From sequence record MH706966: a DNA stretch of 54,655 nucleotides, one strand, 5' to 3'. The notes under the pieces were generated by a model. That model was not told the origin of the DNA. It was given only the letters and a program-made list of their open reading frames with translations, and did no database searches. A program made the position numbers and the translations under genes. Below are positions 1 to 54,655 of the stretch, piece by piece (positions within the stretch are counted from its first letter, which is position 1; every line of letters starts with the position of its first letter). The stretch comes from Enterobacteria phage mEp021.

Positions 1-149
1 TCCAGACAGTAACGATTCGTAGTGTTTAGTTGCGTTCAGACTGGTTAATGGATGATAGAAAATATCATTTAAATTCACTAAGTTACACATCAATCTTCCG
101 CAGATGTGTTTTAATCCGTTCGATGATGTTAATATCCGTTCAGATAAAA

Positions 150-172
150 TTGTGTACCAAATCGTGACCAAA
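150..172. repeat. Candidate attL core (direct repeat of 54564-54586, 21/23 identical)
   Basis: TTGTGTACCAAATCGTGACCAAA here versus TTGTGTACCAAATAGAGACCAAA at the right end, in the same orientation. It lies 14 nt upstream of the int start. Confidence 0.4.
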
Positions 173-185
173 AAGAGGTGTCATA

Positions 186-1400
186 ATGCTGACGGATACG
201 AAATTACGCGCAATAGCAAACAAGCCATATGACGGCCCGAACGAGATAGCAGATCGCGACGGCTTGTCTGCAAGGGTAAGCCCGAAAGGGAAAATAACTT
301 TCCAGTTCAGGTACAGGTTCAACGGTAAGCCTGTAAGGATGAAGATCGGCGATTACGGCAGCATGACGTTAAAAGATGCACGCTACGCGGTTGCAGAATA
401 CAAAGAGCTATTAGCGAAGGGGAAGAACCCAACTGTTTCAGTAAAGCAAGCGATAAGTTTTGAGCGTGGCAAATTAACGATAAGCGCCATTGTGAGCGAC
501 TATTTATCTCTGCCAAACGTTATTAAGCTGGTTGCATATAATGACGTCAGGAGCGCGCTTAAGCGTCATGTTGTCGATAAATTCGGTGAGTATATTGCCG
601 ATGATGTCAGCACGAAACAATGGATGGATATGTTTGGTGAGATCACTGCGGCGGGCCACGCGGTTACGGCTGGCCTAATACTTAAGCGAATGAAGATTGT
701 TGTGAACAGTGCTATCCGGCGCGGGCTAATGACCAGTACGGCGATAAACAACATCAGGGTTATTGACGTTGGCGAAAATTATGCGGTTGGCGAACGTTAT
801 TTATCATGCGATGAAATAGGCCATTTCTGGCGAACGGTGGATGATTCGCAGATCTACCGTCAGAACAAGATAGCATTAAAGCTATTGTTGCTCACCGGGT
901 GCAGGGTGGGAGAATTGCAGAAAATGCGGAGGGAACACCTCGACCTGGATAACGGTGTGTGGACCGTTCCGGCAGCGGTGGCGAAGACAAGGAGTGAAAT
1001 CAGGCGTGGATTATCTGATCTGTCAATAGAAATGCTCAGGGAGGTATTAGCCTCCCATGAGTATGATTATGTGTTCCCGCCAGTGATTAACGGCGGTAAC
1101 AGGCCAGTAAACGCATCAGTGATAAAAGTAGCTGCAATCTTCGTGCGTAAAAGAATGGGCGGTAAGTCGTGGTCCTGTCACGACCTCCGCCGGACGTGCA
1201 GGACGCACCTGTCAGCCATAGGTGTTCCGGTACATATCGCGGAAAAGATTTTAGGCCACTCACTAAGGGGAATTCTGGCGGTGTACGACAAATATGATTA
1301 TCTTGATGAACAAAAGGATGCGCTAAATAAGTTTGCGGATTATGTATTATCTTTGGCTGACGTCAAACCAATCTCATCAAAGAACCGCATTACATCCTGA
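186..1400 (+). CDS. int: Tyrosine recombinase / phage integrase (P4-like, N-terminal arm-binding domain)
   Basis: 404 aa. The N-terminus LTDTKLRAI...GLSARVSPKGKITFQFRYRFNGK is typical of P4-type integrases. The C-terminal catalytic signature is HDLRRT...LGH...Y. Confidence 0.9.
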   Translation: MLTDTKLRAIANKPYDGPNEIADRDGLSARVSPKGKITFQFRYRFNGKPVRMKIGDYGSMTLKDARYAVAEYKELLAKGKNPTVSVKQAISFERGKLTISAIVSDYLSLPNVIKLVAYNDVRSALKRHVVDKFGEYIADDVSTKQWMDMFGEITAAGHAVTAGLILKRMKIVVNSAIRRGLMTSTAINNIRVIDVGENYAVGERYLSCDEIGHFWRTVDDSQIYRQNKIALKLLLLTGCRVGELQKMRREHLDLDNGVWTVPAAVAKTRSEIRRGLSDLSIEMLREVLASHEYDYVFPPVINGGNRPVNASVIKVAAIFVRKRMGGKSWSCHDLRRTCRTHLSAIGVPVHIAEKILGHSLRGILAVYDKYDYLDEQKDALNKFADYVLSLADVKPISSKNRITS

Positions 1401-1570
1401 TAGCGATACATGACGCCACGCCCGGTCCCCAACACATCAACCGGGTCCGGGAATGGAGTTCCGTTTTCCTCCCACTTTTTACGCCATGAATAAAACGTTC
1501 CCCTGCTAATTCCGCCCAGCATACGGCAGATGGCAGGGCGACTAAGAAGAATTGTTGCCGTCTTATCCAT
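1340..1570 (-). CDS. AlpA/excisionase-family small HTH protein (likely Xis/recombination directionality factor)
   Basis: 76 aa with an LSRPAICRMLGGISRGTFYSWRKK helix-turn-helix. It sits adjacent to int, convergent with it, and overlaps the int 3' end by 61 nt. Confidence 0.65.
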   Translation of the reverse strand: MDKTATILLSRPAICRMLGGISRGTFYSWRKKWEENGTPFPDPVDVLGTGRGVMYRYQDVMRFFDEIGLTSAKDNT

Positions 1571-1573
1571 TAT

Positions 1574-2227
1574 TTACCCCCCCGTGTATTCAACGTGTGC
1601 GATACAGCCATCAATAATTGCTTGTGCCATGTTGCGATAATCGCACGAAAAATCATTGTCATGGTTAAAGTCAATCTCTTTTGCCGCGTCTTCACCAATC
1701 ACCTTAGTAGCCAGCGCAAACGCAATTTGTGACAGTGCTTTTTCTTTTGGATCTATCCATCTGCGATATTTAAACCCATTCCATCTGGCTGTTTCTTCGT
1801 GTTTACCATCCTTTCTAACAAAGATCCCTAACTCATCGCCAGTAAAAATATATTTAGCTACGCAGTACATAGGGGCAAATTCCCCTGGGTAAAATTCTAG
1901 CCATACATTTAACGGCGGTCTTTCTCCTGGCTGCCATTCCTCGACTTTCTGCTTATCGCAATCATGGCGCTCATCTTCGATTAATTCATCAATGATTTCA
2001 CTTTCTTTATTCATGCCGTCATCATCCTTATTCGATAAATCATCGTATTTTTCAAATTTCCAGCCTGAAGCCATAGCCGAATAAGTGCTGCCATTGTCAG
2101 CACGGATACCTAATAAATAGTATGTTCCGAAATTATATTCTGTGCGGCATGTTGCCACCTCAAACGATGGGTAACACTCAGGGTTAGCGCGATGACTAAT
2201 CACGCCAATTGCTTTAAGTTTATTCAT
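1574..2227 (-). CDS. Hypothetical protein (217 aa, acidic centre)
   Basis: Long ORF tightly packed at the end of the minus-strand early operon. No motif recognised. Confidence 0.55.
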   Translation of the reverse strand: MNKLKAIGVISHRANPECYPSFEVATCRTEYNFGTYYLLGIRADNGSTYSAMASGWKFEKYDDLSNKDDDGMNKESEIIDELIEDERHDCDKQKVEEWQPGERPPLNVWLEFYPGEFAPMYCVAKYIFTGDELGIFVRKDGKHEETARWNGFKYRRWIDPKEKALSQIAFALATKVIGEDAAKEIDFNHDNDFSCDYRNMAQAIIDGCIAHVEYTGG

Positions 2228-2241
2228 TTGCTTATCCTCAA

Positions 2242-2418
2242 TTACGCCACAGCTACATTGTCAACTTTGATAAAATATTCAGGGTGATTTTCTATTTCGT
2301 GCTGAAAGTGAGCGTGACATAATCGCCAATCACGCGCCTGGTTGTGAAAGTAATAAACGTATTCGCCATCAACCTTATACAAAATGCCTGTAGGTTTAGC
2401 CATGTAATAACTAACCAT
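2242..2418 (-). CDS. Hypothetical small protein (58 aa)
   Basis: Not in the ORF track (under 60 aa). Its ATG overlaps the ninB stop as TAATG, and it fills the gap between two genes. Confidence 0.4.
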   Translation of the reverse strand: MVSYYMAKPTGILYKVDGEYVYYFHNQARDWRLCHAHFQHEIENHPEYFIKVDNVAVA

Positions 2419-2849
2419 TATTGCCCCCAGCGTTTTATAAATTCCTCGTTCAACTTAGTGTCACCAGACCATTGAACATTATGTTCAGCGCCGAACGAGT
2501 AGATCAGTTCGATTAGTTCGCTAAATTCTGCTTTACTCATCCGGCTGGTTGACGTACCCAGCACAACAAAACCTGATTTATCCAGGTTAGGGACAACGCC
2601 ATATTTCTTAAGTCCGGCAGTAAATACCGCCTTCCAGTCTTCCGGCGACAGCTTTTTTCCGTACCAATTAACCTGATCGCTAATGTCGGTTAACAGCGCC
2701 CATAAAAGGCTATTTTGACTAAGCGAGCGGGTTTTCTCCTGGATGGTAATTATCAGCGGGCTTTTGCTATCAGACTGGATCTCTCTTATCTGCCTGATAG
2801 CGTTTTCTTTTACGGCGTCGTTTACTATTTCAAATCTAATTTGCCTCAT
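2418..2849 (-). CDS. ninB: NinB/Orf-family recombination mediator
   Basis: 143 aa. Collinear with my recollection of lambda NinB: ...ITIQEKTRSLSQN..LWA...VVPNL...GFVVLGTSTSRM...EF.ELIELI..FG....V.WS. Confidence 0.8.
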   Translation of the reverse strand: MRQIRFEIVNDAVKENAIRQIREIQSDSKSPLIITIQEKTRSLSQNSLLWALLTDISDQVNWYGKKLSPEDWKAVFTAGLKKYGVVPNLDKSGFVVLGTSTSRMSKAEFSELIELIYSFGAEHNVQWSGDTKLNEEFIKRWGQ

Positions 2850-3573
2850 GGTTAGATAACGCCTCGTTTATTCTATTTGATGCAATTTCGAAATATTTTT
2901 CATCCTTTTCTATGCCGATAAAACGTCGGTTAGTATTAATGCAGGCAACGCCTGTAGTTCCGCTGCCCATAGTAAAATCGAGAACCGTTTCCCCTTCGTT
3001 AGTGTATGTCTTAATTAGGTATTCCATCAGTGCGACAGGCTTTTGTGTTGGGTGTACCTTGCCTTTCTGGTTTGCGTTACTTATCTCTATAATGCTTTTA
3101 GGGTGCTTATCCTTATAAGTCCTTAAATCACCATAATTAATTATGCGGTTTGCCTCCCCAGCAGAATATGTTTTACCCGTCCTTTCCTTTTGCGGAGTTT
3201 TTATTGGGTAATATTTGACAGCGCCTTTAGAAAAAACAACAACATCCTCATGCACCCTATAAGGTTGCCATTTGAGGACTTGCATGTTACCGCCTTTCTT
3301 CTTGTCCCATACCCAGCAATATTTAAACATGCTTATGTTGCTTGCAATTAGTGTTGTAGTGAACGGCTGACTTGCAGTCATCACAATGGCGCAATTCGGC
3401 TTAACTATGCGCTTTAATTGCTCCCACATTGGATTAAGAGGAATGACGGAATCCCATTTGCAGGCCGTTGTGCCGTAAGGCGGATCAGCCATTACCATAT
3501 CAACGCTACCGCCTGGGATAGAGTTCATGACCTCCAGACAATCACCCAACAATAATGTAACATCTTTATTCAT
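2836..3573 (-). CDS. DNA methyltransferase (N6-adenine/N4-cytosine class, DPPY motif)
   Basis: 245 aa with the catalytic motif VMADPPYGT and an HPTQKP motif, followed by a C-terminal SAM-binding FTMGSGTTG. Confidence 0.85.
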   Translation of the reverse strand: MNKDVTLLLGDCLEVMNSIPGGSVDMVMADPPYGTTACKWDSVIPLNPMWEQLKRIVKPNCAIVMTASQPFTTTLIASNISMFKYCWVWDKKKGGNMQVLKWQPYRVHEDVVVFSKGAVKYYPIKTPQKERTGKTYSAGEANRIINYGDLRTYKDKHPKSIIEISNANQKGKVHPTQKPVALMEYLIKTYTNEGETVLDFTMGSGTTGVACINTNRRFIGIEKDEKYFEIASNRINEALSNHEAN

Positions 3574-3582
3574 TATGTTGCC

Positions 3583-3780
3583 TCATGATACACCGTTACT
3601 ATTTTTCCACTGTGACCGCGCATACATGATCGCCCACAGAGAAATAAGCCTTGAGCTAGACATATAATCGTTTTTGAGTTTTTTCATATCAATAATAACA
3701 GGACTATCAGGATCGTCACCTCGCATGTATTCCGCAATCGTGCTCAAGTCTTCCACGGTCAAATCTAATTCCCTATTCAT
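3583..3780 (-). CDS. Hypothetical protein (65 aa)
   Basis: ORF packed in the minus-strand operon. Confidence 0.45.
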   Translation of the reverse strand: MNRELDLTVEDLSTIAEYMRGDDPDSPVIIDMKKLKNDYMSSSRLISLWAIMYARSQWKNSNGVS

Positions 3781-3789
3781 GGTCGCCCC

Positions 3790-3996
3790 TTACACAATCC
3801 GCATTGTGTTTCGTAATTCACCGCGCAACGCCTGCAAAGCGTAATGAATCGGCACAAAAGCACGGTTAAATTTTACGTGCTTATACTTGCGCATTAGTGG
3901 CGGCGTATAAACCATCGTGCCGCAAGGATCGCATGTGAATTTAAAGTGAGATTCGTCAATAAACGTTTCAACTGAATAAAAAATTACCCGTCTCAT
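3790..3996 (-). CDS. Hypothetical protein (68 aa)
   Basis: ORF packed in the operon. Overlaps the upstream gene by 4 nt. Confidence 0.45.
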   Translation of the reverse strand: MRRVIFYSVETFIDESHFKFTCDPCGTMVYTPPLMRKYKHVKFNRAFVPIHYALQALRGELRNTMRIV

Positions 3997-4586
3997 AATT
4001 CCAACCCCGTTTCCACGTTGAGTTTTTCAATCTCAAATACTGGTTTATCAGGAAGCAGCCCGTTATTTTTACGGTATTCGTTCAGGCGGCTGTCAAAGTC
4101 AAACGCCAAATCATTAGCGTGACCGAATCGCCCAGGTTTAAACAGTGAGTAAAAGTTAACCCCGTGCCTATTTGGATCAACGCAAAGCGTTTCATCAATC
4201 ACCATTAGGCGAAGAGTACGAGAAAGATAATTCCACGGGATACCAGTCTCCGCACTAATGTCACGCATACGCTTTTTAACGCTGTAGTCACCAAATAACG
4301 ACGCAACACGCTCACGACGTTCAGCATATAACTGTTTAATACGATAGCCCAGCAGACGGCGGCGGCGTCCAAAACATGTATATACGCGCTCGACGATACC
4401 GTTTTTTATTAAGTGTTTAATTGTCTCAGGAAGTAACCCATCTTTATCATATCCAGCTAATAACCCCGTTTTATTGCGCAACTGGTGCATTGTTGCGATG
4501 CCATCAAGTTCAAGGATATTGATAACTTTTGTTTCAAGTTCAGCGCTCATTGTTTTTAGCCTCGTTTTAAACGCGATAACAGCCAC
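3993..4586 (-). CDS. Hypothetical protein, possible winged-helix DNA binder (197 aa; alternative start 4550)
   Basis: Long ORF immediately downstream of the helicase. Basic, with an HTH-like segment IATMHQLRNKTGLL. Confidence 0.5.
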   Translation of the reverse strand: MAVIAFKTRLKTMSAELETKVINILELDGIATMHQLRNKTGLLAGYDKDGLLPETIKHLIKNGIVERVYTCFGRRRRLLGYRIKQLYAERRERVASLFGDYSVKKRMRDISAETGIPWNYLSRTLRLMVIDETLCVDPNRHGVNFYSLFKPGRFGHANDLAFDFDSRLNEYRKNNGLLPDKPVFEIEKLNVETGLEL

Positions 4587-4629
4587 CAGAAAGCGGTAAA
4601 CTTTCCGGTAAGCCGTTTGCTCATATTGA

Positions 4630-6045
4630 TTAAAAAGATGCGTTATTCTGGTTGTTTCGTTGGTTAAATCTGCCTGTGCGGTGATTCATAGACTGAATAC
4701 ACGCAGCAGCCGCGCGTGCCTGGTCGCATGGTAAAATGTTGCCGTTATCATCAAACCGCTGGTAAACAGTGCCAGATTTACCATGACGGTTTTTCGATAC
4801 AATGATTTCCATATATTCGCGGGCTACAGACTGCTCATCGTAATATCCATCGCGGTAAACCATGATGATCCTGTCAGCATCTTGTTCAAGGTTCCCGGAA
4901 TCGCGCAGATCTGAATTGTTAGGACGCTTGTTCGGTCGCTCCTCAACGCGGCGTGACAACTGCGCCAGCGCTAACACTGGAACGCGCAATTCTTTTGCCA
5001 TCATCTTCAACGACCATGACAATTGCCCAACAGCGAGATCATGACGTTCAGCCTTAGCCAGCTTCATCAACCCGATGTAGTCAATCATTACCATACCCAG
5101 GTTAGGATGTTCCTGTTTCATCCGTTCCGTGGTGGCGCGTATTTCCTCAACCGTTAACTGCGACGCGTCAACGATCCACACATCAAGATTAGCAAGTGCG
5201 CTCATACCCTTGCCGACATGCGCCCACCCCTCATCATCAAGTTTTACCGGATTACGCAGGCAGTCTGTTGATAAATTACCAGCGCCAGCTATAGCGCGTT
5301 CAGTCATCTGATCGAGTGACATTTCAAGCGTGAAGAACAAAACGCCAACCCGCTGATCTTTACTGCCAGGGTAAGGGCGCTCAGCGGCAGCGCGGGCAAT
5401 TGTCAGCGCCAACGCAGATTTACCAGACCCAGGGCGTCCAGCTAAAAGCACCAAATCAGTAGCGTTAATGCCTCCCAACATCTCATCGAGTGGATCTATC
5501 CCTGTTTTGATGTTGTCAGAATTAACACCGCATTCCATGCGCTTGCTTAAAACGTCCGTATATTCCTGTACCGCATCACGCAACAGAACAGGAATGATCT
5601 TATCTTTCGTTACCTTTAATTTTGAATACCGGGAATCAAAATCTTTCATCGTCTCTTTGACGACCTCAAGCGTCCCCGTCTCCAGTTTGTAGCGCATATC
5701 GTCGATGAGTTCCAACATCTGCCGCCGCTGGTGCTCTTCACGTAGTAGCTGTGCGTATCCCTTCAGGTTGGCAGCAGACGGGCACGATCTCGCCGTTTGC
5801 ATTAGCGGTACAAAGTTTTCGTTGCCAATCTCATCGCCAACCAATAACGCGTCAATAAGATTCCTGTTTCTGGCTTGCGCCCTGATAATTTCAAACGCAC
5901 GTTTATACAGCGGAATCGTGAACACTTCAGGATCAAGAGTGGCGAGAACATCTTGCGCGTTAGGAGTAAGGCCGCCCAACAGCAGCCCACCGATAACTGA
6001 CGCCTCACGTTCCTGCCGTAGTGAGTTTATTTGCTCAGTTACCAT
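4630..6045 (-). CDS. Replicative DNA helicase, DnaB family
   Basis: 471 aa. Walker A motif GRPGSGKSALAL, DnaB-type motifs (LFFTLEMS, DYIGLM, LAQLSR...RPNNSDLRDSG.IEQDAD) and a DnaB-like N-terminal domain. Confidence 0.9.
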   Translation of the reverse strand: MVTEQINSLRQEREASVIGGLLLGGLTPNAQDVLATLDPEVFTIPLYKRAFEIIRAQARNRNLIDALLVGDEIGNENFVPLMQTARSCPSAANLKGYAQLLREEHQRRQMLELIDDMRYKLETGTLEVVKETMKDFDSRYSKLKVTKDKIIPVLLRDAVQEYTDVLSKRMECGVNSDNIKTGIDPLDEMLGGINATDLVLLAGRPGSGKSALALTIARAAAERPYPGSKDQRVGVLFFTLEMSLDQMTERAIAGAGNLSTDCLRNPVKLDDEGWAHVGKGMSALANLDVWIVDASQLTVEEIRATTERMKQEHPNLGMVMIDYIGLMKLAKAERHDLAVGQLSWSLKMMAKELRVPVLALAQLSRRVEERPNKRPNNSDLRDSGNLEQDADRIIMVYRDGYYDEQSVAREYMEIIVSKNRHGKSGTVYQRFDDNGNILPCDQARAAAACIQSMNHRTGRFNQRNNQNNASF

Positions 6046-6079
6046 TATGTTATTACCTCCGGTTTACAAAATGGAAAAT

Positions 6080-6586
6080 TCAGGGTAAAGAAATACCGTG
6101 ATTGCTATGAAAGTTATACATTCTTTCAGCTTCTTTTCTTGCTTTTACGGCATCATCAAATGAGTCACCGTAATAAACGTACATTGTTTTCTTTTTCCCA
6201 TCAGACCCCCTTATACCTATTTGCGCCCGCCATTTATGGGTTTTCTTGTTCCACGTAACGCCAACGCATCCGCTAGTATTACTTGATGGCATTGTTTTGT
6301 TTCTGTTATTCTCCTTCCTTGTCACTATCCTTAAGTTTTCGATTCTATCGTCACCAGGTACATGATTTATGTGATCTATTTCCATTCCATCAGGAATAGG
6401 GCCGTTAAACATTTCCCAGATAATGCGGTGACGCCATGTGCAACAAATACCATTAACGCGTATAGTCCAATATCCGCGATAATGTTTACATCCAGCCACG
6501 CTACCTGCTTTTATTTTGTTATTTGCACGGTTACAAGACCAATATAGAACGCCGTCGCTATATGTAAATAAATCATCCCACATCAT
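6080..6586 (-). CDS. HNH homing endonuclease with AP2-type DNA-binding domain
   Basis: HNH_3-like EIDHINHVPGDDRIENLRIVTRKENNRN followed by the AP2-like SGCVGVTWNKKTHKWRAQI. The start was moved to the ATGATG at 6586/6583 so that only 14 nt overlap the upstream gene. Confidence 0.8.
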   Translation of the reverse strand: MMWDDLFTYSDGVLYWSCNRANNKIKAGSVAGCKHYRGYWTIRVNGICCTWRHRIIWEMFNGPIPDGMEIDHINHVPGDDRIENLRIVTRKENNRNKTMPSSNTSGCVGVTWNKKTHKWRAQIGIRGSDGKKKTMYVYYGDSFDDAVKARKEAERMYNFHSNHGISLP

Positions 6587-7703
6587 GACACCCAACCATT
6601 TCAGGCCTATATACAAAGCGACCAATTTCGCCATAATCAGGGCTGTAAATGATAACCGCCGCGCAACGTTGCGATCTCCAGCCTCCATTAGTTGAATAAG
6701 CGTCTTTTCCCGCTAACGTGCCGTGGTGTTCAACTATGCCTATAGATGATTCTGTTACTGATTTATGGTGCAAATGTCCGACATGGACGTAAACATATTT
6801 CGACTTGCCAAAATCCTCACGCCAGTCAGCTACGCAAGCAGACAATAAATTTTCAGGCTTTTTGATAGTGTGCCCGTGGTGGTAAGCAAGGAATGTTTTT
6901 CCGTACTGTGTGTGGTGGACGATGGCAGGGGACACATCAACCGTCACGCGCGGTTCATCTTCGTAAAAAGCCGCCAGCGCCGCACGTAGCCAGATCATTC
7001 CTGACTGGTCGTGATTGCCGGATAACACCTGGATTTCAACATCCTTATGATTTAATAACATCTTCCCTACCGCCCGCCGGACAGACCGGATCGCTACATA
7101 AACAAGTTTTGCGTAGCGACTATCTTGATCAAGAATGTGCCCGCTTGTTGGTGTCACCGGGACCATACCGTCAGAATGAAGTAGATCGCCACCGAGGAGC
7201 AGTACTGCTTTTTCAGACATAGGAGCAGCGCCAACCGCGTAGTCAAAGAAGTCATTCAACACGCGCTCAGCGATCCCAGTATCGTAGCTCTCACCGCATT
7301 CAGCTTTATGAGCAAGTGCCCCGATATGCAGGTCAAACACCGGATAAAGAGCCAGGCTTTTTTGAAAATCAATTTCCGGCACTGGCACTGCCTCCGCGCG
7401 TGGTATTTCTTCCGTGAATGCGTCGCGGGCGGCTTCCATTAGCCTTTCCATTTCATCGCGATCACGGGCTGTTTTAATCCAGCGCATGACCGTATTACCA
7501 GCCTTATCGACAAGAACAGATTCACCAGTAACGCCAAAACCCGGTGCGCGGCGCGTTGATAATAAACCGCGTTTCGCCAGCTTTGCGCCAAGCCGCTCGA
7601 CGTTGCGTTTTGACATGCCATATTTTTCGGCGATCTGTTTATACGTTAAACCGTTGTTATATTCAGCGATCAATTGCTCATCGCTTATCTTTCTTTGCGA
7701 CAT
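6573..7703 (-). CDS. N-terminal HTH fused to a calcineurin-like metallophosphoesterase (replication-module protein)
   Basis: 376 aa. HTH LTYKQIAEKYGMSKRNVERL, then phosphoesterase motifs DLHIG, GGDLLHSDG, GNHD, HHGH and GHLHH. Confidence 0.7.
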   Translation of the reverse strand: MSQRKISDEQLIAEYNNGLTYKQIAEKYGMSKRNVERLGAKLAKRGLLSTRRAPGFGVTGESVLVDKAGNTVMRWIKTARDRDEMERLMEAARDAFTEEIPRAEAVPVPEIDFQKSLALYPVFDLHIGALAHKAECGESYDTGIAERVLNDFFDYAVGAAPMSEKAVLLLGGDLLHSDGMVPVTPTSGHILDQDSRYAKLVYVAIRSVRRAVGKMLLNHKDVEIQVLSGNHDQSGMIWLRAALAAFYEDEPRVTVDVSPAIVHHTQYGKTFLAYHHGHTIKKPENLLSACVADWREDFGKSKYVYVHVGHLHHKSVTESSIGIVEHHGTLAGKDAYSTNGGWRSQRCAAVIIYSPDYGEIGRFVYRPEMVGCHDVG

Positions 7704-7736
7704 AATGTTACTTCCTCATGTTTACGTTTTGTATAT

Positions 7737-9224
7737 TCATTGGCAGAAAACAATCTCTTTAAATGCTTTTTCTACCATGTCGAATACTTCCGGCCTGTAA
7801 TAGAAAAACTCATTGCTTCCATCAAATTTCACAGGAAAATTGATTTTATAATTACTAAAAGCCTTATGCATCGTGTTTTCTAGTTTATGTATACTTTCGG
7901 TTGGCCCTTCTAACGTTTTCACGACACACAAATCAGGGATTCTAACACCTGCTTTATGTGCGCTTTTTAATATCCGATTTCTTCGCTCGTTCTCCTTAAC
8001 ACTTACGCCGATTTTCATTTGTGTAGGTAATTCCAGATCATCAACCATGATGTAAAGTTTGCCATAATCATAACGAAAGAAACCGTATTTAGCGCATTTT
8101 TGGCAACCCCTACCGCGCTTAAGTTCTCTAGGTCTAACCGACCACTTATGATTACAAACCTTACAGCGGCATGATACTTTTTTATTTACGTTCGTTATTT
8201 CTCCCAGCACTTCAACATCAGGATTAACCTTAGCAATAGCTAAAACATGTTCTTCGTGCGTTATAATCTTCCCAGCACATTTTGGGCAACCCTTCCCGCG
8301 TTTAAGGTTGCTAGGAGTAACCGACCACTTATGATTACAAACCTTACAGCGGCATGATACTTTTTTATCTACGTTCGTTATTTCTCCCAGCACTTCAACA
8401 TCAGGATTAACCTTAGCAATAGCTAAAACATGTTCTTCGTGCGTTATAATCTTCCCAGCACATTTTGGGCAACCCTTACCGCGCTTAAGGTGGTTAGGTC
8501 TAACTGACCATTCATGATCACAAACCTTGCAGCGGCATAATACTTTTTTGTCGCCACCTGTAATTTCACCCAGCACTTCAACATCAGGATTAACCTTCGC
8601 AATGGCAGCAATTTGTTTATAATGTGATAGTCTTAGTTTTTGTGCAATTTTCACACATTTACATTTCGGGCAACCGCTCCCGTGTTTAAGGGCGTCAGGC
8701 GTAGCCGACCATACACGATCACAAATCTTGCAGCGGCATAATACTTTTGTTCTGCTATTAACAATTTTCCCCAGCACTTCAACATCAGGATTAATTCTTG
8801 AGATGGCGGCGATCTGTTCTTCGTGTGATAATCTTTTTGGCCCTTGCTTTAACATTGCGCATTTCGGGCAACCATTCCCGCGTTTAAGGTTGCTAGGAGT
8901 AACCGACCACTCATGATCACAAACCTTGCAGCGGCATAATACTTTTGTGCTGTTATTTATTATTTCCCCCAACACTTCAACATCAGGATTAATTTTAGCA
9001 ATAGCCGCAATTTGTTCTTCGTGGGATAGCCTTGCGTTCCCAGCGCATTTTGGGCAACCTTTACCGTGTTTAAGGTTGCTAGGAGTAACCGACCATTCAT
9101 GATCACAAACCTTGCAGCGGCATAATACTTTTTCCCGGCTTCCAGTAATTTCTCCCATCACTTCAACATCAGGATTAACTTTCGCAATAGCTGCAACCTG
9201 TTCTTCGTGTGTTAGCTTGCACAT
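7737..9224 (-). CDS. Six tandem Zn-ribbon modules (CxxC...GCPKC) fused to a C-terminal T5orf172/GIY-YIG-like domain
   Basis: 495 aa. A module of about 61 aa, HEEQ(V/I)AAIAKVNPDVEVLGEI...KVLCRCKVCDHEWSV.P..LKRGKGCPKCAG, is repeated six times. The C-terminus GKLYIMVDD...MKIGVS...R..IL...H...F...KINFPVKFDGSNEFF resembles T5orf172. Confidence 0.8.
   Translation of the reverse strand: MCKLTHEEQVAAIAKVNPDVEVMGEITGSREKVLCRCKVCDHEWSVTPSNLKHGKGCPKCAGNARLSHEEQIAAIAKINPDVEVLGEIINNSTKVLCRCKVCDHEWSVTPSNLKRGNGCPKCAMLKQGPKRLSHEEQIAAISRINPDVEVLGKIVNSRTKVLCRCKICDRVWSATPDALKHGSGCPKCKCVKIAQKLRLSHYKQIAAIAKVNPDVEVLGEITGGDKKVLCRCKVCDHEWSVRPNHLKRGKGCPKCAGKIITHEEHVLAIAKVNPDVEVLGEITNVDKKVSCRCKVCNHKWSVTPSNLKRGKGCPKCAGKIITHEEHVLAIAKVNPDVEVLGEITNVNKKVSCRCKVCNHKWSVRPRELKRGRGCQKCAKYGFFRYDYGKLYIMVDDLELPTQMKIGVSVKENERRNRILKSAHKAGVRIPDLCVVKTLEGPTESIHKLENTMHKAFSNYKINFPVKFDGSNEFFYYRPEVFDMVEKAFKEIVFCQ
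8138..8503 (-). repeat. Near-perfect 183-bp (61-codon) tandem duplication inside the Zn-ribbon gene
   Basis: 8138-8293 repeats at 8321-8476 with about one mismatch. The rest of the gene (to about 9215) consists of diverged copies of the same unit. Confidence 0.85.
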
Positions 9225-9365
9225 CGTTTCAACTCCTTAAAACGCCTCAGACACTCTACAACGCAAAAACACACCGCGTAATCCACTTGTAATGGTGCAG
9301 TGTCTTTTTTGCGCCAGAATCGCAATCAGGTGGCTAATTTTTTGATTTACAGACTGGTATGAAGG

Positions 9366-9467
9366 TTATGGATTTACTAGAAGGAACAAGCCGCCGAACA
9401 AAGCGACGTTAACAGCGATTGCAGCGGCGATGGCAAAAGCCAGGGCGAAAACGTGTTTACCGTCCAT
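9366..9467 (-). CDS. Possible 33-aa hydrophobic peptide MDGKHVFALAFAIAAAIAVNVALFGGLFLLVNP
   Basis: Not in the track. GAGAGGA sits 7 nt upstream of the ATG, and the peptide has a single predicted TM helix. It lies in an otherwise empty 375-nt gap. Confidence 0.3.
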   Translation of the reverse strand: MDGKHVFALAFAIAAAIAVNVALFGGLFLLVNP

Positions 9468-9600
9468 TTTAAAATCCTCTCTAAAACGCTCTCTAACGAG
9501 CTAAACCGCTAAAGGTATGCAAGTGTAGCACCCAATGCTTTTTAGCTCGCTTATGGGCTTGTTTTGTTGGTAATTTTTGATTTTTGCGTATTGTGGTTGG

Positions 9601-10608
9601 TCAAATAGCGCCTGCGCGTGTATCGCGTAGCGTTTTTGGTTTAAGCAGGAAATCAAGTGTCGCAGTGAAGCCATTGCCGAAGTAAAAGTCTGAAGCCGTG
9701 TTTTTAAACGCCTCAAAGTAAGCAATAAAGCCAGTGATGCTTTTGTCTTTCAGGTAGTCAGTGAACGCATAGATCTTGCGTTCAAGATCCCGATCCAGTT
9801 CAGCAGGTGGCAACAGGCCATCAAACGTGCTGTTAAATGCTTCCACTACGTCGGCAGCGTTTGCAGTGACTGACAGTTTGCTCCATTGTTCAGCATCAGC
9901 CAGATACCCATCGAATTTAGTTACCCGGCAAATGTTAACAGGCTTAGGCACTCCACCACGGCCACGCCATTGCGTTAAAGCCCACTCAATCACTAATGTG
10001 ATCTCACCCTCCGTATACGCTTTGCGTGTTTTTGTTTCTGTCAGTAGTTCTACGAATGGCTTTGCATCACGACATTTGCATCCTGCCTTGTCGTTGTAGA
10101 AGGACAGGCAACGCAATGCCGCCAGATTAACCTCCCGATCTTCTTCGCTGATAGACTCGTCTTTTTCCAATACACGAAGTGTATTGTTTTTAATGTTCTC
10201 TTTACTGGTTATATATGACTGATTAGGGTTGCTCTCTGCCACTACCCCCGGTTGCTTTGTGCCACTACCCTGGTTGCTCTCTGCCACTACCCCCGGTTGC
10301 TTTGTGCCACTACCTGACAGTGAAGGTAAAACGATTACATAGAAATTGCTCGTTTGTTCTTTCCCTCCTATTAAATATCGAGGCTGTTTTAGTAATAAAC
10401 CTTTTTTGCAAAGAGCCTCGATTGCTCTCATTGCCGTACTTTTGTTTATTTCGCATTGCTTTGCTATGTGCTGGTAAGAAGGGTAGCACTCTCCGTTATC
10501 GTTAGCGTTATCAGCCAACTTTAACAGCACAAGTTTGTGCATTGGGTTGCCGACTTCAGTATGAAAGACTTCAACCATTAGCCGCATACTCATAAGCATT
10601 AACCTCAT
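9601..10608 (-). CDS. Replication initiator, lambda O-like (N-terminal winged HTH; start codon ambiguous, 10608-10578)
   Basis: The N-terminus KLVLLKLADNANDNGECYPSYQHIAKQCEINKSTAMRAIEALCKKGLL is typical of phage O/HTH_36 initiators. The gene contains iterons (peptide repeat SGSGTKQPGVVAESN twice), as lambda O does. Confidence 0.8.
   Translation of the reverse strand: MRLMLMSMRLMVEVFHTEVGNPMHKLVLLKLADNANDNGECYPSYQHIAKQCEINKSTAMRAIEALCKKGLLLKQPRYLIGGKEQTSNFYVIVLPSLSGSGTKQPGVVAESNQGSGTKQPGVVAESNPNQSYITSKENIKNNTLRVLEKDESISEEDREVNLAALRCLSFYNDKAGCKCRDAKPFVELLTETKTRKAYTEGEITLVIEWALTQWRGRGGVPKPVNICRVTKFDGYLADAEQWSKLSVTANAADVVEAFNSTFDGLLPPAELDRDLERKIYAFTDYLKDKSITGFIAYFEAFKNTASDFYFGNGFTATLDFLLKPKTLRDTRAGAI
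10168..10316 (-). repeat. Candidate origin of replication: four 22-23-bp iterons, an AT-rich stretch and a palindrome, inside the O-like gene
   Basis: Iterons GGTTGCT(C/T)T(CT/-)GTGCCACTACCC at 10228, 10250, 10272 and 10295. AT-rich segment at 10187-10227. Perfect palindrome CAATACAC-GAA-GTGTATTG at 10168-10186. Confidence 0.7.
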
Positions 10609-10614
10609 GACGAA

Positions 10615-10860
10615 CTAAAACATTAACTGATAAACACAGAAGAAGCCTGGAAGCTGGCTAATCAGGCCGCTTCTTTTCAGTTGATGCAGTGCAGAGATAG
10701 TGTCACGTAACGAAATTTCGCACATTTCCGCGATCTCTTCCGGAGTTACTTCGCTTTTGCCGTTGCATCCGGCCTTTGTTGCCAGTGCAATTAAGATAAG
10801 TTTTTGCACATGATCATTGTTATTCAGGCGAATATCAAAAGCCTTGCGAACGTAATACAT
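10615..10860 (-). CDS. Small winged-HTH protein, first gene of the minus-strand early operon (Cro/CII position)
   Basis: 81 aa with a strong RBS (AGGAGAAAGAAACATG). KLILIALATKAGCNGKSEVTPEEIAEMCEISLRDTISALHQLKRSGLI resembles the N-terminal domain of the O-like protein. Confidence 0.6.
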   Translation of the reverse strand: MYYVRKAFDIRLNNNDHVQKLILIALATKAGCNGKSEVTPEEIAEMCEISLRDTISALHQLKRSGLISQLPGFFCVYQLMF

Positions 10861-10968
10861 GTTTCTTTCTCCTATGGTTAGAGTGAACGCGCGGGCGGGT
10901 ATCCAATTAGCATTAGATAGCAGTGACTGACCGCTGAACAGATCCCGCCGTTGCGTGATATTTGTTTT

Positions 10969-11001
10969 TCGCTTCGCAGCGACACCGGATTTTTAAAGAG
11001 C
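10969..11001 (-). promoter_or_regulatory. nutR-like site (boxA AGCTCTTTAAAAA, 7-nt spacer, boxB hairpin UCGCUGCGAAGCGA)
   Basis: Read on the minus strand in the leader of the early operon. The boxA matches the rrn boxA TGCTCTTTAACAA at 11/13. The 17-mer GCTCTTTAAAAATCCGG is identical to 20172-20188. Confidence 0.4.
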
Positions 11002-11013
11002 TTTTAAGGTATG

Positions 11014-11129
11014 TACCTTTTGTGCTTTCCCTTATCTTTTTTCTTGCATCATTGCAACTATGGCCTTACCTTGTCAGCAAGTTTACAGAATGGAGCTTTA
11101 AGATCAAGGCTTGAAAAATACGTTTTGTG
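11014..11129. promoter_or_regulatory. Immunity-region operator cluster (three copies of the YACAAAAYGK word) between divergent early promoters
   Basis: TACCTTTTGTG at 11014-11024, TACAGAATGG at 11084-11093 and TACGTTTTGTG at 11119-11129, in the 306-nt gap between the cI-like gene and the divergent operon. Confidence 0.4.
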
Positions 11130-11166
11130 ACTTGCATCAAAATTTTTTAGGTTATAGGGTAGCGAT

Positions 11167-11814
11167 ATGAAAACAAAATGGTATGACTTAGCAAAACAAC
11201 TCATGCGGGCGCAGGGCATGAGCCAGGATTCATTGGCTGATCTTATGGGGATCACAAAAGGCGGCCTTTCTCACTGGCTGAACGGTAGACGTGAGCCAAA
11301 TCTTGAAGATATTGCGCGTATCATGCGGGCGCTTGGGCGTCGGCAGTTCACTGTCACACATGATGGAATGGTCATTGATGATTCTGTTTCTAACACGTTG
11401 CCGGGAGCGCCGCCGCGTGATTTAGGTAGTTACCCGGTTGTTGACTGGAAGGATGTAGTAAACAATATGGAAGATGCAAGGCGATCAACATTACCACACG
11501 TTACGACTAGCGTTATTTGTTCAGATGATAGTTATTGGCTGGTAGCTAAAGGCGAATCAATGAACGCGCCGCAAGGATTGAGTATACCAGCGGGGACGAT
11601 GATACTTGTCGATCCGCACGCGCCAGCTATTGACGGCAAACTGGTTATAGCCCAATTGGAGGAGGGGCAGGTACCGACGTTTAAACAGTTGATTATTGAT
11701 GGAGGTCAAAGACTTTTGCGTTCGCTCAATCCGCTGTATCCGCCAATCCCTATGAATCCAGAATCAAAAATTATAGGCGTGGTGGTTGATGCGAAGATCG
11801 TAAACCTGCCATAA
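11167..11814 (+). CDS. cI: CI-type prophage repressor (XRE HTH + S24/LexA-like autopeptidase)
   Basis: 215 aa. N-terminal HTH MSQDSLADLMGITKGGLSHWLNGRR and a C-terminal S24 domain with AKGESM...K. Divergent from the early operon. Confidence 0.9.
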   Translation: MKTKWYDLAKQLMRAQGMSQDSLADLMGITKGGLSHWLNGRREPNLEDIARIMRALGRRQFTVTHDGMVIDDSVSNTLPGAPPRDLGSYPVVDWKDVVNNMEDARRSTLPHVTTSVICSDDSYWLVAKGESMNAPQGLSIPAGTMILVDPHAPAIDGKLVIAQLEEGQVPTFKQLIIDGGQRLLRSLNPLYPPIPMNPESKIIGVVVDAKIVNLP

Positions 11815-11820
11815 ACATTA

Positions 11821-11844
11821 GCCGCCGGATGGCGGCTTTTCTTT
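11821..11844 (+). terminator. Rho-independent terminator after cI
   Basis: GCCGCC-GGAT-GGCGGC followed by TTTTCTTT. Confidence 0.7.
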
Positions 11845-11924
11845 GCCGTAAAAACACCAAAACGTAAACAGAAAACATGTTTTATCATTTAAATATCAAT
11901 GAGATAGAAAATTTTTTAAAAAAG

Positions 11925-11966
11925 TATACAAAATGGATTGACTCTGTATATCACGGGGCGTATATT
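11925..11966 (+). promoter_or_regulatory. pL-like promoter (TTGACT-17-TATATT) with an abutting TATACAAAATGGA word
   Basis: -35 at 11938-11943 and -10 at 11961-11966. The motif at 11925-11937 is directly upstream. The spacer contains ATATCACG, which also occurs in the other early leader. Confidence 0.5.
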
Positions 11967-12223
11967 GCGAATCAAAGGAAGGAGGCAGGAAACAAAAAAG
12001 CACCTTCCAGGCACTTTAAAAAATCAGGCTTAACACCTTGTCAACCGTGGAGTAACTCCCCGATGGGGGACCGAAAGCGGCACTGATAACAAGGCGCATG
12101 GGGTGTTTAAAGCGTTACACCCCCCACGAAACCGCACGCAAGGCGACGAGTCAGCTTGCTTGGAGTGAGCAAGGTCACACCGGAAACGGCGATGATTGCG
12201 GGATTAGTTGAAAGATGTTAAGC

Positions 12224-12261
12224 CGCTCATTAACAATCTGGTCAGCCGCTGGAAGTGCGGC
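12224..12261 (+). promoter_or_regulatory. nutL-like site (boxA CGCTCATTAACAA, 8-nt spacer, boxB GCCGCUGGAAGUGCGGC)
   Basis: boxA matches the rrn boxA at 11/13. boxB is a 5-bp GC stem with a GGAAG loop flanked by U.U. It lies 57 nt upstream of the N-like gene. Confidence 0.5.
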
Positions 12262-12317
12262 AATTAACGAAGATGATTTTTTATTAAGTATCATCAAGGA
12301 TATAAGGAGATCAGATC

Positions 12318-12608
12318 ATGACAGTTACAATCATGTATGGCAAATGTGACAGTAAACTGAATGCCAGGGAACGCAGAAGAATAAAAAGAGAAAACGAAAG
12401 AAAATCATCACCTGCAATTAATAAAACGGACAATGTGGATAAAGCCATTCGCTTTGCAAACGAGGAAAGATGCAAACCCAATGGCATTAAAGAACGTCGC
12501 AAAGGAGCGGTAAAATGGTATACGGAAAATGAAAGCGGCAACTACTACCACGCAACGCAACCACGCCAGTTAGGGGAAAAACCCCTTGATAAAGTCCGCT
12601 ACCATTAA
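12318..12608 (+). CDS. N: N-like transcription antiterminator (arginine-rich motif protein)
   Basis: 96 aa with the RBS AAGGAG. The N-terminal ARM SKLNARERRRIKRENERK resembles the lambda, P22 and phi21 N ARMs. It is the first gene after the pL-like promoter and the nut-like site. Confidence 0.55.
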   Translation: MTVTIMYGKCDSKLNARERRRIKRENERKSSPAINKTDNVDKAIRFANEERCKPNGIKERRKGAVKWYTENESGNYYHATQPRQLGEKPLDKVRYH

Positions 12609-12638
12609 TACAAAATGTAAATAATCGGAGGTGACATT

Positions 12639-12761
12639 ATGGTTATCGAGGCGCTCAAATTCAAACTTGCGGTAGCGGAAATGCTTCATGATGCCGAAAT
12701 GTGGAGCGCCGCGAATAAAGCCTTATACGTAGTGTTAACAGCGAAGGAGATCAAAGAGTGA
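12639..12761 (+). CDS. Hypothetical small protein (40 aa)
   Basis: Not in the track. RBS GGAGGTGACATTATG. Its stop overlaps the GTG start of the erf-like gene. Confidence 0.4.
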   Translation: MVIEALKFKLAVAEMLHDAEMWSAANKALYVVLTAKEIKE

Positions 12762-13399
12762 AAACAGAGTTACACAAAAAGCTGTGGACGATTCAACAAA
12801 CGTTGAATGCGCCGAAAAATCAGCGTAATAATTTCGGTGGGTACAATTACAGGTCGGCGGAGGATATTTTAGAGGCGGTTAAGCCACTGCTTCAAAATAT
12901 CACGCTGACTGTTAGCGATGAAATCGTCCTGATCGGCAATCGCTATTATGTGAAGGCCACAGCTACGCTAAGCGACGGTGAAGATGAAATTGCGGTAACT
13001 GCTTACGCCAGGGAAGAAGAAAGCAAGAAGGGAATGGACGCAAGCCAGTTAACTGGCGCGACATCAAGTTATGCGCGGAAATACGCGTTGAACGGATTGT
13101 TCTGTATTGATGATGCGCGAGATCCTGATACTGACGCATACGCGAAGCAGACTGGCCAGCAGCCTCGCCAGCAGAAAAACACACCAAAACAACAACCACA
13201 GCAGCAGAAAGCGCCGCCAAATCCTGACGAGGTGTTAGCGCGTTTCTGTGATGCAGCAGCGAAAGCGCCTGACGCTAACAAGTTGCGCGAGATATTCGGG
13301 AAGTGCTGGAAGCTACTTCCTAAAGATTCAGAACAGCAACAGAAAGCTAAAGACGTTTATGATATTCGCTTAAAAGAGCTTAACGGGGAGATCGGTTAA
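12758..13399 (+). CDS. erf: ERF-family single-strand annealing (recombination) protein
   Basis: 213 aa. ...NFGGYNYRSAEDILEAVKPLL...SYARKYALNGLF is typical of the ERF superfamily, with a Q/P-rich linker. Confidence 0.8.
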   Translation: MKTELHKKLWTIQQTLNAPKNQRNNFGGYNYRSAEDILEAVKPLLQNITLTVSDEIVLIGNRYYVKATATLSDGEDEIAVTAYAREEESKKGMDASQLTGATSSYARKYALNGLFCIDDARDPDTDAYAKQTGQQPRQQKNTPKQQPQQQKAPPNPDEVLARFCDAAAKAPDANKLREIFGKCWKLLPKDSEQQQKAKDVYDIRLKELNGEIG

Positions 13400-13809
13400 T
13401 GAGCTTAAATTCAATTACGCTTGGCGGTAACGTTGGGAATGATTGCGAAACGAGATTTACATCAAACGGGAAAGCAATCGGTAGTTTCTCACTTGCTGTA
13501 CAACAAGGTTACGGTGATAACAAACGTGCAATGTGGGTAACGTGTTTAATATTAGGTGATAGAGCAACAAAATTAGCCGAACATATTAGGAAGGGGGATC
13601 ACCTGGTTGTAAGTGGTCGGTTGGATGTTAGGGATTGGGAAGGGCAGGACGGAAGAAAAAACAAATCAGTTGAGGTTATCGTGTCAGATATTGAATTTAT
13701 GAGCGGAAATAAACGCAGCGACCAAAACCAAAACAGACAACGCGAACAGCAACAACAATATAACCAGGATAACGGCGGGCAGGACTGCGACCAAGATATC
13801 CCATTTTAG
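13399..13809 (+). CDS. ssb: Single-stranded DNA-binding protein
   Basis: 136 aa. OB-fold N-terminus (NSITLGGNVGNDCETRFTSNGKAIGSFSLAV), a Q/N-rich tail and the terminal acidic DQDIPF motif. Confidence 0.9.
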   Translation: MSLNSITLGGNVGNDCETRFTSNGKAIGSFSLAVQQGYGDNKRAMWVTCLILGDRATKLAEHIRKGDHLVVSGRLDVRDWEGQDGRKNKSVEVIVSDIEFMSGNKRSDQNQNRQREQQQQYNQDNGGQDCDQDIPF

Positions 13810-13838
13810 CGAATATAATCAATTAGTTAGGTGTTATT

Positions 13839-14363
13839 ATGAGTAATGCCGAACCATTGAAAATATGTTGTACTTGCGGGGCACTATTGCCCCTTTCTTG
13901 TTTTCATAACGATAAGGGCAAGAAAGACGGCAAATCATGTAGATGTAAAGAGTGCGCCAAAAAAGCCACTAGAGAATGGAGTGAAGCGAATAAAGAAAGA
14001 AAAAAGAAAAATGATAGCGAATACGCAAAAACAGATAAAGCCAAAAAGAAAAGGGAAGAATACAGAAAATCGCAAAGAGGTAAAGAGATCGCGGCTGAAT
14101 CAAGAAAAAAATGGAATGAGAAAAACCCTAAAAAATACCACGCCCAAGTGATGGCACATAACGCTATCCGCGACGGCAAATTAATTAAACAACCTTGCGA
14201 AGTATGCGGCAGAGATGACCGCGTACACGCGCACCATTGCGATTATGATAAGCCGCTCGATGTTATGTGGCTTTGCCCGATATGCCATCGAGAGTGGCAC
14301 AACGAACACGGTGAAGGAGCTAATGCACACGACGAGGTATTAAGTGGTGAGCGAATATCTTAA
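13839..14363 (+). CDS. HNH nuclease-family protein with a lysine-rich middle region
   Basis: C-terminal CEVCG...VHAHHCDYDKPLDVMWLCPICHREWH (HNH/Zn) and an N-terminal Cys cluster. Confidence 0.65.
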   Translation: MSNAEPLKICCTCGALLPLSCFHNDKGKKDGKSCRCKECAKKATREWSEANKERKKKNDSEYAKTDKAKKKREEYRKSQRGKEIAAESRKKWNEKNPKKYHAQVMAHNAIRDGKLIKQPCEVCGRDDRVHAHHCDYDKPLDVMWLCPICHREWHNEHGEGANAHDEVLSGERIS

Positions 14364-14628
14364 AGCACCGCCACCGCCACCGCGAACAAAAGAACAAGTA
14401 TTAAAAGAAGCCCGTGATCATATCGATCATGGGCTTTTTTTATGCGGAACGGCGGCGGATCGAATGGCGAAAAGATTTAGTGACCTGTACGCAAAACAAA
14501 TATGGTTCGACAACTGGCAGGCAAGTTTTTACCCACTGCAAAGAAAACCGGATATGCATTGGCCTGAATATGTCGATCCACGTATGCGCAAATATCGCGG
14601 GCGTATGGGCCAGGTTATTAACGATTAA
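14344..14628 (+). CDS. Hypothetical protein (94 aa)
   Basis: ORF packed in the plus-strand early operon. Confidence 0.45.
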   Translation: MVSEYLKAPPPPPRTKEQVLKEARDHIDHGLFLCGTAADRMAKRFSDLYAKQIWFDNWQASFYPLQRKPDMHWPEYVDPRMRKYRGRMGQVIND

Positions 14629-14642
14629 TGAGGTATTAAATC

Positions 14643-14867
14643 ATGATCGAAGATAAAGAAGTTGACGTAGAAATTCCTGACAGCGCTGATGAGCTTATCA
14701 CTTTCGGCGGCGGCCTGTATGAGTTCGATACATCGGCTGGGTGGGTTGATAAGTGGCCTCAGCCTACTCGCCAGGAATTAATTAACCGCAAATCATTCGG
14801 CGAAGATGCAGAACGCCTTGCTAATAACAAGTGGCTTAACAAGTTCATTGCGGAGGGTGATAAATGA
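14643..14867 (+). CDS. Hypothetical protein (74 aa)
   Basis: ORF packed in the operon. Confidence 0.45.
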   Translation: MIEDKEVDVEIPDSADELITFGGGLYEFDTSAGWVDKWPQPTRQELINRKSFGEDAERLANNKWLNKFIAEGDK

Positions 14868-14977
14868 ACCTTGCAAAAATTGCCGCATTGCTTGCGGCTT
14901 TGTCTATCGCTGTGCTGTATCTCAGCGTATCGCTTTATATAACGGTAGCGATCATTAAACTCATTGCTAACATGTGA
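14864..14977 (+). CDS. Small single-TM peptide (37 aa)
   Basis: Not in the track. ATGA overlap with the upstream stop. MNLAKIAALLAALSIAVLYLSVSLYITVAIIKLIANM. Confidence 0.4.
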   Translation: MNLAKIAALLAALSIAVLYLSVSLYITVAIIKLIANM

Positions 14978-14985
14978 GGTTAATC

Positions 14986-15105
14986 ATGAAAGTCGGTAAG
15001 GATATTGTGACGGTCGCGTTTTGCATTATTTGCTTCCTATTTGTGGTTGTGTTTTGTGGCGGATTTGCAGCGCTGGTTAGCTTTATTTTCAGGGGATTGT
15101 TGTGA
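14986..15105 (+). CDS. Small single-TM peptide (39 aa)
   Basis: Not in the track. RBS GAGG. MKVGKDIVTVAFCIICFLFVVVFCGGFAALVSFIFRGLL. Its stop overlaps the next start. Confidence 0.4.
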   Translation: MKVGKDIVTVAFCIICFLFVVVFCGGFAALVSFIFRGLL

Positions 15106-15377
15106 TGAAAACATGGGATGCAAAGACTGGTGATCTTGTTGTATTGCCTGAATATCGTGATGACCCTGGCCTGGTTGTACTGAATAAGATGTATAACGAT
15201 CTAGATCGCCCGCTAGTGGTTAAATACCTGGACGGAACAATCATAGAACCGCGCTACTTTGATGATATTGAACTGAAGGCCCGCAACGTTCGCGTTAAGC
15301 CGTTCCGGGCTTATGTTGAGGACCACTGGCGGAAATTGTTCGCCGGACTGAATGGGATGTACGGCGTATGGCTATAA
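15105..15377 (+). CDS. Hypothetical protein (90 aa)
   Basis: ORF in the operon. TGATG coupling to the upstream peptide. Confidence 0.5.
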   Translation: MKTWDAKTGDLVVLPEYRDDPGLVVLNKMYNDLDRPLVVKYLDGTIIEPRYFDDIELKARNVRVKPFRAYVEDHWRKLFAGLNGMYGVWL

Positions 15378-15559
15378 AGGAAGTAAAGGTCAAAGACCTG
15401 AAAGGCGGTGAGCGATTAAAGGCGTGGTGGGGTCGCGAGTTTACAGCCGCTGCCTTCATGATCATGCAGGGCGGGGAGGTCGTTATATACGATGAAGACC
15501 TGAAGGAAGTCGGCAGGTGGCATCTTGAGCAATATATCGAGGTGTTAGATGAAAATTAA
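15368..15559 (+). CDS. Hypothetical protein (63 aa)
   Basis: Overlapping, coupled ORF. Confidence 0.45.
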   Translation: MAIKEVKVKDLKGGERLKAWWGREFTAAAFMIMQGGEVVIYDEDLKEVGRWHLEQYIEVLDEN

Positions 15560-15881
15560 ATTCCATAAAGGTTATGATTCGGTCACTAACAAGTTATCGC
15601 TATTTATTGAGTTCGAGCGCCGGATCGTGGTTGTTCCTTATTCTCGGCGCTTTAATGATGCGGCAGGGCGGCGGCAATTCGCGTTAGACATGTTGTTACG
15701 TGGCTGCGGCCTTATGCGCCCGCTATCTGATTTGAAACGGATGATGCCGGGATCGTTCGGTCAGATTGATGAAATAGAAATAAGCCCGGAAGAACTGAAG
15801 CGGGAGCGTGATTTATTCCTTTCAAGCGAAGGAAACCCGTTTAATTCAGAAACAGAAATGAAATGGCATCACCCACTATAA
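15549..15881 (+). CDS. Hypothetical protein (110 aa)
   Basis: Overlapping, coupled ORF. Confidence 0.45.
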   Translation: MKIKFHKGYDSVTNKLSLFIEFERRIVVVPYSRRFNDAAGRRQFALDMLLRGCGLMRPLSDLKRMMPGSFGQIDEIEISPEELKRERDLFLSSEGNPFNSETEMKWHHPL

Positions 15882-15894
15882 AAGGATAAATATC

Positions 15895-16515
15895 ATGAAC
15901 GACATTAAAACAGCTTATTCACTAGGCAGCGATGGCATGTTAATCACTCGCTACACTGAAGACGCAAGTTTTCATGAAGTGGAAACGAAGGATTATCACG
16001 AAGTATTAAAAGATATGGAAGCTGGCGCGTATGACGCAGATTTGAATCTGGCTTTACAGATTGTTGATATTATGATGGACGCGTCGATCCGCGATTATGT
16101 GTCTTTAAACGCTGAAGAAAAAACGGCTGTGGCTCGTTATGTCTTCTGCCTAACTTTCGTGAAACGAATGGAAGAGGAATATGGGCGCGTGCCAGTGCCG
16201 GAAGAAATTGACCCGCTGGCGTTCGGAAGCGCTGTTATTTTCCCGTTAGATGAAAATCATACTGGTAGCGTTGCGCTGCATTCTATGCGCGGCGTAATGA
16301 AATGCATCTTTGAGGCTAAAGCGCTACAGAAGTGCATTGATGAAGGGCATGACGAAGAAGACGTAAAAGCGATCATGCCGTTGTTTTATGGCGAAATGGT
16401 TGGGAACAACATGCGCGCAAATGATTTAGGTGTGCAGGCTGCCATAACTGTACTTAACGAAGCGCGGAAAATGTCGCAGCCAATGCCGGAACCTGAAAAA
16501 CGTGTACTGCATTAA
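15895..16515 (+). CDS. Hypothetical protein (206 aa)
   Basis: Long ORF in the operon. No motif recognised. Confidence 0.55.
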   Translation: MNDIKTAYSLGSDGMLITRYTEDASFHEVETKDYHEVLKDMEAGAYDADLNLALQIVDIMMDASIRDYVSLNAEEKTAVARYVFCLTFVKRMEEEYGRVPVPEEIDPLAFGSAVIFPLDENHTGSVALHSMRGVMKCIFEAKALQKCIDEGHDEEDVKAIMPLFYGEMVGNNMRANDLGVQAAITVLNEARKMSQPMPEPEKRVLH

Positions 16516-16525
16516 CATCGTGATT

Positions 16526-16561
16526 GCGATCACATAAATATACATTTTGTGTTGTGATCGC
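16526..16561. promoter_or_regulatory. 36-bp palindromic element GCGATCACA-N18-TGTGATCGC enclosing a TACATTTTGTG word
   Basis: Perfect 9-bp arms, each containing GATC. Lies in the 99-nt gap between 16515 and 16615. Confidence 0.4.
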
Positions 16562-16614
16562 ATATCCGTTTTGTAAACTGAAATCAAAAGGTTTACGGCA
16601 CGGAGGAAAACAAG

Positions 16615-16833
16615 ATGGCAAGCGAATTAATGCTTTATTGTGTTGAAGGTGGCGTGGGACATGATGCCTACGTCGCCGGGAAAAGCTATCCAGCAGATGA
16701 AGTGCTTTCTAATATGCACTTCCGGGAAAATGAAAACCAGGTGTCTGTGTGGAAGCGATGCGTTGATGGCATTGAGGTAGTTAGCCTCGAAAGATATTTG
16801 GGTAAATTTGACTACGCATTGATCGAGGCTTAA
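16615..16833 (+). CDS. Hypothetical protein (72 aa)
   Basis: ORF with the RBS GGAGGAAAACAAGATG. Confidence 0.5.
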   Translation: MASELMLYCVEGGVGHDAYVAGKSYPADEVLSNMHFRENENQVSVWKRCVDGIEVVSLERYLGKFDYALIEA

Positions 16834-16835
16834 CT

Positions 16836-16928
16836 ATGGACGAAACATTGCTATTCATGTGCATTTGCTGGGGTTTTATTGCCTTATGCCTGTTTATCAG
16901 GTGGTTTATTGAATACCATATGAGGTGA
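16836..16928 (+). CDS. Small single-TM peptide (30 aa)
   Basis: Not in the track. MDETLLFMCICWGFIALCLFIRWFIEYHMR. Fills the gap between two genes. Confidence 0.3.
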   Translation: MDETLLFMCICWGFIALCLFIRWFIEYHMR

Positions 16929-16931
16929 TAT

Positions 16932-17126
16932 ATGGAACAGAAAACTGATTATAGAATACCTGACAACCTGAAGTTAGTTGGCATTGGTTTTGGTTGTCGT
17001 TTTGTATCTGACGCAAACGGGGCGATTTATTTAGTGCGCATCATTGATGGCGTTCAACATATAAGAAGGCTAGGACTTTACATCAAAGCATTTAGAAGAG
17101 GTTATTTGAAAACTCATGAAATTTAA
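16932..17126 (+). CDS. Hypothetical protein (64 aa)
   Basis: ORF with the RBS GAGGTGA. Confidence 0.45.
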   Translation: MEQKTDYRIPDNLKLVGIGFGCRFVSDANGAIYLVRIIDGVQHIRRLGLYIKAFRRGYLKTHEI

Positions 17127-17319
17127 ACAGTATAAAGAATGGAAGATTCCAGAAGAAGCGACAAAGGCAGCGCCCGGAATTTTTTCGGGCGTTTATTTTT
17201 ATATGGGCGGTAAATGGTATTTCGGCAGCAGGCCGGATCACTATTATCAAGAATTATGCAAATCTCACACATGGGACATTAATGAACGCGTGCAAGGCGG
17301 TGTAATAGACGAGGTTTAA
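17116..17319 (+). CDS. Hypothetical protein (67 aa)
   Basis: Overlapping, coupled ORF. Confidence 0.45.
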   Translation: MKFKQYKEWKIPEEATKAAPGIFSGVYFYMGGKWYFGSRPDHYYQELCKSHTWDINERVQGGVIDEV

Positions 17320-17320
17320 A

Positions 17321-17557
17321 ATGATTAATGGTTTTTTAAGCTGGTTAAGAGTGTGGTTTTTTGCCACGCTTTTCGTTTTTTTGGCGTTCAGCGGTGTCAT
17401 TGTCATATTTACGCTGGCGATGATGTTCATTACATGGTCAGTACCTGAATTTAACAATCTTGGAAGTATTTTTGCTGTCGCCCGCGCCATGTTTGCTTGT
17501 AGCGCATTTGTTGGTTTTTGTTGGAGTGTTTCGCCTGATTGGGATGATGAATGGTGA
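17321..17557 (+). CDS. Membrane protein (78 aa, 2-3 TM segments)
   Basis: Hydrophobic throughout (FFATLFVFLAFSGVIVIFTLAMMFI...). Confidence 0.5.
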   Translation: MINGFLSWLRVWFFATLFVFLAFSGVIVIFTLAMMFITWSVPEFNNLGSIFAVARAMFACSAFVGFCWSVSPDWDDEW

Positions 17558-17795
17558 TCCTATGGCCTTGTTCAATATGTCAGAACTGCAATTCAACGCC
17601 GTAAAAGCTGCCGCCCGCGCTGCACTTTCTGCTTGCAAAGCGGAGGTAGAGAAAAACGGCTACAGCGATAAAGCCACGCGGCTGATATTAGAAAAGCATT
17701 ATCGCAAGGTCGCCCCACTAATCAGCATTGAGCGCTTTGTGTGGTTGGTGGGGTATTTAAACAACCGTTGGGGGACGGAACAAGATTATTTCTAA
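17544..17795 (+). CDS. Hypothetical protein (about 83 aa; start 17544, 17547 or 17562)
   Basis: The track ORF 17460-17795 was trimmed to the first in-frame ATG near the upstream stop. Confidence 0.45.
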   Translation: MMNGDPMALFNMSELQFNAVKAAARAALSACKAEVEKNGYSDKATRLILEKHYRKVAPLISIERFVWLVGYLNNRWGTEQDYF

Positions 17796-17804
17796 GGGGG
17801 CGTA

Positions 17805-18344
17805 ATGAAAAATGATTTTGGAGGCAGCCACACTCCTAAGGAAATTAAAGATCTATGGCAGACGCCTAAACCAGTTTTCAGAGGAATGGACCGCGAATTT
17901 GAATTTGTCGCTGACGTGGCGGCAAACAAGGAAAATGCGCTAGTTCCTCGGTATATAACCGAAGAAATGGACACGTTGCATTATCCGTGGGGAGCTGTGG
18001 CAATGCCTGGTGAGTATGTCTGGCTTAATCCGCCATATTCTAAACCGGGGCCATTCGTTGAGAAGGCGGCATTAGAACATCAACGAAATCACATTGGCTG
18101 TGTAATGCTGTTGCCCGCTGACATTTCTGTTAGCTGGTTTATGAACGGCGTGGATACGGCAAACGAATGCCGATTAATCACGCGCGGGCGGCTGGCGTTT
18201 ATCAATGCTGCGACTGGTAAGCCAGTAAGCGGAAACAATAAAGGGAGCTTGTTTTTGATCTGGCATCCACGGTGCAGACATGAATGTATTTTTACACACA
18301 TAACACGTAAAGAGCTATACGCAAGAGGTGCAGATAATGACTAG
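17805..18344 (+). CDS. Phage Dam-type DNA N6-adenine methyltransferase
   Basis: 179 aa. WQTPKPVF...FVADVAA...NALVPRY and the catalytic LNPPYS are characteristic of the small phage Dam family. Confidence 0.8.
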   Translation: MKNDFGGSHTPKEIKDLWQTPKPVFRGMDREFEFVADVAANKENALVPRYITEEMDTLHYPWGAVAMPGEYVWLNPPYSKPGPFVEKAALEHQRNHIGCVMLLPADISVSWFMNGVDTANECRLITRGRLAFINAATGKPVSGNNKGSLFLIWHPRCRHECIFTHITRKELYARGADND

Positions 18345-18834
18345 TGCAGCAGATTTACTACGAATCGCAGCGGAAACAATTGAGCAAAGAGGTAAACAAA
18401 ACGGCTACGACAGAAAAGAGGAAAAATCAGCGCCAAAAATAGCCACTATATACAACGCTAAGAAGGGCGCAAATTTAACCCCACTTGATGTATGGGATCT
18501 GATGATTTGTCTTAAGGAGGCGCGTTTAGAGGCTATTTTGGTTAATGGCAGCGATCCCACTGACACTTTGGTTGACCTAATCAGCTACAGCGCACTAAAA
18601 GCTGAGCAAATATTGAATGATCTGGATGAAGAGTTAAAGAAAAATCAGTTCACTGCCGCCAATATTAATGATGGAATAATAAATGACGCAGCAATAACAA
18701 GCTGTAAGGGATTGCCGCCTTCAATGCTTAAACCTCAGTGTGGCTGTATTTCAAATCGGCTTGATTTGAGTTTTGACAGATCTGAAGCTATTCGCGACAA
18801 GAGGTATGACCCAAATGAAAAAGGTGACAATTGA
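18337..18834 (+). CDS. Conserved phage protein (165 aa)
   Basis: RBS GAGGTG. The N-terminus AADLLRIAAETIEQRGKQNGY...DVWDLMICLKEARL recurs in phage early regions as I recall. Function unknown. Confidence 0.5.
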   Translation: MTSAADLLRIAAETIEQRGKQNGYDRKEEKSAPKIATIYNAKKGANLTPLDVWDLMICLKEARLEAILVNGSDPTDTLVDLISYSALKAEQILNDLDEELKKNQFTAANINDGIINDAAITSCKGLPPSMLKPQCGCISNRLDLSFDRSEAIRDKRYDPNEKGDN

Positions 18835-19318
18835 CAGGTTATTGGCCTGCGTTTATGTCGCCGTTTTCGTGATCATCAACCTAATTGTTAACCATTGCGG
18901 CCCGTGGGTGATTCCTATCACTACGGTAGCCGCTGTGTGTGTCAATATGATGATCCGCGACTTCCTGTTATATGACGGCGGTATCAAGTGGTCGGCGACA
19001 ACATGCGCCGCCGCTGGCGCAATCACTGTGCTGATAAATTACGACGCCGGAATGGTAGCGATCGCGTCATTTGTTGCGGTTGTTTCCGGTGCACTTATTT
19101 CTGGCGGCGTTTACCGGGTTTTACCTGGTGACTTTGATTCAAAACGATGGCCTGCAAATATAGCGTCAGCAATAGGCGATGCGTTGATTTTCCCTACGCT
19201 ATCGTTTATGGCATTCATGCCGGAAATATCAGCAATGCAATTCATATCCAAAATGGCGGCGGTAACGGTGATCACTATCATCATGCGCCGCTATTTTACG
19301 TTTGAGGGTAGAAAATGA
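18815..19318 (+). CDS. Polytopic inner-membrane protein, possibly VUT/YhhQ-like (7-deazapurine precursor transporter family)
   Basis: 167 aa with 4-5 TM segments. ASFVAVVSGALISGGVYRVL...KRWPANIASAIGDALIFPTLSFMAF resembles my memory of the E. coli YhhQ C-terminal half. The family assignment is weak. Confidence 0.5.
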   Translation: MKKVTIDRLLACVYVAVFVIINLIVNHCGPWVIPITTVAAVCVNMMIRDFLLYDGGIKWSATTCAAAGAITVLINYDAGMVAIASFVAVVSGALISGGVYRVLPGDFDSKRWPANIASAIGDALIFPTLSFMAFMPEISAMQFISKMAAVTVITIIMRRYFTFEGRK

Positions 19319-20073
19319 GCAGGGGTAAACATTGGTTTAATAATTGGCTTAGAAATTGGGTCGTTTGGTCGTTGTACGACGGCAGCGGGTACGCCGTCAA
19401 AGATTGGGCGGAAGCAGGATATAAGTGCTATTGCTTCAACTATGACGGCGCAAATCACGGCGATTATGAAGGCGTTAAAATCATTCATCCAAATATTGAA
19501 TACGTTAACGTATGGATTGACAGTCACTTCCTGGTGATGTTCTCGCCTGAACTGTCAGTTTACCCAGATCCTGATATTATCCTGGGCTTCCCGCCGTGCG
19601 ACGATCTCGCCGTGTCTGGCGCTCGCTGGTTCGCTGATAAACGGAAAAAAGATCCTGACTTCCAGGTGAAGGCGGCGAATAGCGCAAAACTGGTAGAAAA
19701 ACTGGCGGATATGCACAACGTGCCGTGGATGGTGGAAAATCCGGTGGGAGCACTGTCAACGCTATGGCGCAAACCTGATTTTATTTTCAACCCTTGCGCT
19801 TACGGTGGCTACCTGCCGGAAGACGACAAACATCCTGCTTTCCCTGATGTTTACCCTGCGCGCGACGCGTATACAAAGAAAACTTGCATATGGTGCGGCA
19901 ACGGATTCAAACAGCCGCTTTTTAGACCTGTAGATCTTAACTCTGGCGATAACCCTGGGTGGGCGAAAACAGGAGGCAGGACGAAACGAACAAAGATGAT
20001 ACGCTCACTAACTCCGCGCGGCTTTGCCCGTGCTGTATTCATGGCTAACCATGACCGCGTTTTACCGGACTGA
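19315..20073 (+). CDS. Compact C5-cytosine-methyltransferase-like protein
   Basis: 252 aa. Motif I-like SLYDGSGYA, motif IV-like GFPPCDDLAVSGA, motif VI-like MVENPVG and motif X-like LTPRGFARAVF. No obvious target-recognition domain. Confidence 0.6.
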   Translation: MSRGKHWFNNWLRNWVVWSLYDGSGYAVKDWAEAGYKCYCFNYDGANHGDYEGVKIIHPNIEYVNVWIDSHFLVMFSPELSVYPDPDIILGFPPCDDLAVSGARWFADKRKKDPDFQVKAANSAKLVEKLADMHNVPWMVENPVGALSTLWRKPDFIFNPCAYGGYLPEDDKHPAFPDVYPARDAYTKKTCIWCGNGFKQPLFRPVDLNSGDNPGWAKTGGRTKRTKMIRSLTPRGFARAVFMANHDRVLPD

Positions 20074-20128
20074 AATTTACAAAATGGCGTCATTGCGTGA
20101 TGTGGATCACATAATGGCGCTATTCACC

Positions 20129-20156
20129 TTGTTCTGATGTATCCATTTTGTATACT
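20129..20156 (+). promoter_or_regulatory. Candidate promoter (TTGTTC-16-TATACT) overlapping a CCATTTTGTATA word
   Basis: Read in the 159-nt gap after 20073. It would start transcription just upstream of the third nut-like site. Confidence 0.35.
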
Positions 20157-20170
20157 TCAAACAAGCAAAA

Positions 20171-20204
20171 TGCTCTTTAAAAATCCGGCAGCGCTGAAAT
20201 GCGT
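20171..20204 (+). promoter_or_regulatory. Third nut-like site (boxA TGCTCTTTAAAAA, 7-nt spacer, boxB GCGCUGAAAUGCGU)
   Basis: boxA matches the rrn boxA at 12/13. The 17-mer GCTCTTTAAAAATCCGG is identical to the nutR-like site on the other strand. boxB shares the CGCUG..AA..GCG pattern. Confidence 0.45.
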
Positions 20205-20232
20205 AGAAATCACCTGAAAAGGAGAGAGCATT

Positions 20233-20409
20233 ATGCCTTTTAATAATTACCAATGGCATGACGACTATGAACGAGAAAGCGTCATGCGTGCAATGTGCAA
20301 TGTATGCAGCACGAAGAAAGGAGACTGCAACGAGTGCAACGAATGTTTAGATCATTGGCTAAGGGCCGGACACGCCGAAAGGCTGAACGAAACAGAAAAT
20401 CAAAAATAA
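20233..20409 (+). CDS. Small Cys-rich protein (58 aa)
   Basis: Not in the track. RBS AGGAGAG. MPFNNYQWHDDYERESVMRAMCNVCSTKKGDCNECNECLDHW... Confidence 0.4.
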   Translation: MPFNNYQWHDDYERESVMRAMCNVCSTKKGDCNECNECLDHWLRAGHAERLNETENQK

Positions 20410-20423
20410 TCGGGGTGATTTTT

Positions 20424-21029
20424 ATGCAGAACCCTAAAAAACCAATACGACGCCGTTGCAAATGCTGCGGCGTTTTTTTTGAGCCTAAATATCACAATCA
20501 AACGTGGTGCAGTGATGAATGTCTGGAAGAACTGAAGTTTGACCAGCTATGCCGCGACCGAGAAAAGGCTATGAAGGCTATGGAACGGAAGAAACGCCGC
20601 GACAGCCAGCGTGAGGAACGCAACCGGAAACGTAAACAGTTAAATCCGCGCAGCTACTGGATTAAACAGGCGCAAAACGTGTTTAACGCATATATTCGCG
20701 AACGTGACGCAGGACAGCCGTGTATATCTTGCGGGACTTATTATTACGAACAATGCGGCGCTGATGCTGGACACTGGCGCACAGTAGCGGCAGCCGGACA
20801 CCTTCGCTTTAACGAGGATAACGTAAACCTACAATGCCGACATTGCAATCAGGTATTAGACGGCAATGTAGAGTTATACAGAATAAATTTAATAAAAAAA
20901 ATAGGATTAGAAAGGGTGGAGGCATTAGAAAATAATAACGAGACTCACAAATGGACGATAGAAGAATGTAAGGAAATCATAAAAGTCTATCAGGCTAAAT
21001 TGGACGCCTTAAGGAGAAAGGCGGCATGA
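20424..21029 (+). CDS. ninG: NinG/Rap-family recombination endonuclease
   Basis: Trimmed to MQNPKKPIRRRCKCCG... PRSYWIKQAQNVFNAYIRERDAGQPCISCGT...GHWRTVAAAGHLRFNEDNVNLQCRHCN matches my recollection of lambda NinG closely. Confidence 0.8.
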   Translation: MQNPKKPIRRRCKCCGVFFEPKYHNQTWCSDECLEELKFDQLCRDREKAMKAMERKKRRDSQREERNRKRKQLNPRSYWIKQAQNVFNAYIRERDAGQPCISCGTYYYEQCGADAGHWRTVAAAGHLRFNEDNVNLQCRHCNQVLDGNVELYRINLIKKIGLERVEALENNNETHKWTIEECKEIIKVYQAKLDALRRKAA

Positions 21030-21433
21030 ATGAATATTCTTTTAGCCTGCCTTACCCGCCATCGAACAATCGCTATTACCGACATTCTCGCGGTTTTCAC
21101 TATATTAGCAAAGTGGGGAAGGAATACAGGGAACAAGTAAGAGACATCATCGAGCTATTAAATTTAAACATCAACCTATCTTGCCGACTGGCAATAACTA
21201 TTCATGCCGCGCCGCCTGATAACCGGATCAGAGATCTGGATAATATCCCAAAATGCCTTTTTGATAGCCTTACTTACGCCGGATTCTGGACCGACGACGG
21301 ACAAATCGATTCTATAAAAATTGTTCGCTGCCGGAAGGTGAAAGGCGGGCGATTGTTTATTAAGGTGCGCGAGCGCGGCGACCTGTTACCGGATATTGGC
21401 GAATACGAAACTAATATATGGGGTGAGAAATGA
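21026..21433 (+). CDS. rusA: RusA-family Holliday junction resolvase
   Basis: 135 aa. LPYPPSNNRYYRH...RDLDNIPKCLFDSLTYAGFWTDDGQI. Confidence 0.85.
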   Translation: MNEYSFSLPYPPSNNRYYRHSRGFHYISKVGKEYREQVRDIIELLNLNINLSCRLAITIHAAPPDNRIRDLDNIPKCLFDSLTYAGFWTDDGQIDSIKIVRCRKVKGGRLFIKVRERGDLLPDIGEYETNIWGEK

Positions 21434-21612
21434 AAAACGAAATTAAAGATCTGCAAATAGATATTCAGCGCGACGAGCTTGATTTAGCTACAGTCAGGCA
21501 AATCCAGGCTTTCCACATGAGAGAATTGCTTGCGCTGAAAGAGCTTGAAAGAAAGTTGGTCCAGTCAATATCTGATCGCAAAAGACTGGTTGCGCGTTAC
21601 GGGGGTAAATAA
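21430..21612 (+). CDS. Hypothetical coiled-coil protein (60 aa)
   Basis: Coupled ORF between rusA and Q. Confidence 0.45.
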   Translation: MKNEIKDLQIDIQRDELDLATVRQIQAFHMRELLALKELERKLVQSISDRKRLVARYGGK

Positions 21613-22334
21613 TGAATTTGGAATCTATTCTTAAATTCCATTTCCCAAAGTCACCGCGTTTGTCAGATGAAAGCCGTGGAACATCACCTGATGCACTTAA
21701 TACTACTGATGCACTAACCGCCGCAGGTATGGCGCAATCTCGCGTAGAGCTTGGATATAGCGCTTTTTTAGGGAAGATGGAACTATCACAAGCCGAAAAA
21801 CATAAGGCCGTAGTTTTGCTTATAGAGCGTTTAAAGGCTATGGCAAAAGATTATAAATACGTTATGGAACTGGACGAGGCACAACGCAATGATCTCATTA
21901 TTCTTGTTGCCGTTTTTGCGTTTCGGGATTATTGCCAGAGTGCCGCGACGGAAAAAACTTGCATGGAGTGCGGCGGATATAAATTTACGTTTGACGAATA
22001 CGGTGAAAAACACCTTTGTAAAAAATGCAAGGGGCATGGGACAGTTCGCAATCATTGTAAACAATGCAAGGGCCGTGGCGAAGTACCGGACAAAGCAGCC
22101 AGCGAAGCGACGGAAATGCCAGTATTCAAAACGTGCCAGCATTGCGGCGGGCGCGGTTACTCGCGTTTCCCAGTAGATCTTGTTCGGCAGGCGGTTAATC
22201 AGCTTGTTTTCCCTGTAAGCCGATCAACATGGTGGAAGAAATACAGGGTTTTCTATGAAGACGCCATAGTGGAGCTATTCAAAGAAGAATCTCGCGCGGA
22301 AAGCGAAATCAAACGAGTGACACGGGGTGAATAA
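21612..22334 (+). CDS. Q: Late-gene antiterminator Q (Zn-finger type, phage 82/21-like)
   Basis: 240 aa immediately after rusA. DnaJ-like CxxCxGxG repeats (CKKCKGHG, CKQCKGRG, CQHCGGRG), as in one Q family. Confidence 0.65.
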   Translation: MNLESILKFHFPKSPRLSDESRGTSPDALNTTDALTAAGMAQSRVELGYSAFLGKMELSQAEKHKAVVLLIERLKAMAKDYKYVMELDEAQRNDLIILVAVFAFRDYCQSAATEKTCMECGGYKFTFDEYGEKHLCKKCKGHGTVRNHCKQCKGRGEVPDKAASEATEMPVFKTCQHCGGRGYSRFPVDLVRQAVNQLVFPVSRSTWWKKYRVFYEDAIVELFKEESRAESEIKRVTRGE

Positions 22335-22564
22335 TGGAGCTAAAAATCTGGCAGGCTATCGACGTTGTTGATAATGAATTGTCTATGTTCGCCACTAACG
22401 GGAAACGCGTTGTGATCGCTACATGGACTCGTAACCATGATGATATTGCTTTTCGTCGCGCGGCGGCGGAATTGCTTTTCTCTGATGGCGGCTACACGAT
22501 GAACATCGACCAGCTTGCAAGAATGAAAGATGAAAAACTGGTTGATAGCTACACAACTGCTTAA
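22334..22564 (+). CDS. Hypothetical protein (76 aa)
   Basis: TAATG coupling to Q. Confidence 0.45.
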   Translation: MELKIWQAIDVVDNELSMFATNGKRVVIATWTRNHDDIAFRRAAAELLFSDGGYTMNIDQLARMKDEKLVDSYTTA

Positions 22565-22574
22565 CGGGGTGAAT

Positions 22575-22808
22575 ATGCGTATCTATGAACACAAGCGGGA
22601 TAAAACCCGCTTTTTTGTTCGTGCTGGAGTGGCGTACCAGTATCACGAATGCGGTTACATTGAGGCGCTTGCTTACGATCTGGACTTCGAGCAAGAAAAG
22701 GAATGGTTCGATTTTAAAATTTACCGGAAGCGCAAACCAACGCGCGACGAGCGACACGCTATCCGTGACTTTTTAATCAGCATTGAACGTTGGGAGACAG
22801 AGGAATGA
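22575..22808 (+). CDS. Hypothetical protein (77 aa)
   Basis: Trimmed to the ATG with RBS GGGGTGA. Confidence 0.45.
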   Translation: MRIYEHKRDKTRFFVRAGVAYQYHECGYIEALAYDLDFEQEKEWFDFKIYRKRKPTRDERHAIRDFLISIERWETEE

Positions 22809-23032
22809 AGGTAAAATTCTTGCACGATCACGGTTATCCGTCATTGAAACAGGTTGTTGGTAAGGTCGTTGATGTCGTTCATAGCGATGATGTCACTTGC
22901 ATGATTAACGGTGCTGATCTAATTGCCGCTGGTGCTGATGACCATTACATAAATCCAGCGTGGTCGTATACGTTTAGCCTGGGCGACTTCGTTGGCGACA
23001 AGGGGCGCGGGCTGGAAGTGGTCGAGGGTTAA
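22805..23032 (+). CDS. Hypothetical protein (75 aa)
   Basis: ATGA overlap with the upstream gene. Confidence 0.45.
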   Translation: MKVKFLHDHGYPSLKQVVGKVVDVVHSDDVTCMINGADLIAAGADDHYINPAWSYTFSLGDFVGDKGRGLEVVEG

Positions 23033-23036
23033 CATC

Positions 23037-23285
23037 ATGGACGTTTACGAAGATCTATACCTCCAGACAAACACCAACACTTTTTATTTTCTTAAAAACG
23101 GCGTCGTGTATCGCAGTGACGACGGGGTGATAATGAAAGAGTGGTTATTTAAGCGTGAAGACCTACTCGACGATCTGGTTTTTGCCGGTGTATTTCGTAA
23201 ACGTCCGGCTAACCTGGAAGAAGAAATGTTGATTGAGGTTATTAAAAATGAAAATCAGGGTAAGTTATTTCCGGGCGAAAGATAA
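23037..23285 (+). CDS. Hypothetical protein (82 aa)
   Basis: Trimmed to the first ATG after the upstream stop. Confidence 0.45.
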   Translation: MDVYEDLYLQTNTNTFYFLKNGVVYRSDDGVIMKEWLFKREDLLDDLVFAGVFRKRPANLEEEMLIEVIKNENQGKLFPGER

Positions 23286-23499
23286 GGCAACAGGAAAGCA
23301 GGTGGCGATCCTGGTTAACGAGGCGCAGTACATGTTTGTCCTTCAGCCGTGGTGTATGGCTGACTATAGCAGTGATTATCGCCGTCATGCTGCGCGGAGT
23401 GCGGTAGGGATGAAGGGATGGCAACCGCGCGACATGGAAAACTATTGTGAATGGAAATTAGTAGCAAAATACACGGTCGATTATAAAGGGGTTTTCTGA
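23248..23499 (+). CDS. Hypothetical protein (83 aa)
   Basis: RBS GAGG 9 nt upstream. Overlaps the previous gene by 38 nt. Confidence 0.4.
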   Translation: MKIRVSYFRAKDKATGKQVAILVNEAQYMFVLQPWCMADYSSDYRRHAARSAVGMKGWQPRDMENYCEWKLVAKYTVDYKGVF

Positions 23500-23571
23500 T
23501 TAATGTCACTTTCCTGGACGATGCGCGAAACAGGGGCCAAATGGCCCCATTAAACCAGAAGGGGTGGGATC

Positions 23572-23871
23572 ATGAAAAGCGATAAATTCATTGCGTGCTG
23601 TTTTGTCGAAGTTCCTAATGATGATGTTTTCTACAATTATGAATTTAAAGACAGTTGGGGCGGATCTCATGTTGTAGTTGGCAAGCGCGGCGACTGGTTA
23701 TATATCACTGATGGTGACAGGATCTTCACTAAAAACCAGTTGTTAAGAATAAAGGCAGAAAATAATGAAATACCAGTTGGTAATATGGGGATTATGAACT
23801 ACCACGCCTGCCTATGTTTAAAGCAAGATGCGGTAAATAAAGCGCGTAGCTTACCTGGTGCGGAGTTTTAA
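23572..23871 (+). CDS. Hypothetical protein (99 aa)
   Basis: RBS AGGGGTGGG. Confidence 0.5.
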   Translation: MKSDKFIACCFVEVPNDDVFYNYEFKDSWGGSHVVVGKRGDWLYITDGDRIFTKNQLLRIKAENNEIPVGNMGIMNYHACLCLKQDAVNKARSLPGAEF

Positions 23872-23873
23872 TT

Positions 23874-24047
23874 ATGGTTGTGTTCAGGCTATGGCGCGGT
23901 GTTAGTCGTACCGATGGCACGTACAGCCGCGTGATTGAAGATGTAAATCGTGGGCGTTTTTATGAACTGGCATACAATGAGGGAATGGGAAATACATATT
24001 TTGATGAATCTATCCATATGTGGCGGAAGATGGCTGGTGAAGGTTAG
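23874..24047 (+). CDS. Hypothetical small protein (57 aa)
   Basis: Not in the track. RBS GGAG 8 nt upstream. Confidence 0.35.
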   Translation: MVVFRLWRGVSRTDGTYSRVIEDVNRGRFYELAYNEGMGNTYFDESIHMWRKMAGEG

Positions 24048-24053
24048 CGACCT

Positions 24054-24230
24054 ATGAACGAGATTGAAGACGGTATCTATTTACACAAGGTATTTAACAT
24101 CACCTATTTACTTAGAGGTGAATCGGTGATGATAAGACCTGATGATGATCCGTATTGGGAATCAAGCGACATGGATCGGTGGCATATGCAAACATTACTA
24201 AATAATGGCCTGATATATAGAAAGCCGTAA
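24054..24230 (+). CDS. Hypothetical small protein (58 aa)
   Basis: Not in the track. Fills the gap before the late promoter region. Confidence 0.35.
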   Translation: MNEIEDGIYLHKVFNITYLLRGESVMIRPDDDPYWESSDMDRWHMQTLLNNGLIYRKP

Positions 24231-24238
24231 AGCCGTAT

Positions 24239-24267
24239 TTGTAGAGCGTAAACAAACAGATTAAAAT
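24239..24267 (+). promoter_or_regulatory. Candidate late promoter pR'-like (TTGTAG-17-TAAAAT)
   Basis: The only good sigma70-like promoter in the gap directly upstream of the lysis cassette, followed about 30 nt later by a strong terminator. Confidence 0.4.
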
Positions 24268-24295
24268 ATTACCTAACAATGCGAAATTGTAATTA

Positions 24296-24317
24296 CCCGG
24301 CCCCGCGCCGGGTTTTT
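24296..24317 (+). terminator. Rho-independent terminator (tR'-like) between the late promoter and the holin gene
   Basis: CCCGGC-CCCGC-GCCGGG followed by TTTTT. Confidence 0.6.
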
Positions 24318-24337
24318 GCTTTGTTGGAGGTAAATCT

Positions 24338-24538
24338 ATGTTCGACAGAATACGGGAGGCGTGTGCGTATGTGACTGGGGCCGTAACTGCTTTTTTCGGC
24401 GCTATAACCATCAATGACGTCGCTGTTTTCGTTGGTATCTTATCAACCATAGGCACATTTGCCGTTAATTATTACTTCAAATCACAGGAGAACAAGCGGG
24501 CGCAAGAGGAACACGACGCGCGAATGGGGAATAAGTAA
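24338..24538 (+). CDS. Class II holin (pinholin-like, two TM domains)
   Basis: 66 aa with two hydrophobic helices and a charged C-terminus. Immediately precedes a SAR endolysin, as in phage 21. Confidence 0.7.
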   Translation: MFDRIREACAYVTGAVTAFFGAITINDVAVFVGILSTIGTFAVNYYFKSQENKRAQEEHDARMGNK

Positions 24539-25030
24539 ATGATTAGCCAATCGCTGAAAAACAAGATTGTTGCGGCGGCGGCTGGTGGGGCGATCGCTAT
24601 TGCGGCGGTGATGATTAAGCCATTAGAGGGCGTGGAATACGATCCTTATCGTGATGTTGTTGGCGTATGGACTGTTTGCTACGGTCACACCGGAAAAGAC
24701 ATCATGCTTGGGAAGACTTACACGCAATCAGAATGCGATGCTTTGTTGAACAAAGATCTACATAAGACCGCAAAAGCGATTGACCCATATATCAAAGTCG
24801 AAATATCAGATTTTACCCGCGCTGCACTTTATTCATTCGCCTATAACGTAGGCGCAACCAACTTCAAAACATCAACCTTATTAAAGCTACTCAATGACGG
24901 CAAGAAATCAGAGGCGTGCGCACAGCTTAAGCGCTGGGTATACGCTGGCGGTAAGAAGTGGCAAGGCCTGGTTAACCGCCGCGAGGTTGAATATGCCGTT
25001 TGCGAATGGGGTGAGAAATGGACAAGGTGA
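24539..25030 (+). CDS. SAR endolysin (T4-lysozyme/GH24 fold, phage 21 R-like)
   Basis: 163 aa. The N-terminal Gly/Ala-rich signal-anchor-release segment [15 protein letters not shown] is followed by [33 protein letters not shown], close to my recollection of R21. Confidence 0.9.
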
Positions 25031-25488
25031 AGACGTTAATCATCGCCGTTGTTGTTTGCATTATTGCCGGACTGATCGCCGTAACGTGTTATTACCAGGG
25101 TGAAACGGCAAGGTTACAGGAAGAAGTCACGGTGACGAAAGGCGCACTGAAGACAGCAAGTAACACTATTCAGCAGATGAAGGAGCGAAACGCCGAACTG
25201 TCAAAACTTGATAAGAGGTATCACGATGAGATTAAAGCTATCAGATCTGACATTGCCGATCTGCGCACTGGCATTGATAACGGTACTATCAGGCTGCGCG
25301 TCAACGCCGTGCCAATGCGAACAGACAGTAATACCGGAACCTCCAGCCGCATTGATGGAGCCACCTGCGAACCTACTGCCGACGCTAAATCGGCTTATCT
25401 ATCCCTCAGAGAACAACTAAAAATAAAAGACGCACAGATCACTGGCCTACAGGACTACATCAAAACGCAGTGCTTACGCAAAGAATAA
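25018..25488 (+). CDS. i-spanin Rz
   Basis: 156 aa with an N-terminal TM anchor and coiled coils. Overlaps the endolysin end. Confidence 0.8.
25226..25420 (+). CDS. o-spanin Rz1 (lipoprotein embedded in Rz, +1 frame)
   Basis: [24 protein letters not shown] lipobox, Pro-rich mature part. RBS AAGAGG. Confidence 0.75.
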   Translation: MRLKLSDLTLPICALALITVLSGCASTPCQCEQTVIPEPPAALMEPPANLLPTLNRLIYPSENN

Positions 25489-25824
25489 CAGCGCGTGGAC
25501 GTGTCGCCGTTTCCGCCAGCCAGCCATAACCGGGCCAATCCTTCCCGCGAGCGACGGCAGAAATTCAAAAACACGTAATACCGGATCAACAGTCCCATTA
25601 ACAGGTCAGGCGCTACCTGGGTAGAAGAAAGCGTCATTACTCACCTGCCATGCGTAGGACGAGCGCCCGGATCTGTTTATCAGAGATGTTAAGCAGGTCC
25701 AGATTTATAAAATTCTGGAAACGGTACTCATGCAGCGCCGTTTTCAGTGTTTTATAGCTGTTTTCACTCCCTGCGGTGTCCAGTTTTGCGGGGGTTATAT
25801 TTTTCAGGATAGAGGAATATTCTG

Positions 25825-26409
25825 ATGGCTAAGGGTAAAGGCATTAAGTTGCCTCAATTCAAAGTTCCGCTCTTTGAGCATACAACAGTTTTCTTCTGCC
25901 CGACCCGCGACATGTTTTATGAATTTTGCGAAAGGGCCGGAATACCAATCGAACCTGATTTCGAACTGGCAGGAGGATTAACGCTTACTTGTACTGGTGA
26001 GAAAGGCGGTAATTTCTATGTGATCGCAGTATTCGACAATGAGTTAGGTACGCTGGTACACGAATGCGCTCACACTACATTCCACGTTCTAAGCGATGTA
26101 GGTGTCGTGGCAACCACTGATCCAACTCATCCGGCAAACGAGACATATGCTTACATGGTAGGCCGTATCTTTGACGCATTCTTCCCAATCCTGGCAGAGT
26201 CAAACGAAGCACAGATTGCAGCAATGCAGGCGGCTGAAGTTGTCGAGAAGGCATTAGATCAGGCAGAAAAGGCGACTGATGCAGCAGAGCAAGCAGTAAA
26301 ACAGGCAGAGGAACCGAAAGAAGAGAAAAAACCAGTTAAGAAAGGCAAACGTAAGCCTAAAGCAAAAGAGGCGCTTGTGCCGCGTGTTATGAGATTTAAA
26401 CGGGGGTGA
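25825..26409 (+). CDS. Hypothetical protein with an HExxH motif (HECAH) and a lysine-rich coiled-coil tail
   Basis: 194 aa with the RBS AGAGGAA. ELGTLVHECAHTTFHVL resembles a zincin active site. Confidence 0.55.
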   Translation: MAKGKGIKLPQFKVPLFEHTTVFFCPTRDMFYEFCERAGIPIEPDFELAGGLTLTCTGEKGGNFYVIAVFDNELGTLVHECAHTTFHVLSDVGVVATTDPTHPANETYAYMVGRIFDAFFPILAESNEAQIAAMQAAEVVEKALDQAEKATDAAEQAVKQAEEPKEEKKPVKKGKRKPKAKEALVPRVMRFKRG

Positions 26410-26411
26410 TT

Positions 26412-26486
26412 ATGATTGACCCGCTCATTATCCTTTCTGCCTGTGTCGCTGTATGGCTGGCGATCATGATATTCATCGAAAGCTGA
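26412..26486 (+). CDS. Mini single-TM peptide 1 (24 aa) MIDPLIILSACVAVWLAIMIFIES
   Basis: Not in the track. RBS GGGGGTGA. Confidence 0.4.
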   Translation: MIDPLIILSACVAVWLAIMIFIES

Positions 26487-26496
26487 AGGTGTTCAC

Positions 26497-26577
26497 ATGA
26501 ACGCATACGAAATGCTATTGCTGGTGGCTGTAGTTGTAGTCATTGCCGTTGATTTCTATCGAGGGTTTAAAAGATGA
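26497..26577 (+). CDS. Mini single-TM peptide 2 (26 aa) MNAYEMLLLVAVVVVIAVDFYRGFKR
   Basis: Not in the track. RBS AAGGTG. Confidence 0.4.
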   Translation: MNAYEMLLLVAVVVVIAVDFYRGFKR

Positions 26578-26645
26578 AAGAAGCAGACTTCTTTTGCATG
26601 ATTGTAGTGATCGTCATCATTGCGGTGATTTTAAACCTTAGTTGA
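26574..26645 (+). CDS. Mini single-TM peptide 3 (23 aa) MKEADFFCMIVVIVIIAVILNLS
   Basis: Not in the track. ATGA overlap with peptide 2. Confidence 0.4.
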   Translation: MKEADFFCMIVVIVIIAVILNLS

Positions 26646-26662
26646 ATCGCAGGGGGTTGAAA

Positions 26663-26731
26663 ATGAAATGGCTTGATTTCTTTTTCCTGATTGTTGCGAT
26701 TGTTCTAACCATGACCGCGCTTGCTCAATAG
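26663..26731 (+). CDS. Mini single-TM peptide 4 (22 aa) MKWLDFFFLIVAIVLTMTALAQ
   Basis: Not in the track. RBS AGGGGG. Confidence 0.4.
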   Translation: MKWLDFFFLIVAIVLTMTALAQ

Positions 26732-26800
26732 GTTATGGCTTGGACGCGCATTTTATGCGCTTCCTAAACTTAGTAAGCCAAAGAAAGAGAATGGCAAACA

Positions 26801-26884
26801 ATGAAATATCTATCCAGTTGGTTTGGTGTATCAATATACTTCGCAACATTAATCGAGTGTTTATATATAGTGAATAAATTTTAA
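26801..26884 (+). CDS. Possible mini hydrophobic peptide 5 (27 aa) MKYLSSWFGVSIYFATLIECLYIVNKF
   Basis: Not in the track. Weak RBS. Confidence 0.25.
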   Translation: MKYLSSWFGVSIYFATLIECLYIVNKF

Positions 26885-26894
26885 GAGGTGAATT

Positions 26895-27380
26895 ATGGCC
26901 CGCACTAAAAAGGCAAAGGCTGACGATAAAAAGACAGCCGCAAAAAGGGTGGGCCGTCCGCATGGTTATACCGAAGAAAAGGCATTAGAGATCTGTGAGC
27001 TGGTGGCGGACGGTCAAAGTATTAACAAGATTTCGAAGATGCCTGATATGCCTGCGCGTTCAACAATCCTTAAATGGTTCAGAGACGTGCCAGAGTTCTC
27101 GGACATGTACATACGCGCGAAGGAGATCGGTTTTGAGGTATTGGCTGATGAGATCATAGATATAGCAGATGCAGCGGAGAACATTGATAAAGACGAATGC
27201 CGCCGCCATCAACTGATGATTGAAACGCGTAAATGGCTATTGGCAAAACTGCAACCGCGTAAATATGGTGAACGCGTCACGCAGGAAATCGTTGGTAACA
27301 GGGAGGAAGCACCCGTCCAGGTAGAAGTCACGAAAGAAGAGATCGCCCGCATCGTCCAGGAAGTAGAAGACGAGGTGTGA
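26895..27380 (+). CDS. Terminase small subunit
   Basis: 161 aa. N-terminal basic HTH (GRPHGYTEEKALEICELVADGQSINKISK). Overlaps the start of the large subunit. Confidence 0.75.
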   Translation: MARTKKAKADDKKTAAKRVGRPHGYTEEKALEICELVADGQSINKISKMPDMPARSTILKWFRDVPEFSDMYIRAKEIGFEVLADEIIDIADAAENIDKDECRRHQLMIETRKWLLAKLQPRKYGERVTQEIVGNREEAPVQVEVTKEEIARIVQEVEDEV

Positions 27381-28861
27381 TTATGTTGACAATCAAAGAA
27401 CGAGTTATTCAGTCCAAATGTGAAAACGATGGCCTGTTTTTCAATCGCTATTTCTATAAACAAGCGAATGGAACGAAGATGTTAATCTCAGGCCATCATT
27501 TAGCTATCCGTGATGCACTACAACGCGTTATTAATGGTGAGATAACCCGCCTCATCATTAACATTCCCCCAGGGTACGGTAAAACCATGATCGCAACTAT
27601 CAACATGATGGCGCGGTCCCTCGCAATAAATCCCCGCACAAGATTCCTTCACGTTTCCTATTCCAACAACCTGGCGCTACTCAATTCCTCTACTGTAAGA
27701 AACATGATCTGTACGCCTGAATATCAGGCAATGTGGCCCATGAAGATCCGCAACGATGCAAACTCCAAATCGATGTGGTGGACCGAATACGGTGGCGGCG
27801 TGTATGCAACGTCATCACTTGGTCAGGTGACTGGGTTCCGTGCGGGGTACATGGAATCAGGATTTAACGGCGCGTTAATCATCGACGACCCATTAAAACC
27901 CGCTGACGCTTACTCTGACGTGGTGAGAAAGCAGGTAAACACCAACTATAACGACACACTTGCTTCACGTCTGGCAGTGCAAACAACGCCTGTTATCGTC
28001 ATCATGCAGCGCATCCACTACGATGATTTGTCCGGCTACCTGCTACGCGGTGGGAGCGGTGAAAAGTGGTATCACCTTAACCTGCCAGTGAAGATCGACA
28101 ACAGCATCGACTACTGGGATCTGTACCCTGAAAACGAGTTCGCCATCCCTATCGCTCACAACCTGCCAGATGGCTGGCTATGGCCTAAAAAGCACAATGA
28201 CAACCACGAAGCAGGACTGAAGGCACACAGAAGGTCATTCGAGGCCCAGTACATGCAGCGCCCGCGTAAATTCGACGAAGAGGGTGCATTGTGGACTGAA
28301 GCGATGATAACCGCCGCGCACCGGATGCAGATAACGCAGGAGAAAATTCGCACTGTGATAGCCATCGACCCGGCGACAACGTCATCTGATGAATCAGACG
28401 AAACAGGGATCGTGGCGTGTTCCGCTTATGGTGGCGGTAAGAATGCTCAGTATTCTGTTGATGGCGACTACTCAGGCCGCATGTCTCCTAACGACTGGGC
28501 GCAAGCCTCAATGAACGCCTACAACATCCATGAAGCTGACGCGATAGTTATCGAAACAAACCAGGGCGGCGAAATGGCAGAGGCCACGCTACGCAATGCA
28601 GGATTTAAAGGCCGCATTGTTAAGGTGCACGCAAGTAAAGGTAAATTCGCCCGCGCCGAACCAATATCAGCACTATATGCACAGGGCAGAGTAGCCCACA
28701 CTGGCAGCCTGTACACGCTGGAAAATCAAATGATGGAATACGTGCCAGCTACCGCTAAAAAATCCCCTGACCGTATGGACGCTATGGTGTGGGGCATCAC
28801 TGAACTAAGCCAACCACAGGCAATGGGCCTCATGTTACCGAAGCGCCTGCGCGGATTTTAA
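27377..28861 (+). CDS. Terminase large subunit
   Basis: 494 aa. Walker A-like PPGYGKT, Walker B LIIDDP and a C-terminal RNaseH-like nuclease region (IAIDPA...DETGIV). Confidence 0.9.
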   Translation: MIMLTIKERVIQSKCENDGLFFNRYFYKQANGTKMLISGHHLAIRDALQRVINGEITRLIINIPPGYGKTMIATINMMARSLAINPRTRFLHVSYSNNLALLNSSTVRNMICTPEYQAMWPMKIRNDANSKSMWWTEYGGGVYATSSLGQVTGFRAGYMESGFNGALIIDDPLKPADAYSDVVRKQVNTNYNDTLASRLAVQTTPVIVIMQRIHYDDLSGYLLRGGSGEKWYHLNLPVKIDNSIDYWDLYPENEFAIPIAHNLPDGWLWPKKHNDNHEAGLKAHRRSFEAQYMQRPRKFDEEGALWTEAMITAAHRMQITQEKIRTVIAIDPATTSSDESDETGIVACSAYGGGKNAQYSVDGDYSGRMSPNDWAQASMNAYNIHEADAIVIETNQGGEMAEATLRNAGFKGRIVKVHASKGKFARAEPISALYAQGRVAHTGSLYTLENQMMEYVPATAKKSPDRMDAMVWGITELSQPQAMGLMLPKRLRGF

Positions 28862-28918
28862 AATCTGCCTCACAATCACCCGCAAGTTTTTCTATTTTTC
28901 GCGTAGCAACGCGTAAAC

Positions 28919-30310
28919 ATGTATTCAGGAGTAAACATTATATTGCGTTTATTAGATTTGGCGGTTAATGCTGCCTTGTCACAACGTCAGGCGGCCTATG
29001 CCCGCTATGCAGCCGCCAACCCATTCACTATGGGGATAGATGCCAAACGAGATACTGCATGGAGTGAATACGGATTCAAGGAAGAAATCACGTATGACGA
29101 CCTGTACAAACTGTATAGACGCGGTGGTATTGCTCACGGTGCTATTGAGAAAATCATCACGACTTGCTGGCGCACCAGGCCAACGATGATCGAGGGAACA
29201 GAAGACGAGAAAGCGGAAACGGAAACACCCTGGGAAAGAGACATCAAGAAACAGTTTGATAACAGATTTTGGCGCACCATTGCCGAATGTGACCGCCGCC
29301 GCCTCATTGGTCGTTATGCTGGCCTGTTGATTCATGTCAGAGATAGCAAGCCGTGGGATCAGCCAGTGACAAAAGGCGTGGGTATTGCCAAATTTACCCC
29401 GGTATGGGCTGGCGCTCTCACACCGAAGGAGTTCGAAGAAGACCCTAACAGTGAAAACTATGGCCTGCCTACATGGTGGGAATACAAAGAGCGCATAAAC
29501 AGCAAGACCATTGCCAGAAAGATCCACCCTGACCGCATATTTATCTTTGGTGACTATTCTGATGATGCCATCGCCTTCCTTGAACCGTCCTATAACGCCT
29601 TTGTGTCACTTGAGAAAGTGGAAGGCGGTAGCGGTGAATCATTCCTGAAAAACGCTGCCCGCCAGTTAGCTATCTCGTTCGATAAAGAGATTGACTTCCG
29701 CTCCCTTGCTGCAACATACGGATGCGACGTCACAGAGCTACGCGAAAGATTCAATGAGGCTGCGGCTGAAATGAATAAGGGTAACGATGTGATGATGGCA
29801 TTACAGGGGGCGACAGTAAGCCCGCTGGTGACTGCCGTATCTGACCCGTCGGCAACCTATGACGTCAACCTGCAAACCGCCGCCGCTGGTATTGATATTC
29901 CAACCCGCATCCTGGTTGGGAACCAGCAGGGGGAACGCGCATCAACCGAAGACCTCCGCTACTTCAACAGTCGCTGCATGACCCGCAGGGAGGAAATCGG
30001 GGGTGAGCTTGAAGATCTGTTTCGCAAGATGGCAGATCTCCGCCTTATCAGTATGCCAGTCGATGTATCAGTTTTATGGGACGACCTGAACGCCATGACC
30101 AAAGCCGAACTACTGGAAGCGGCATACAAAATGGCACAAATCAATCAGGCTTGTCTGGCTACTGGTGAAGAAATATTTAGCGGTGATGAGATCCGCGAGG
30201 CTGCCGGATACGATGGCCCTGCCAGTGTAGTAGAAACGGAAGAGGAAAACGATGATGAAGGTGAAGAAGATAATCAGGCGAATACCTCCAGCCGCGATAA
30301 TGCCATCTAA
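28919..30310 (+). CDS. Portal protein (start codon uncertain)
   Basis: 463 aa directly after terminase, with an acidic C-terminus. Resembles DUF1073-type portals from memory. Confidence 0.8.
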   Translation: MYSGVNIILRLLDLAVNAALSQRQAAYARYAAANPFTMGIDAKRDTAWSEYGFKEEITYDDLYKLYRRGGIAHGAIEKIITTCWRTRPTMIEGTEDEKAETETPWERDIKKQFDNRFWRTIAECDRRRLIGRYAGLLIHVRDSKPWDQPVTKGVGIAKFTPVWAGALTPKEFEEDPNSENYGLPTWWEYKERINSKTIARKIHPDRIFIFGDYSDDAIAFLEPSYNAFVSLEKVEGGSGESFLKNAARQLAISFDKEIDFRSLAATYGCDVTELRERFNEAAAEMNKGNDVMMALQGATVSPLVTAVSDPSATYDVNLQTAAAGIDIPTRILVGNQQGERASTEDLRYFNSRCMTRREEIGGELEDLFRKMADLRLISMPVDVSVLWDDLNAMTKAELLEAAYKMAQINQACLATGEEIFSGDEIREAAGYDGPASVVETEEENDDEGEEDNQANTSSRDNAI

Positions 30311-31196
30311 CACAGAAGACCCTACCATGACAGGGAAGTTAAGGTCAGGCGCTATCAAGCGTTTTAAAGCCTGCCTTAAGAAAGTGGCGGATCCATATAT
30401 TGCCATACTGGACAGAATGCAATACAGCCTTGCTGTTAATAAGAAATACACCTTTCAGATCTACATTGACGAATTACATGACTTACTGGAAGACGCCAGC
30501 GACATGATTGATGAGATATTCGAGTTAACAGACCCGGAAAACTTCTGGTTCTGGCAAGAATATGTGAAGGTGGCATATCAACGCGGCACTTCTCAGGAAT
30601 ATGCCAACCTCGCTAATCAGTCAGTCACATATTCCAGGGCTTATCCTGAAGTGTCAGCGGTATTAACCAGCCAGACCTATCGCACGCGTCTTGCCCTGGT
30701 CCGTACCCGTGTATTTGAAGAGATGCGCGGGCTGACGGCACAGATCAAGAAGGATATGGCCCGCCGATTAACTGAAGGCATGGCCCGTGGTTTAAACCCG
30801 CTTGAAATAGCGCGTACATTGCAGCAGGAAACGCAATTACCGCTATACAGGTGCAAACGTATTGCCCGTACTGAAATATGCACAGCGTTACGCACAGCGC
30901 GTATGGATGAGGCAGAAGCGGCGACGGAAGAGCTTAACTTGCGCACTATGCAAATGCACATTTCGGCATTGTCACCGACTACCAGGCTATCACACGCACA
31001 GCGACACGGGAAAACATACACCATAGAAGAGCAGCGCGAATGGTGGAGTAGATCCCCTAATTCAATTAACTGCAAATGTAGCACTATTACCGTGATGGTT
31101 GATGAGTCTGGTAATATATTAAACAAACGAATATTAGATCGGGCGCAAGAAAACTATAAGGTTGCGCACGCTAAATATGGCGAAGATTGGGAGTAA
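30300..31196 (+). CDS. Head morphogenesis protein (Mu F / SPP1 gp7 family)
   Basis: Trimmed to the ATG overlapping the portal stop. Position and size are typical. Confidence 0.7.
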   Translation: MPSNTEDPTMTGKLRSGAIKRFKACLKKVADPYIAILDRMQYSLAVNKKYTFQIYIDELHDLLEDASDMIDEIFELTDPENFWFWQEYVKVAYQRGTSQEYANLANQSVTYSRAYPEVSAVLTSQTYRTRLALVRTRVFEEMRGLTAQIKKDMARRLTEGMARGLNPLEIARTLQQETQLPLYRCKRIARTEICTALRTARMDEAEAATEELNLRTMQMHISALSPTTRLSHAQRHGKTYTIEEQREWWSRSPNSINCKCSTITVMVDESGNILNKRILDRAQENYKVAHAKYGEDWE

Positions 31197-31201
31197 TAAC
31201 C

Positions 31202-32473
31202 GTGAGTAAAGAATTAATTCAGGTTAATACCAAATTAACCGCTAATACCATCCGCCGGGAAACGTATAACGGGCGTGAGCATATTGTTGTTCCGTCTTAT
31301 ACGTTACCCTTCAATATCGTTATGAATCGTGAATATTACCCGGAAGCTGAAATTATCGCTAATTATCAATCTCTGGAAGGCACGCTCGCACCGCTGGGTC
31401 ATCCTACGGTTGACGGTGAATTTGTTTCCGCATTTAGCCCGGAAGGTCTGAATATTGGCTTTTGTGGGGCATGGAACAGAAATGTTGAATTACGCGGCAA
31501 TCGTGTTTATGTGGAAAAATGGGTTGATGTTGAAACAGCCAGCCATTCAGAACAGGGCCGAGAATTATTAAGCCGAATTGAAGCGCTGGAAAAAGGCGAA
31601 AGCAAAGATCCGATCTGGTCATCCGTAGCCGTATATCGTCAGCGTATGCCAGCTACCGAAGAAATGAAAGCCCAGGGTGCTGACAGCGTTGTCAAAATTA
31701 TGTCGATTGACCATGATGCTATCTTACTGCATGAACCGCCAGCCGCATCGCCAGAACAGGGCGTTGGCCTGATGGTTAACACTGACCAGGCGAAGCCGTT
31801 AATGGCGGTGGCAATGAAAGAAAACAGCTATCGCACGCTTGAAAGACAATTGGAAGAAGCTGCGCGTGAACTGTTCCACGATGCAGATTATGTCTATGTT
31901 GTGGACTTCACAGATAAAGAAGTGACGATTGCCACTAATACCGAAAGTGCTCAAGTTTGCACATATGAAAAACAGGCTGATAAAATTATCTCTGATAATG
32001 GCGAGCTTGCAACCAATGAGGAAAGCAAATCCTGGTTTACGCAGTTCGCCGAACACCTTTCTAATCTTTTCTCCCTGAATGAAAAAATAAAGGCCAATAA
32101 ATCGGAGGACGATCCCATGCCTTTGACCAAAGAAGAACGCGCCGAACTGGTAAAAGAAATTAACGAAGGTTTAGCCGCTAATATCGCTAATGCAGTAGCA
32201 GAGGCATTAAAACCAGTACAGGCAAGCGTTGAAGAATTACAGACCAACCAGAAAGCGATTAAAGAAGAGATCGCAGCAAACGCAAATAAAGAAGTAGCAG
32301 AAAAACGCGCCGCAGTAGCAAAAGTTCACGGCGAAATTGTTGCTAACGCTTTAAGCGGTGAAGCGTTAGAAGCAATGTTTAAATCCCTGGGTAAAGCAGC
32401 ACCAATGGCAGCAAACTCAGCCGCTGGTGGAAATAAACCTGCCACCCCTGACATTAACAACTATTTCGCATAA
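31202..32473 (+). CDS. Scaffolding / prohead-core protein (DUF2213-like N-terminus, coiled-coil C-terminus)
   Basis: GTG start with RBS GGGAG. Ala/Glu/Lys-rich helical C-terminal half. Lies between MuF and capsid. Confidence 0.6.
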   Translation: MSKELIQVNTKLTANTIRRETYNGREHIVVPSYTLPFNIVMNREYYPEAEIIANYQSLEGTLAPLGHPTVDGEFVSAFSPEGLNIGFCGAWNRNVELRGNRVYVEKWVDVETASHSEQGRELLSRIEALEKGESKDPIWSSVAVYRQRMPATEEMKAQGADSVVKIMSIDHDAILLHEPPAASPEQGVGLMVNTDQAKPLMAVAMKENSYRTLERQLEEAARELFHDADYVYVVDFTDKEVTIATNTESAQVCTYEKQADKIISDNGELATNEESKSWFTQFAEHLSNLFSLNEKIKANKSEDDPMPLTKEERAELVKEINEGLAANIANAVAEALKPVQASVEELQTNQKAIKEEIAANANKEVAEKRAAVAKVHGEIVANALSGEALEAMFKSLGKAAPMAANSAAGGNKPATPDINNYFA

Positions 32474-32484
32474 GAGGTGAAATT

Positions 32485-32886
32485 ATGGCCCGTTTTCGTC
32501 GTGTAAATATTGACGGTAAATCCGTTACTGAAACCGCAGTATCTGCCGCAGCACTTAAGCCTGGCACCCCGGTAAAAATGGCGTCTGGTAAATTCGCTGC
32601 CGCAACTGATACCACAGGACGTATTTATGTTGTTAATCCGGCATACCATGAAGGTTTAGGCATTGAAGATGCGATCCCGGTTGGTCATTCCGTGGTTGCT
32701 GACTACGCAGAAGAAGGACGCGAATTTGCAATTCTGCTTCCTGAAGGTACTTACACCAAAGACGCTGCCATCACCATCGGTGAAGGTGGGTTCAAATTGG
32801 TAGCATCTGATGAACCGGTTTTCGCTTTCTGCCAGGAAACTGTAACCCTTGAAGCGGCTGATTTTGTACGTGTCCGCGTTGCATAA
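32485..32886 (+). CDS. Head accessory/decoration-type structural protein
   Basis: 133 aa with a very strong RBS (TAAGAGGTGAAATTATG). Immediately upstream of the major capsid gene. Confidence 0.5.
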   Translation: MARFRRVNIDGKSVTETAVSAAALKPGTPVKMASGKFAAATDTTGRIYVVNPAYHEGLGIEDAIPVGHSVVADYAEEGREFAILLPEGTYTKDAAITIGEGGFKLVASDEPVFAFCQETVTLEAADFVRVRVA

Positions 32887-32905
32887 TAATAAGAGGTGAA
32901 AAACT

Positions 32906-33958
32906 ATGTTGTTTAATAAACACAACCTTGCTACCAACAGCCGCATTCGTGCTCAGTGGGATCACCTTTGGGCGCAGCGCAACATGTTCAATGATCGTGA
33001 CGGCGCTCTTATTGCCGCAAATATGGCAAACATGACCGCTGACATCCTGGCATGTAATGCCGTTGGCGGCTTCGATCAGGAATTCTGGAAAGCTATCGAT
33101 AACCAGATTATCGAAATGAGCACCGAAGAGACTGGCATCGAAATTGTAAACGACCTGATGGCTGTTCAAACCGTATTACCAATCGGTAAAACCGAGAAAA
33201 TGTACAGCGTATCCGGTGATATTAACGATGAAGTTGTCGTTAGTATTGATGGTCAAGCGCCACACGGCTTTGATCACACCGAATACGGTAGCGATGGCGA
33301 CCCGATCCCGATGTTCACAGCGGGTTACGGTGTCAACTGGCGTCATTCCGAAGGTCTGAAAACTGCGGGTATTGACCTTGCACTGGATAGCCAGCGCCTG
33401 AAACTGCAAAAATTCAACAAAGCCCGCGTTGATTATTACCTTAACGGTAACGCAAAAATCAACGTCAACGGTAAACCGGGCCAGGGTATTAAAAATCACC
33501 GTAATACCCAACAGCTGGTAATGACCTCCGAAGACCTCACCACTGACGGATTTGACGATCTCATCAAATTCTTCACCACTGGTGCATTCGGTGTAATGGC
33601 CCGCAATAACCGTGTTGATCAGTATGACATCATGTGGGTGTCCCCTGAAATTATGGCTAACATGGCGGCGCCGCACATTGCTAACGGTACTGTTGTTGGT
33701 ACTGTACTGAATATCGTTAAACCGTTCATTCCGGTTAAAGAAATCCGTCAGACCTTTGCACTGAAAGGCAACGAGTTCATTGCTTACCAACGCCGTCGCA
33801 ACGTCATTACCCCGCTGGTTGGTATGACCACTGGTGTTGTCCCAATGCCGCGCTTTATGCCTACCGATAACTACAACTTCAAAATCATGTCTGCCGAAGG
33901 CTTACAAATCACCTGCGACATGCTGGGCCGTTCCGGTGTTGTTTACGGTCACAAATAA
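32906..33958 (+). CDS. Major capsid protein
   Basis: 350 aa with a strong RBS, followed by a strong terminator. Position is after scaffold and decoration. Confidence 0.8.
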   Translation: MLFNKHNLATNSRIRAQWDHLWAQRNMFNDRDGALIAANMANMTADILACNAVGGFDQEFWKAIDNQIIEMSTEETGIEIVNDLMAVQTVLPIGKTEKMYSVSGDINDEVVVSIDGQAPHGFDHTEYGSDGDPIPMFTAGYGVNWRHSEGLKTAGIDLALDSQRLKLQKFNKARVDYYLNGNAKINVNGKPGQGIKNHRNTQQLVMTSEDLTTDGFDDLIKFFTTGAFGVMARNNRVDQYDIMWVSPEIMANMAAPHIANGTVVGTVLNIVKPFIPVKEIRQTFALKGNEFIAYQRRRNVITPLVGMTTGVVPMPRFMPTDNYNFKIMSAEGLQITCDMLGRSGVVYGHK

Positions 33959-33978
33959 TTTCCTTATTTCCTGTAACT

Positions 33979-34006
33979 CCCCGGCGCAATGCCGGGGATT
34001 TTTTTT
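33979..34006 (+). terminator. Rho-independent terminator after the capsid gene
   Basis: CCCCGGC-GCAAT-GCCGGGG followed by ATTTTTTTT. Confidence 0.75.
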
Positions 34007-34024
34007 GTATGTGGAGCAAACAAA

Positions 34025-34411
34025 ATGGTCACTACAGAACAGGCGCGGGAATATCTTGAAAGCCAGGGTATTGACCTGCCAGACATTATCTTATCCTTGC
34101 TGGTGGAGCAGGCAAACAGCGTTAACGAATGCCTTGATGCCAACTATCCGGCCTCCACTGCAACATTAATTCAACTTTATCTGATTGGCCTGTCAGGACT
34201 AACCCAGGCTAACAAATACGTTTCCTCGCAGACTGGTCCGAACGGTGCAAGCCAGTCATACCGCTATGTCGATTTTAATAAAAAATGGAAGGCGGCCTAT
34301 TCGTTGCTTTATTCCCTGGACAAACATCACTGTACAGCAGAACTAATTCCACCAGATCCAGAAAACACCGCGCACGCCGGGCTGTGGATAGGTAAAAGCG
34401 GGAGGATGTAA
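34025..34411 (+). CDS. Head-tail connector / head completion protein
   Basis: Trimmed to MVTTEQAREYL. First gene after the capsid terminator. Confidence 0.55.
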   Translation: MVTTEQAREYLESQGIDLPDIILSLLVEQANSVNECLDANYPASTATLIQLYLIGLSGLTQANKYVSSQTGPNGASQSYRYVDFNKKWKAAYSLLYSLDKHHCTAELIPPDPENTAHAGLWIGKSGRM

Positions 34412-34413
34412 CA

Positions 34414-34599
34414 ATGTGGAATGACCTGACATTACCGAATCCGTTATTACCGAAACCGTTTACCCGCGTATGGGTGCAGACTGATACCGGGAGGCAGGTG
34501 GCGGCATATCTTAATGACGCTGGCGAATGGGTGATTCTATGCCCGCGCGTGGCGAAAACCCATCCGAAAATCATCAAATGGAGTTGCGGATATGAGTAA
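34414..34599 (+). CDS. Hypothetical structural-region protein (61 aa)
   Basis: Coupled ORF. Confidence 0.45.
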   Translation: MWNDLTLPNPLLPKPFTRVWVQTDTGRQVAAYLNDAGEWVILCPRVAKTHPKIIKWSCGYE

Positions 34600-34960
34600 G
34601 ATCGCGAGATTCAGCTATAAGGCATTAGCCACCATTTACCCCGTGACGCGTGACGACTGGACAAACTCCGACGTATACGGAACGCCATACCTGATTGATT
34701 GTGCATGGGAACGCACTGACGGAACCGCAACAGACGCAAACGGGAATGAGGTTAGCAACACAATAACCGTATATACCGAACTGCTTCACAAGATGCAGCC
34801 AGTACAGCGCCCGGAAAAAGGGTGGATGCTTGCCACTGGTGACACTACTGCTATTGCTGACCCGCTGGCGGCTGGGGCCAACTTTATAACCGGGATCGTT
34901 GAATGGGACATGAGCATGTTTAACGACACGCCGGACTATAAGATCGTCACAGGAGGTTAA
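34592..34960 (+). CDS. Head-tail adaptor
   Basis: 122 aa. Called on position and size. Confidence 0.5.
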   Translation: MSKIARFSYKALATIYPVTRDDWTNSDVYGTPYLIDCAWERTDGTATDANGNEVSNTITVYTELLHKMQPVQRPEKGWMLATGDTTAIADPLAAGANFITGIVEWDMSMFNDTPDYKIVTGG

Positions 34961-34962
34961 TT

Positions 34963-35403
34963 ATGCCTATTAGGGGCGTCAAACGTGTCAGGGAGCGATT
35001 AAAGCAGGAGCTAAAGGAAATCACAGATAAGAAAACTTATGAGGTGTTATGGCGAGTAGGGATGCTGGCTGGTGGCTTCGCAGCGAACATGACCCCAGTT
35101 GACACGGGTTTTTTAATTAACAGTCAATTTCAGTATATAGGTAACACGGCGGAGGGTATGCAATTACGACTGGGGTATACGGCCCGTTACGCTGAATGGG
35201 TGCATGACATGCCGGGTAAATTAAAAGGCCAGCCGCGTAAACATTTCGGCAAAACCAGAGAAGGCGTAGAATTTGGCGGCGGTACTGGTAAGGGTAATTA
35301 TTGGGACCCAAACGCGGAGCCGGAATTTTTGCGTAATGCATTTGAAGATCCAAACAACGCTGACGATATTTATAAAACGATTATAGAAGGTTACAAAACA
35401 TGA
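34963..35403 (+). CDS. HK97 gp10-family head-tail joining protein
   Basis: 146 aa. ...MTPVDTGFLINS... is typical of the gp10 family. Confidence 0.6.
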   Translation: MPIRGVKRVRERLKQELKEITDKKTYEVLWRVGMLAGGFAANMTPVDTGFLINSQFQYIGNTAEGMQLRLGYTARYAEWVHDMPGKLKGQPRKHFGKTREGVEFGGGTGKGNYWDPNAEPEFLRNAFEDPNNADDIYKTIIEGYKT

Positions 35404-35786
35404 AACGCAGCGAGGTTTACGACGAAATAAGGGATTGGATTAAATCCCACGGGTACGACGAAGGTTATATTTTGCAGGCCCGTTTCTGGAATGAGCGATC
35501 CAATTCGAATAACAGCAGATATATTGTCATACAGCAAAACGGCGGAGCGGCGGGAGAAGAGGCGATAACCCGCGACTATTTCCGCATCCTGGTTATTTCG
35601 GCGCGTAATGACGCAAATATCAGTGAAGTGGAAGATCTCGCCGATGCAATACGGCAAAGTATGATAACAGAGTATAAAACTGATAAAATTACATACATGA
35701 AGCCAGTAGGCGCTATTCCTGCAATGCAGACAAGAGAAGGGCGCTTTATTTTTACCGTAGCTTTTCAAACCATCATATCAAGATAA
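35400..35786 (+). CDS. Tail completion / tail terminator protein
   Basis: 128 aa immediately upstream of the major tail gene. Confidence 0.55.
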   Translation: MKRSEVYDEIRDWIKSHGYDEGYILQARFWNERSNSNNSRYIVIQQNGGAAGEEAITRDYFRILVISARNDANISEVEDLADAIRQSMITEYKTDKITYMKPVGAIPAMQTREGRFIFTVAFQTIISR

Positions 35787-35799
35787 GAGGTAACTAAAC

Positions 35800-36276
35800 A
35801 TGTCTCAGACTTGTGATAAAGGTTCGTTCTTAGGCCGCGACGTTGCCGTATTTTACGCTATCGCTTGCCCTAATGCGAAACCTGAAGAAAGCGCTTATAA
35901 AGCGTTAGGCATGATGCGTGGCAAATCTCTTTCCGTAGAATGGGAAACCGCAGACGCCACCGCTGATAAATCAGCAGACTACACCAAAGAATCACTGGTA
36001 ACTTACAAATCTGTTGCCTTCTCAGGTGACGGCGTATCACGCACCGAAGAGATCTACAATCAGAAAGCACTTAAACGCCACGTTATTAACCCTGGCGAAA
36101 CAACTGGTGCGCAGCCTTACGTCTGGTTGAAACTCGTTTCCCCGCTCGACGTAACAGAAGGCCCGTTTCTTTGCACCTCCTTTAAAGAAGAGGATCCGCA
36201 CGACGATGTGTCCACTTGGTCCATTGAATGCGAAAGCGCTGGCAAAGTCACGGTAGGTGACGTTCCGTCAGTGTAA
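35800..36276 (+). CDS. Major tail protein
   Basis: 158 aa with the strong RBS TAAGAGGT, followed by a terminator. Confidence 0.7.
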   Translation: MSQTCDKGSFLGRDVAVFYAIACPNAKPEESAYKALGMMRGKSLSVEWETADATADKSADYTKESLVTYKSVAFSGDGVSRTEEIYNQKALKRHVINPGETTGAQPYVWLKLVSPLDVTEGPFLCTSFKEEDPHDDVSTWSIECESAGKVTVGDVPSV

Positions 36277-36293
36277 CAATAAATATTAACATC

Positions 36294-36319
36294 GGGGCCA
36301 TTTGGCCCCTTTATTTTTT
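36294..36319 (+). terminator. Rho-independent terminator after the major tail gene
   Basis: GGGGCC-ATTT-GGCCCC followed by TTTATTTTTT. Confidence 0.7.
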
Positions 36320-36331
36320 ATGGTGACAGTT

Positions 36332-37012
36332 ATGATTCATGTTCGAACCGGACAATTTGCGGTCGTTGTTGATGGCAGACGTTACGAGTTCAACCCATGC
36401 TTTGCTGCAATGGCTAAGATCGGCAGTGACAGGGAACTGGTTGAATATTTCGCAACTGTGCACGGTGGCAAATACCCACAGCGTTTGCCAACGGATCCAG
36501 ACCTCCGCAATCGCATTATGGCGCGTTGTTATGGTGAGTTAGTGCAAACGTCCATCCACGTCCTGAAATGTTGCTCAGAATGCGAAATAGGCCAGTTATT
36601 GGGCGAATGCAGCTTTACTCCTTCGGGTAAGTTGAGACTGAAACCTGGGTTGATGCCCACCAGCGACGTTATCACACTGGCGCAACACTGCATGTATCAC
36701 GGTTTGATTGGTGACGGACCAGATGAGGACACTGGCGAGGAGCAGGAAGGAGACTATAAACAGACGTTTGACATCCTTGAATACGTTTACTCCGCTGTTG
36801 CTCACCTGGGATTGTCTGAATCTGAAGCATGGGGCATGACAATGACCGGATACAGGGCCGCTGTACGCGCTAAAACGCCACCAGACGAAAGAAACGAGAA
36901 ACGTAAGCCAAACGTTCATATAAATAAACGTGATTATGATGAGCAAATGGAGGCAGCTAAAAGGGTGCTGGAATTGATGAAAAAACGCGAGCAAGAAAAA
37001 GCCCGGGGTTAG
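36332..37012 (+). CDS. Tail assembly chaperone (start 36320 or 36332)
   Basis: Lies between the major tail and tape measure genes. Acidic middle and basic tail. Confidence 0.5.
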   Translation: MIHVRTGQFAVVVDGRRYEFNPCFAAMAKIGSDRELVEYFATVHGGKYPQRLPTDPDLRNRIMARCYGELVQTSIHVLKCCSECEIGQLLGECSFTPSGKLRLKPGLMPTSDVITLAQHCMYHGLIGDGPDEDTGEEQEGDYKQTFDILEYVYSAVAHLGLSESEAWGMTMTGYRAAVRAKTPPDERNEKRKPNVHINKRDYDEQMEAAKRVLELMKKREQEKARG

Positions 37013-37052
37013 CCGGGCGTTATATGTCGATGATGCTTTTTGATGGTGCCAA

Positions 37053-37469
37053 TTATCTGAACCTTGCTATTTCAATTCTGCCGTTGCCCAAGTCAATGAT
37101 GGCATGATTTTTTATACCCGCGCCGCCTTCGTTAAATATTCTTTCAGCAAATGCGGCTTTATCAGCGTTACACTCATTGGCTATTCTGTTTCTTATTTCA
37201 TCGTTGCCTTCGAATACGACGCCTACAGCAGCCTCCTTCACAAGTCCCCAGTTAAACCATCTTGCGTAAACCGGTTTACCTTCGAAATGATCGTCAATTG
37301 CTTTATAAAAAACCTTGATAGCTGCGGGTTCCTTCTTGAAGATTTTGTGGTATTCGGCAACATTATTAGCTACATCATCGCAGTTTATATTCATCACATC
37401 GTTTGCGTTGGCGTTGAATGCTAAACCTACCATTACCGCCATCACTGCCGCTTTGATTAGCCGTTTCAT
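37053..37469 (-). CDS. Secreted (Sec signal peptide) accessory protein, 138 aa
   Basis: MKRLIKAAVMAVMVGLAFNANA signal with an AxA cleavage site. It is on the opposite strand inside the tail operon. Confidence 0.65.
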   Translation of the reverse strand: MKRLIKAAVMAVMVGLAFNANANDVMNINCDDVANNVAEYHKIFKKEPAAIKVFYKAIDDHFEGKPVYARWFNWGLVKEAAVGVVFEGNDEIRNRIANECNADKAAFAERIFNEGGAGIKNHAIIDLGNGRIEIARFR

Positions 37470-37482
37470 ACCCCACCCCCGC

Positions 37483-37569
37483 TTATTTTTTGTTTTTAAG
37501 TGCCTTCAGCATTTCTTCGATAAAGTCGGCATAGTGCTCATGCTCGTTGGGTCGGTAGTAGTTTTTCAT
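37483..37569 (-). CDS. Possible 28-aa hydrophilic peptide MKNYYRPNEHEHYADFIEEMLKALKNKK
   Basis: Not in the track. RBS AGAGGATAAGAAAATG. Lies 13 nt upstream of the secreted-protein gene. Confidence 0.35.
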   Translation of the reverse strand: MKNYYRPNEHEHYADFIEEMLKALKNKK

Positions 37570-37725
37570 TTTCTTATCCTCTTTGCTTCCTCCGGTTAAT
37601 CCGACCTTCTAAATCCCTTTACTCTATCCCTTTCCTTTAGCCTCTTTATACAAAATGTATTCGTTGAAGTGAAGCCATTTTGTATAAAATAGAGATCAGT
37701 ATCACACTTTTTACGAGGTTAAATC

Positions 37726-40071
37726 ATGTCCACCAGTTTAGGTACAATTTATTACGAAGTTGATGCAAAAACTGGTCAACTTCTAGTCGCTCAGAGACAG
37801 GCGGATCAGGCTTTTGACAGTATCGAGCGTGGCGCAAAACGCGCTGACCGCCAGGTTAACACGCTTAAAACTTCAATCAAAGCACTATCCAGGGTTATAC
37901 ATCTGCTACTTGCTGCGGAGGCTGTGCGCCAGTTTATTGACATGGCGGAGCAAGCAAAAATGCTTCGTGTCAAAATTAAAATGCTCACAGGTGACGCAGA
38001 GGCCGCAGGACGTGTTTTTGACGGCCTGAAAAAAATATCAAAGGAAACCGGGCAAAGCCTTAAAGACACTGGCGAATTGTGGCAAGGCCTGGCTATTTCA
38101 CTAAAGAATACTTCCGCTACGGAAGGCCAATTGCTCAACCTGGTTGGCACTATTCAGAAGATGGGGGCGTTAGGAGGCGCGTCAGCGGAACAGATGTCTA
38201 ATTCTATGCGCCAGTTCCGCCAGTCTATAGACGGCGGCGTGCTGCGTGCTGAAGAGTTTAACAGCCTGTTAGAGAACACGCCGACCATCGTACAGACAAT
38301 GGCCCGCCATATGGGGTTGTCAATGGGCCAGTTCCGCGCCGAAATGCTGGACGGCAAGATCACGGCTGAAAGGATGGTTAACGCGATTCAGGCAGCTACA
38401 CAGGAAACAAACGAGAAGTTTGCACAGTTGCCGCGCACGTCCGGCAAGGCTATCAATGAGCTTAAAGTTGAGGTGATGGGGCTTGTCGAACAACTTGACG
38501 ATCTTTTCGGCATATCAGATGGCGTTGTATCAGCTATCGACTTAATAACTGGCGGCGTTGAGGGATTAGGTAAAGGCGCTAAATTCGCCGCAACCTGTTT
38601 TAATACACTCAAAACGGCTGGCAGTGAGTTCATAGACATGTTTGACGACGTGGCTGTTAAGGCTGGCGAGGTGGCGGAAGAAATCATTAGAATGGTAACG
38701 CCAATCAAGGCGCTAATGGATGGCTACAAATGGATGAAGGAGATTGTAGGAAAGCAAACAGAAGAATATAACACCAATTATGAGAAGAAATACGGTAAAA
38801 GACTTGGTAAGGGAATGCAATTTTGGGATGATTGGCAGGCCGTACTTAACCAAACAAAAGAAAACAAGGGAACCGACACCGCTGACGACGGCAAGATCAC
38901 CGGATTCGAGCCACCAGTAGATAAGCCAGGAAAACCGAAAAAAGGAAAAAAAGACAAGAAATCTGAAGCTGATCGGCTTGGTGATGAAGGTATAAAAGTG
39001 TCCGACCAGTACAACAAGGACGCCGCCGCTATGCGCAAAGCATTAGAGAACGGCAAGGCCATTGATGCTGCATTCGCCCAGGGCAAAATCACCCTCCTTG
39101 AGTACAAGGCCGCGCAAAAGGGGATAGGCAAGGAACTGAAGGACGAATTGGCACAAATCCCGGTGGAAGAATTGCAAGATAAATGGGCGCACATAGTAAG
39201 CCCAATGGATCAGCTTAAGGGCGAAATTGACCCAATCAAACAGGCGCAGAATGAGTGGGCTGTCAGAAAACAAATGCTATTAGACCTGGGAGCTACAGAA
39301 GCGCAACAGAGACAGGCGCAGTTAGAATATGAGCAACAGATCAGGGATCTGAAGTGGGAGCAATGGCAGGCGCAAAGCGACACAAACAGCCTGATTGGTG
39401 CTTGTGTTAGCGGCCTCAAGGGTGGCATGGGTAATGCGCTTACTGGCCTGTTAAACGGTACTCAATCATTAAGCGAGGTTTTTGCCAACCTGGGAAGCAG
39501 CATACTTAACACCGTAGGCAATAAACTTTCGGAAATAGCCGCTAACTGGATAGCAGATCAATTGATGATGGAAACGCAAAGCAAGGCTACACAGGCAAGT
39601 ACAGCGGCTGGCGCTGTGGCAGCGCAGGGCGAGATTGCTGCGGCAGCGGCCCCGGCAGCGGCTGCGACGGCGGCATCAACTGGCGGTAGCTGGGCGGCGG
39701 CTGGTGCTGCGGCGCTTTCTGCTATCATGTCGCTGGCAACGTCAATTTTTGGCGGCGGTCGTTATAATGGTGGTTCTGTGAATGGTGGCAGTCTGTATCG
39801 CGTAGGGGAACACGGAATACCGGAGCTATTCCAGACGAGCAACGGGCGTCAGTATATGATTCCTGGGGAAAATGGCAGGGTTATTCCTGGCCGCGATCTT
39901 TTCAGTGGTGGCAGCATCAGTATGCCTGTTAACATTACCGTTCAGACCACAAACGGGTTTAGCGAAGAGGACAGTCGCAGATTGCAAGACGCCATGAAAC
40001 GCGTTGCAATGGGAGTAATTAAAGAGCAAAGTTCAAGGCCCGGAGGTCTTATCCAACCACGAAGAAAATAA
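37726..40071 (+). CDS. Tape measure protein
   Basis: 781 aa, largely helical, with a Gly/Ala-rich hydrophobic segment near the C-terminus. Confidence 0.9.
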   Translation: MSTSLGTIYYEVDAKTGQLLVAQRQADQAFDSIERGAKRADRQVNTLKTSIKALSRVIHLLLAAEAVRQFIDMAEQAKMLRVKIKMLTGDAEAAGRVFDGLKKISKETGQSLKDTGELWQGLAISLKNTSATEGQLLNLVGTIQKMGALGGASAEQMSNSMRQFRQSIDGGVLRAEEFNSLLENTPTIVQTMARHMGLSMGQFRAEMLDGKITAERMVNAIQAATQETNEKFAQLPRTSGKAINELKVEVMGLVEQLDDLFGISDGVVSAIDLITGGVEGLGKGAKFAATCFNTLKTAGSEFIDMFDDVAVKAGEVAEEIIRMVTPIKALMDGYKWMKEIVGKQTEEYNTNYEKKYGKRLGKGMQFWDDWQAVLNQTKENKGTDTADDGKITGFEPPVDKPGKPKKGKKDKKSEADRLGDEGIKVSDQYNKDAAAMRKALENGKAIDAAFAQGKITLLEYKAAQKGIGKELKDELAQIPVEELQDKWAHIVSPMDQLKGEIDPIKQAQNEWAVRKQMLLDLGATEAQQRQAQLEYEQQIRDLKWEQWQAQSDTNSLIGACVSGLKGGMGNALTGLLNGTQSLSEVFANLGSSILNTVGNKLSEIAANWIADQLMMETQSKATQASTAAGAVAAQGEIAAAAAPAAAATAASTGGSWAAAGAAALSAIMSLATSIFGGGRYNGGSVNGGSLYRVGEHGIPELFQTSNGRQYMIPGENGRVIPGRDLFSGGSISMPVNITVQTTNGFSEEDSRRLQDAMKRVAMGVIKEQSSRPGGLIQPRRK

Positions 40072-40089
40072 TTTATTGATTTAATCTTA

Positions 40090-40123
40090 CGCCCGCAAGA
40101 TAATGACGTATCCTTGCGGGCTT
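40090..40123. terminator. Bidirectional hairpin terminator between the tape measure gene (+) and the minus-strand island
   Basis: GCCCGCAAG-N13-CTTGCGGGC followed by TTTGCTT. Confidence 0.65.
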
Positions 40124-40126
40124 TGC

Positions 40127-41461
40127 TTACGCGGCTTTTATAATTTCTTTATACTTATCTTCCACCATGTTAAAAACCTCTGGTCTGTAGTAGAAAAATT
40201 CGCAACTACCATCAAATTTTACTGGGAAGTTAATTTTGTAATTATTAAGGGTTTTGTGTATCGCGCCTTCTAGTTCATAGATATTTTGTGTCGGACCTTC
40301 TAATGTTTTTACGATATGCAAATCAGGAATCGTTACACCCGCTTTATGTGCGCTACTTAGTATTCTATTTCTTCGTTCGTTTTCCTTAACACTTACCCCT
40401 ACTTTCATTAGCGTTGGTACTTCCAGATCGTCAACCATGATATAAAGTTTGCCGCGTTCGTAGGATAAAAAACCCTTTTTAGCACATTTAGAACAGCCGC
40501 TACCTTCCTTAAGTTTTTGCGGCGTGGTTCGCCACTTATAACCACACACTTTACATAAACACGATACTTTGTTTTTATTCCCTGTTATTTTACCTACCAC
40601 TTTGATATTAGGGTTGATGTTGGCAATGGCTTTTACTTGCTCATCATGTGATATTCTTCGTGCTTGCGATCCTTTTCGTTTCGCACACTTCGGGCAACCA
40701 GTACCTTTTTTAAGGCTGGCTGGAGTAGTTAACCACTCATGACTGCAAGACTTACAGCGGCATAACGTTCTCGTAGTATTGTTAATAATTTTTTCTAATA
40801 CCTCAACGCTAGGACTGGTTTTCGCAATAACTGCAATTTGTTCTTCATGTGATAGTTTGGTGTGTCCGCTACATTTCGGGCAGCCAGTACCATGCTTGAT
40901 GTTGTTGGGAGTTGCTGGCCATTCATGATTGCAAATCTTACATTTGCATAATACTTTTTTTAAACTCGCAGATTAAAAGGGGTTTTATTCAATATTGCTG
41001 TTAACCTTCGCAATAGCTGCAACTTGTTCTTCATGCGTTAATCTTCTATCTGCGCATTTTGGGCAACCTTGCCCGATTTTAAGTGTTTCAGGTCTAGCCA
41101 ACCATTCATGATCACAAACTTTGCAATGGCATAATACCTTTGTTTTATTATTAATAATTACCCCTAACACCTTAATATCAGGATTAACTTTAGCAATAAT
41201 TGCAACCTGTTCTTCGTGTGGTAATGCCCGTTTTTGTGCTCTTTTTAACGCCGCACATTTAGGGCAACCAACACCGCGCTTAAGATCAGCAGGTCTACCA
41301 AACCATTCGTGATTACAAGTTTTGCAGCAGCATGATACTTTTTCCATATTCCCGGTAATTACCCCTATCACCTCGATATTGGGGTTAACTTTTGCAATAG
41401 CGGCAACTTGTTCTTCGTGTGTTAATTTTTTTGTCATAATACCGCTCCTACAATCTTCCAT
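40127..41461 (-). pseudogene. Second Zn-ribbon-array/T5orf172 paralogue (five modules), interrupted by two in-frame TAA codons
   Basis: One 445-codon frame. The track ORFs 40985-41461 and 40127-40600 are its two ends. Stops are at 40985-40987 and 40973-40975, and there is no start codon for the 120 codons in between. Confidence 0.65.
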
Positions 41462-41547
41462 TCCGTCCTACATAACTCCTGCCGAACATTACCAACCAGA
41501 TGCTCCAGATCTCCCGCCATGTGTATTTCTCATTCTTCATACCCGCC

Positions 41548-41802
41548 TCACTTATGAGCGCCTTTTACGCCACATAACTTGTTATAAAAATGGTGCTCAA
41601 CGATTAACCAAACCCTCAGATCTTCACTGAACAGCCGCCAATCAGGATTAATGTCAAACTTCCAGCCATAACCATCGCGTAACTTTTTGGGGTTGGCCTC
41701 TTTCTTCAGGAAAGCATTTAATAAGGCTTTTCCCTTTTTGATGATCCGGTCCTGTGCGTTTTTCTGTGCTTTCAGGTTTTTACCAATCGCCACCAATTTC
41801 AT
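41548..41802 (-). CDS. Basic 84-aa protein (weak RelE/ParE-like look)
   Basis: Trimmed to the ATG with RBS GGGGTGG. ...KKLRDGYGWKFDINPDWRLFSEDLRVWLIVEHH. Confidence 0.5.
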   Translation of the reverse strand: MKLVAIGKNLKAQKNAQDRIIKKGKALLNAFLKKEANPKKLRDGYGWKFDINPDWRLFSEDLRVWLIVEHHFYNKLCGVKGAHK

Positions 41803-41820
41803 AATCCACCCCGCAATCAA

Positions 41821-41976
41821 TTAGTTGACCACTTTCAGGAAGAAATCACAGTATTCATCTTCTTTTGCATTCATCATGAACTGACCGTATTTGAATGCGT
41901 CATCAAAGCCTTTTACAATCGCCACTTCCACCTGTTCGAATGCGTTGTTCAGCATTACCACTACATAGCGTTTCAT
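41821..41976 (-). CDS. Acidic 51-aa protein
   Basis: Trimmed to the ATG with the strong RBS AAGGAGGGG. Its stop is 18 nt upstream of the next gene's start. Confidence 0.45.
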   Translation of the reverse strand: MKRYVVVMLNNAFEQVEVAIVKGFDDAFKYGQFMMNAKEDEYCDFFLKVVN

Positions 41977-42042
41977 GATGCCCCTCCTTTGTTGGTACTG
42001 CTTTCTCTTCTTGCCTCCTATATACATCTTGTTACGTCATGT

Positions 42043-42071
42043 GTGAAGCCATTTTGTAAACTGGGTATAAT
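42043..42071 (+). promoter_or_regulatory. Candidate restart promoter for gpM (TATAAT at 42066-42071) overlapping GCCATTTTGTAAA
   Basis: Consensus -10 hexamer but a poor -35 (GTGAAG). The motif copy lies in the spacer. Confidence 0.3.
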
Positions 42072-42146
42072 TCTTGTGACGAAGTTCTCATTTTTCGCGT
42101 AGAAGCGCGTAAAGATGTATGCAATATGTAACTTATAGGGGGAATC

Positions 42147-42500
42147 ATGCCTGAAGTTTTCAGATGGACGCCGCAAAGAAGCTACAGCGTGACCAGGGAA
42201 CCAAATGTGTCGGTCGTTAAACTTGGTGATGGTTATGAACAGCGCCAGGCTAAAGGGATTAACACGTTGCTTGATAGCTACACCCTGGTTTTTAAAGGCA
42301 GTAGCGCAGGATGCGGTGATAGTGGGAACGTGGCGATCCAGGCAGAAGCATTCTTGAGGGCGCGCGGCGCTGTCGAGGCTTTTTACTGGTCGCCGTCTAT
42401 GGATGGTGTGCAAAGGCTTTTTGTTTGCCGTAGCTGGAGTATGACAAAGGACGGGCCTGTATACACGCTAAACGCAACATTTGAGCAAGTTGTCAGTTAG
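42147..42500 (+). CDS. Minor tail protein M
   Basis: 117 aa. FRWTPQRSYSVTREPNVSVVKLGDGYEQRQAKGIN is typical of lambda gpM. Confidence 0.8.
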   Translation: MPEVFRWTPQRSYSVTREPNVSVVKLGDGYEQRQAKGINTLLDSYTLVFKGSSAGCGDSGNVAIQAEAFLRARGAVEAFYWSPSMDGVQRLFVCRSWSMTKDGPVYTLNATFEQVVS

Positions 42501-42511
42501 TGGGGGTTAAT

Positions 42512-42697
42512 ATGTACGGGACTTGTGTAGTGGACAAAACTGACGCTTTTACATTGTTTGACGACTACGAGATCAACGACCTTACTGTAAAGGCTGACAA
42601 TGGCGATACATGGTATCTTCATGATGTTGGTGATGGTTATGTGGGATGCAGATCCAGAGAAGGCAAGGAGGTTTTATTTTTGGTTGATGGCGTATAA
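42512..42697 (+). CDS. Hypothetical protein (61 aa)
   Basis: Trimmed to the ATG with RBS TGGGGG. Followed by a terminator. Confidence 0.45.
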   Translation: MYGTCVVDKTDAFTLFDDYEINDLTVKADNGDTWYLHDVGDGYVGCRSREGKEVLFLVDGV

Positions 42698-42703
42698 TAA
42701 CAA

Positions 42704-42724
42704 CCCCGCTTCGCGCGGGGTTTT
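42704..42724. terminator. Bidirectional hairpin terminator
   Basis: CCCCGC-TTCGC-GCGGGG followed by TTTTCTT. Closes both the plus-strand and the converging minus-strand units. Confidence 0.65.
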
Positions 42725-42728
42725 CTTG

Positions 42729-42866
42729 TCAGTAGTTAATGTACATCAAACTCATTGGGTGAGCGTGCGCCATATTATTGGCTATCGCCGCCCAGTCCCA
42801 ATCGGCAGCATGAACGCCAAATACTATCAGTCCCATTATTATTAGCGCCAAAACTTCTATTTTCAT
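42729..42866 (-). CDS. Small 45-aa protein with an N-terminal hydrophobic signal/TM segment
   Basis: Not in the track. RBS AGGTGA. MKIEVLALIIMGLIVFGVHAADWDW... Confidence 0.35.
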   Translation of the reverse strand: MKIEVLALIIMGLIVFGVHAADWDWAAIANNMAHAHPMSLMYINY

Positions 42867-42876
42867 AATCTGTCAC

Positions 42877-43125
42877 CTATAAGTTATCACGCAGGTAATT
42901 AACGCCCTTATCAGTGACGAATGAATGGTTTACCTGGTTTTCATCCGTCATGATGATGAATAACTTTTCCTGTAGGTATTTCGCTTTCGGGTACAGTGTT
43001 AAACAGACCTGGTACAGTATCCCGCGCTCAATCAGCAAATCAATAAATTCGTGCTCATGATAACCGATAAGGCGGGCGGCCTGTTTCAACGTGTACACAT
43101 AGTCACCGTGATTACGCCGTGCCAT
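42877..43125 (-). CDS. 82-aa protein with an HTH-like segment
   Basis: Trimmed to MARRNHGDYVYTLKQAARLIGYHEHEFIDLLIERGIL (MerR/AlpA-like helix-turn-helix look). Confidence 0.5.
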   Translation of the reverse strand: MARRNHGDYVYTLKQAARLIGYHEHEFIDLLIERGILYQVCLTLYPKAKYLQEKLFIIMTDENQVNHSFVTDKGVNYLRDNL

Positions 43126-43135
43126 GATTTTATTC

Positions 43136-43369
43136 TCACATATCAAAAAATAGCATGTCAGGTATAAAAGTATCGCCGCAAGAATTTCCATATCCTTTTA
43201 CCGTACTACCATCAATATCAATCACTGTGAGCGGCACAAAATTTAAACAGTCATCGACAGTGAAACGGCTGCCAGAAGGTGTAATGAATAATGGGTATCT
43301 ATTTTTTATATTAAAATCATCATTTTTGTTAGATGTAACAACGAGTTTGATAACACCTATCATCTTCAT
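43136..43369 (-). CDS. Hypothetical protein (77 aa), AT-rich gene
   Basis: ORF in the minus-strand cassette. Confidence 0.5.
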   Translation of the reverse strand: MKMIGVIKLVVTSNKNDDFNIKNRYPLFITPSGSRFTVDDCLNFVPLTVIDIDGSTVKGYGNSCGDTFIPDMLFFDM

Positions 43370-43384
43370 ATATCGGCCTACACT

Positions 43385-43738
43385 TTATTTGCCATTAAAA
43401 CAGCCCAGGTTATCTATGCAGAAGTCTTTTGCCGCTTTTTCGTATTCGCGTTTTGCTTCCGGATCGTCAGCTGGAAAACCTTTTGCGTGTATTTCTCCAG
43501 GGCAAGATTGATCCATAGAATCAGCAAATTCAACATTGACGTTAAAGTTAATATCTTTCGGGTTCATCTCTTCCACCTTATCCGGTACTTGGACCGGAGT
43601 AATATCAAAATCACGATAGTTAAACCCACAGCGAAGTAATTCACGACCTTCATCACGCGCCGCAGCATATGTGTCAAATAGGCCCATGCGTTCCCATCCG
43701 CATTTATTAGTAAACACGTCTAAACTGTATTTTTGCAT
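43385..43738 (-). CDS. Hypothetical protein (117 aa), acidic, several Cys
   Basis: ORF in the minus-strand cassette. Confidence 0.55.
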   Translation of the reverse strand: MQKYSLDVFTNKCGWERMGLFDTYAAARDEGRELLRCGFNYRDFDITPVQVPDKVEEMNPKDINFNVNVEFADSMDQSCPGEIHAKGFPADDPEAKREYEKAAKDFCIDNLGCFNGK

Positions 43739-43750
43739 TTTGTTAACCTC

Positions 43751-43906
43751 TCATTTGACGGGTTCGATCTCGTACCCCAAAACGCGTTCGTCTTCAGCAA
43801 GTAAAAGCGCGTCAACCAGCGCATCGCCTTCATCTTTATACAGGGCCACAAGCATTTCCCTGCCATCAGCCAGGAACACCGTCAACCTCCACACCTTATC
43901 ATCCAT
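43751..43906 (-). CDS. Acidic 51-aa protein, first gene of the cassette
   Basis: Trimmed to the ATG with RBS GGAGGTG. A motif copy lies directly upstream. Confidence 0.45.
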   Translation of the reverse strand: MDDKVWRLTVFLADGREMLVALYKDEGDALVDALLLAEDERVLGYEIEPVK

Positions 43907-43987
43907 CGCACACCTCCGCGCCATTTTGTTAACCCTGCTTCCTTTTGAGTACAATATACATATTGTAAAAAGCGCTATCAACCGTTT

Positions 43988-43996
43988 TGGTATGAT
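43988..43996 (+). promoter_or_regulatory. Extended -10 element TGGTATGAT upstream of gpL
   Basis: Fits the TGnTATnAT pattern, fused to a CCGTTTTGG word. Confidence 0.3.
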
Positions 43997-44033
43997 TTAG
44001 CGTGACGTAGATCACAAATTGCAAGGTGATAAA

Positions 44034-44738
44034 ATGCGCAGCATACCTACAGAAATGATTATTGATTCCGTGGATGCCGGAGTCGGCGCGGTAATTGACT
44101 TGTTTGAATTAGACCTCACGCCCCTGGGTGGCGAGGTTATCCGCTTCCATTCCGGCGCGAATGGCTATTACGGCCCGGTTATCTGGAAGGGGGTGGCCTA
44201 CAACAGCTACCCAATCGAGGCGACTGGCTTCGAAATGAAAAACGAAGGCGTTTACTCACGCCCACAAATGGTAGTAGCCAACATCGGCGGGCTAATCACC
44301 GGGATGAATAACGATTTTAACGACCTGCGAGGAATGAAGGTTACGCGCCGCCAGGTGGAGGTAAAATACCTGGACGCCGTTAATTTCCCCAACGGCAACC
44401 CGGATGCAGATCCATCTATTGAGGCTGTGTCTTTTTACGTCGTTGAAGCGATGAGTGAAGAAACAGCCGACCAGGTGCAATATGAACTGTCAACGCCAAT
44501 TGATGCTGATAAGGCGGTTATCCCTGGGCGCACAATTCTCGCTGACGTTTGCCAGTGGCAATATCGCGGCGACGGTTGCGGATACAGTGGCGGCCCTGTA
44601 GCTACAGATAAAGACGAATCGACCAGCGATCCAAAACTGGATAGATGCAGCCACCGCCTGAGCGGTTGCCGTTTGCGTTTTCCGCGCCCCAACCCGTTAC
44701 CAATTTCCTGTTTCCCGGGATCAAGCAAGGTGGGTTGA
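44034..44738 (+). CDS. Minor tail protein L
   Basis: Trimmed to the ATG with RBS AAGGTGA. Carries the conserved gpL Cys cluster CQWQYRGDGCGY. Confidence 0.85.
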   Translation: MRSIPTEMIIDSVDAGVGAVIDLFELDLTPLGGEVIRFHSGANGYYGPVIWKGVAYNSYPIEATGFEMKNEGVYSRPQMVVANIGGLITGMNNDFNDLRGMKVTRRQVEVKYLDAVNFPNGNPDADPSIEAVSFYVVEAMSEETADQVQYELSTPIDADKAVIPGRTILADVCQWQYRGDGCGYSGGPVATDKDESTSDPKLDRCSHRLSGCRLRFPRPNPLPISCFPGSSKVG

Positions 44739-44740
44739 TT

Positions 44741-45472
44741 ATGGCGCTTGAAGATAAAATGATTCGCTATGCCGCAGCACACCCGGAAGAGGAGGTGTGC
44801 GGGCTGGTGATAGATAACGATTATTTTTACCCGTGCTTAAACGTGTCTGAAACGCCGCACAACAGCTTTAAAATATCGCCTGACGATTATATCAAAGCTG
44901 ACGAATTAGGCGTTATAACCGCCGTTTTTCACTCCCATACTGACAATTCGTTGATATTGTCAGCACGGGATCGACAACAGCAGGTTATTTCCGGCCTGCC
45001 GTGGTATTTGTGTTCCGGCGGCAGGGTTAGAAAGTTCCGCCCGGTGGCGCACCTGTTGGGCCGTAAATTTGAACACGGTAAAACAGATTGTTACTCGCTT
45101 TTCCGTGACGCATATCACCTATGCGGCGTGGATCTGCCCGACTTTGAGCGCCACGATGGGTGGTGGCTGCGTGGGGAAAACCTGTACATAAAAAACCTGC
45201 CATTGAACGGGTTTTTCATGGTTGACGCGCAAAGCATTCAGCCAGGTGATGTGATTATTCGCCAGCCTTTTAAAGGCGCTGACCCATGTCACGCGATGAT
45301 TTACCTGGGCGATAACACCGTTTTGCATCATGACAATGCCGGACTGTTAAGCCGCCGCGAGCAAATGCGGCCAGCTTATGTTAGGCAAACGCATTCAATA
45401 TGGAGATCTGACAAATGCTCAAATTTAGATTTACGGGCAATCTTCGAAGATATTACGGCAAGGTGTGTTTAA
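44741..45472 (+). CDS. Tail assembly protein K (JAB/MPN + NlpC/P60 domains)
   Basis: EEEVCG...AVFHSHTDNS (JAMM-like) followed by GKTDCYSLFRDAY...H (NlpC/P60-like). Confidence 0.85.
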   Translation: MALEDKMIRYAAAHPEEEVCGLVIDNDYFYPCLNVSETPHNSFKISPDDYIKADELGVITAVFHSHTDNSLILSARDRQQQVISGLPWYLCSGGRVRKFRPVAHLLGRKFEHGKTDCYSLFRDAYHLCGVDLPDFERHDGWWLRGENLYIKNLPLNGFFMVDAQSIQPGDVIIRQPFKGADPCHAMIYLGDNTVLHHDNAGLLSRREQMRPAYVRQTHSIWRSDKCSNLDLRAIFEDITARCV

Positions 45473-45945
45473 ACGTTGATACGCCAGCGCAGGGACTTCG
45501 CTTATTGACCGCACAGAATCAGGAGTTCAAGAAGGCTTTTTTAAACACCCCATTGCGCTTGCGAATTGCCGGAAAAGATTACGACGAAAAGACCGCACCC
45601 GCAGCGGTTAACAGTAAATACCAGGATGGTACTACCGTCATTGTTGCGCCAGTGGTGGAAGGCGGTATTGCAGGGATTGGCGTTGTAGGCTGGATTTTGA
45701 TCGGTGTTTCGGTTGTTAGCGTTGCGTTCTCAAGAGTTGTGTCACGCAACATGAAGATAAAAACATCAGCAGAAAGCGCACAAGATAACACCATATCTAA
45801 CAACACATACACCAGCGTTGAAAACAAGGTTGGCCAGGGTAGACCAGTGCCGATCCTGTTGGGTGAAATGAAAATAGGTTCAAACGTCGGATCGTTAGGC
45901 ATAGACACAAGTAATAACAAAGACGCCTTAGACGTTGTAAGTTAA
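45415..45945 (+). CDS. Tail assembly protein I
   Basis: 176 aa. Ubiquitin-like N-terminus with a central hydrophobic segment, and it overlaps K as in lambda. Confidence 0.75.
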   Translation: MLKFRFTGNLRRYYGKVCLNVDTPAQGLRLLTAQNQEFKKAFLNTPLRLRIAGKDYDEKTAPAAVNSKYQDGTTVIVAPVVEGGIAGIGVVGWILIGVSVVSVAFSRVVSRNMKIKTSAESAQDNTISNNTYTSVENKVGQGRPVPILLGEMKIGSNVGSLGIDTSNNKDALDVVS

Positions 45946-45957
45946 TAGGGGGTTACA

Positions 45958-46524
45958 GTGAACTGGTCTGAATTGTTTGTTTATGATGAAGATTCTCCTT
46001 CATGTTTAAGGTGGAAAGTCACCGCTAACAGCAGAACGGCGAGGACTGGCGATGCGGCAGGAAAAATAGTAGCGGCAAAAAGCGGCAATAAGTACTGGAA
46101 AATCACATGGAAGGGCCGTCGCTATTATGCTCACCGGATTGTTTACGAATTATGCAGTGGCAGAAAATTAAAACGCAGTGAGATCATCGATCACATTGAT
46201 GGTAATGGGCTTAATAATAAATTCAATAACATACGCGTAACAGATAAAAAAGGTAACGCCAGAAATATGACCATAGGTCGCGCGACAAGGGAGAGCGGAT
46301 TGCCATTTGGGATATGTTGGCACGCAGAAGGGAGATCTATTAGAGCACGTATCACCGCTGATAACGACAAAAGAGTTAGTAAATCATTTAGCGTTATAGC
46401 GTGCGGTGGACTTGAAATGGCTATTAATGCCGCCGTCGCGTGGCGGTCATTCATGATTGAAGAGCTAAATAAAGCTGGCGCAGGATACACGAAATTACAC
46501 GAAACAGGGGGTTTATATGTCTAG
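45958..46524 (+). CDS. HNH homing endonuclease with AP2-type domain (second copy)
   Basis: GTG start with RBS AGGGGG. IIDHIDGNGLNNKFNNIRVTDKKGNARN plus GLPFGICWHAEGRSIRARI. Inserted between I and J. Confidence 0.8.
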   Translation: MNWSELFVYDEDSPSCLRWKVTANSRTARTGDAAGKIVAAKSGNKYWKITWKGRRYYAHRIVYELCSGRKLKRSEIIDHIDGNGLNNKFNNIRVTDKKGNARNMTIGRATRESGLPFGICWHAEGRSIRARITADNDKRVSKSFSVIACGGLEMAINAAVAWRSFMIEELNKAGAGYTKLHETGGLYV

Positions 46525-49500
46525 TGGCGGCGGTAAAGCAAAAACGCCAACTTTGCTTAATGATAATTTGTTTCATAAACAATTTTATCGGGTTTTAGAT
46601 ATTCTAAGTGAAGGACCAATTTTTGGAGTAGTTAACCAAACAGCGCCATTAAACAGCGTAATGCTTAATGACACGCCTATCACTGACGCAAGCGGAAACA
46701 CATCAGTCCCTGGCGTTAGCTTAGCGTGGCGTAATGGTACGGCTGACCAGTCACCAATCAACGGCTTCAACGCTATTGAGTCAACCGTTATTGTCAACGC
46801 AAAAGTAACTCACGACACACCAATAATCAGGACCATTTCAGATCCCAACGTTAACCGCGTAAGGCTGAATCTTGGCGTTGACTCTTTGGTAAGGTCAGAT
46901 GACAAGGGCAATCAATACAATACATCCGTTATGTTGATGGTTGATGTCAAACCTTCATCGTCATCAACGTGGTCACTGGTTAAAGATATTACTATTGGCC
47001 CAGGCAAACAAAGCGGTGAGTATCTAGAAGCCCACATTATCAACGCGCCGGATGAAAAACCGTTTGATATTCGCGTTCGTCGCGTAACGCCAGACAGCAC
47101 GGGAGATCTTCTTCACAATGATACCAGGTGGAGCAGTTACAGCGAGATAATCGATGATAATTTGTCTTATCCCCATACCGCTGTTGCTGGCGCGGTAATT
47201 GACCACGATCAGTATACTGATACGCCTACCCGCACCTATCATCTGCGTGGGCTGATTGTTGATGTTCCTGATAACTACGACCCGGAAACGCGCACGTATT
47301 CAGGATTATGGCTTGGTGGCTTTAAAAAGGCGTATACCAATAACCCTGCATGGCTTTTCCGGTATCTGGTTAAAAATGAACGTTTCGGGCTTGCCCGTCA
47401 TGCTGGTTACATTGATGTTGACGACGGCGCATTATATACGCTTTCTCAATACTGCGACCAGTTGGTTAGCGACGGATACGGCGGCTTTGAACCTCGCATG
47501 ACGCTTAATGCTTACATCACGGAGCAAATGAGCGCACGCGACTTACTTGATAACATTGCAGGCATGTTCCGTGGTATCGCGTTATGGGACGGGCAACGCC
47601 TTACCGTGATGATTGATGCACCACAAGATCCGATCGCCACCATTACAAATGCAAACGTCGTTGATGGCGCGTTTACTCGTTCAAGTATTGCCCGCGCAGA
47701 ATCTTACAACGCCGTGATTGTGTCATGGACTGACCCAGAAAACGGCTGGGAGCAATCAAAAGAATACGTGGCAGATGATGAATTGATCGCCCGCGACGGT
47801 TATAACGAAACAACGCTAGAGGCGTTCGGTTGCACGTCACGCGGGCAAGCGTACCGCGCTGGCAAATGGCTGATAGAAACGGCAAAACGCGAGCCATCAA
47901 AATTCACGTTTAAAATGGCCCGTGACGCAATTCACTTCACCCCCGGGGATATTATCGAGATACTCGACAATAACCGCGCTGGCGCTCGTTTAGGCGGCCG
48001 CATCGTGGCGAACAGTGGGAAGGTGATAACGGTAGACAAGGTTGATTCTGAATATATCGCGGCTGGTGACACTATCAGTTTACTTGATAGTGATGGCAAG
48101 TTTAAAAAACACCAGATCACCGGAGTTAACGGAAACAACATCACCCTTGCAACCGCCCCCGCATGGATTCGTAACGGGACCGTATTCGCTGTGTCAACTG
48201 AAGCGGCAAAACCTGTTCTGTGTCGAATTATCAGCGTAGCAGAAACAGAAAATAACAGCGTGTACACCATCGAGGCAGCACAACATGACCCACACAAACA
48301 GGCTGTAGTTGATGAAGGCGCAATCTTCGAGGTAAACAACGACACGCTTAATCACTTCCGCGTGCCGAACATTGAAAATCTGAAGGTGTTAAACGTTGGT
48401 TCTGAAACTGTTCAATGTCGCGCTACATGGGAAACACAGACGACAACGCATCGCCTGACCTTTGAAATACGCGTATATAACGCCGAAGGCCGCGTGGTGG
48501 CAGCTTATGAAACAACGAATTACCGCTATGATTTTTATGGCCTCGATGCTGGCAGCTACACACTTGGTATTCGCGGTCGTAATGACACTGGCATGAAGGG
48601 GGCGGAAAGTATTGTTGACCTGGTTATTGGCGCGCCAGCGGCCCCAATTGGAGTTAATTGGGTTCCCGGCGTTTTCCAGGCAACAGTATACCCGATCAGC
48701 AAAACAACACTGACAACTGATACAGCATACGAGTTCTATTTCTCAGGTGAAAATCAGATCACTGACCCATCAAAAGTAACAACTTTGGCGCAGTTTACCG
48801 GGCGCGGCTATCAGTGGACTTTTGGCGGAATGAACACGGGCCATACCTATTACGTTTATGTCCGCACACGTAACGCTTTTGGTGTGTCAGATTTCGTTGA
48901 GTCATCAGGAAAACCAACTGAAAACTTCGATGAAATTAGCGACTACGTCACCAAAGACGTGATTAACTCAGAACAGTTTAAAGGGATGATTAGCGACATT
49001 AAAGATCTTGGCGACCGCGCCGACCTTATCGAAAGCGCTACAAATGACCTTAAAACTGCTACCGACAACCTCAAAACTGCAACTGATAACCTGACAAACA
49101 TCACTGACGATTTAATGGTTGACACTGACAACCTGACAAACATCACTGACGAATTGAGGACTGATACGGACGGCTTAATCACAGAAACAGGGGCCATAAA
49201 AGCTGATACGGACACACTGAAAAAACAAACGGAAGATCTTTATAAAAAGGTTGGGGAAAACGCCGATGATATTGGACAGCATGAGGCAAGAATAGATTCA
49301 CTGGAGGTATCTAGCGAAAAAGTTGGCAGTGAACTTGCGCAAGCAAAAGCAAGCCTGCAAAACGCGTCATTGGCGCTTATCAATAACTCACTTGCACAGA
49401 CTAACACTCGCGTAACTCTTACCGCTCAGTATAAGAAAGGCAGGACAGAGACGAAGGCTGAAATTGACCGTATTGACAACGTTATTGCTGAAGAGAAAAA

Positions 49501-51700
49501 GGCAACGGCTGAATCACTGGAAACCATCACGGCAGAAATGAACACGATGGATTCTAACCTTAAAGGTCAGATCTCAAGCGTGGAACGCGCAGTGGCTGAC
49601 GAGGCCAGCGCACGCGCAGAAGCCATTAACGGTGTGAACGCATCAATAAGCAATCTAGACAAGAAAACAGACGCCAGCATCAATAGACTTGATCAAGCTA
49701 TTGCAGACGAAACGAACGCCCGCACACAGGCAGTCAGTGACGTTAACGCGAGTATCTCATCGCTAGACAAGAAAACTGACGCCAGCGTTAAACGCTTGGA
49801 TCAAGCAATTGCAGACGAAACCAGTGCAAGAACTGAAGCTATCAGCGGCGTGAACGCATCAATTTCCACTCTTGATAGCAAGGTAACAAGCAATGTAACG
49901 CGCATAGATAAAGCTATTGCAGACGAAACGAAGGCACGCACTGACGCAATCAGCGGCGTTAATGCAAGTATTAGCACACTCGAAGGCAACACCAATTCAG
50001 AAGTGAAACGCCTTGATCAAGCAATAGCTGACGAGACTAGTGCCCGCACACAGGCTATCAGCGGTGTAAATGCTTCGATAAGCAATCTTGAAAGCAAAAC
50101 TGACGCGAGCGTTTCCCGTCTTGATAAAGCAATATCAGATGAAACGCAGGCAAGAAGTGCCGCAATAACAGAGGTTAAAGCTGATTTGTCAACGCTCGAA
50201 AATAGCACAAACGCCAGCGTTAAACGCCTTGATCAGGCGATTGCCGACGAATCAAGCGCACGCGCTGAAGCAATATCGGGCATCAACGCAGAGATTGGCA
50301 ACATTGAAAATAATGTTGACAAAAACAGCGATGATATAAATCAGACAAAAGCAAGCCTGCAAAACGCGTCTATCGCGCTTATTAACAACTCAATCGCTCA
50401 AACAAACACGCGTGTTACGCTTACGGCCCAATACAAGAAAGGCCGCAAAGAAACCAACGCGCAAATTGACCGTATTGACAATGTTATCGCTGAAGAGAAA
50501 AAGGCTACAGCGGAAGCGGTTAGCGTGGTAAAAGCATCGATCACGGATCTTGATAAGAAGACTGACGCGAGTGTTTCCCGTCTCGACAAGGCTATCGCAG
50601 ACGAAACAAGCGCACGCAGCGAGGCTATTAGCGGAGTAAATGCCTCAGTGTCAGCGCTAGACAAGAAAACGGATTCAAACATAAGCCGTCTTGATAAAGC
50701 CATTGCAGATGAGACAAGCGCAAGAACTGAAGCTATCAGTGGAGTGAATGCAAGTATTATCACTCTTGAAAGCAACACTGAATCTGAAGTTGGCAGGCTG
50801 GATCAGGCAATTGCCGACGAATCAAGTGCCCGCGCCCAGGCTATAAGCGGAGTGAACGCATCAATTTCCACTCTTGATAGTAAGGTGACAAGTAACGTAA
50901 CCCGTATTGATAAGGCTATTGCAGACGAAACGAAGGCACGCACTGACGCGATAAGTAGCCTTAATTCATCGCTTACCAGTACGATTAATTCGAAAGTGTC
51001 TGAAGTATCAACGGCACTTTCTACGCATGAAGCATCAAGCGCTGAAAAATTTAGCCAGATCTCTGCGTCTTTCGAATCTGTAAACTCAAGTATTACAGAA
51101 TGGTCACAATCTATGGCAACGGCTGACGAGGCATTGTCAACCAAAATTGATCAGTTAACAGTAACCGTTAACGGTAACAAAACGGCGATCGAGACGACAT
51201 CGAATGCGCTAACCGATTTCAAGGGTAACGTTGATGCGTCATATTCAATCAAGCTCGCCACCGATAACAACGGCATGAAGTACGCGACAGGTATGTCGCT
51301 TGGCCTGACTGGTAACGGCACAAACTTTCAATCGCAGTGTATTTTCCTCGTTGACCGCTTCGTGTTAATGACCTCAGCAAACGGCACATATACAACACCT
51401 TTCTATGTCACCAATGGTGCGATGTATGTGAAAGAAGCGTTTATTAAAGACGGATCGATCGATACTGCAAAAATAGCGCAGCAAATCCAGTCAACTGTAT
51501 TTGTTCAAGACTCAAAAGGTTGGATGATTAACAAAGATGGATGGGCGCAATTCAACGAAGTTACTGTAAGGGGTAACGTCATTGTTAAAGGCAATCAAAA
51601 TTTCGATGTACGCAATAGTGACGGACGGGTAATTATTAACAATAATGGCATTACAGTAAATCTTCCTAGTGGTGGTAAAATTATTATCGGTGTTTGGTAA
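46517..51700 (+). CDS. Central tail fibre / host specificity protein J, greatly extended by a coiled-coil repeat region
   Basis: 1727 aa. The N-terminal part of about 800 aa is J-like, including FN3-like segments. It is followed by heptad-like and 36-aa repeats and then a C-terminal beta-rich tip. Confidence 0.9.
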   Translation: MSSGGGKAKTPTLLNDNLFHKQFYRVLDILSEGPIFGVVNQTAPLNSVMLNDTPITDASGNTSVPGVSLAWRNGTADQSPINGFNAIESTVIVNAKVTHDTPIIRTISDPNVNRVRLNLGVDSLVRSDDKGNQYNTSVMLMVDVKPSSSSTWSLVKDITIGPGKQSGEYLEAHIINAPDEKPFDIRVRRVTPDSTGDLLHNDTRWSSYSEIIDDNLSYPHTAVAGAVIDHDQYTDTPTRTYHLRGLIVDVPDNYDPETRTYSGLWLGGFKKAYTNNPAWLFRYLVKNERFGLARHAGYIDVDDGALYTLSQYCDQLVSDGYGGFEPRMTLNAYITEQMSARDLLDNIAGMFRGIALWDGQRLTVMIDAPQDPIATITNANVVDGAFTRSSIARAESYNAVIVSWTDPENGWEQSKEYVADDELIARDGYNETTLEAFGCTSRGQAYRAGKWLIETAKREPSKFTFKMARDAIHFTPGDIIEILDNNRAGARLGGRIVANSGKVITVDKVDSEYIAAGDTISLLDSDGKFKKHQITGVNGNNITLATAPAWIRNGTVFAVSTEAAKPVLCRIISVAETENNSVYTIEAAQHDPHKQAVVDEGAIFEVNNDTLNHFRVPNIENLKVLNVGSETVQCRATWETQTTTHRLTFEIRVYNAEGRVVAAYETTNYRYDFYGLDAGSYTLGIRGRNDTGMKGAESIVDLVIGAPAAPIGVNWVPGVFQATVYPISKTTLTTDTAYEFYFSGENQITDPSKVTTLAQFTGRGYQWTFGGMNTGHTYYVYVRTRNAFGVSDFVESSGKPTENFDEISDYVTKDVINSEQFKGMISDIKDLGDRADLIESATNDLKTATDNLKTATDNLTNITDDLMVDTDNLTNITDELRTDTDGLITETGAIKADTDTLKKQTEDLYKKVGENADDIGQHEARIDSLEVSSEKVGSELAQAKASLQNASLALINNSLAQTNTRVTLTAQYKKGRTETKAEIDRIDNVIAEEKKATAESLETITAEMNTMDSNLKGQISSVERAVADEASARAEAINGVNASISNLDKKTDASINRLDQAIADETNARTQAVSDVNASISSLDKKTDASVKRLDQAIADETSARTEAISGVNASISTLDSKVTSNVTRIDKAIADETKARTDAISGVNASISTLEGNTNSEVKRLDQAIADETSARTQAISGVNASISNLESKTDASVSRLDKAISDETQARSAAITEVKADLSTLENSTNASVKRLDQAIADESSARAEAISGINAEIGNIENNVDKNSDDINQTKASLQNASIALINNSIAQTNTRVTLTAQYKKGRKETNAQIDRIDNVIAEEKKATAEAVSVVKASITDLDKKTDASVSRLDKAIADETSARSEAISGVNASVSALDKKTDSNISRLDKAIADETSARTEAISGVNASIITLESNTESEVGRLDQAIADESSARAQAISGVNASISTLDSKVTSNVTRIDKAIADETKARTDAISSLNSSLTSTINSKVSEVSTALSTHEASSAEKFSQISASFESVNSSITEWSQSMATADEALSTKIDQLTVTVNGNKTAIETTSNALTDFKGNVDASYSIKLATDNNGMKYATGMSLGLTGNGTNFQSQCIFLVDRFVLMTSANGTYTTPFYVTNGAMYVKEAFIKDGSIDTAKIAQQIQSTVFVQDSKGWMINKDGWAQFNEVTVRGNVIVKGNQNFDVRNSDGRVIINNNGITVNLPSGGKIIIGVW
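49580..50990 (+). repeat. About 11 copies of a 108-bp (36-aa) coding repeat, organised as a roughly 1002-bp tandem duplication
   Basis: Unit LDQAIADETSARTEAISGVNASIS.LD.KT.A.V.R. Blocks at 49345-49515 and 49800-49975 recur at +1002 bp with about 85-90% identity by eye. Confidence 0.85.
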
Positions 51701-51740
51701 CCACTGTTGCCCCGCCAAATGGTTGGGGCAACTAATTTTA

Positions 51741-52676
51741 TTAATAAATTACTGGCAAATAAGGAAGATTCATACCTATACAGAAATCCGGCCTGTTACC
51801 TATTTCATACCTGACAATCCTTGATCCTGTTCCGCTTTTCACCTGCCCGTTGTACATCATAATGCCTTTGTATCTTAGTTCCTTGTATGCTGATATAGCT
51901 CTAGTATTAAAGCCGCATCTCAATATTGGGAAGAACGCGTCACCTATTGTCTGGTAACTATTCGATAACGCTATAAATCCCTTAACAACCAATGGCCTTT
52001 GTTTTGTTGAAAACACGCATTGATTATTTTTATTAATGATGGTTATTCCGTCGCCAGGTGATGGCGGTGATTTGCTAAAAATAGCCAAATTCATCGTTAC
52101 CGATCCATATGTGTCACCAGTTGCAGAAGTGTTTGTGTTTGTACAGATCAATTTATTGTTTCCGTCAAACTCAACTGAAACACCGCTATTGCTCCAGTTA
52201 CCGAAAGGAACACCGGCAACTGGCATAGTGTAAGAACCATTAAAGCTAACACTCCCAACCCATAAACATGACATCAATGTATCGTTAGTCGTTATCGATG
52301 CAAAATCTGTGCTATCTGCAACTAATATACCCTCACCAGTAGACGCCTTTGCTATCTCAAACACGCTACCGCTAAAATTAGTGATCCTATCAGAATATGC
52401 GTTCTCACCACTAATTGAAATCCTTGCCGTGCCACCAGAAGCACTAAAGCCTGATATAAAATATGTTTCAACACCCCTGTCAAGCTCAAACGCGTAAGCG
52501 CCTACCTTTGGGATTAGAAACTTATCGCCGCCAGTTAAATCCTTTATGGAAAAACTTTGCGAAAACCCAGCATTTTGAATATTGAAATCTCCAGCGTGTG
52601 AGAACGCACGCAACCCGCTTGTTATTTCCATTGCAGGGCGTCCGTCATTCAGCCCAATATATATACCCGCCCCCAT
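51741..52676 (-). CDS. Beta-rich 311-aa protein of unknown function
   Basis: Trimmed to the ATG overlapping the lipoprotein stop (TAATG). Ser/Gly/Thr/Asn-rich with no signal peptide seen. Confidence 0.6.
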   Translation of the reverse strand: MGAGIYIGLNDGRPAMEITSGLRAFSHAGDFNIQNAGFSQSFSIKDLTGGDKFLIPKVGAYAFELDRGVETYFISGFSASGGTARISISGENAYSDRITNFSGSVFEIAKASTGEGILVADSTDFASITTNDTLMSCLWVGSVSFNGSYTMPVAGVPFGNWSNSGVSVEFDGNNKLICTNTNTSATGDTYGSVTMNLAIFSKSPPSPGDGITIINKNNQCVFSTKQRPLVVKGFIALSNSYQTIGDAFFPILRCGFNTRAISAYKELRYKGIMMYNGQVKSGTGSRIVRYEIGNRPDFCIGMNLPYLPVIY

Positions 52677-52894
52677 TAGTACCACTCCTTACTTCCGCAA
52701 TCTCTAGTCTTGCCACTATGACCATCAGTGCCATCATAAACGCGACAGATCTCACCGGACGGAACCTTAGCCCCGTCAACCCATCTTTCATAGCAGACAC
52801 CGTATGCGCTAGTTGCACAATGGCCGTTGTGTCGATTAGTGTCAGCGCAACCAACCAGAATAGCCGCAACAGCGATAATTGTTACCATTTTCAT
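52676..52894 (-). CDS. Small Cys-rich lipoprotein (72 aa), Cor/Llp-like position
   Basis: MKMVTIIAVAAILVGC lipobox, RBS GGGGTG, and six further Cys in the mature part. Confidence 0.65.
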   Translation of the reverse strand: MKMVTIIAVAAILVGCADTNRHNGHCATSAYGVCYERWVDGAKVPSGEICRVYDGTDGHSGKTRDCGSKEWY

Positions 52895-52986
52895 TAGTAC
52901 ACCCCACTCAGATTGTGTGTATTTGTTGCTTTGTTTATTATAATATACATTTTGTATAAGCATAAAATGCAACATAGATCACAAAA

Positions 52987-52995
52987 TGGTAGAAT
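52987..52995 (+). promoter_or_regulatory. Extended -10 element TGGTAGAAT upstream of the side tail fibre gene
   Basis: Fused to a CACAAAATGG word. The ATG is 34 nt downstream and has a GGAG RBS. Confidence 0.35.
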
Positions 52996-53028
52996 TATTC
53001 CGTTAATTAACATAATGGAGTCATTGCG

Positions 53029-54378
53029 ATGATTTACACAACTGGAACAATTGCCATCAATGGCAACACTGTTACAGGCACGGGTACAAACTTTTCCGCG
53101 CCGCTTTCTCTCATTCGTGTAGGTTGCACGCTCATTACCATCGGCAATCCGGTGCAGATCTTTACCATCACAGAAAGGCCCAGCGGTACTGAACTGTCAG
53201 TAACGCCAGCGGCTAACCCTGCGATCCCCGCCGGAACAAAATTTAGCATTCTGCTTTCTGACTCGATCTCAGTAGATGGTCTTGCTCAGGACGTAGCTGA
53301 AACGCTGCGTTACTACCAGGGTAAGGAAACTGAAATTGCAGAAGCAATTGAATTTTTCCATGAATTTGATTTCAATGCACTTACAACGCTGGCTAACCAG
53401 GTTCACACTGATTCAGCGCAAGTAAGCGCAGATAAAGCGATAGTTCAGCAATATAAAACAGATTCCGAATCAGCCAAATCAGCAGCAGAAGCTGCAAAAG
53501 GTCAGGCGGTGTTAGCTCAAACCGCCGCAGAGACAGCTAATACCAACGCGCAAGCCGCCAGCACTGCAGCGCAGGGATTTTGCGATCGGGCCGAAGAATG
53601 GGCGCAAAGCGTAAACCCCGACAACCTGCTAACTAAAGCCGGCAACCTGGCAGGGTTGACAGATAAATCGGCGGCGAGGTCCAATCTTGGGGTTGGAGAT
53701 AATAGTTTAGTTAAGTTAGGTGCGCTGCACCTGAATGGTGGTGAGTCATTAGTGTTAAGGGGCGCAGAGTCTAACGAGTTAAGGTTGTCAAACTCTTTAT
53801 ACGGGGCTGATAGCTGGGTTGGGATGACGATGCATAAGTGGTACGAGGATTGGACGCGGGCTGGCTTGGTAAGGGGAGGTGGTACCAAATTATCAGACTA
53901 CCGCATCCATGTGTGGAAAGATGGTATATCTGATGCTTTATTCCGATTTTTGCCCGACCAAAGGCTTATTAGCGGCAACAGTGACAACCCGGCGGTTAAC
54001 GAGTTCCAGAAAGCGCCGCTATCGGACCGCGACCATAAAAAAGAAATCCAATACACGGACGGCGAGGAAAGCTACAACCGCGTTCGCCAATGGCTTCCGG
54101 TAATGTTTAAGTATAAAGAGTCGGATGTACAGCGATACGGCCTTATCGCGCAGGACCTGGTAAGGATTGACCCGGAATACGTGCATTTGCTGCCGGGCTA
54201 CGCCATCTATGAGGACGTCAAGGGGGTGGACGAGGAAGGGAACGAGGTAGTAGTAGACCGGAAGGAGATCGGGTATACAGACGATGTGCTGTCTCTAGAC
54301 AGTAATGTGCTGTTGATGGATCTGTGTGCCGCCTTCGTTCATCTGTTGCATAAAGTGGAGAAGCTGGAAGGTAAGTAA
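53029..54378 (+). CDS. Side tail fibre with a C-terminal intramolecular chaperone (peptidase S74) domain
   Basis: 449 aa. The N-terminus IYTTGTIAINGNTVTGTGTNF is typical of fibre proteins. The C-terminus SDRDHKKEI...RYGLIAQDL...LSLD...L is typical of the S74 autoproteolytic chaperone. Confidence 0.85.
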   Translation: MIYTTGTIAINGNTVTGTGTNFSAPLSLIRVGCTLITIGNPVQIFTITERPSGTELSVTPAANPAIPAGTKFSILLSDSISVDGLAQDVAETLRYYQGKETEIAEAIEFFHEFDFNALTTLANQVHTDSAQVSADKAIVQQYKTDSESAKSAAEAAKGQAVLAQTAAETANTNAQAASTAAQGFCDRAEEWAQSVNPDNLLTKAGNLAGLTDKSAARSNLGVGDNSLVKLGALHLNGGESLVLRGAESNELRLSNSLYGADSWVGMTMHKWYEDWTRAGLVRGGGTKLSDYRIHVWKDGISDALFRFLPDQRLISGNSDNPAVNEFQKAPLSDRDHKKEIQYTDGEESYNRVRQWLPVMFKYKESDVQRYGLIAQDLVRIDPEYVHLLPGYAIYEDVKGVDEEGNEVVVDRKEIGYTDDVLSLDSNVLLMDLCAAFVHLLHKVEKLEGK

Positions 54379-54384
54379 GGAAAA

Positions 54385-54406
54385 GGGGCCATACGGCCCC
54401 TTCTTT
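54385..54406. terminator. Hairpin terminator after the fibre gene
   Basis: GGGGCC-ATAC-GGCCCC followed by TTCTTT. Confidence 0.7.
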
Positions 54407-54536
54407 AGTTTGAGTTTTCCCAGCCCATTTTACGCCGCACCAACGAGATTTCGTAGTATTCCTTGCCTTCTACCTCCACCAACGGCCAATCGTTAATAAT
54501 CACGTATATCTCCGCTATACCTCAATCACGCCGCGC

Positions 54537-54565
54537 GAAACGAGGCTAACGCCTCGTTTCTTTTT
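54537..54565 (+). terminator. Strong rho-independent terminator abutting the candidate attR core
   Basis: GAAACGAGGC-TAAC-GCCTCGTTTC followed by TTTTT. The T-tract runs into the repeat. Confidence 0.6.
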
Positions 54566-54586
54566 GTGTACCAAATAGAGACCAAA
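54564..54586. repeat. Candidate attR core (direct repeat of 150-172)
   Basis: TTGTGTACCAAATAGAGACCAAA, identical to the left copy at 21 of 23 positions. Confidence 0.4.
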
Positions 54587-54655
54587 TATCCAAAACAAAA
54601 AGCAAAAGCACTGTAACATACTGTTTTATAAATGATTATTCACAACACTAATCAT

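Follow-up and report, generated by a model that had tools for sequence, protein, structure and literature searches.

Between a gene in the tail-chaperone position and the gene for the tape measure protein (TMP), Enterobacteria phage mEp021 carries two open reading frames (ORFs) on the minus strand, one encoding 28 and the other 138 amino acids. This raises the questions of whether these ORFs are genes at all, how they came to lie between the two flanking genes, and what their products might do for the phage or its host. The window, i.e. the whole stretch of DNA analysed, comprises 54,655 nucleotides (MH706966) and represents a mEp010-like (mEpimmI) temperate phage of E. coli. The coordinates and translations that a first-pass annotation had given for the two ORFs were reproduced exactly, and the features of the region are collected in Table 1.

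The left flanking gene is annotated as encoding a "DUF6246 family protein" in RefSeq prophages. The ORF finder places its start at a TTG codon at 36302, while annotated relatives use the equivalent of 36332. It is read as a tail chaperone gene from its position, as it is found downstream of the tail tube gene and its counterpart abuts the TMP gene in a distant phage (L043). No homology to the named chaperone families was found, both PF19759 and phrog_791 are labelled "unknown function", the protein has no relative in PDB, and a literature search for "DUF6246" gave no informative paper. By sequence inspection the TMP gene on the right flank has its own Shine-Dalgarno (SD) sequence, ACGAGGTTAAATC-ATG, with GAGG at 37716-37719.

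Table 1. Features of the DUF6246-TMP region of mEp021, in window coordinates.
Feature	Position	Strand	Basis or remark
DUF6246 gene (left flank, tail-chaperone position)	36332..37012	+	Pfam PF19759 E=5e-58; phrog_791
Intrinsic terminator of the cassette	36993..37018	-	Terminator scan; RNA folds of both strands
138-aa exported-protein gene	37053..37469	-	ORF list, homologues, pN/pS, AF2 model
Mature 116-aa part of the 138-aa protein	37056-37403	-	Cys30 and Cys100 invariant
Signal peptide of the 138-aa protein, residues 1-22	37404-37469	-	Cleavage predicted between AFNANA and N
Spacer between the two ORFs, with SD-like GGGGGTGGGG of the 138-aa gene	37470..37482	-	Sequence inspection
28-aa leader-protein gene	37483..37569	-	ORF list; pN/pS; relatives
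Purine-rich 5' leader of the cassette	37570..37644	-	Alignment; L032/L037 sequences
Conserved inverted repeat TTTATACAAAATG-N18-CATTTTGTATAAA	37645..37688	.	Repeat search; alignment
TMP gene (right flank)	37726..40071	+	PF20155 TMP_3 E=2e-51; phrog_1538 E=2e-146

The length of an ORF is by itself weak evidence at this locus, since a 106-aa ORF is open opposite the 138-aa gene. The substitution pattern is more informative. Among 11 unique homologous DNAs the pN/pS ratio of the 138-aa ORF is 0.21 in the claimed frame versus 1.56 in the long open antisense frame, and the 28-aa ORF has a pN/pS of 0.11 with a pS of 0.51 (16 unique DNAs). Purifying selection acts on both minus-strand ORFs, which are protein-coding genes. 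That they should instead have arisen as open frames by chance, or be the decaying remains of genes in a spacer that codes for nothing, is extremely improbable. Several overlapping ORFs of similar length are indeed open on both strands, and the 28-aa gene is unannotated, having been missed by PGAP. A non-functional origin is contradicted already by the strong, frame-specific selection, and further by the conservation of the signal peptide, the cysteines and the length of the 138-aa family down to 67% identity, by a confident AF2 model of the mature protein (pLDDT 85.7, pTM 0.78), and by a peptide that has been conserved through many synonymous changes in front of differing cargos.

The leader protein, MKNYYRPNEHEHYADFIEEMLKALKNKK, is preceded by the ribosome-binding site AAGAGGATAAGAAA-ATG, as judged by inspection. 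It has neither a signal peptide nor a transmembrane segment, but its C-terminal part forms an amphipathic stretch. Versions of 27-29 aa precede at least four unrelated cargo types in the relatives, and tblastn matches were found in mEpimmI phages only. A degenerate DNA pattern of the peptide gave a single match among the GTDB species representatives; it is located inside an AraC-like gene of a Bacteroidaceae and was rejected as a chance hit.

The 138-aa ORF is preceded by TAAGCGGGGGTGGGGT-ATG (sequence inspection) and its product begins with MKRLIKAAVMAVMVGLAFNANA. The first-pass annotation had proposed a clear Sec signal, and this is borne out: it is a textbook Sec/SPase-I signal, conserved across all homologues. 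By inspection it consists of MKR, then LIKAAVMAVMVGLAF, and then NANA ahead of the N that would follow cleavage, so that there is a charged n-region, an h-region, small residues at -3 and -1, and no cysteine at +1. The pattern is common to 16 homologues, in which the residues of the h-region vary conservatively while the n-, h- and c-regions and the A-x-A motif are kept. The mature part, modelled as a five-helix bundle with a small sheet, is predicted to be a helical protein exported to the periplasm, where Cys30 and Cys100 are probably joined by a disulfide bond.

The earlier statement that the protein has no recognisable motif also holds. Searches with both proteins of the Pfam, PHROGs, NCBIfam and PADLOC libraries gave nothing above noise, and PADLOC-DB returned 0 families for either protein at E <= 1. 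When the family profile of the 138-aa protein was compared with 1.84 billion representatives it recovered its own family and some eukaryotic repeat proteins; the latter were rejected as spurious after inspection. The same profile had no match in a sequence search of PDB. Foldseek gave nothing significant against BFVD (E >= 0.37), nor with an improved model of the mature protein against PDB (E >= 2.4). The 17 homologues all come from E. coli or Caudoviricetes, and the contexts of the P0010 and P0003 homologues have the order TMP, (29 aa), 137-138 aa, DUF6246 in ten of ten cases. The 138-aa protein thus represents an orphan family restricted to the slot between the DUF6246 and TMP genes.

How this slot is filled in other genomes was surveyed in phages, RefSeq prophages and IMG/VR contigs, counting loci with a complete slot. 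A minus-strand cassette is present in all of the 39 related loci. It had been claimed that the junction between chaperone and TMP genes is normally uninterrupted, and this is true of the distant L043/L044, where the DUF6246 protein is 36% identical and the genes (2056-2697 and 2690-5494) overlap by eight nucleotides with no insert; within the phage's own lineage, however, interruption is the rule. The overlap in the distant phage indicates that the ancestral DUF6246-TMP junction had no cassette and that the present one was inserted, i.e. is a moron. The cargo is swappable among relatives and consists mostly of exported or membrane proteins. Among the alternative cargos are BamE-like lipoproteins and a lipoprotein assigned to the VasI/TagO family, which is associated with T6SS (PF11319, E=7.5e-17); lipoboxes were found in the VasI-like protein (LVGC) and in a 124-aa protein (LTGC/IAGC). 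The peptide gene and the signal peptide are often retained while the mature domain differs. In an hhalign comparison of the 138-aa family with the 119-aa cargo of mEp515 the signal peptides align and nothing else does, which means that the mature domains are not detectably related. The type of cargo has no obvious link to the type of TMP, and TMPs of about 780 aa accompany several cargos.

Such a collection of envelope proteins brings to mind that the 138-aa protein could be a periplasmic immunity protein or inhibitor, an "orphan immunity" directed against T6SS amidase, muramidase or lipase effectors, colicins or lysozymes, the benefit lying in bacterial competition. Being small, soluble, helical, Sec-exported and provided with two cysteines, it has the general build of many periplasmic immunity proteins, and the VasI/TagO-family and BamE-like lipoproteins are its slot mates. 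VasI/TagO is, however, an accessory protein of unknown role and no known immunity protein, there is no neighbouring toxin gene, and neither the sequence searches nor the fold searches matched it to an immunity or inhibitor family. Ivy, PliC/MliC, PliI and PliG, the known lysozyme inhibitors, have β-rich folds. This differs from the helical bundle with its small sheet, and the lysozyme inhibitor suggested in the first-pass annotation found no support, as none of these four families was matched in the Pfam, NCBIfam and fold searches. An immunity function is accordingly considered unlikely.

The classification of the region as a moron was right: it is an insertion between genes that are adjacent elsewhere, its base composition deviates, and it has its own terminator. 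The GC content is 0.42 for the 138-aa gene, 0.38 for the peptide gene and 0.35 for the intergenic DNA, as against 0.49 for the DUF6246 gene and 0.50 for the TMP gene. The terminator lies 35 nt past the stop codon of the 138-aa gene and overlaps that of the DUF6246 gene. Its hairpin, GCCCGG-CTAACC-CCGGGC (37018 to 37001), has a 6-bp stem of G:C pairs only and is followed by TTTTTCTT; the T-run is found on the minus strand only, and the plus-strand reading lacks it. ARNold terminators are annotated at the equivalent place in mEp010. The region is very probably a moron cassette encoding an exported protein, and its organization is best explained by a self-contained cassette that occupies a hot-spot for cargo, conserved among E. 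coli temperate phages of the mEpimmI type.

This architecture is ordinary phage biology, a known type of insertion at the classic HK97 gene-15 junction. According to PMC3594210, which summarises Juhala et al. (2000) and Cumby et al. (2012), HK97 gene 15 was the first moron ever named; it is sited at the tail chaperone-TMP junction, is expressed in the prophage state, and prevents the injection of phage genomes. The mEp021 cassette is likewise an autonomous unit with an envelope product at the junction between a chaperone-position gene and the TMP gene, and both insertions are absent from related phages in which the flanking genes adjoin. The differences are nevertheless clear. In HK97 one gene encodes an inner-membrane protein that resembles YebO and keeps an uncleaved TM helix, whereas mEp021 has a cytoplasmic peptide and an exported protein with a cleavable A-x-A signal and a mature part predicted to be soluble; neither of the two shows sequence similarity to gp15 or YebO or a Pfam match above noise. 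Furthermore, the present cassette is antisense to the late operon, and its slot is filled in every member of the lineage with a complete slot, with rotating cargo. The membrane anchoring of the YebO-like gp15, as opposed to a soluble periplasmic location, is a point against carrying the function of gp15 over to mEp021.

[quoted passage not shown] The mEp021 genes resemble them in being extra genes of deviant GC content in or near this region with a product destined for the envelope, but Bor is a lipoprotein and Lom an outer-membrane β-barrel, while the 138-aa protein has no lipobox, no predicted β-barrel and no homology to either. The comparison raises the possibility of a lysogenic-conversion factor that, as for Bor and Lom, improves host fitness or virulence through envelope stress, serum resistance or adhesion. 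The shared moron architecture and envelope location speak for this (PMC3594210), the varied cargo of the slot fits general "accessory" traits, and phages of this kind are prevalent in the human gut and in clinical E. coli (PMC11893012), their hosts including blood and faecal isolates. Even so it seems improbable, given a protein that is predicted to be soluble in the periplasm rather than surface-exposed as Lom and Bor are, the confinement of its family to one phage lineage and slot, with no homologues on chromosomes or pathogenicity islands, and the lack of any known virulence domain in Pfam or NCBIfam.

The Lpp lipoproteins of the mEpimmI phages (mEp021 gp81 and mEp010 gp116) have been shown experimentally to exclude related phages (PMC11893012). 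Like these and Cor/Llp, the 138-aa protein is an exported envelope protein, and the mEpimmI Lpp are encoded in the same phage family and inside the structural cluster. The slot gene is, however, at a different locus (mEp010_97 versus gp116). The Lpp proteins have a lipobox, while the 138-aa protein has an SPase-I site (ANA followed by N) with no cysteine at +1; the lipobox pattern [LVI][ASTVI][GAS]C is absent from it, and its first cysteine is residue 30. The paper on the mEpimmI phages (PMC11893012) contains nothing on the DUF6246-TMP slot. As exclusion by mEp010 is already assigned to the gp116 lipoprotein, a second exclusion factor is not required.

With respect to its rotating cargo, the slot is best compared with other hot-spots. 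The variable loci of P2 and P4 are accessory hot-spots of a temperate phage and its satellite. There, as here, a fixed site with conserved borders has unrelated cargos that are exchanged by recombination. The mEpimmI slot differs in that its cargo is mainly exported or membrane proteins, not cytoplasmic defence systems, and in that a conserved micro-ORF, and sometimes the signal peptide, is retained as a 5' module.

Upstream of the peptide gene, the 5' leader contains the SD sequence of the peptide (AAGAGGA) and a small CCGG-ATTAA-CCGG hairpin, and its length varies from about 45 to 190 nt among the relatives. Folding of the leader RNA gave no unusual structure (z = +1.6), and no RNA family was found when 36800-37900 was searched against Rfam. 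Beyond the leader lies a conserved inverted repeat with 13-nt arms, TTTATACAAAATG at 37645-37657 and CATTTTGTATAAA at 37676-37688. Two copies of a dispersed word had been reported ahead of the TMP gene, one of them as a perfect palindrome. Both copies are present, but they are the arms of a single inverted repeat, and no copy is perfectly palindromic; in ATACAAAATGTAT a central AAA separates inverted ends of 5 nt. The 9-mer core ATTTTGTAT occurs eight times in the window versus 1.24 expected. That the word might be a cI/cro operator was considered and rejected, since the palindromes in the immunity region are different ones and the word has no clear copy there.

The right arm of the repeat is invariant in 20 of 20 loci that were collected without reference to the repeat. 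Each arm has an outward-facing -10-like box, TATAAA on the cassette side and TATAAA/TAAAAT on the TMP side, and L045 has a perfect TATAAT at the equivalent TMP-proximal site. On the minus strand a -35-like hexamer, TTCACT, was identified by eye 17 bp ahead of TATAAA; in this candidate cassette promoter the -10 is missing its conserved final T, and only four of six positions match in the -35. A strict sigma-70 scan found no promoter in 37570-37725, and in other restart regions the scans gave matches no more frequent than in shuffled sequence. Where relatives lack the peptide, the cargo gene starts only about 45 nt from the repeat, and the repeat is therefore the sole possible place for a promoter. 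It is a candidate for two promoters facing away from each other, or for the binding site of a regulator. As RNA, the repeat gives a stable fold (z = -4.1) whose base could sequester the SD sequence of the TMP gene. This reading was dropped when it was seen that changes in the left arm (P0010 group) are uncompensated and that the SD side never varies; left-arm variation without compensating changes points to a DNA element rather than an RNA hairpin. The first-pass annotation had held that the TMP gene needs this stretch as a restart region. A translation start of its own is indeed needed (the gap is 713 nt), but a transcriptional restart is only suggested, by the conserved promoter-like TGTATAAAAT. 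The empty strict sigma-70 scan and a Q-type antiterminator gene encoded upstream (21612-22334, PF03589) speak against such a restart.

Taken as a working model, the cassette would be transcribed leftward from a promoter in the left repeat arm (TTCACT-17-TATAAA). Its antisense orientation to the late operon leads to the proposal that it would be expressed mainly in the lysogen, when the late genes are silent, and its terminator would then keep antisense transcripts from running on into the tail genes. In the lytic phase, late transcription modified by Q would pass through the region on the plus strand, and TMP would be translated from its own SD sequence. The 138-aa protein might modify or shield the envelope of the lysogen, and the likeliest form of this would be superinfection exclusion while the incoming genome is at the periplasmic stage of injection, by analogy with HK97 gp15, whose gene sits at the same junction and which acts against TMP/tail-mediated DNA entry. 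The chances of an envelope-protective role of some kind are about even. Superinfection exclusion in particular is a tentative and somewhat doubtful assignment, though among the functions that had been suggested an exclusion factor would be the best guess.

A different view is that the cassette serves the lytic cycle in the periplasm as an accessory function, early or late, for example through lysis timing, protection against lysis from without, or conditioning of the envelope for release. The slot as such could be needed, given that the cassette is kept in every complete-slot member of the lineage, and the conserved repeat is shared with the upstream region of the TMP gene, so that cassette and TMP may be co-regulated. 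Replacement of one cargo by an unrelated one is, on the other hand, what dispensable accessory genes typically show, in contrast to genes with a core role in lysis, and in its antisense position the cassette would be impeded by late transcription running towards it. Elsewhere the phage moreover has a complete lysis module with holin, endolysin and spanin. A lytic function is therefore regarded as quite improbable, and a moron acting on the envelope of the lysogen as the preferred reading.

A more far-reaching version of this reading, and an unlikely one in its entirety, is that the slot is a dedicated "envelope-effector platform" of the mEpimmI family. A fixed regulatory repeat, a conserved cytoplasmic micro-protein of 27-29 aa and a reusable signal peptide would here be combined with shuffled domains of periplasmic, lipoprotein and inner-membrane type. 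Together they would form a diversifying locus for exclusion or defence, directed at the step of siphophage genome injection that TMP mediates in the periplasm; the 138-aa protein would be a soluble injection blocker with a new fold, and the micro-protein its regulator or partner.

The slot is a natural and well-bounded cargo site in a phage group that is common in the human gut. With its conserved 5' module, made up of the promoter region, the micro-ORF and the signal peptide, it can conveniently serve as a catalogue of accessory proteins that act on the envelope. Should the 138-aa protein turn out to act in exclusion or immunity, it would represent a soluble periplasmic and structurally unmatched family in a field dominated by membrane proteins and lipoproteins, and it would offer a way into the periplasmic stage of siphophage DNA injection, which is poorly understood.

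The window represents a temperate siphophage or prophage of E. coli that belongs to the mEpimmI (mEp010-like) group. Over 36300-38300 its sequence shares 93% identity with phage mEp010 and 98% with a prophage in E. coli GN05505 (sequence comparison). The cassette, a minus-strand unit of two ORFs before the tape measure gene (TMP), is found where the first-pass annotation had placed it. Plausible Shine-Dalgarno sequences precede the 28-aa ORF, for which a good ribosome-binding site had been claimed, the 138-aa ORF and TMP alike (direct sequence reading). Since the strand opposite to the cassette also has an open ORF of 106 aa, length is by itself no proof of coding. When 11 unique homologous DNAs were compared, pN/pS was 0.21 in the claimed frame of the 138-aa ORF and 1.56 in its long open antisense 'shadow' frame. 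For the 28-aa ORF (16 unique DNAs) pS was 0.51 and pN 0.057, a ratio of 0.11, and its variants display many synonymous changes as well as an in-frame codon indel (NYY vs NVNY). The two ORFs are therefore genuine protein-coding genes under purifying selection, and in the 28-aa protein, which lacks a PGAP annotation, selection acts on the amino-acid sequence and not merely on its being translated.

Features of the mEp021 window discussed in the text
Feature	Position	Strand	Remarks
28-aa ORF	37483..37569	-	ORF list
138-aa ORF	37053..37469	-	ORF list
DUF6246 gene	left flank of cassette	+	PF19759, E=5e-58; 3' of tail terminator and tail tube genes
Tape measure gene (TMP)	right flank of cassette	+	PF20155, E=2e-51; phrog_1538
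Copies of the 9-mer ATTTTGTAT	2377, 11926, 12608, 20145, 30124, 37648, 37677, 52949		
Additional recurrent-word regions	42040-42060; 43925-43960		
Islands in tail module	37013-37725; 40072-42146; 42501-44018; 51701-53028	-	lower GC
Island after TMP	40127-40600 and 40985-41461	-	T5orf172, DUF4379 treble-clef zinc-finger, CapR-homology domains
CI-like repressor	11167-11814		HTH plus S24
Arginine-rich 96-aa ORF	12318-12608	+	downstream of CI-like repressor
Acb1-named gene	28919-30310		12571-13941 in L011, a near-identical RefSeq prophage

The 138-aa protein constitutes an orphan family. The Sec signal noticed earlier is indeed clear: a signal peptide with n-, h- and c-regions, ending AFNANA|N, is kept in all 16 homologues (67-93% identity). 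In two of these (P0011 and P0012; columns 19-22 of the family alignment A1) the c-region reads AFNANANA and AFNANANANA, which suggests slippage on an AAYGCN repeat. No match was found in Pfam, PHROGs, NCBIfam or PADLOC, nor by sequence in the PDB, and a family profile run against 1.84 billion cluster representatives returned only the family itself and spurious repeat proteins. AlphaFold2 models the mature part (pLDDT 85.7, pTM 0.78) as five helices and a three-stranded sheet made up of an N-terminal strand and a C-terminal hairpin; Foldseek gave no match to this model (best E 0.37 in BFVD and 2.4 in PDB). Across the 16 homologues two cysteines, C30 and C100, are invariant, and so are extended stretches of sequence, among them FEGKP.YA.WFN.GLV and NRIANEC. 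The mature product is probably helical, periplasmic and disulfide-bonded.

All ten genomic contexts retrieved for the homologues place them between the DUF6246 gene and TMP. This slot was surveyed in six sequenced relatives, RefSeq prophages, 20 IMG/VR contigs and contigs with divergent DUF6246 genes, and a minus-strand cassette is present in 39/39 loci with a complete interval. The DUF6246-TMP junction had been supposed to be normally uninterrupted; that is seen in a distant phage (L043/L044, DUF6246 at 36% identity), where the DUF6246 gene overlaps the TMP start by 8 nt, but not in these 39 loci. By this overlap the cassette counts as added DNA separating two genes that adjoin each other in relatives, which is what defines a moron. 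Its GC content is low (0.42 in the 138-aa gene, 0.38 in the peptide gene and 0.35 between genes, vs 0.49 in DUF6246 and 0.50 in TMP). It also has its own terminator, a good minus-strand intrinsic one 3' of the 138-aa stop (hairpin GCCCGG-CUAACC-CCGGGC followed by a UUUUUCUU tail), which as plus-strand RNA lacks a U-tract. In its insertion, base composition and terminator the cassette behaves as a classical moron, one of the possibilities suggested earlier.

The cargo of the slot varies. The 138-aa protein occurs by itself or accompanied by a 124-aa BamE-like lipoprotein. Other loci carry a 35-aa and a 100-aa membrane protein, unrelated secreted proteins of 116 or 119 aa, a 59-aa membrane protein with a lipoprotein, or a 219-aa lipoprotein of the VasI/TagO family (PF11319) paired with either a 124-aa lipoprotein or a 106-aa protein. 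Among the members that diverge most, the product of the first gene, of 60 or 91 aa, looks cytoplasmic and exported proteins follow. The peptide gene (27-29 aa), found only in the mEpimmI group, leads the cassette before four or more unrelated cargos; a few loci lack it. A near-identical MKRL[IA]KA...AFNANA signal peptide is found on unrelated mature domains (138-aa vs 116-aa proteins), and the VasI-like lipoprotein has the same N-terminal start. Cargo swapping therefore takes place between two conserved boundaries, the 5' module and the terminator where the DUF6246 gene ends. The 116- and 119-aa cargos (L008, E. coli strain 127, 1447-1797; L015; L005, mEp515, 3233-3592) are unrelated, with a signal peptide almost that of the 138-aa protein, which implies recombination breakpoints within the signal-peptide coding region. 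In one divergent relative (L048, 3508-3876, minus strand) a further antisense gene, for a membrane protein, lies after the tail tube gene and before DUF6246. Its similarity to the 100-aa cargo that other loci have in the DUF6246-TMP slot shows that cargo passes from one slot to the next.

Given the 713-nt gap, it is certain that TMP needs its own translation start; an own transcription start may or may not be needed, because the phage encodes a Q-type antiterminator (PF03589). An inverted repeat, TTTATACAAAATG-N18-CATTTTGTATAAA, spans 37645-37688. The right arm and the AATAGA after it are invariant in 20/20 loci, which were gathered without reference to the repeat, while in a divergent relative a sequence with a perfect TATAAT replaces the TMP-proximal arm. 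Judged by sequence, the arms may be outward-facing -10-like boxes, TTCACT-17-TATAAA toward the cassette and TGTATAAAAT toward TMP; a protein-binding site is an equally good reading. A strict scan of the region before TMP gave no promoter, so a promoter in the repeat stays putative. An RNA hairpin was rejected: it folds well (z = -4.1), yet in one subgroup the left arm has changes that are uncompensated. In plus-strand RNA, UUUAGCCUC (37636-37644) can pair with GAGGUUAAA (37716-37724), which includes the TMP Shine-Dalgarno, lengthening the hairpin (MFE -22.9 kcal/mol, z = -4.1); no supporting covariation was found for this pairing, and some relatives have mismatches.

The dispersed word ATTTTGTAT occurs 8 times in the window vs 1.24 expected, a 6-fold enrichment. 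Neither copy before TMP is a perfect palindrome, contrary to what had been stated for one of them. The 16-mer GTGAAGCCATTTTGTA is present both upstream of TMP and ahead of the tail gene that comes next (42147). Another word that recurs, GATCACA(A/T)AATGG, is located close to where the L-like and side-fibre genes start, and also upstream of ninG. A promoter-like TTGACT-17-TATATT is located at about 11938-11966, directly 3' of a dispersed-word copy. The arginine-rich 96-aa ORF resembles the N-type antiterminator that PMC11893012 describes in mEp021.

While the lambda tail operon is contiguous, the tail module here is broken up, at least four low-GC islands on the minus strand (0.40-0.42 vs 0.47-0.51) separating its blocks; the slot cassette is the first of these, and the GN05505 prophage displays the same layout. 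Domains of the kinds encoded in the island after TMP occur in conflict or defence systems, and relatives have a ParE-like toxin gene at this position. PGAP names one gene of the near-identical prophage 'anti-CBASS protein Acb1 family protein'. It holds the expected portal position, between a terminase-like packaging protein and a minor head protein, and the name may reflect mis-annotation or a fused domain.

The cassette would be transcribed leftward from the inverted repeat, chiefly in the lysogen with the convergent late operon switched off; the 138-aa protein would be exported via Sec and cleaved after ANA. General lysogenic conversion and an accessory role in the lytic cycle are rival explanations for such a protein, as is periplasmic immunity or inhibition against toxins. 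The 138-aa protein belongs to no PADLOC defence family and to none of the known families of lysozyme inhibitors, a role suggested earlier. The closest precedent is HK97 gene 15. The protein is no member of the gp15/YebO family, having neither a transmembrane anchor nor homology, nor, without a lipobox, of the Cor/Llp/Lpp lipoproteins. In mEpimmI phages the envelope proteins Lpp021 and Lpp010, encoded within the tail cluster, were shown to exclude related phages (PMC11893012); that paper makes no mention of the DUF6246-TMP slot. From these precedents and the exported or membrane-bound cargos, superinfection exclusion at a periplasmic step was therefore chosen, and the suggested exclusion factor is kept, by analogy, as the single most likely role, though tentatively and at clearly less than an even chance.

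The kind of element and its position are already well known, and the 138-aa family and its conserved micro-ORF are, as far as the sources examined show, undescribed. Because most alternative cargos are exported or membrane-bound, the slot seems to be reserved for accessory proteins acting on the envelope.

Follow-up and report, generated by a model that had tools for sequence, protein, structure and literature searches.

Enterobacteria phage mEp021 is a temperate, Nus-dependent, non-lambdoid siphovirus of Escherichia coli and belongs to the mEpimmI group (PMC11893012), of which it is the archetype. Its complete coliphage genome of 54,655 bp, deposited as MH706966, constitutes the window analyzed here. 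Between the tape-measure gene and the gene of the minor tail protein gpM, on the opposite strand, lies a gene coding for an array of zinc fingers followed by a T5orf172 domain, a location given in a first-pass annotation of the sequence and borne out by our analysis (Table 1). GenBank carries this T5orf172 gene in two parts, annotated as mEp021_65 and the gene that follows it.

Table 1. Coordinates of the features discussed in the text, numbered along the whole window.
Feature	Position	Strand	Evidence or remark
Intact paralogue of the early left arm, 495 aa, six zinc-finger modules and T5orf172	7737..9224	-	60% identical to the tail-slot copy
Tape-measure protein gene, bounding the slot on the left	37726..40071	+	PF20155, E 2.3e-51
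GC-rich hairpin, 9-bp stem	40091..40121	.	Between the converging tape-measure and T5orf172 genes
CapR/DUF4379 zinc-finger array (x5) and T5orf172 gene	40127..41437	-	Translation, orthologues, four-way alignment, Pfam/PHROG
T5orf172 domain, GIY-YIG-type fold (GKLYIM…MKVGVS…R…E…EFF)	40139..40453	-	
Zinc-finger module 5	40484..40648	-	Pfam and motif
Zinc-finger module 4	40685..40849	-	Pfam and motif
Zinc-finger module 3, carrying the 16-nt block in its linker	40871..41035	-	Pfam and motif
16-nt block, putative SOLiD colour-space mistranslation	40972..40987	-	Holds both TAA codons
Second in-frame TAA	40973..40975	-	True codon most likely ATT (Ile155)
First in-frame TAA	40985..40987	-	True codon most likely ATT (Ile151)
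Zinc-finger module 2	41054..41218	-	Pfam and motif
Zinc-finger module 1 (HEEQ helix and CxxC-x17-CxxC)	41255..41419	-	Pfam and motif
Shine-Dalgarno AGGAG	41445..41449	-	7 nt upstream of ATG 41437; conserved in mEp013, L002 and L003
ParE-like toxin-domain gene (84-aa form)	41548..41802	-	PF24732, E 2.7e-12; adjoins the slot
gpM gene (minor tail protein), bounding the opposite-strand island on the right	42147..42500	+	PF05939, E 6.2e-29

Comparison of related phages, for which the first-pass annotation had called, reveals that the content of the interval between the tape-measure and ParE-like genes (40072-41547) differs among close relatives. The CapR-array/T5orf172 gene is found there in mEp021, in mEp013 and in E. 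coli AASAVZ01, and it is intact in mEp013 and in the E. coli prophage; the HNH endonuclease gene mEp515_91 is found instead in mEp515 (L004 40645-41821); and the slot is empty, with ORFs of 90-180 nt only, in mEp010 and mEp554 (L006 4411-4951 and L007 4106-4560, respectively). On this comparison of sequences, the slot is a hot spot for nuclease cassettes. The ParE-like gene beside it is kept in all mEpimmI phages, and prophages in 28 complete E. coli genomes have it as well. At 41548-42027 (minus strand), this gene (84-90 aa, PF24732) stands downstream of a 68-aa ORF of the same strand (phrog_29810), and the two may form a toxin-antitoxin or addiction module inside the tail operon, with no antitoxin family recognized beside the ParE-like gene and no PADLOC or NCBIfam match. 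At the other end of the slot, a GC-rich hairpin, in which GCCCGCAAG and CTTGCGGGC are separated by 13 nt, is likely a bidirectional terminator for both converging genes; mEp515, mEp010 and mEp554 have annotated terminators at the equivalent site behind their tape-measure genes. Our promoter and terminator scan returned nothing beyond chance expectation, the hairpin having been missed by the consensus search because its loop is too long. A further HNH endonuclease gene, mEp515_72 (L004 30511-30999), separates the head-decoration gene of mEp515 from the head gene that follows; mEp021 has no counterpart at the corresponding position (~31190), and the HNH gene of mEp013 is located elsewhere (mEp013_67). 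Several independent homing-endonuclease insertions set apart these phages, which are otherwise syntenic.

The architecture described in the first-pass annotation, namely five ribbon modules and a T5orf172-like C-terminus, is confirmed. Five CxxC-x17-CxxC motifs, each preceded by a HEEQ helix, were counted in the tail-slot gene of mEp021, in modules of ~62-68 aa. The intact orthologue matches PF14311 (DUF4379, a treble-clef zinc finger) over five stretches (E 2.4e-26) and PF21817 (CapR; E 3e-19). With a cut-off of 20 bits, PF10544 (T5orf172) scored 24.1 for the ORF at 40127-40600, 23.8 for the orthologue mEp013_88 and 22.3 for the left-arm copy. The nuclease domain has an alpha/beta fold of the GIY-YIG type, and GKLYIM, MKVGVS, ERRNR, ELEGAIH and CEFFYY, which are conserved between the paralogs, are candidate motifs for the catalytic Tyr, Arg and Glu of GIY-YIG nucleases. 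The gene falls in "endonuclease" families of PHROGs. Searches with other resources were less informative: PADLOC gave no match for the restored protein, the ParE-like protein or its 68-aa neighbour, NCBIfam gave no informative match, and a PDB sequence search gave a weak DUF4379 match only. The gene is of the free-standing homing-endonuclease type and is an ordinary member of the known T5orf172/CapR-DUF4379 family, which agrees with the mobile, homing-type class proposed at first; it is the second, paralogous gene of this type in the genome.

In the deposited sequence, positions 40127-41461 of the minus strand form a single frame of 445 codons, ending with a TAA at 40127-40129, as first annotated. 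The true start is the ATG at 41437 (MTKKLTHEEQ…), as in all orthologues, and not the ATG at 41461. The two in-frame TAA codons reported inside this frame were both found in the deposited record, and the 16-nt block that holds them indeed falls in the helix-to-ribbon linker of module 3. GenBank entries AXN54185.1 (158 aa) and AXN54184.1 (mEp021_65, 157 aa) are identical to the two half-ORFs of mEp021, and both stops are therefore present in the sequence as submitted. After the second TAA, the first in-frame ATG, GTG or TTG is the GTG at 40600, as stated in the first-pass annotation. The additional proposal that a truncated product, consisting of one ribbon plus the nuclease-like domain, could be made from this GTG finds no support in the sequence: no Shine-Dalgarno precedes it, and because an upstream ribosome-binding site is lacking such a product is unlikely.

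Apart from the 16-nt block, the gene shows no lesion. The sequence of mEp021 was aligned with those of mEp013 (mEp013_88, intact, 436 aa), of a prophage from an E. coli draft genome (L002) and of a Logan contig (L003). Nucleotide identity between orthologues is 89-94% along the gene, with the 16-nt block as sole exception, and no other stop or frameshift occurs in the 1,311 nt of the gene. Against three orthologues, dN/dS was 0.12-0.18 on either side of the block; divergence at this level shows both halves under purifying selection. Among the 15 members listed of a 90% identity cluster (19 members), 14 are 436-438 aa in length, and the exception is the 158-aa fragment of mEp021 itself. The ORF of L002 is intact, the "324-aa" call at NCBI being an annotation from an internal Met. 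Finally, complementing the block in mEp021 yields an ORF of 436 aa, in which the segment EILGKITASLKK is the same in P0001 and P0004, and the segment …NIEILGKITASLKK… is identical to the nearest orthologues.

The relation between the block and its orthologous counterpart is peculiar. On the coding strand, mEp021 reads GAA-TAAAACCCCTTTTAAT-CTGCG and L002 reads GAA-ATTTTGGGGAAAATTA-CTGCA; the block is the exact non-reversed complement of the L002 sequence at 16 of 16 positions, with identical flanks. Inside the block, the L003 and mEp013 sequences depart from that of L002 at 1-2 nt only. The plus strand deposited at 40972-40987 is ATTAAAAGGGGTTTTA, and the plus strand matching ATTTTGGGGAAAATTA would be TAATTTTCCCCAAAAT. 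To our knowledge, no replication, repair or recombination process makes the strand of reversed polarity that such an in-place complement requires. Real inversion of the quasi-palindrome AATTTT-GGGG-AAAATT was considered and rejected by inspection, as it changes the loop only: inversion of the orthologous block would give TAATTTTCCCCAAAAT, which is 12 mismatches away from the deposited block. Ectopic templating was likewise ruled out, because no donor exists elsewhere in the genome, AAAACCCCTTTT and its reverse complement being absent from the rest of the 54,655 nt. Genome, viral and metagenome collections were scanned for the conserved flanks with Ns over the block, which gave 0 matches, and no entry was recovered by exact identity for the proteins of the two half-ORFs, the tape-measure protein or the ParE-like protein.

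These observations weigh against a biological reading, according to which the stops are a real lesion and the gene a recently inactivated, split T5orf172 homing-endonuclease gene (HEG) encoding at most a 150-aa N-terminal fragment, in which two zinc-finger modules are complete and a third is only begun. Such a lesion would agree with a record in which the stops are present and two genes are annotated, with reports that phage HEGs are unstable and variably present (PMC10448857), and with a slot that is dispensable, since it is empty in mEp010 and mEp554. It would, however, require 16 adjacent changes, all to the Watson-Crick complement, between perfectly conserved flanks, and it would leave unexplained the lack of a second lesion and the purifying selection on both halves, whereas a platform-specific explanation fits exactly. 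We thus regard a real lesion as very unlikely. Its extended version, in which the block is real, was created by a novel in-place-complement mutation and left a naturally split HEG whose 150-aa N-terminal product (two complete modules plus the start of a third) acts as a CapR-like DNA-binding regulator, is highly improbable; if true, it would mean that a nuclease was caught during its domestication. In terms of what defines a pseudogene, the lesion corresponds to no known mutational process and further signs of decay are missing. The earlier description of a "decaying or split copy" is hence unsupported, given the 16-nt complement block, the absence of a second lesion and the low dN/dS on both sides.

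The platform-specific explanation stems from the way the genome was determined. According to section 2.6 of the methods, mEp021 was sequenced with AB SOLiD, and Velvet built eight contigs de novo from the reads; the assembly, which the authors report inspecting, was "manually edited to remove errors," and Sanger sequencing was restricted to the gaps between contigs (PMC11893012). SOLiD was used for the mEp021 genome alone, the five sister phages having been sequenced with Illumina (PMC11893012). SOLiD colours are a two-base code, each colour being the XOR of adjacent base codes, so that a sequence and its complement share one colour string and any given colour string corresponds to four base strings (PMC4569514). 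As described for SATRAP, every misread colour sets off a chain of translation errors, and two bad colours can enclose a segment that is translated in the wrong frame (PMC4569514).

The block bears the marks expected from this process. When an 81-nt stretch of mEp021 and L002 was re-encoded in colours, the two agreed at every colour inside the block and disagreed by a single isolated colour at its left edge (0->3) and another at its right edge (1->2), both XOR 3. Three genuine SNPs near the block each appeared as an adjacent pair of colour changes, as expected. In ~120 kb of pairwise alignments, the 16-nt block was the only constant-transform block of at least 10 nt. Blocks of 5-9 nt were equally common in an Illumina-vs-Illumina control, and they therefore carry no evidential weight; short constant-transform blocks alone are not diagnostic. 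An example was observed at 34750-34757, where mEp021 has GGTTAGCA and both mEp515 and L002 have AACCGATG, an 8-nt run of pure transitions (XOR 2). Since mEp013 shares the mEp021 version, this difference is a polymorphism or an alignment effect rather than a SOLiD artefact.

The position of the block within the assembly was reconstructed from the published gap-closing primers, of which five or six out of 16 were unplaced. The others were placed at ~10.3, 14.4/14.6, 33.5/34.0, 51.6/51.8, 52.9/53.1 and 54.3 kb. To judge from the placed gap primers, all at least 6.9 kb distant, the block lies without Sanger cover inside SOLiD contig "1," a 17.6-kb contig extending from ~34.0 to 51.6 kb, with the nearest Sanger-closed gap ~6.9 kb away. 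No independent mEp021 sequence was found over the site: the sole other record, the older Sanger fragment JQ072023, is a 100% match to 16919-18368 and covers only 16.9-18.4 kb. The primers themselves show discrepancies. Primers 5fwd, 1fwd and 6rev (10294, 34044 and 54325) display apparent single-base indels relative to the deposited sequence; 2rev, 4fwd, 4rev, 8fwd and 8rev have no match in the genome at up to 4 mismatches; and 5rev has a doubtful match with 5 mismatches. Apparently, either the sequence at contig ends was changed once the primers had been designed, or the published table contains errors. These discrepancies are a further hint that the mEp021 record deserves resequencing.

Two other explanations deserve consideration. 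Human editing could have introduced the block if 16 bases had been taken over from the lower strand of a double-stranded display and read 3'->5', which would produce exactly a non-reversed complement, indistinguishable from a colour-space error, in an assembly known to have been "manually edited to remove errors" (PMC11893012). Nonetheless, nothing would call for typing in 16 bases by hand at a point well inside a 17.6-kb contig and remote from all gaps, whereas a colour-space error arises without human intervention and has been documented (PMC4569514); we consider such a slip very unlikely indeed, and its consequence is the same as that of a colour-space error, i.e., stops that are not biological. 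Alternatively, the stops could be bypassed or switched, through programmed readthrough, recoding or an invertible hairpin switch (TAAAA-CCCC-TTTTA) toggling the gene. The block does hold a 5-bp stem with a 4-nt loop, and the reverse-complemented 16-mer also opens the frame (…E-I-K-R-G-F-T…). However, readthrough would have to operate on two TAA codons 12 nt apart without any known recoding signal, and a switch would lack flanking inverted repeats and an associated invertase in a segment of 16 nt, far below any known invertible one. Moreover, the residues ILGKIT, conserved in the orthologues, are not recovered from the inverted form but match exactly after simple complementation. Bypass or switching is therefore exceedingly improbable.

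Altogether, the two stops are very probably an artefact of sequence production, namely an error in SOLiD colour-space decoding. When the de novo SOLiD contig was converted into bases, positions 40972-40987 would have been written in the wrong colour-space "frame," and the bases therefore appear as the non-reversed complement of the true ones. In mEp021 we find together a de novo SOLiD assembly, a constant XOR block and, by the primer positions, a site outside any Sanger read. Known SOLiD translation errors likewise affect a stretch between two unreliable colours, read in one of three wrong "frames," here the complement frame (PMC4569514). They usually consist of long mistranslated tails or Ns, in contrast to the short 16-nt block with two stops that reached the finished genome of mEp021. 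Several points nevertheless speak against the artefact: the site lacks a second, independent mEp021 sequence; the block is the only one of its kind in the genome, and there is therefore no repeated artefact pattern to lean on; the assembly was inspected and edited by its authors; and phage homing-endonuclease genes are often genuinely degraded (PMC10448857). The physical phage DNA would carry an orthologue-like sequence at this position, most probably ATTTTGGGGAAAATTA on the coding strand, reading …E-I-L-G-K-I-T…. Because the block carries the fingerprint of a SOLiD decoding error, the gene is most likely intact and an ordinary homing-endonuclease-type gene, and the break that seemed its distinctive feature is most probably not real. 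Assembly error in the TAA codons was foreseen in the first-pass annotation as an outcome that would overturn its reading, and it is toward this outcome that the evidence points.

The first-pass annotation had opposed an intact copy in the replication operon to a decaying or split copy in the tail operon, and interpreted the pair as the result of a transposition within the genome. A second intact copy does exist; the decay of the tail copy is not supported, the complement block bearing the signature of an artefact. In the suggested pairwise comparison of the two loci, the proteins are only 60% identical, which speaks against a recent intragenomic transposition; the tail-slot copy has positional orthologues in mEp013 and in the E. 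coli prophage with 89-94% nucleotide identity. Transposition within the genome is thus unsupported. The left-arm gene also varies among relatives. In mEp515, which is 98.3% identical to mEp021 across the left 25 kb, the Bro-N/Ant-like gene mEp515_13 (L004 7739-8482) replaces the left-arm T5orf172 gene amid surroundings of that same 98.3% identity, a clean cassette exchange between two types of DNA-binding genes. Bro-N/Ant-like genes are often found associated with T5orf172 in the literature. The mEp515 gene had been considered as a shortened two-module allele of the left-arm gene, which is wrong, as mEp515_13 is an unrelated Bro-N-like protein.

With an intact reading frame most likely restored, the tail-slot gene finds its closest parallels among T5orf172 HEGs with "beads-on-a-string" CapR/DUF723/DUF4379 zinc fingers, which adjoin essential phage genes and are variably present (Barth, Dunham & Seed 2023, PMC10448857). 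Like the putative HEGs of Vibrio phage ICP1 (gp174, gp165 and others), T5-like and other phages (PMC10448857), it combines a C-terminal T5orf172 domain of the GIY-YIG superfamily with an N-terminal array of CxxC…CxxC fingers matching CapR and DUF4379. It is also free-standing next to an essential structural gene, here the tape-measure gene, shows presence/absence polymorphism in close relatives and has a paralogous copy in the same genome. The differences lie in the carrier, which is a temperate siphovirus infecting E. coli (mEpimmI group) and neither ICP1 nor T5, and in the modules, five in the tail copy and six in the left-arm copy, which are very regular (~62-68 aa), each with a HEEQ helix; cleavage at a target site and homing are putative for all members of this E. 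coli clade. The CapR protein of PLE shares with the mEp021 protein a zinc-finger DNA-binding domain of the PF21817 CapR homology type, whose four cysteines CapR requires in order to bind DNA (Netter et al. 2021, PMC8096241). CapR is, however, a single-domain transcriptional repressor encoded by a phage satellite and devoid of nuclease (PMC8096241), whereas the mEp021 protein joins T5orf172 to five fingers. The arrangement differs further from that of the T4 GIY-YIG enzymes, in that the nuclease of mEp021 is C-terminal, its binding array has five fingers and the gene has no association with an intron. I-TevI, the GIY-YIG homing endonuclease of T4, has an N-terminal nuclease and binds DNA through an HTH and one structural zinc finger.

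By analogy with the family, the finger array would recognize an extended and specific DNA site, near which the GIY-YIG-type domain would cut. Repair from the genome carrying the HEG would then spread the gene together with flanking tail-gene alleles during co-infection, and cutting may promote the inheritance of the gene itself or exclude competing phages.

The practical consequences reach beyond this locus. The public reference genome of mEp021 probably contains an error that splits one gene of 436 aa into two "hypothetical proteins." A simple forensic test applies to any assembly of the SOLiD era: comparison with a relative in colour space, in search of constant-XOR blocks between isolated colour changes. 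More generally, the sequencing platform needs to be checked wherever a "broken gene" is called in an old short-read assembly. The biological weight of the finding is small: the story of decay falls, and the tail-slot gene of mEp021 most likely takes its place as an ordinary member of a described family of phage HEGs.

Follow-up and report, generated by a model that had tools for sequence, protein, structure and literature searches.

The central tail fibre of the temperate Escherichia coli siphophage mEp021, a member of the mEpimmI group, is characterized by a very long repetitive shaft. The complete genome of this phage, 54,655 nucleotides, constitutes the window analysed here. Between the hub and the tip of its gene J product lie ∼740 residues that are devoid of proline and predicted to be α-helical, and that accommodate ten 7-residue repeats, two 39-residue 'A' blocks and thirteen 36-residue units in register, arranged in two modules 1002 nucleotides apart. 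These observations are very probably explained by an old two-module shaft whose length is altered by recombination of its repeats and which is likely to be a parallel trimeric rod. Repeat-driven length variation of fibrous proteins is well known, and one sentence in the literature already mentions the repeats of these phages: the C-terminal region of J 'contains repeats of different length (positions 950-1,475)', and J sizes differ (PMC11893012). The definition of the unit, the two-module structure, the homology to the lambda α-helical shaft (AHS) and the recombination junction are absent from the searched text and supplements of that paper.

To judge from its sequence, J is a tip attachment protein of the lambda type. 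A preliminary description had recognized an open reading frame of 1727 residues with a J-like N-terminal part and nested in-frame repeats, and each of these elements was recovered at or near its proposed position in a frame without internal stops (Table 1). Baseplate-hub domains occupy the N-terminal part and are followed by two FNIII/Ig domains, with Pfam matches to FNIII-A_GpJ (aa 88–214), Phage-tail_3 (335–492), Ig_J (609–707) and Ig_J_second (709–811), and residues 1–858 of lambda gpJ align with aa 1–851 (E = 3e-180). A tail-tip fibre (β-prism) domain is found towards the C-terminus. The gene lies downstream of the minor tail genes L, K and I in the same L-K-I-J order as in lambda: L is represented by Phage_tail_L (44019–44738) and K by NLPC_P60 plus Prok-JAB (44645–45472, Pfam), whereas the open reading frame at 45415–45945 has no Pfam match and is called I through the 'tail assembly protein I' annotation of a near-identical mEp515 gene. 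An HNH gene sits between I and J. Counterparts of J in mEp515, mEp044 and further relatives are annotated as host specificity protein J, and mass spectrometry has identified J in mEp021 virions (PMC11893012).

Table 1. Coordinates of gene J, its parts and other features of the window.
Feature	Position (nt)	Strand	Evidence or remarks
Gene J, encoding a central tail fibre (tip attachment protein) of 1727 aa	46517..51700	+	ORF; five gpJ Pfam domains; lambda gpJ E = 3e-180
Hub domains and two FNIII/Ig domains, aa 1–811, collinear with lambda gpJ	46517..48949	+	Pfam; alignment to PDB 8IYK chain J
α-Helical shaft start, aa 804–943; first ∼50 aa match lambda AHS	48926..49345	+	lambda residues 809–858 aligned with aa 802–851; AF2 helix
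Ten heptad repeats, aa 841–910	49037–49246	+	TRF period 21; hydrophobic periodicity 3.52
Module 1, aa 944–1277, 1002 nt	49346..50347	+	unit HMM 60–76 bits, A-block HMM 92 bits
Module 1, A1 block	49346–49462	+	
Module 1, degenerate unit	49463–49570	+	
Module 1, seven 36-aa units, then a 7-aa linker	49571–50326 (units)	+	
Module 2, aa 1278–1496	50348..51004	+	unit and A-block HMMs; 60–88% nt identity to module 1 at offset 1002
Module 2, A2 block	50348–50464	+	
Module 2, degenerate unit	50465–50572	+	
Module 2, three 36-aa units	50573–50896	+	
Module 2, hybrid last unit	50897–51004	+	
Left copy of the 5-nt mEp515 deletion crossover interval	49907..49911	+	overlap of identity tracts
Right copy of the mEp515 crossover interval	50909..50913	+	overlap of identity tracts
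Shaft end outside repeats, aa 1497–1545	51005..51151	+	AF2 helix reaches aa 1545; conserved in all relatives
Tail-tip fibre domain, aa 1557–1691, equivalent of lambda central-straight-fibre β-prism	51185..51589	+	Pfam Phage_Tail_Tip 1e-36; lambda residues 854–932 aligned with aa 1567–1645
Short variable C-terminal tip, presumed receptor-binding part	51590..51697	+	identical in mEp515 (OmpA); diverges from mEp044 after aa 1688
ERF-family single-strand-annealing recombinase, candidate catalyst of repeat recombination	12758..13399	+	Pfam ERF 3e-42
NinG gene	20295–21029		present in the window

Lambda gpJ (PDB 8IYK, 8XCI; PMC11101478) shows the same order of hub, FNIII-1/2, α-helical shaft, β-prism and tip, and its tip likewise binds an outer-membrane protein. 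The lambda AHS comprises residues 809–861 (PMC11101478) and is a 53-residue latch whose refolding couples receptor binding to the opening of the tail tip; the shaft of mEp021 J, in contrast, extends over ∼740 residues and is built from repeats. Because lambda residues 1–858 correspond to aa 1–851 and residues 854–932 to aa 1567–1645, the C-terminal end of the lambda AHS has received an insertion of ∼715 residues, and mEp021 J represents a roughly 14-fold expansion of this shaft between the FNIII domains and the β-prism. The distal ends are also different: lambda carries an Ig-like receptor-binding domain that binds LamB, whereas the mEp021 tip spans about 40 residues past the conserved stretch and, being identical in mEp515, is associated with OmpA use.

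Ten of the 36-residue units are canonical, one (aa 1461) is a half copy and two (aa 983 and 1317) are degenerate; all 13 keep a 108-nt register, and the earlier estimate of about 11 copies was a fair one. Each unit falls into two halves of 18 residues, with the core at positions 1, 4, 8, 11 and 15. The short repeats formerly placed at about 49020–49210 proved to be the ten heptads, and a block of ∼57 residues noted to occur twice was located at aa 944–999 and 1278–1333, with identities of 91% in protein and 82% in DNA. The large repeat is present in about 1.66 copies. As the unit HMM scores 55–76 bits per copy and the same architecture recurs in independent assemblies, the repeats are not due to chance. 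Tandem Repeats Finder (TRF) retrieves only fragments of the region, of period 21 (49047–49092) and of period 108 at 1.9 copies, since DNA identity among the units is ∼60–70% and the large period lies above the program limit of 500; unit HMMs applied to the protein revealed the architecture.

The proposal that in-frame repeats lengthen a helical shaft is borne out by several lines of evidence. An AF2 monomer model is helical over aa 804–1545 with three short breaks, the main helices covering aa 819–922, 939–1296 and 1310–1545; its mean pLDDT is 60.6, mostly 55–80 and below 50 at both A blocks, and its pTM is only 0.24. The A blocks may form kinks or non-helical nodes in the modelled shaft. Proline is absent from aa 812–1560 (749 residues). 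Hydrophobic residues recur with a period of 3.52 in the heptad segment and of 3.60 in the units, where each stretch of 36 residues holds 10 core positions. A continuous α-helix without helix breakers and a hydrophobic core periodicity of 3.5–3.67 are among the features of an AHS-type shaft, and both are found here.

The shaft is most likely a parallel, in-register three-stranded helical rod. This arrangement is suggested by homology to the trimeric lambda AHS and by the free variation of unit number, which would be intolerable for an antiparallel fold-back; among relatives the number of units in one module varies irrespective of that in the other. Trimeric shafts in which repeat number sets rod length include the adenovirus fibre shaft, T4 fibritin and the stalks of trimeric autotransporter adhesins, although the adenovirus shaft is a triple β-spiral and not helical. 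All are unrelated to J, and the likeness is confined to a short motif of one adhesin. This trimeric autotransporter adhesin, a member of the representative library, has an 18-residue repeat, VSRLDTAISDEKTKREQ, that is close to the first half of the unit.

The segment beginning at 49345 had been described as recurring at +1002 with high identity, and this had been taken to indicate a recent in-frame duplication of ∼1 kb in the mEp021 genome. The offset is real and gives the best self-match among all in-frame offsets scanned. The identity, however, is high in parts only: it reaches 82% over 170 nt (49344–49513 versus 50346–50515) and 84–88% over about 140 nt (49812–49950 versus 50814–50952), but falls to 60–69% over the ∼300 nt in between, no better than any unit-versus-unit comparison. 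A recent origin would be consistent with this best offset, with the similarity of the two A blocks in protein (91%) and with the shortening of the close relative mEp515 by exactly 1002 nt. Near-identical copies, confined to the closest relatives, would then be anticipated, and neither is observed. The copies are only 60–88% identical in DNA, and their synonymous sites are near saturation (dS about 0.7–1.8, dN/dS about 0.04–0.08). Both modules are found in mEp044, mEp554, mEp010, UMNK88, WCHEC025970, NRZ96606 and strain 190, and at least 33 of the 130 relatives have two modules, among them genomes with a DNA identity of only 84–90%. Furthermore, the left flank of the mEp515 gap is that of module 1 and the right flank that of module 2, which differ by 12–18%; as the flanks match different modules, mEp515 would be a recombinant derived from a two-module allele and not the ancestor. 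On the strength of dS and of the distribution among relatives, a recent duplication was rejected as very improbable. The two-module arrangement is old and under strong purifying selection, and the recent event appears to be a deletion in mEp515.

The mEp515 J (1393 aa) equals mEp021 J minus exactly 1002 nt, with no difference on either side of the gap. Its identity tracts with mEp021, 3395 nt from the start and 792 nt up to the end, overlap by 5 nt; this crossover interval is adjoined by a 35-nt stretch (49913–49947 = 50915–50949), the longest that the modules share exactly. Apart from the 1002-nt indel, only about 13 differences, in four small spots, separate the two phages between about 43510 and 54655. 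From these alignments, mEp515 would represent a fresh example of deletion between modules, in an 11-kb right arm that is otherwise virtually the same in both phages, the short allele being known from one Illumina/SPAdes assembly.

Misassembly has to be weighed as the origin of either the mEp021 duplication or the mEp515 deletion, as repeats are classic misassembly sites and the mEp genomes were built from short reads. A false duplication, however, would yield identical copies, whereas these differ at 12–40% of positions, and the two-module layout recurs in independent assemblies, complete chromosomes included (UMNK88, WCHEC025970, NRZ96606 and strain 190); on these grounds an artefact in the mEp021 sequence was rejected. 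Against a collapse in mEp515 stands the short exact match between modules, at most 35 nt, a length well below the usual final SPAdes k-mer sizes. Moreover, distinct RFLP and virion-protein patterns have been published for each phage. A mis-join of the mEp515 assembly through the shared 35-nt stretch may have taken place, yet misassembly as a whole is an improbable account of the length difference. Still more remote, to the point of being negligible, is programmed hypervariation of J by a diversity-generating retroelement (DGR) or by site-specific shuffling, an idea that draws on the role of J as host-range determinant and on the repeats in its C-terminal half. The preliminary description had excluded a retroelement, and rightly so: no reverse transcriptase domain was found in 35 open reading frames of at least 170 aa, none is annotated in mEp515, and no template/variable repeat pair differing at adenines was found, as the mismatches between J copies involve all bases. 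A DGR was rejected on the lack of both the enzyme and the adenine bias. In addition, it is whole-unit copy number in the shaft that varies and not the residues of the receptor-binding tip, and the only site-specific recombinase found, an integrase at 186–1400, lies far from J.

Homologous recombination of an old repeat array is the preferred reading. The length of J would change through unequal exchange between units or modules, either within one genome or between co-infecting relatives, and each event would gain or lose whole units and thereby preserve the register of the core. Plausible catalysts are the phage ERF annealing protein or host RecA. Hybrid units as well as gains and losses of units are seen in relatives, and in LP26 consecutive units are identical.

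Length is highly polymorphic in this family. The 130 related J proteins contain 3–15 units and one or two A blocks and measure 1362–1935 aa, although the copy-number distribution may be biased, as a list of 120 homologues included in the comparison was ranked by score and unexpectedly lacked known long alleles. The segment that precedes the A block varies between 97 and 153 aa in steps of 7 aa, which corresponds to heptad number. An invariant repeat number, which would have spoken against recombination-driven change, is thus not what the relatives display. A compensatory relation between the tape-measure protein and the J shaft was also considered and rejected, as no inverse relation holds across five phages: the tape measure and the shaft are 781 and 742 aa in mEp021 and 1051 and 408 aa in mEp515, whereas tape measures of 782, 782 and 735 aa accompany a long shaft in mEp044, an intermediate one in mEp010 and a short one in mEp013, respectively.

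The repeats had been proposed to alter both the length and the specificity of the central fibre. For length this is upheld by the mEp515 junction and by the range of unit numbers; for specificity it is not. Phages mEp044 and mEp554 have the same shaft as mEp021 and a different receptor, LamB (PMC11893012), whereas mEp515 bears the tip of mEp021 on a shaft 334 residues shorter, and both mEp515 and mEp021 plate on K-12 through OmpA (PMC11893012). As the same shaft goes with different receptors and the same tip on a shorter shaft with the same receptor, the choice between OmpA and LamB tracks the last 40–140 residues of J and not shaft length. Host range should be read from these residues. Since short-J mEp515 and long-J mEp021 both use OmpA on K-12, length variation could be neutral.

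Alternatively, the repeats could act as a scaffold on which side fibres or accessory proteins dock, with unit number setting the number of ligands. The precedent is the central fibre of F2-type pyocins, PyoF10 (PDB 25VF; PMC13455828), a J homologue with an 'exceptionally long' three-stranded AHS that contains an insertion and a kink; side fibres are bound at a Gly kink of this shaft (PMC13455828). Unlike mEp021 J, PyoF10 measures 1204 aa in its entirety and is not described as repeat-built. Each mEp021 unit displays a nearly invariant Gly21 and an invariant charged surface (R3, D5, D10, E11, R15 and N23), which exceeds the needs of a passive spacer, and the low-confidence A blocks are possibly non-helical nodes. 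Invariant charged residues, however, would also be predicted from inter-helix salt bridges of a trimer, and the side fibre encoded at 53029–54378 resembles no F2 pyocin chain in sequence. A dock of the F-pyocin type would call for a side fibre with a PyoF13-like OB/stem N-terminus, whereas the N-terminus of this fibre matches the anchor domain found in depolymerases of Klebsiella phages. Docking of the F2 pyocin kind is devoid of sequence support, and a scaffold role is retained as an unlikely rival to a length-setting shaft.

If fully extended, the length-setting shaft would measure ∼110 nm and would keep the small receptor-binding tip at a great distance from the tail tube, with about 5.4 nm contributed by one unit of 36 aa and about 50 nm by one module of 334 aa. 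Against such an extension, the tails are described from published TEM as about 130 nm long, without reference to a tip fibre of 100 nm. It is conceivable, although rather doubtful, that the shaft is a rigid rod of ∼110 nm, nearly as long as the ∼130-nm tail, and that its length is tunable to the thickness of the O-antigen or capsule of the host. Such a bundle would be straight and non-supercoiled, since an 18/36-residue repeat gives 3.6 residues per core position. If this were the case, rod length could jump by ∼50 nm per recombination step while infectivity and receptor are kept, and shaft length would be a rapidly tunable trait fitted to the surface layer of the host. The lambda trigger model would also need to be extended, either by a signal that travels along a very long bundle or by a collapse of the shaft that brings the tube to the membrane.

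Phages mEp021 and mEp515 provide an almost isogenic pair of tail-tip arms, with the same receptor-binding tip and side fibre and 334 shaft residues of difference. This pair could address the effect of central-fibre length on adsorption through O-antigen or capsule, and receptor signalling to the tail tip across a latch about 14 times longer than that of lambda. For annotation, recombining repeats would set J length in the mEpimmI group (PMC11893012), whose members share the J family and its repeats and include the mEp515 J, identical to that of mEp021 bar the 1002-nt deletion; J assemblies derived from short reads need checking.

Units of this type are also found outside the group. A profile search with the 36-aa unit against 1.84 billion representatives, used qualitatively only, retrieved 57 proteins, among them J-like proteins with similar arrays and one adhesin, together with spurious TPR matches. 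The J protein of the Klebsiella phage vB_KpnS_SXFY507 (Drexlerviridae, 2209 aa) contains more than 20 copies of a ∼36-residue unit of the same type (x-L-x-x-A-I-A-x-E-x-x-A-R...), but it belongs to another phage family, has other unit sequences and is only about 29% identical overall. It displays a higher-order duplication of its own, with an offset of 414 aa and 28 of 30 residues identical.

The J gene of mEp021, which encodes a tip attachment protein or central tail fibre of the lambda gpJ type, is an intact ORF whose product has been found as a virion protein (PMC11893012). It is preceded by L and K (NlpC/P60 + JAB), both identified with Pfam, and by I, which is devoid of a Pfam match and owes its name to the mEp515 annotation. 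In a search of solved structures, lambda gpJ 1-858 aligns to J aa 1-851 and gpJ 854-932 to aa 1567-1645, so that ∼715 residues are inserted at a single point; all the J repeats fall between aa 811 and 1557. Lambda gpJ is arranged as hub domains, FNIII-1, FNIII-2, alpha-helical shaft (AHS), beta-prism and receptor-binding domain. Its AHS is a three-helix bundle (residues 809-861) that flips and refolds upon LamB binding, releasing the FNIII domains (PMC11101478). This layout and the alignment identify the J repeats as an expansion of the AHS.

Features of J and of other ORFs in the window
Feature	Position	Remarks
J ORF	46517-51700 (+)	1727 aa
FNIII-A_GpJ	J aa 88-214	Pfam
Phage-tail_3	J aa 335-492	Pfam
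Ig_J	J aa 609-707	Pfam
Ig_J_second	J aa 709-811	Pfam
Ten heptads	J aa 841-910	ATNDLKT ATDNLKT ...
A1 block	from J aa 944	39 aa; then degenerate unit and seven canonical 36-aa units
Linker	between first unit run and second A block	7 aa
A2 block	from J aa 1278	then degenerate unit, three canonical units and half unit
Phage_Tail_Tip	J aa 1557-1691	Pfam
Antisense ORFs in J repeats	48943-49215, 50398-50778, 50803-51144 (-)	90-126 aa
HNH_3 endonuclease	45958-46524 (+)	188 aa; overlaps J start by 8 nt
DUF6453 protein	51741-52685 (-)	314 aa
Small ORF	52676-52975 (-)	candidate lipobox LVGC, read from translation
Side tail fibre	53029-54378 (+)	449 aa; C-terminal Peptidase_S74 intramolecular chaperone
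Tape measure protein	37726-40071 (+)	781 aa; 1051 aa in mEp515
DUF4379 ORF	7737-9224 (-)	495 aa

The repeat-lengthened J and its 1002-nt offset, reported in a preliminary description made from the sequence alone, are real and were correctly seen. All 13 units share a single 108-nt register, and a scan over every in-frame offset places the best self-match of J at 1002 nt, the spacing between its two modules (A block plus run of units). Along this diagonal the A blocks show 82% identity and 49812-49950 matches 50814-50952 at 84-88%; the stretch between these two peaks shows 60-69%, the background for any unit pair. The antisense ORFs within the repeats have no support as genes and look like by-products of coding sequence that is repetitive and poor in stops.

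The same description took the duplication to be recent, which proves to be a misreading. Synonymous sites between the modules are close to saturation: dS values are 1.3 (A blocks plus 17 aa), 1.2 (unit 1091 versus unit 1425) and 0.8-1.0 (surroundings of the most similar stretch), with dN/dS of ∼0.04-0.08. A1 bears the diagnostic SLAL/NNSL and A2 SIAL/NNSI, and both modules, with their own diagnostic differences, are present in mEp044, mEp554, mEp010, UMNK88, WCHEC025970, NRZ96606 and strain 190. On these sequence comparisons the duplication is ancient, and selection maintains both copies.

Several lines of evidence point to a helical rod for the expanded shaft. The monomer of J aa 800-1727, modelled by AlphaFold2 with 46 homologues as input, is helical at aa 804-1545, interrupted briefly at aa 923-938, 1297-1299 and 1308-1309; pLDDT in the helix is mostly 55-80 but under 50 in the two A blocks, with a pTM of only 0.24. 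Proline is absent from aa 812-1560, and hydrophobic residues recur with a period of 3.52 in the heptads, against 3.60 in the units. The solved long three-stranded AHS of the F2 pyocin J homologue (PMC13455828) also counts towards a rod, as does the likeness of half a unit to an 18-residue repeat of a trimeric autotransporter adhesin, described below. Core positions 1, 4, 8, 11 and 15 recur every 18 residues, so that each unit consists of two 18-residue halves. At 0.15 nm per residue the extended shaft would measure ∼110 nm.

J of mEp515 is 1393 aa long, that is 1727 minus 334. Its DNA equals that of the window over the first 3395 nt and the last 792 nt, tracts which overlap by 5 nt and thus place the crossover within 49907-49911, equivalent to 50909-50913, adjoining the longest exact inter-module match (35 nt). 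Left of the junction mEp515 has the variants of module 1, right of it those of module 2; its J is therefore the product of one in-register deletion in a two-module allele and is not the ancestral form. Between ∼43510 and the window's end, just ∼13 positions, grouped in four small spots, separate the two phages besides the 1002-nt indel, whereas the remaining genome, collinear from the integrase onward, is 83-99% identical. This disparity indicates a very recent deletion, which provides a natural near-isogenic long/short J pair, and points to a tail-tip arm recently shared or exchanged. The near-identical arm (43510-54655) comprises L, K, I, HNH, J, DUF6453, lipoprotein and side fibre. The HNH_3 ORF between I and J occurs in both phages and is without counterpart in mEp044, mEp554, mEp010, mEp013 and MagusPhagus, in which J directly follows I; a homing endonuclease in this place might favour gene conversion locally, in and around J. 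Window 37784-41723 lacks megablast similarity to mEp515, and an inverse relation between tape-measure and J-shaft length was not found in three more phages.

The Escherichia phages compared here are the mEpimmI phages, of which mEp021 is the archetype, and their J proteins differ in size and hold "repeats of different length (positions 950-1,475)" (PMC11893012). The presence of repeats is thus already in print; added here are their anatomy, their placement as an AHS expansion and a mapped deletion junction. The J gene matches mEp044 (93.5%), mEp554 (89.8%), mEp515 (99.4% over 84% of the query), the Escherichia phages mEp010, mEp013 and MagusPhagus, and 35 of 5426 complete E. coli genomes. The 130 distinct J proteins compared are 1362-1935 aa long and have 3 to 15 in-register units, with one A block in 97 and two in 33; the helical segment before A1 measures 97, 104, 111, 118, 125, 139 or 153 aa, so heptads vary as well. 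Module 1 lacks interior units in mEp010 and E. coli LP-26-E1-261 (LP26), where hybrid units are present, and contains eleven canonical units in NRZ96606 and strain 190, with module-2-like units inserted. This variation shows the same recombination process as the mEp515 deletion. LP26 J aa 1231-1302 holds two identical consecutive units, with a third that is nearly identical, which indicates that a unit of this prophage J has been freshly duplicated. The earlier proposal that the repeats are recombination substrates altering length is borne out by the mEp515 junction and the spread in unit number; the ERF-family annealing protein and NinG encoded in the window could plausibly catalyse such events.

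An assembly artefact is excluded for the window, as the copies have diverged and the layout recurs in independent complete genomes; a collapsed assembly of mEp515 is unlikely because exact sharing between modules extends over just 35 nt. A diversity-generating retroelement acting on J is contradicted by mismatches without adenine bias and by the absence of a reverse transcriptase, as the preliminary description had stated, among the 35 window ORFs of at least 170 aa. Docking of side fibres on the shaft as in F2 pyocin finds no sequence support and is an improbable reading, though each unit has a conserved Gly21 and charged surface residues that would be compatible with it. The side tail fibre is homologous over aa 3-168 to a Klebsiella phage depolymerase anchor domain (PDB 7VYV, 7LZJ), and relatives have much longer fibres at this position.

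The repeats were also thought to change specificity, which does not hold. OmpA is required by mEp021 and mEp515, LamB by mEp010, mEp013, mEp044 and mEp554 (PMC11893012). Window and mEp515 share the last 792 nt of J, while J of mEp044 is 95.8% identical to that of the window through aa 1688 and divergent beyond. Receptor use tracks the tip, not the shaft, and the repeats alter length. The antisense DUF6453 and small-ORF pair just downstream of J goes with short window-type tips (220-231 aa beyond the last unit) in both mEp515 and WCHEC025970, its place being taken in LamB-type phages by a single 249-nt gene. A lipoprotein downstream of J has been linked to superinfection exclusion (PMC11893012).

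Similar ∼36-residue units form arrays in long J proteins of other siphophages and in several J-like proteins of the representative library. J of Klebsiella phage vB_KpnS_SXFY507 (record 280-6909; 2209 aa) has more than 20 and its own higher-order duplication, very recent-looking, at an offset of 414 aa (28/30 residues identical). Trimeric shafts variable in repeat number are well known from adenovirus fibre, T4 fibritin and adhesin stalks. A trimeric autotransporter adhesin with a YadA anchor, from the same library, contains at aa 1457-1726 about a dozen 18-residue repeats, VSRLDTAISDEKTKREQ, and this repeat, VSRLDTAI(S/N)DEKTKREQ, closely resembles the initial 18 residues of the phage unit, a likeness that could have arisen by convergence or by the exchange of a building block for coiled coils. 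Elsewhere in the window, in a region non-collinear with mEp515, the DUF4379 ORF encodes five treble-clef zinc fingers of the DUF4379 type and four CapR-homology domains, with a T5orf172/MUG113 domain at the C-terminus.

Follow-up and report, generated by a model that had tools for sequence, protein, structure and literature searches.

Gene organization between J and the lateral tail fibre

The window (the whole stretch of 54,655 nucleotides of Enterobacteria phage mEp021 that was analysed; sequence record MH706966) contains two antisense genes between the gene encoding J (46517..51700, + strand; 1727 aa, with long coiled-coil repeats) and the gene encoding the lateral tail fibre (53029..54378, + strand; 449 aa). 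These encode: i) a 72-aa lipoprotein (Lpp021, gp81 of mEp021; 52676..52894, - strand); and ii) a 311-aa protein (51741..52676, - strand), whose gene is convergent with that of J at a distance of 40 nt. A first-pass annotation, made from the sequence alone, had described them as a Cys-rich lipoprotein joined through a TAATG to a larger protein rich in Ser, Gly, Thr and Asn, the pair lying antisense between J and the side fibre, and had found no signal peptide in the larger protein. All of this was borne out: the coordinates agree, the lipoprotein has a lipobox and five Cys residues, S, G, T and N together make up 37% of the residues of the 311-aa protein, and that protein shows neither a signal peptide nor a transmembrane segment (maximum Kyte-Doolittle mean of 0.89 over 19 residues). 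In the ORF listing both reading frames come out longer: the large one starts from a GTG at 52685, giving 314 aa, and the small one from an ATG at 52975, giving 99 aa. The 311-aa form is backed by its homologues and the 72-aa form by its homologues and by the published cloning primers, which fit the 72-aa ORF (PMC11893012). In phage mEp515 (PP180003) a region of 1.6 kb is 99.9% identical and both genes are annotated 'hypothetical protein'; its J numbers 1393 aa, as compared to 1727 aa in mEp021.

The TAA of the lipoprotein gene (52678-52676) overlaps the ATG of the 311-aa ORF (52676-52674) by one nucleotide, and a Shine-Dalgarno sequence AAGGAG (52685..52690, - strand) is located 8 nt upstream of that ATG. 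It is built from K-E codons of the lipoprotein, so that the conserved C-terminal K-E-W codons of the one protein supply the ribosome-binding site of the other. The junction, ..AAGGAGTGG..TAATG (or TGATG), is kept in 10 further coupled loci, and the 1-nt overlap is also annotated in mEp515 and in the prophage of E. coli WCHEC025970. Overlap and Shine-Dalgarno sequence together should give translational coupling of the two genes.

The lateral fibre carries a C-terminal S74 intramolecular chaperone (PF13884, E 1.5e-9; phrog_1980), and over residues 190-335 it shares 55-78% identity with its counterparts in Dhillonvirus and Drexlerviridae phages. This distal likeness does not single out an OmpA binder.

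The small gene encodes a lipoprotein of the Rtp45 family

The lipoprotein, which starts with MKMVTIIAVAAILVGC, has the lipobox L-V-G-C16 followed by Ala at +2, from which it is predicted to end up in the outer membrane, on the inner leaflet. It matches the Pfam family PF24052 ('Phage_lipoprotein', E 5.6e-31), has relatives in 380 phage records (tblastn) and among the PDB entries matches chain D of 9RPS (E 1.6e-18). The mature protein aligns with Rtp45 without gaps at 52% identity; the alignment covers the strand that pairs with beta6 of LptD, and the Cys30-Cys38 disulfide pair of Rtp45 is kept as C26/C34. An additional pair, C50 and C66, distinguishes the mEp021 protein from Rtp45.

Small lipoproteins encoded beside J are also known as Cor in T1, phi80, N15 and lambdoid mEp phages, where they likewise exclude phages that use the same receptor. 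Membership of the Cor family was nevertheless rejected, since the match to the Cor PHROG (phrog_1119, E 0.0094) is confined to residues 1-31, the signal peptide, and no full-length match was obtained. The Cor phages, moreover, recognise FhuA without a DUF6453 receptor-binding protein (RBP), unlike the arrangement predicted below for mEp021. A search of NCBIfam gave no match.

The first-pass annotation had suspected that the small lipoprotein blocks the phage receptor, and had allowed that the lipoprotein alone might account for exclusion. Published work bears out the second point: Lpp021, classified as a 'type-A' lipoprotein and identical in mEp021 and mEp515, was cloned alone on a plasmid under control of Ptac, and then excluded both phages (PMC11893012). 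Together with the homology to Rtp45 this supports its identification as a receptor-blocking superinfection-exclusion protein. The protein is exported and lipidated at Cys16. By analogy with Rtp45, it would bind the receptor barrel from the periplasmic side; a beta-hairpin would go up the lumen and displace an extracellular loop, upon which binding of the phage RBP would be lost.

The large gene encodes a predicted tail-tip receptor-binding protein

The 311-aa protein matches the Pfam family PF20051 (DUF6453) over nearly the complete model (positions 1-290 of 291, E 1.6e-104) and has relatives in 436 phage records (tblastn), which mark it as a real and conserved gene, a point on which the first-pass annotation had made its reading depend. 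A phmmer search connects residues 1-286 to chain C of PDB entry 9RPT (E 8.8e-46), and a Foldseek search with an AlphaFold2 model (pLDDT 85, pTM 0.86) returned 9rpt_C as the sole significant match in the PDB (E 3.7e-15, TM 0.81, probability 1.00). The family includes Rtp44, Bas01_0028 and RBP-Oekolampad, i.e. dedicated tail-tip RBPs of small siphoviruses, and the mEp021 protein is 64% and 61% identical to the RBPs of Bas01 and Bas14 over 100% of the length, 82% identical to its counterpart in the prophage of E. coli LSU61 and 36% identical to RBP-Oekolampad. The 311-aa protein is thus most likely the phage's own RBP, predicted to be located at the central tail tip.

The first-pass annotation had instead viewed the protein as the second component of an exclusion module, in which the lipoprotein and the 311-aa protein together mask a receptor or modify the surface of the infected or lysogenic cell. 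The organization of the two coupled genes in one operon would agree with that, and so would the label 'membrane protein / moron' that PHROGs attaches to the family of the large protein. Against it stand the exclusion obtained with the lipoprotein on its own (PMC11893012), the lack of a signal peptide or transmembrane segment, with which the 311-aa protein could not reach the envelope by itself, and the fact that a homologue is itself a phage RBP, which binds LptD from the extracellular side. Neither protein, furthermore, matched the PADLOC defence models at E ≤ 0.01. In combination with the loci that carry no lipoprotein (see below), the phenotype of the lipoprotein alone and the absent export signal led us to reject a two-component exclusion module, to which we assign a very small probability.

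Likewise unsupported is the annotation's contention that a coupled large partner falls outside the paradigm of the receptor-blocking lipoproteins, because an RBP encoded beside its cognate exclusion lipoprotein is precisely the pattern of T5 pb5/Llp and of the BASEL 'RBP locus'. T5 follows the same logic: its RBP (pb5, oad) is a separate protein carried at the end of the central fibre, and a neighbouring gene encodes a small lipoprotein, Llp, which binds the outer-membrane receptor of that RBP on the periplasmic face and so keeps the RBP from binding (PMC9586334). The likeness does not extend to sequence or detail: no Pfam or PHROG homology connects the mEp021 pair to pb5/Llp, and the only T5 tail-tip entry retrieved by Foldseek was 7qg9_V, whose E of 1.2 is not significant. 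T5 uses FhuA as its receptor, which Llp blocks allosterically, whereas the block by Rtp45 consists of a steric displacement of a loop; and llp is located downstream of pb5, whereas the mEp021 lipoprotein gene lies upstream of, and is translationally coupled to, that of the RBP.

Genomic association of the DUF6453 gene with J

We surveyed 90 loci with a DUF6453 gene, 89 of which belong to siphoviruses. In all 89 the DUF6453 gene adjoins the J gene at its 3' end, in some loci in convergent orientation and in others as the next gene downstream, and the C-terminus of J aligns to or near the last residue. The 17 representative loci that were aligned all have a J tip motif of about 40 aa, FAFNG..NT..INGNGITVNL.GGG..V.G.W. 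In mEp021 it is encoded by the last 39 codons and the stop codon of the J gene (51581..51700, + strand; residues 1689-1727, ...FDVRNSDGRVIINNNGITVNLPSGGKIIIGVW), and we propose that this tip acts as a docking adaptor for the separate RBP.

The association with the lipoprotein is far more restricted. A lipoprotein gene precedes that of DUF6453 in only 12 loci, all of E. coli phages or prophages, whose DUF6453 proteins are 34-100% identical to the 311-aa protein; 11 of them have the 1-nt overlap, with PC2 falling just short of it. In about 75 SPN3UB-like prophage loci the DUF6453 gene follows straight after J on the same strand, without this lipoprotein within 3 kb, and a search for other lipoproteins near DUF6453 in these loci yielded spurious matches only. 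The co-occurrence by which the first-pass annotation had proposed to judge the pair therefore holds for the first set of loci and fails for the second, and the latter argues against a joint role of the two proteins in exclusion. In its genomic context, DUF6453 tracks J and neither the lipoprotein nor the fibre.

This distribution also bears on whether the 311-aa protein could act in the assembly of the lateral fibre or J, as a factor or chaperone that is no component of the virion. The gene is located between those of J and the fibre, and some fibre chaperone genes adjoin fibre genes. The protein, however, has no similarity to Tfa or other fibre-chaperone families in Pfam and PHROGs, so that the known tail-fibre assembly factor envisaged in the first-pass annotation was not found; the lateral fibre possesses an intramolecular chaperone of its own; a homologue makes a stable and specific complex with a receptor; and the gene accompanies J and not the fibre, as in SPN3UB and NJR15, where it lies directly after J. 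We consider a chaperone function to have next to no probability.

Within the DUF6453 family the N-terminal 20 residues are conserved throughout, while residues 241-300 are clade-specific and form the part that is best conserved with respect to Bas01 and Bas14 (60-85%). This fits docking to the J tip by the N-terminus and receptor contact by the distal part, and suggests a division of the protein into a docking and a receptor-contacting region. Made in the cytoplasm, as the lack of an export signal implies, the RBP would sit on the conserved 39-aa tip of J via the family-wide N-terminus; on the virion it would, judging from homology and synteny, insert into the receptor and thereby bring about irreversible adsorption. 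In the literature, DUF6453-type RBPs are assumed to be attached to J. For the virion of mEp021, published mass spectrometry detected 16 proteins.

The lipoprotein-containing loci resemble those of the virulent phages that use LptD. Both proteins of mEp021 have homologues in Rtp44/Rtp45 of phage Rtp (9RPS for Rtp45), bas01_0028/0029, Bas14 gp25/gp26 and RBP-Oeko/SE-Oeko of Oekolampad (9RPT for the RBP). The Rtp-type LptD loci are also like mEp021 in gene order and in their orientation antisense to J, and they have both the TAATG overlap of 1 nt and the motif at the tip of J. In Bas14 (TheodorHerzl) the order is J, convergent RBP, 1-nt overlap, lipoprotein and divergent lateral fibre. Bas01 (AugustePiccard) has the same order up to the lipoprotein, but there the next gene is not a lateral fibre, so that the divergent fibre is common to mEp021 and Bas14 and not to Bas01. 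The full layout including the fibre is also found in mEpimmI prophages of E. coli LSU61 and WCHEC025970. The relatives differ in lifestyle: mEp021 belongs to the mEpimmI phages, is temperate and Nus-dependent and has a J of 1727 aa, whereas the Rtp-type phages are virulent, with genomes of 44-50 kb.

On these grounds the two coupled genes very probably constitute a cassette of an RBP and its cognate exclusion protein, of the kind of the LptD-type RBP loci, that serves terminal host recognition. The coupling would keep the RBP and the matching antidote co-expressed and may let them pass on as one swappable unit. The cassette is a well conserved one of known kind and involves no new mechanism; what is new is that it has been recognised among temperate phages. 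Two 'hypothetical proteins' of a recently described, gut-prevalent group of such phages thereby become a recognisable combination of RBP and exclusion factor.

Natural exchange of the cassette among mEpimmI phages

The sister phage mEp044 offers a natural comparison. Its J is 95% identical to that of mEp021 up to residue 1688 and diverges thereafter: the 39-aa tip of mEp021 is replaced by an extension of 130 aa, which is 61% identical to the J tip of HK97 (61-63% over the tips of HK97 and 9g). The separate DUF6453 RBP of mEp021 is absent from mEp044, and the Rtp45-like lipoprotein gives way to a different one, of type C. To the right, a block that is common to the mEpimmI phages (including the LamB-type ones) starts at 52945, within the intergenic region, and this left edge delimits the swapped cassette to the J tip, RBP and lipoprotein (approximately 51581-52944). 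The type-C cassette of mEp010 and mEp044 thus occupies the same slot and shares with mEp021 the J backbone to residue 1688 and the fibre promoter block, and its small antisense lipoprotein is also an exclusion factor (PMC11893012), yet it has the 130-aa J extension in place of a separate RBP.

From the HK97-like J tip and the lack of DUF6453 in mEp044, the BASEL cassette code correctly predicts LamB, the receptor that was measured. That the code is right on the LamB of the sister phages lends weight to its prediction for the cassette of mEp021. Together these relations point to an exchange of the cassette (J tip, RBP, lipoprotein and lateral fibre) between virulent small siphoviruses and the temperate mEpimmI phages.

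The receptor: LptD and OmpA

The receptor that is predicted by homology is LptD, the LPS translocon. LptD dependence was established for Bas01, Bas14, Bas18 and others via lptD resistance mutations (Maffei et al., PMC8594841), and LptD was confirmed as the receptor of OzMSK (Black et al. 2025). In a screen of 255 phages, with cut-offs of >30% identity and >99% coverage, these families of loci proved specific for their receptors (bioRxiv 10.64898/2026.04.02.716166). Cryo-EM structures revealed both sides of the interaction: RBP-Oekolampad (of Bas18) inserts deeply from outside into the open LptDE, with Gln299 contacting extracellular loop EL4 of LptD, whereas Rtp45 binds LptDE on the periplasmic side, with its hairpin up the lumen, EL4 displaced and the RBP shut out (Dunbar et al. 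2025, PMC12685063). Members of the RBP family that are as little as 33% identical, namely those of Oekolampad and Rtp (Rtp44), still bind LptD (PMC12685063).

The published phenotype of mEp021 differs from that of its Rtp-type relatives in being one of OmpA dependence: in the only receptor experiment on these phages, mEp021 and mEp515 were strongly inhibited on the ompA mutant of the Keio collection (~10^2 PFU/mL), four sister phages needed LamB, and the authors ascribed receptor recognition to J, leaving the 311-aa gene undiscussed (PMC11893012). As LptD is essential, it could not have shown up in a Keio-based receptor test. All that sets the users of OmpA apart from those of LamB lies downstream of J residue 1688, which leaves the tip of J, the RBP and the lateral fibre as places for the OmpA determinant. 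J alone is an unlikely reader of the receptor in the OmpA group.

A switch of receptor within the cassette would reconcile the phenotype with the genes, if this DUF6453 variant bound OmpA and Lpp021 masked OmpA and not LptD. The effect of the ompA knockout agrees with that, as do the co-occurrence of the type-A lipoprotein with OmpA use and the confinement of all differences between OmpA and LamB users to the part beyond residue 1688 (tip, RBP, lipoprotein and fibre). The proteins themselves argue otherwise. The 311-aa protein is 61-64% identical to RBPs with verified LptD dependence, and the identity is highest in the C-terminal region, which in RBP-Oekolampad contacts EL4; the persistence of LptD binding at 33% identity makes a switch at this level of similarity the less plausible; and the gap-free alignment of the lipoprotein with Rtp45 includes the strand that pairs with beta6 of LptD. 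Both solved binding modes, moreover, need a wide barrel lumen. OmpA is an 8-stranded barrel without such a lumen. We therefore regard retargeting to OmpA as rather improbable.

Our preference, though only by a modest degree, is for LptD as the irreversible receptor of mEp021 and mEp515, read by the DUF6453 protein, in which case the published assignment of J to OmpA is incomplete. OmpA may then be a second, separately recognised requirement, comparable to the dual dependence on NupG and LptD of Bas01 (bioRxiv 10.64898/2026.04.02.716166). The cassette reading thereby provides a testable correction of the published receptor model. If it is true, lysogens and infected cells that produce Lpp021 should carry LptD locked in a loop-displaced conformation of the Rtp45 type.

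Regulatory elements flanking the cassette

In the gap between the J and RBP genes a hairpin can be formed (51706..51732; -19.2 kcal/mol, z = -3.9 for the fold of the + strand), followed by UAAUUUUAUUAAU. It has a U-rich tail on the + strand and no U tract on the - strand, and in mEp044 and mEp010 terminators are predicted by ARNold at the matching place. It is probably an intrinsic terminator for J, active on the + strand.

The divergent control region between the lipoprotein and fibre genes (52895..53028) contains a TATAAT, the sequence TGGTAGAAT and a copy of a word that is dispersed over the genome. The first-pass annotation had located the promoter of the antisense pair here (52895-52980), with a perfect 15-bp palindromic copy of the dispersed word in its spacer. 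The promoter was not recovered, as the TATAAT (52942-52937, - strand) lacks a good -35 and a sigma-70 scan of the - strand in the region upstream of the antisense operon found none. The element TGGTAGAAT (52987-52995, + strand), in contrast, resembles an extended -10, is located upstream of the fibre gene and is invariant in 5 phages, and is a candidate promoter that probably drives the fibre gene. The 15-mer TATACATTTTGTATA (52944-52958) is palindromic in its arms, which are perfect inverted repeats of 6 bp, and not over its full length, the arms being separated by a centre of 3 nt. A 10-bp palindrome beside it, TATTATAATA, is not dispersed. The dispersed word itself was confirmed: its core, CATTTTGTATA, is over-represented (14 sites, as compared to 1.3 in shuffled sequences), and most of the sites lie between genes, often at the borders of antisense islands with genes on the plus strand.

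Mosaic structure of the host-recognition end

The central fibre protein J carries a sharp mosaic breakpoint at residue 1688 (51581-51697 in the window versus 3082-3471 in the locus of the LamB-type phage mEp044). Before this residue the J proteins of the OmpA-type and LamB-type phages share 95% identity; past it, the window encodes a 39-residue tip that is predicted to act as the adaptor for the receptor-binding protein (RBP), and mEp044 a 130-residue extension that is 61% identical to the J tip of HK97. J also varies in length, with 1727 residues in the window (46517-51700) versus 1393 in the otherwise near-identical phage mEp515, a gene size difference of 1002 bp. The C-terminal half of the window J bears coiled-coil repeats of the type 'RLDxAIADETSAR..AISGVNASIS', and it is in the coiled-coil repeat part of this half that the length variation has been located (PMC11893012), which suggests that the length of the central fibre varies through gain and loss of J repeats.

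Distally (residues 190-335; 53596-54033), the lateral fibre is 55-78% identical to Dhillonvirus/Drexlerviridae fibres, the matching virulent phages being JL1, SSL-2009a, BF9 and SH6. Given this similarity at the sequence level, the entire host-recognition end of this temperate phage looks as if it has been exchanged with small lytic siphoviruses.

Antisense islands and a dispersed word

Small genes in antisense orientation form several islands that break up the plus-strand tail operon, with minus-strand ORFs at 36870-37470, 40127-42413 and 42877-43738, and the RBP/lipoprotein operon is one further island of this pattern; in mEp515 the island genes include an HNH endonuclease. Several junctions between antisense islands and plus-strand genes hold a copy of CATTTTGTATA, a word with 14 sites in the window at no more than one mismatch, versus 1.3 in shuffled sequences. 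The sites are mostly intergenic (52944-52958; also 2376, 6063, 7725, 11925, 12607, 20076/20144, 37647/37676 and 42050) and include two inverted pairs, one upstream of the tape-measure ORF and one upstream of ORF 20295. The copy at 52944-52958 sits precisely on the left-hand border of the conserved mEpimmI block, and this border is the recombination boundary of the cassette. Both a regulator site and a recombination linker are possible roles for the word.

Distribution of the cassette and its relatives

The window allele of the cassette (51741-52894) is rare among sequenced prophages, being detectable by megablast in only 3 of 5426 complete E. coli genomes (75-99% nucleotide identity), in contrast to the mEpimmI phages, which are reported to be common. 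The DUF6453 genes of a large clade (36-40% identity) immediately follow J on the same strand (loci L017-L090, mostly prophage-derived IMG/VR contigs from isolate genomes, and Salmonella phage SPN3UB, where the gene adjoins an integrase); no exclusion lipoprotein was recognisable within 3 kb of DUF6453 in these loci. In Gordonclarkvirinae podoviruses (Escherichia phage EK010, 3896-4930 in its locus; phiEco32, NC_010324, 66122-66313), a tail fibre gene is immediately followed by a distantly related DUF6453-like gene (23-25% identity), and a PF24052-like lipoprotein is encoded elsewhere in the genome, which hints that the same RBP and exclusion pair is employed, unlinked, in a different morphotype.
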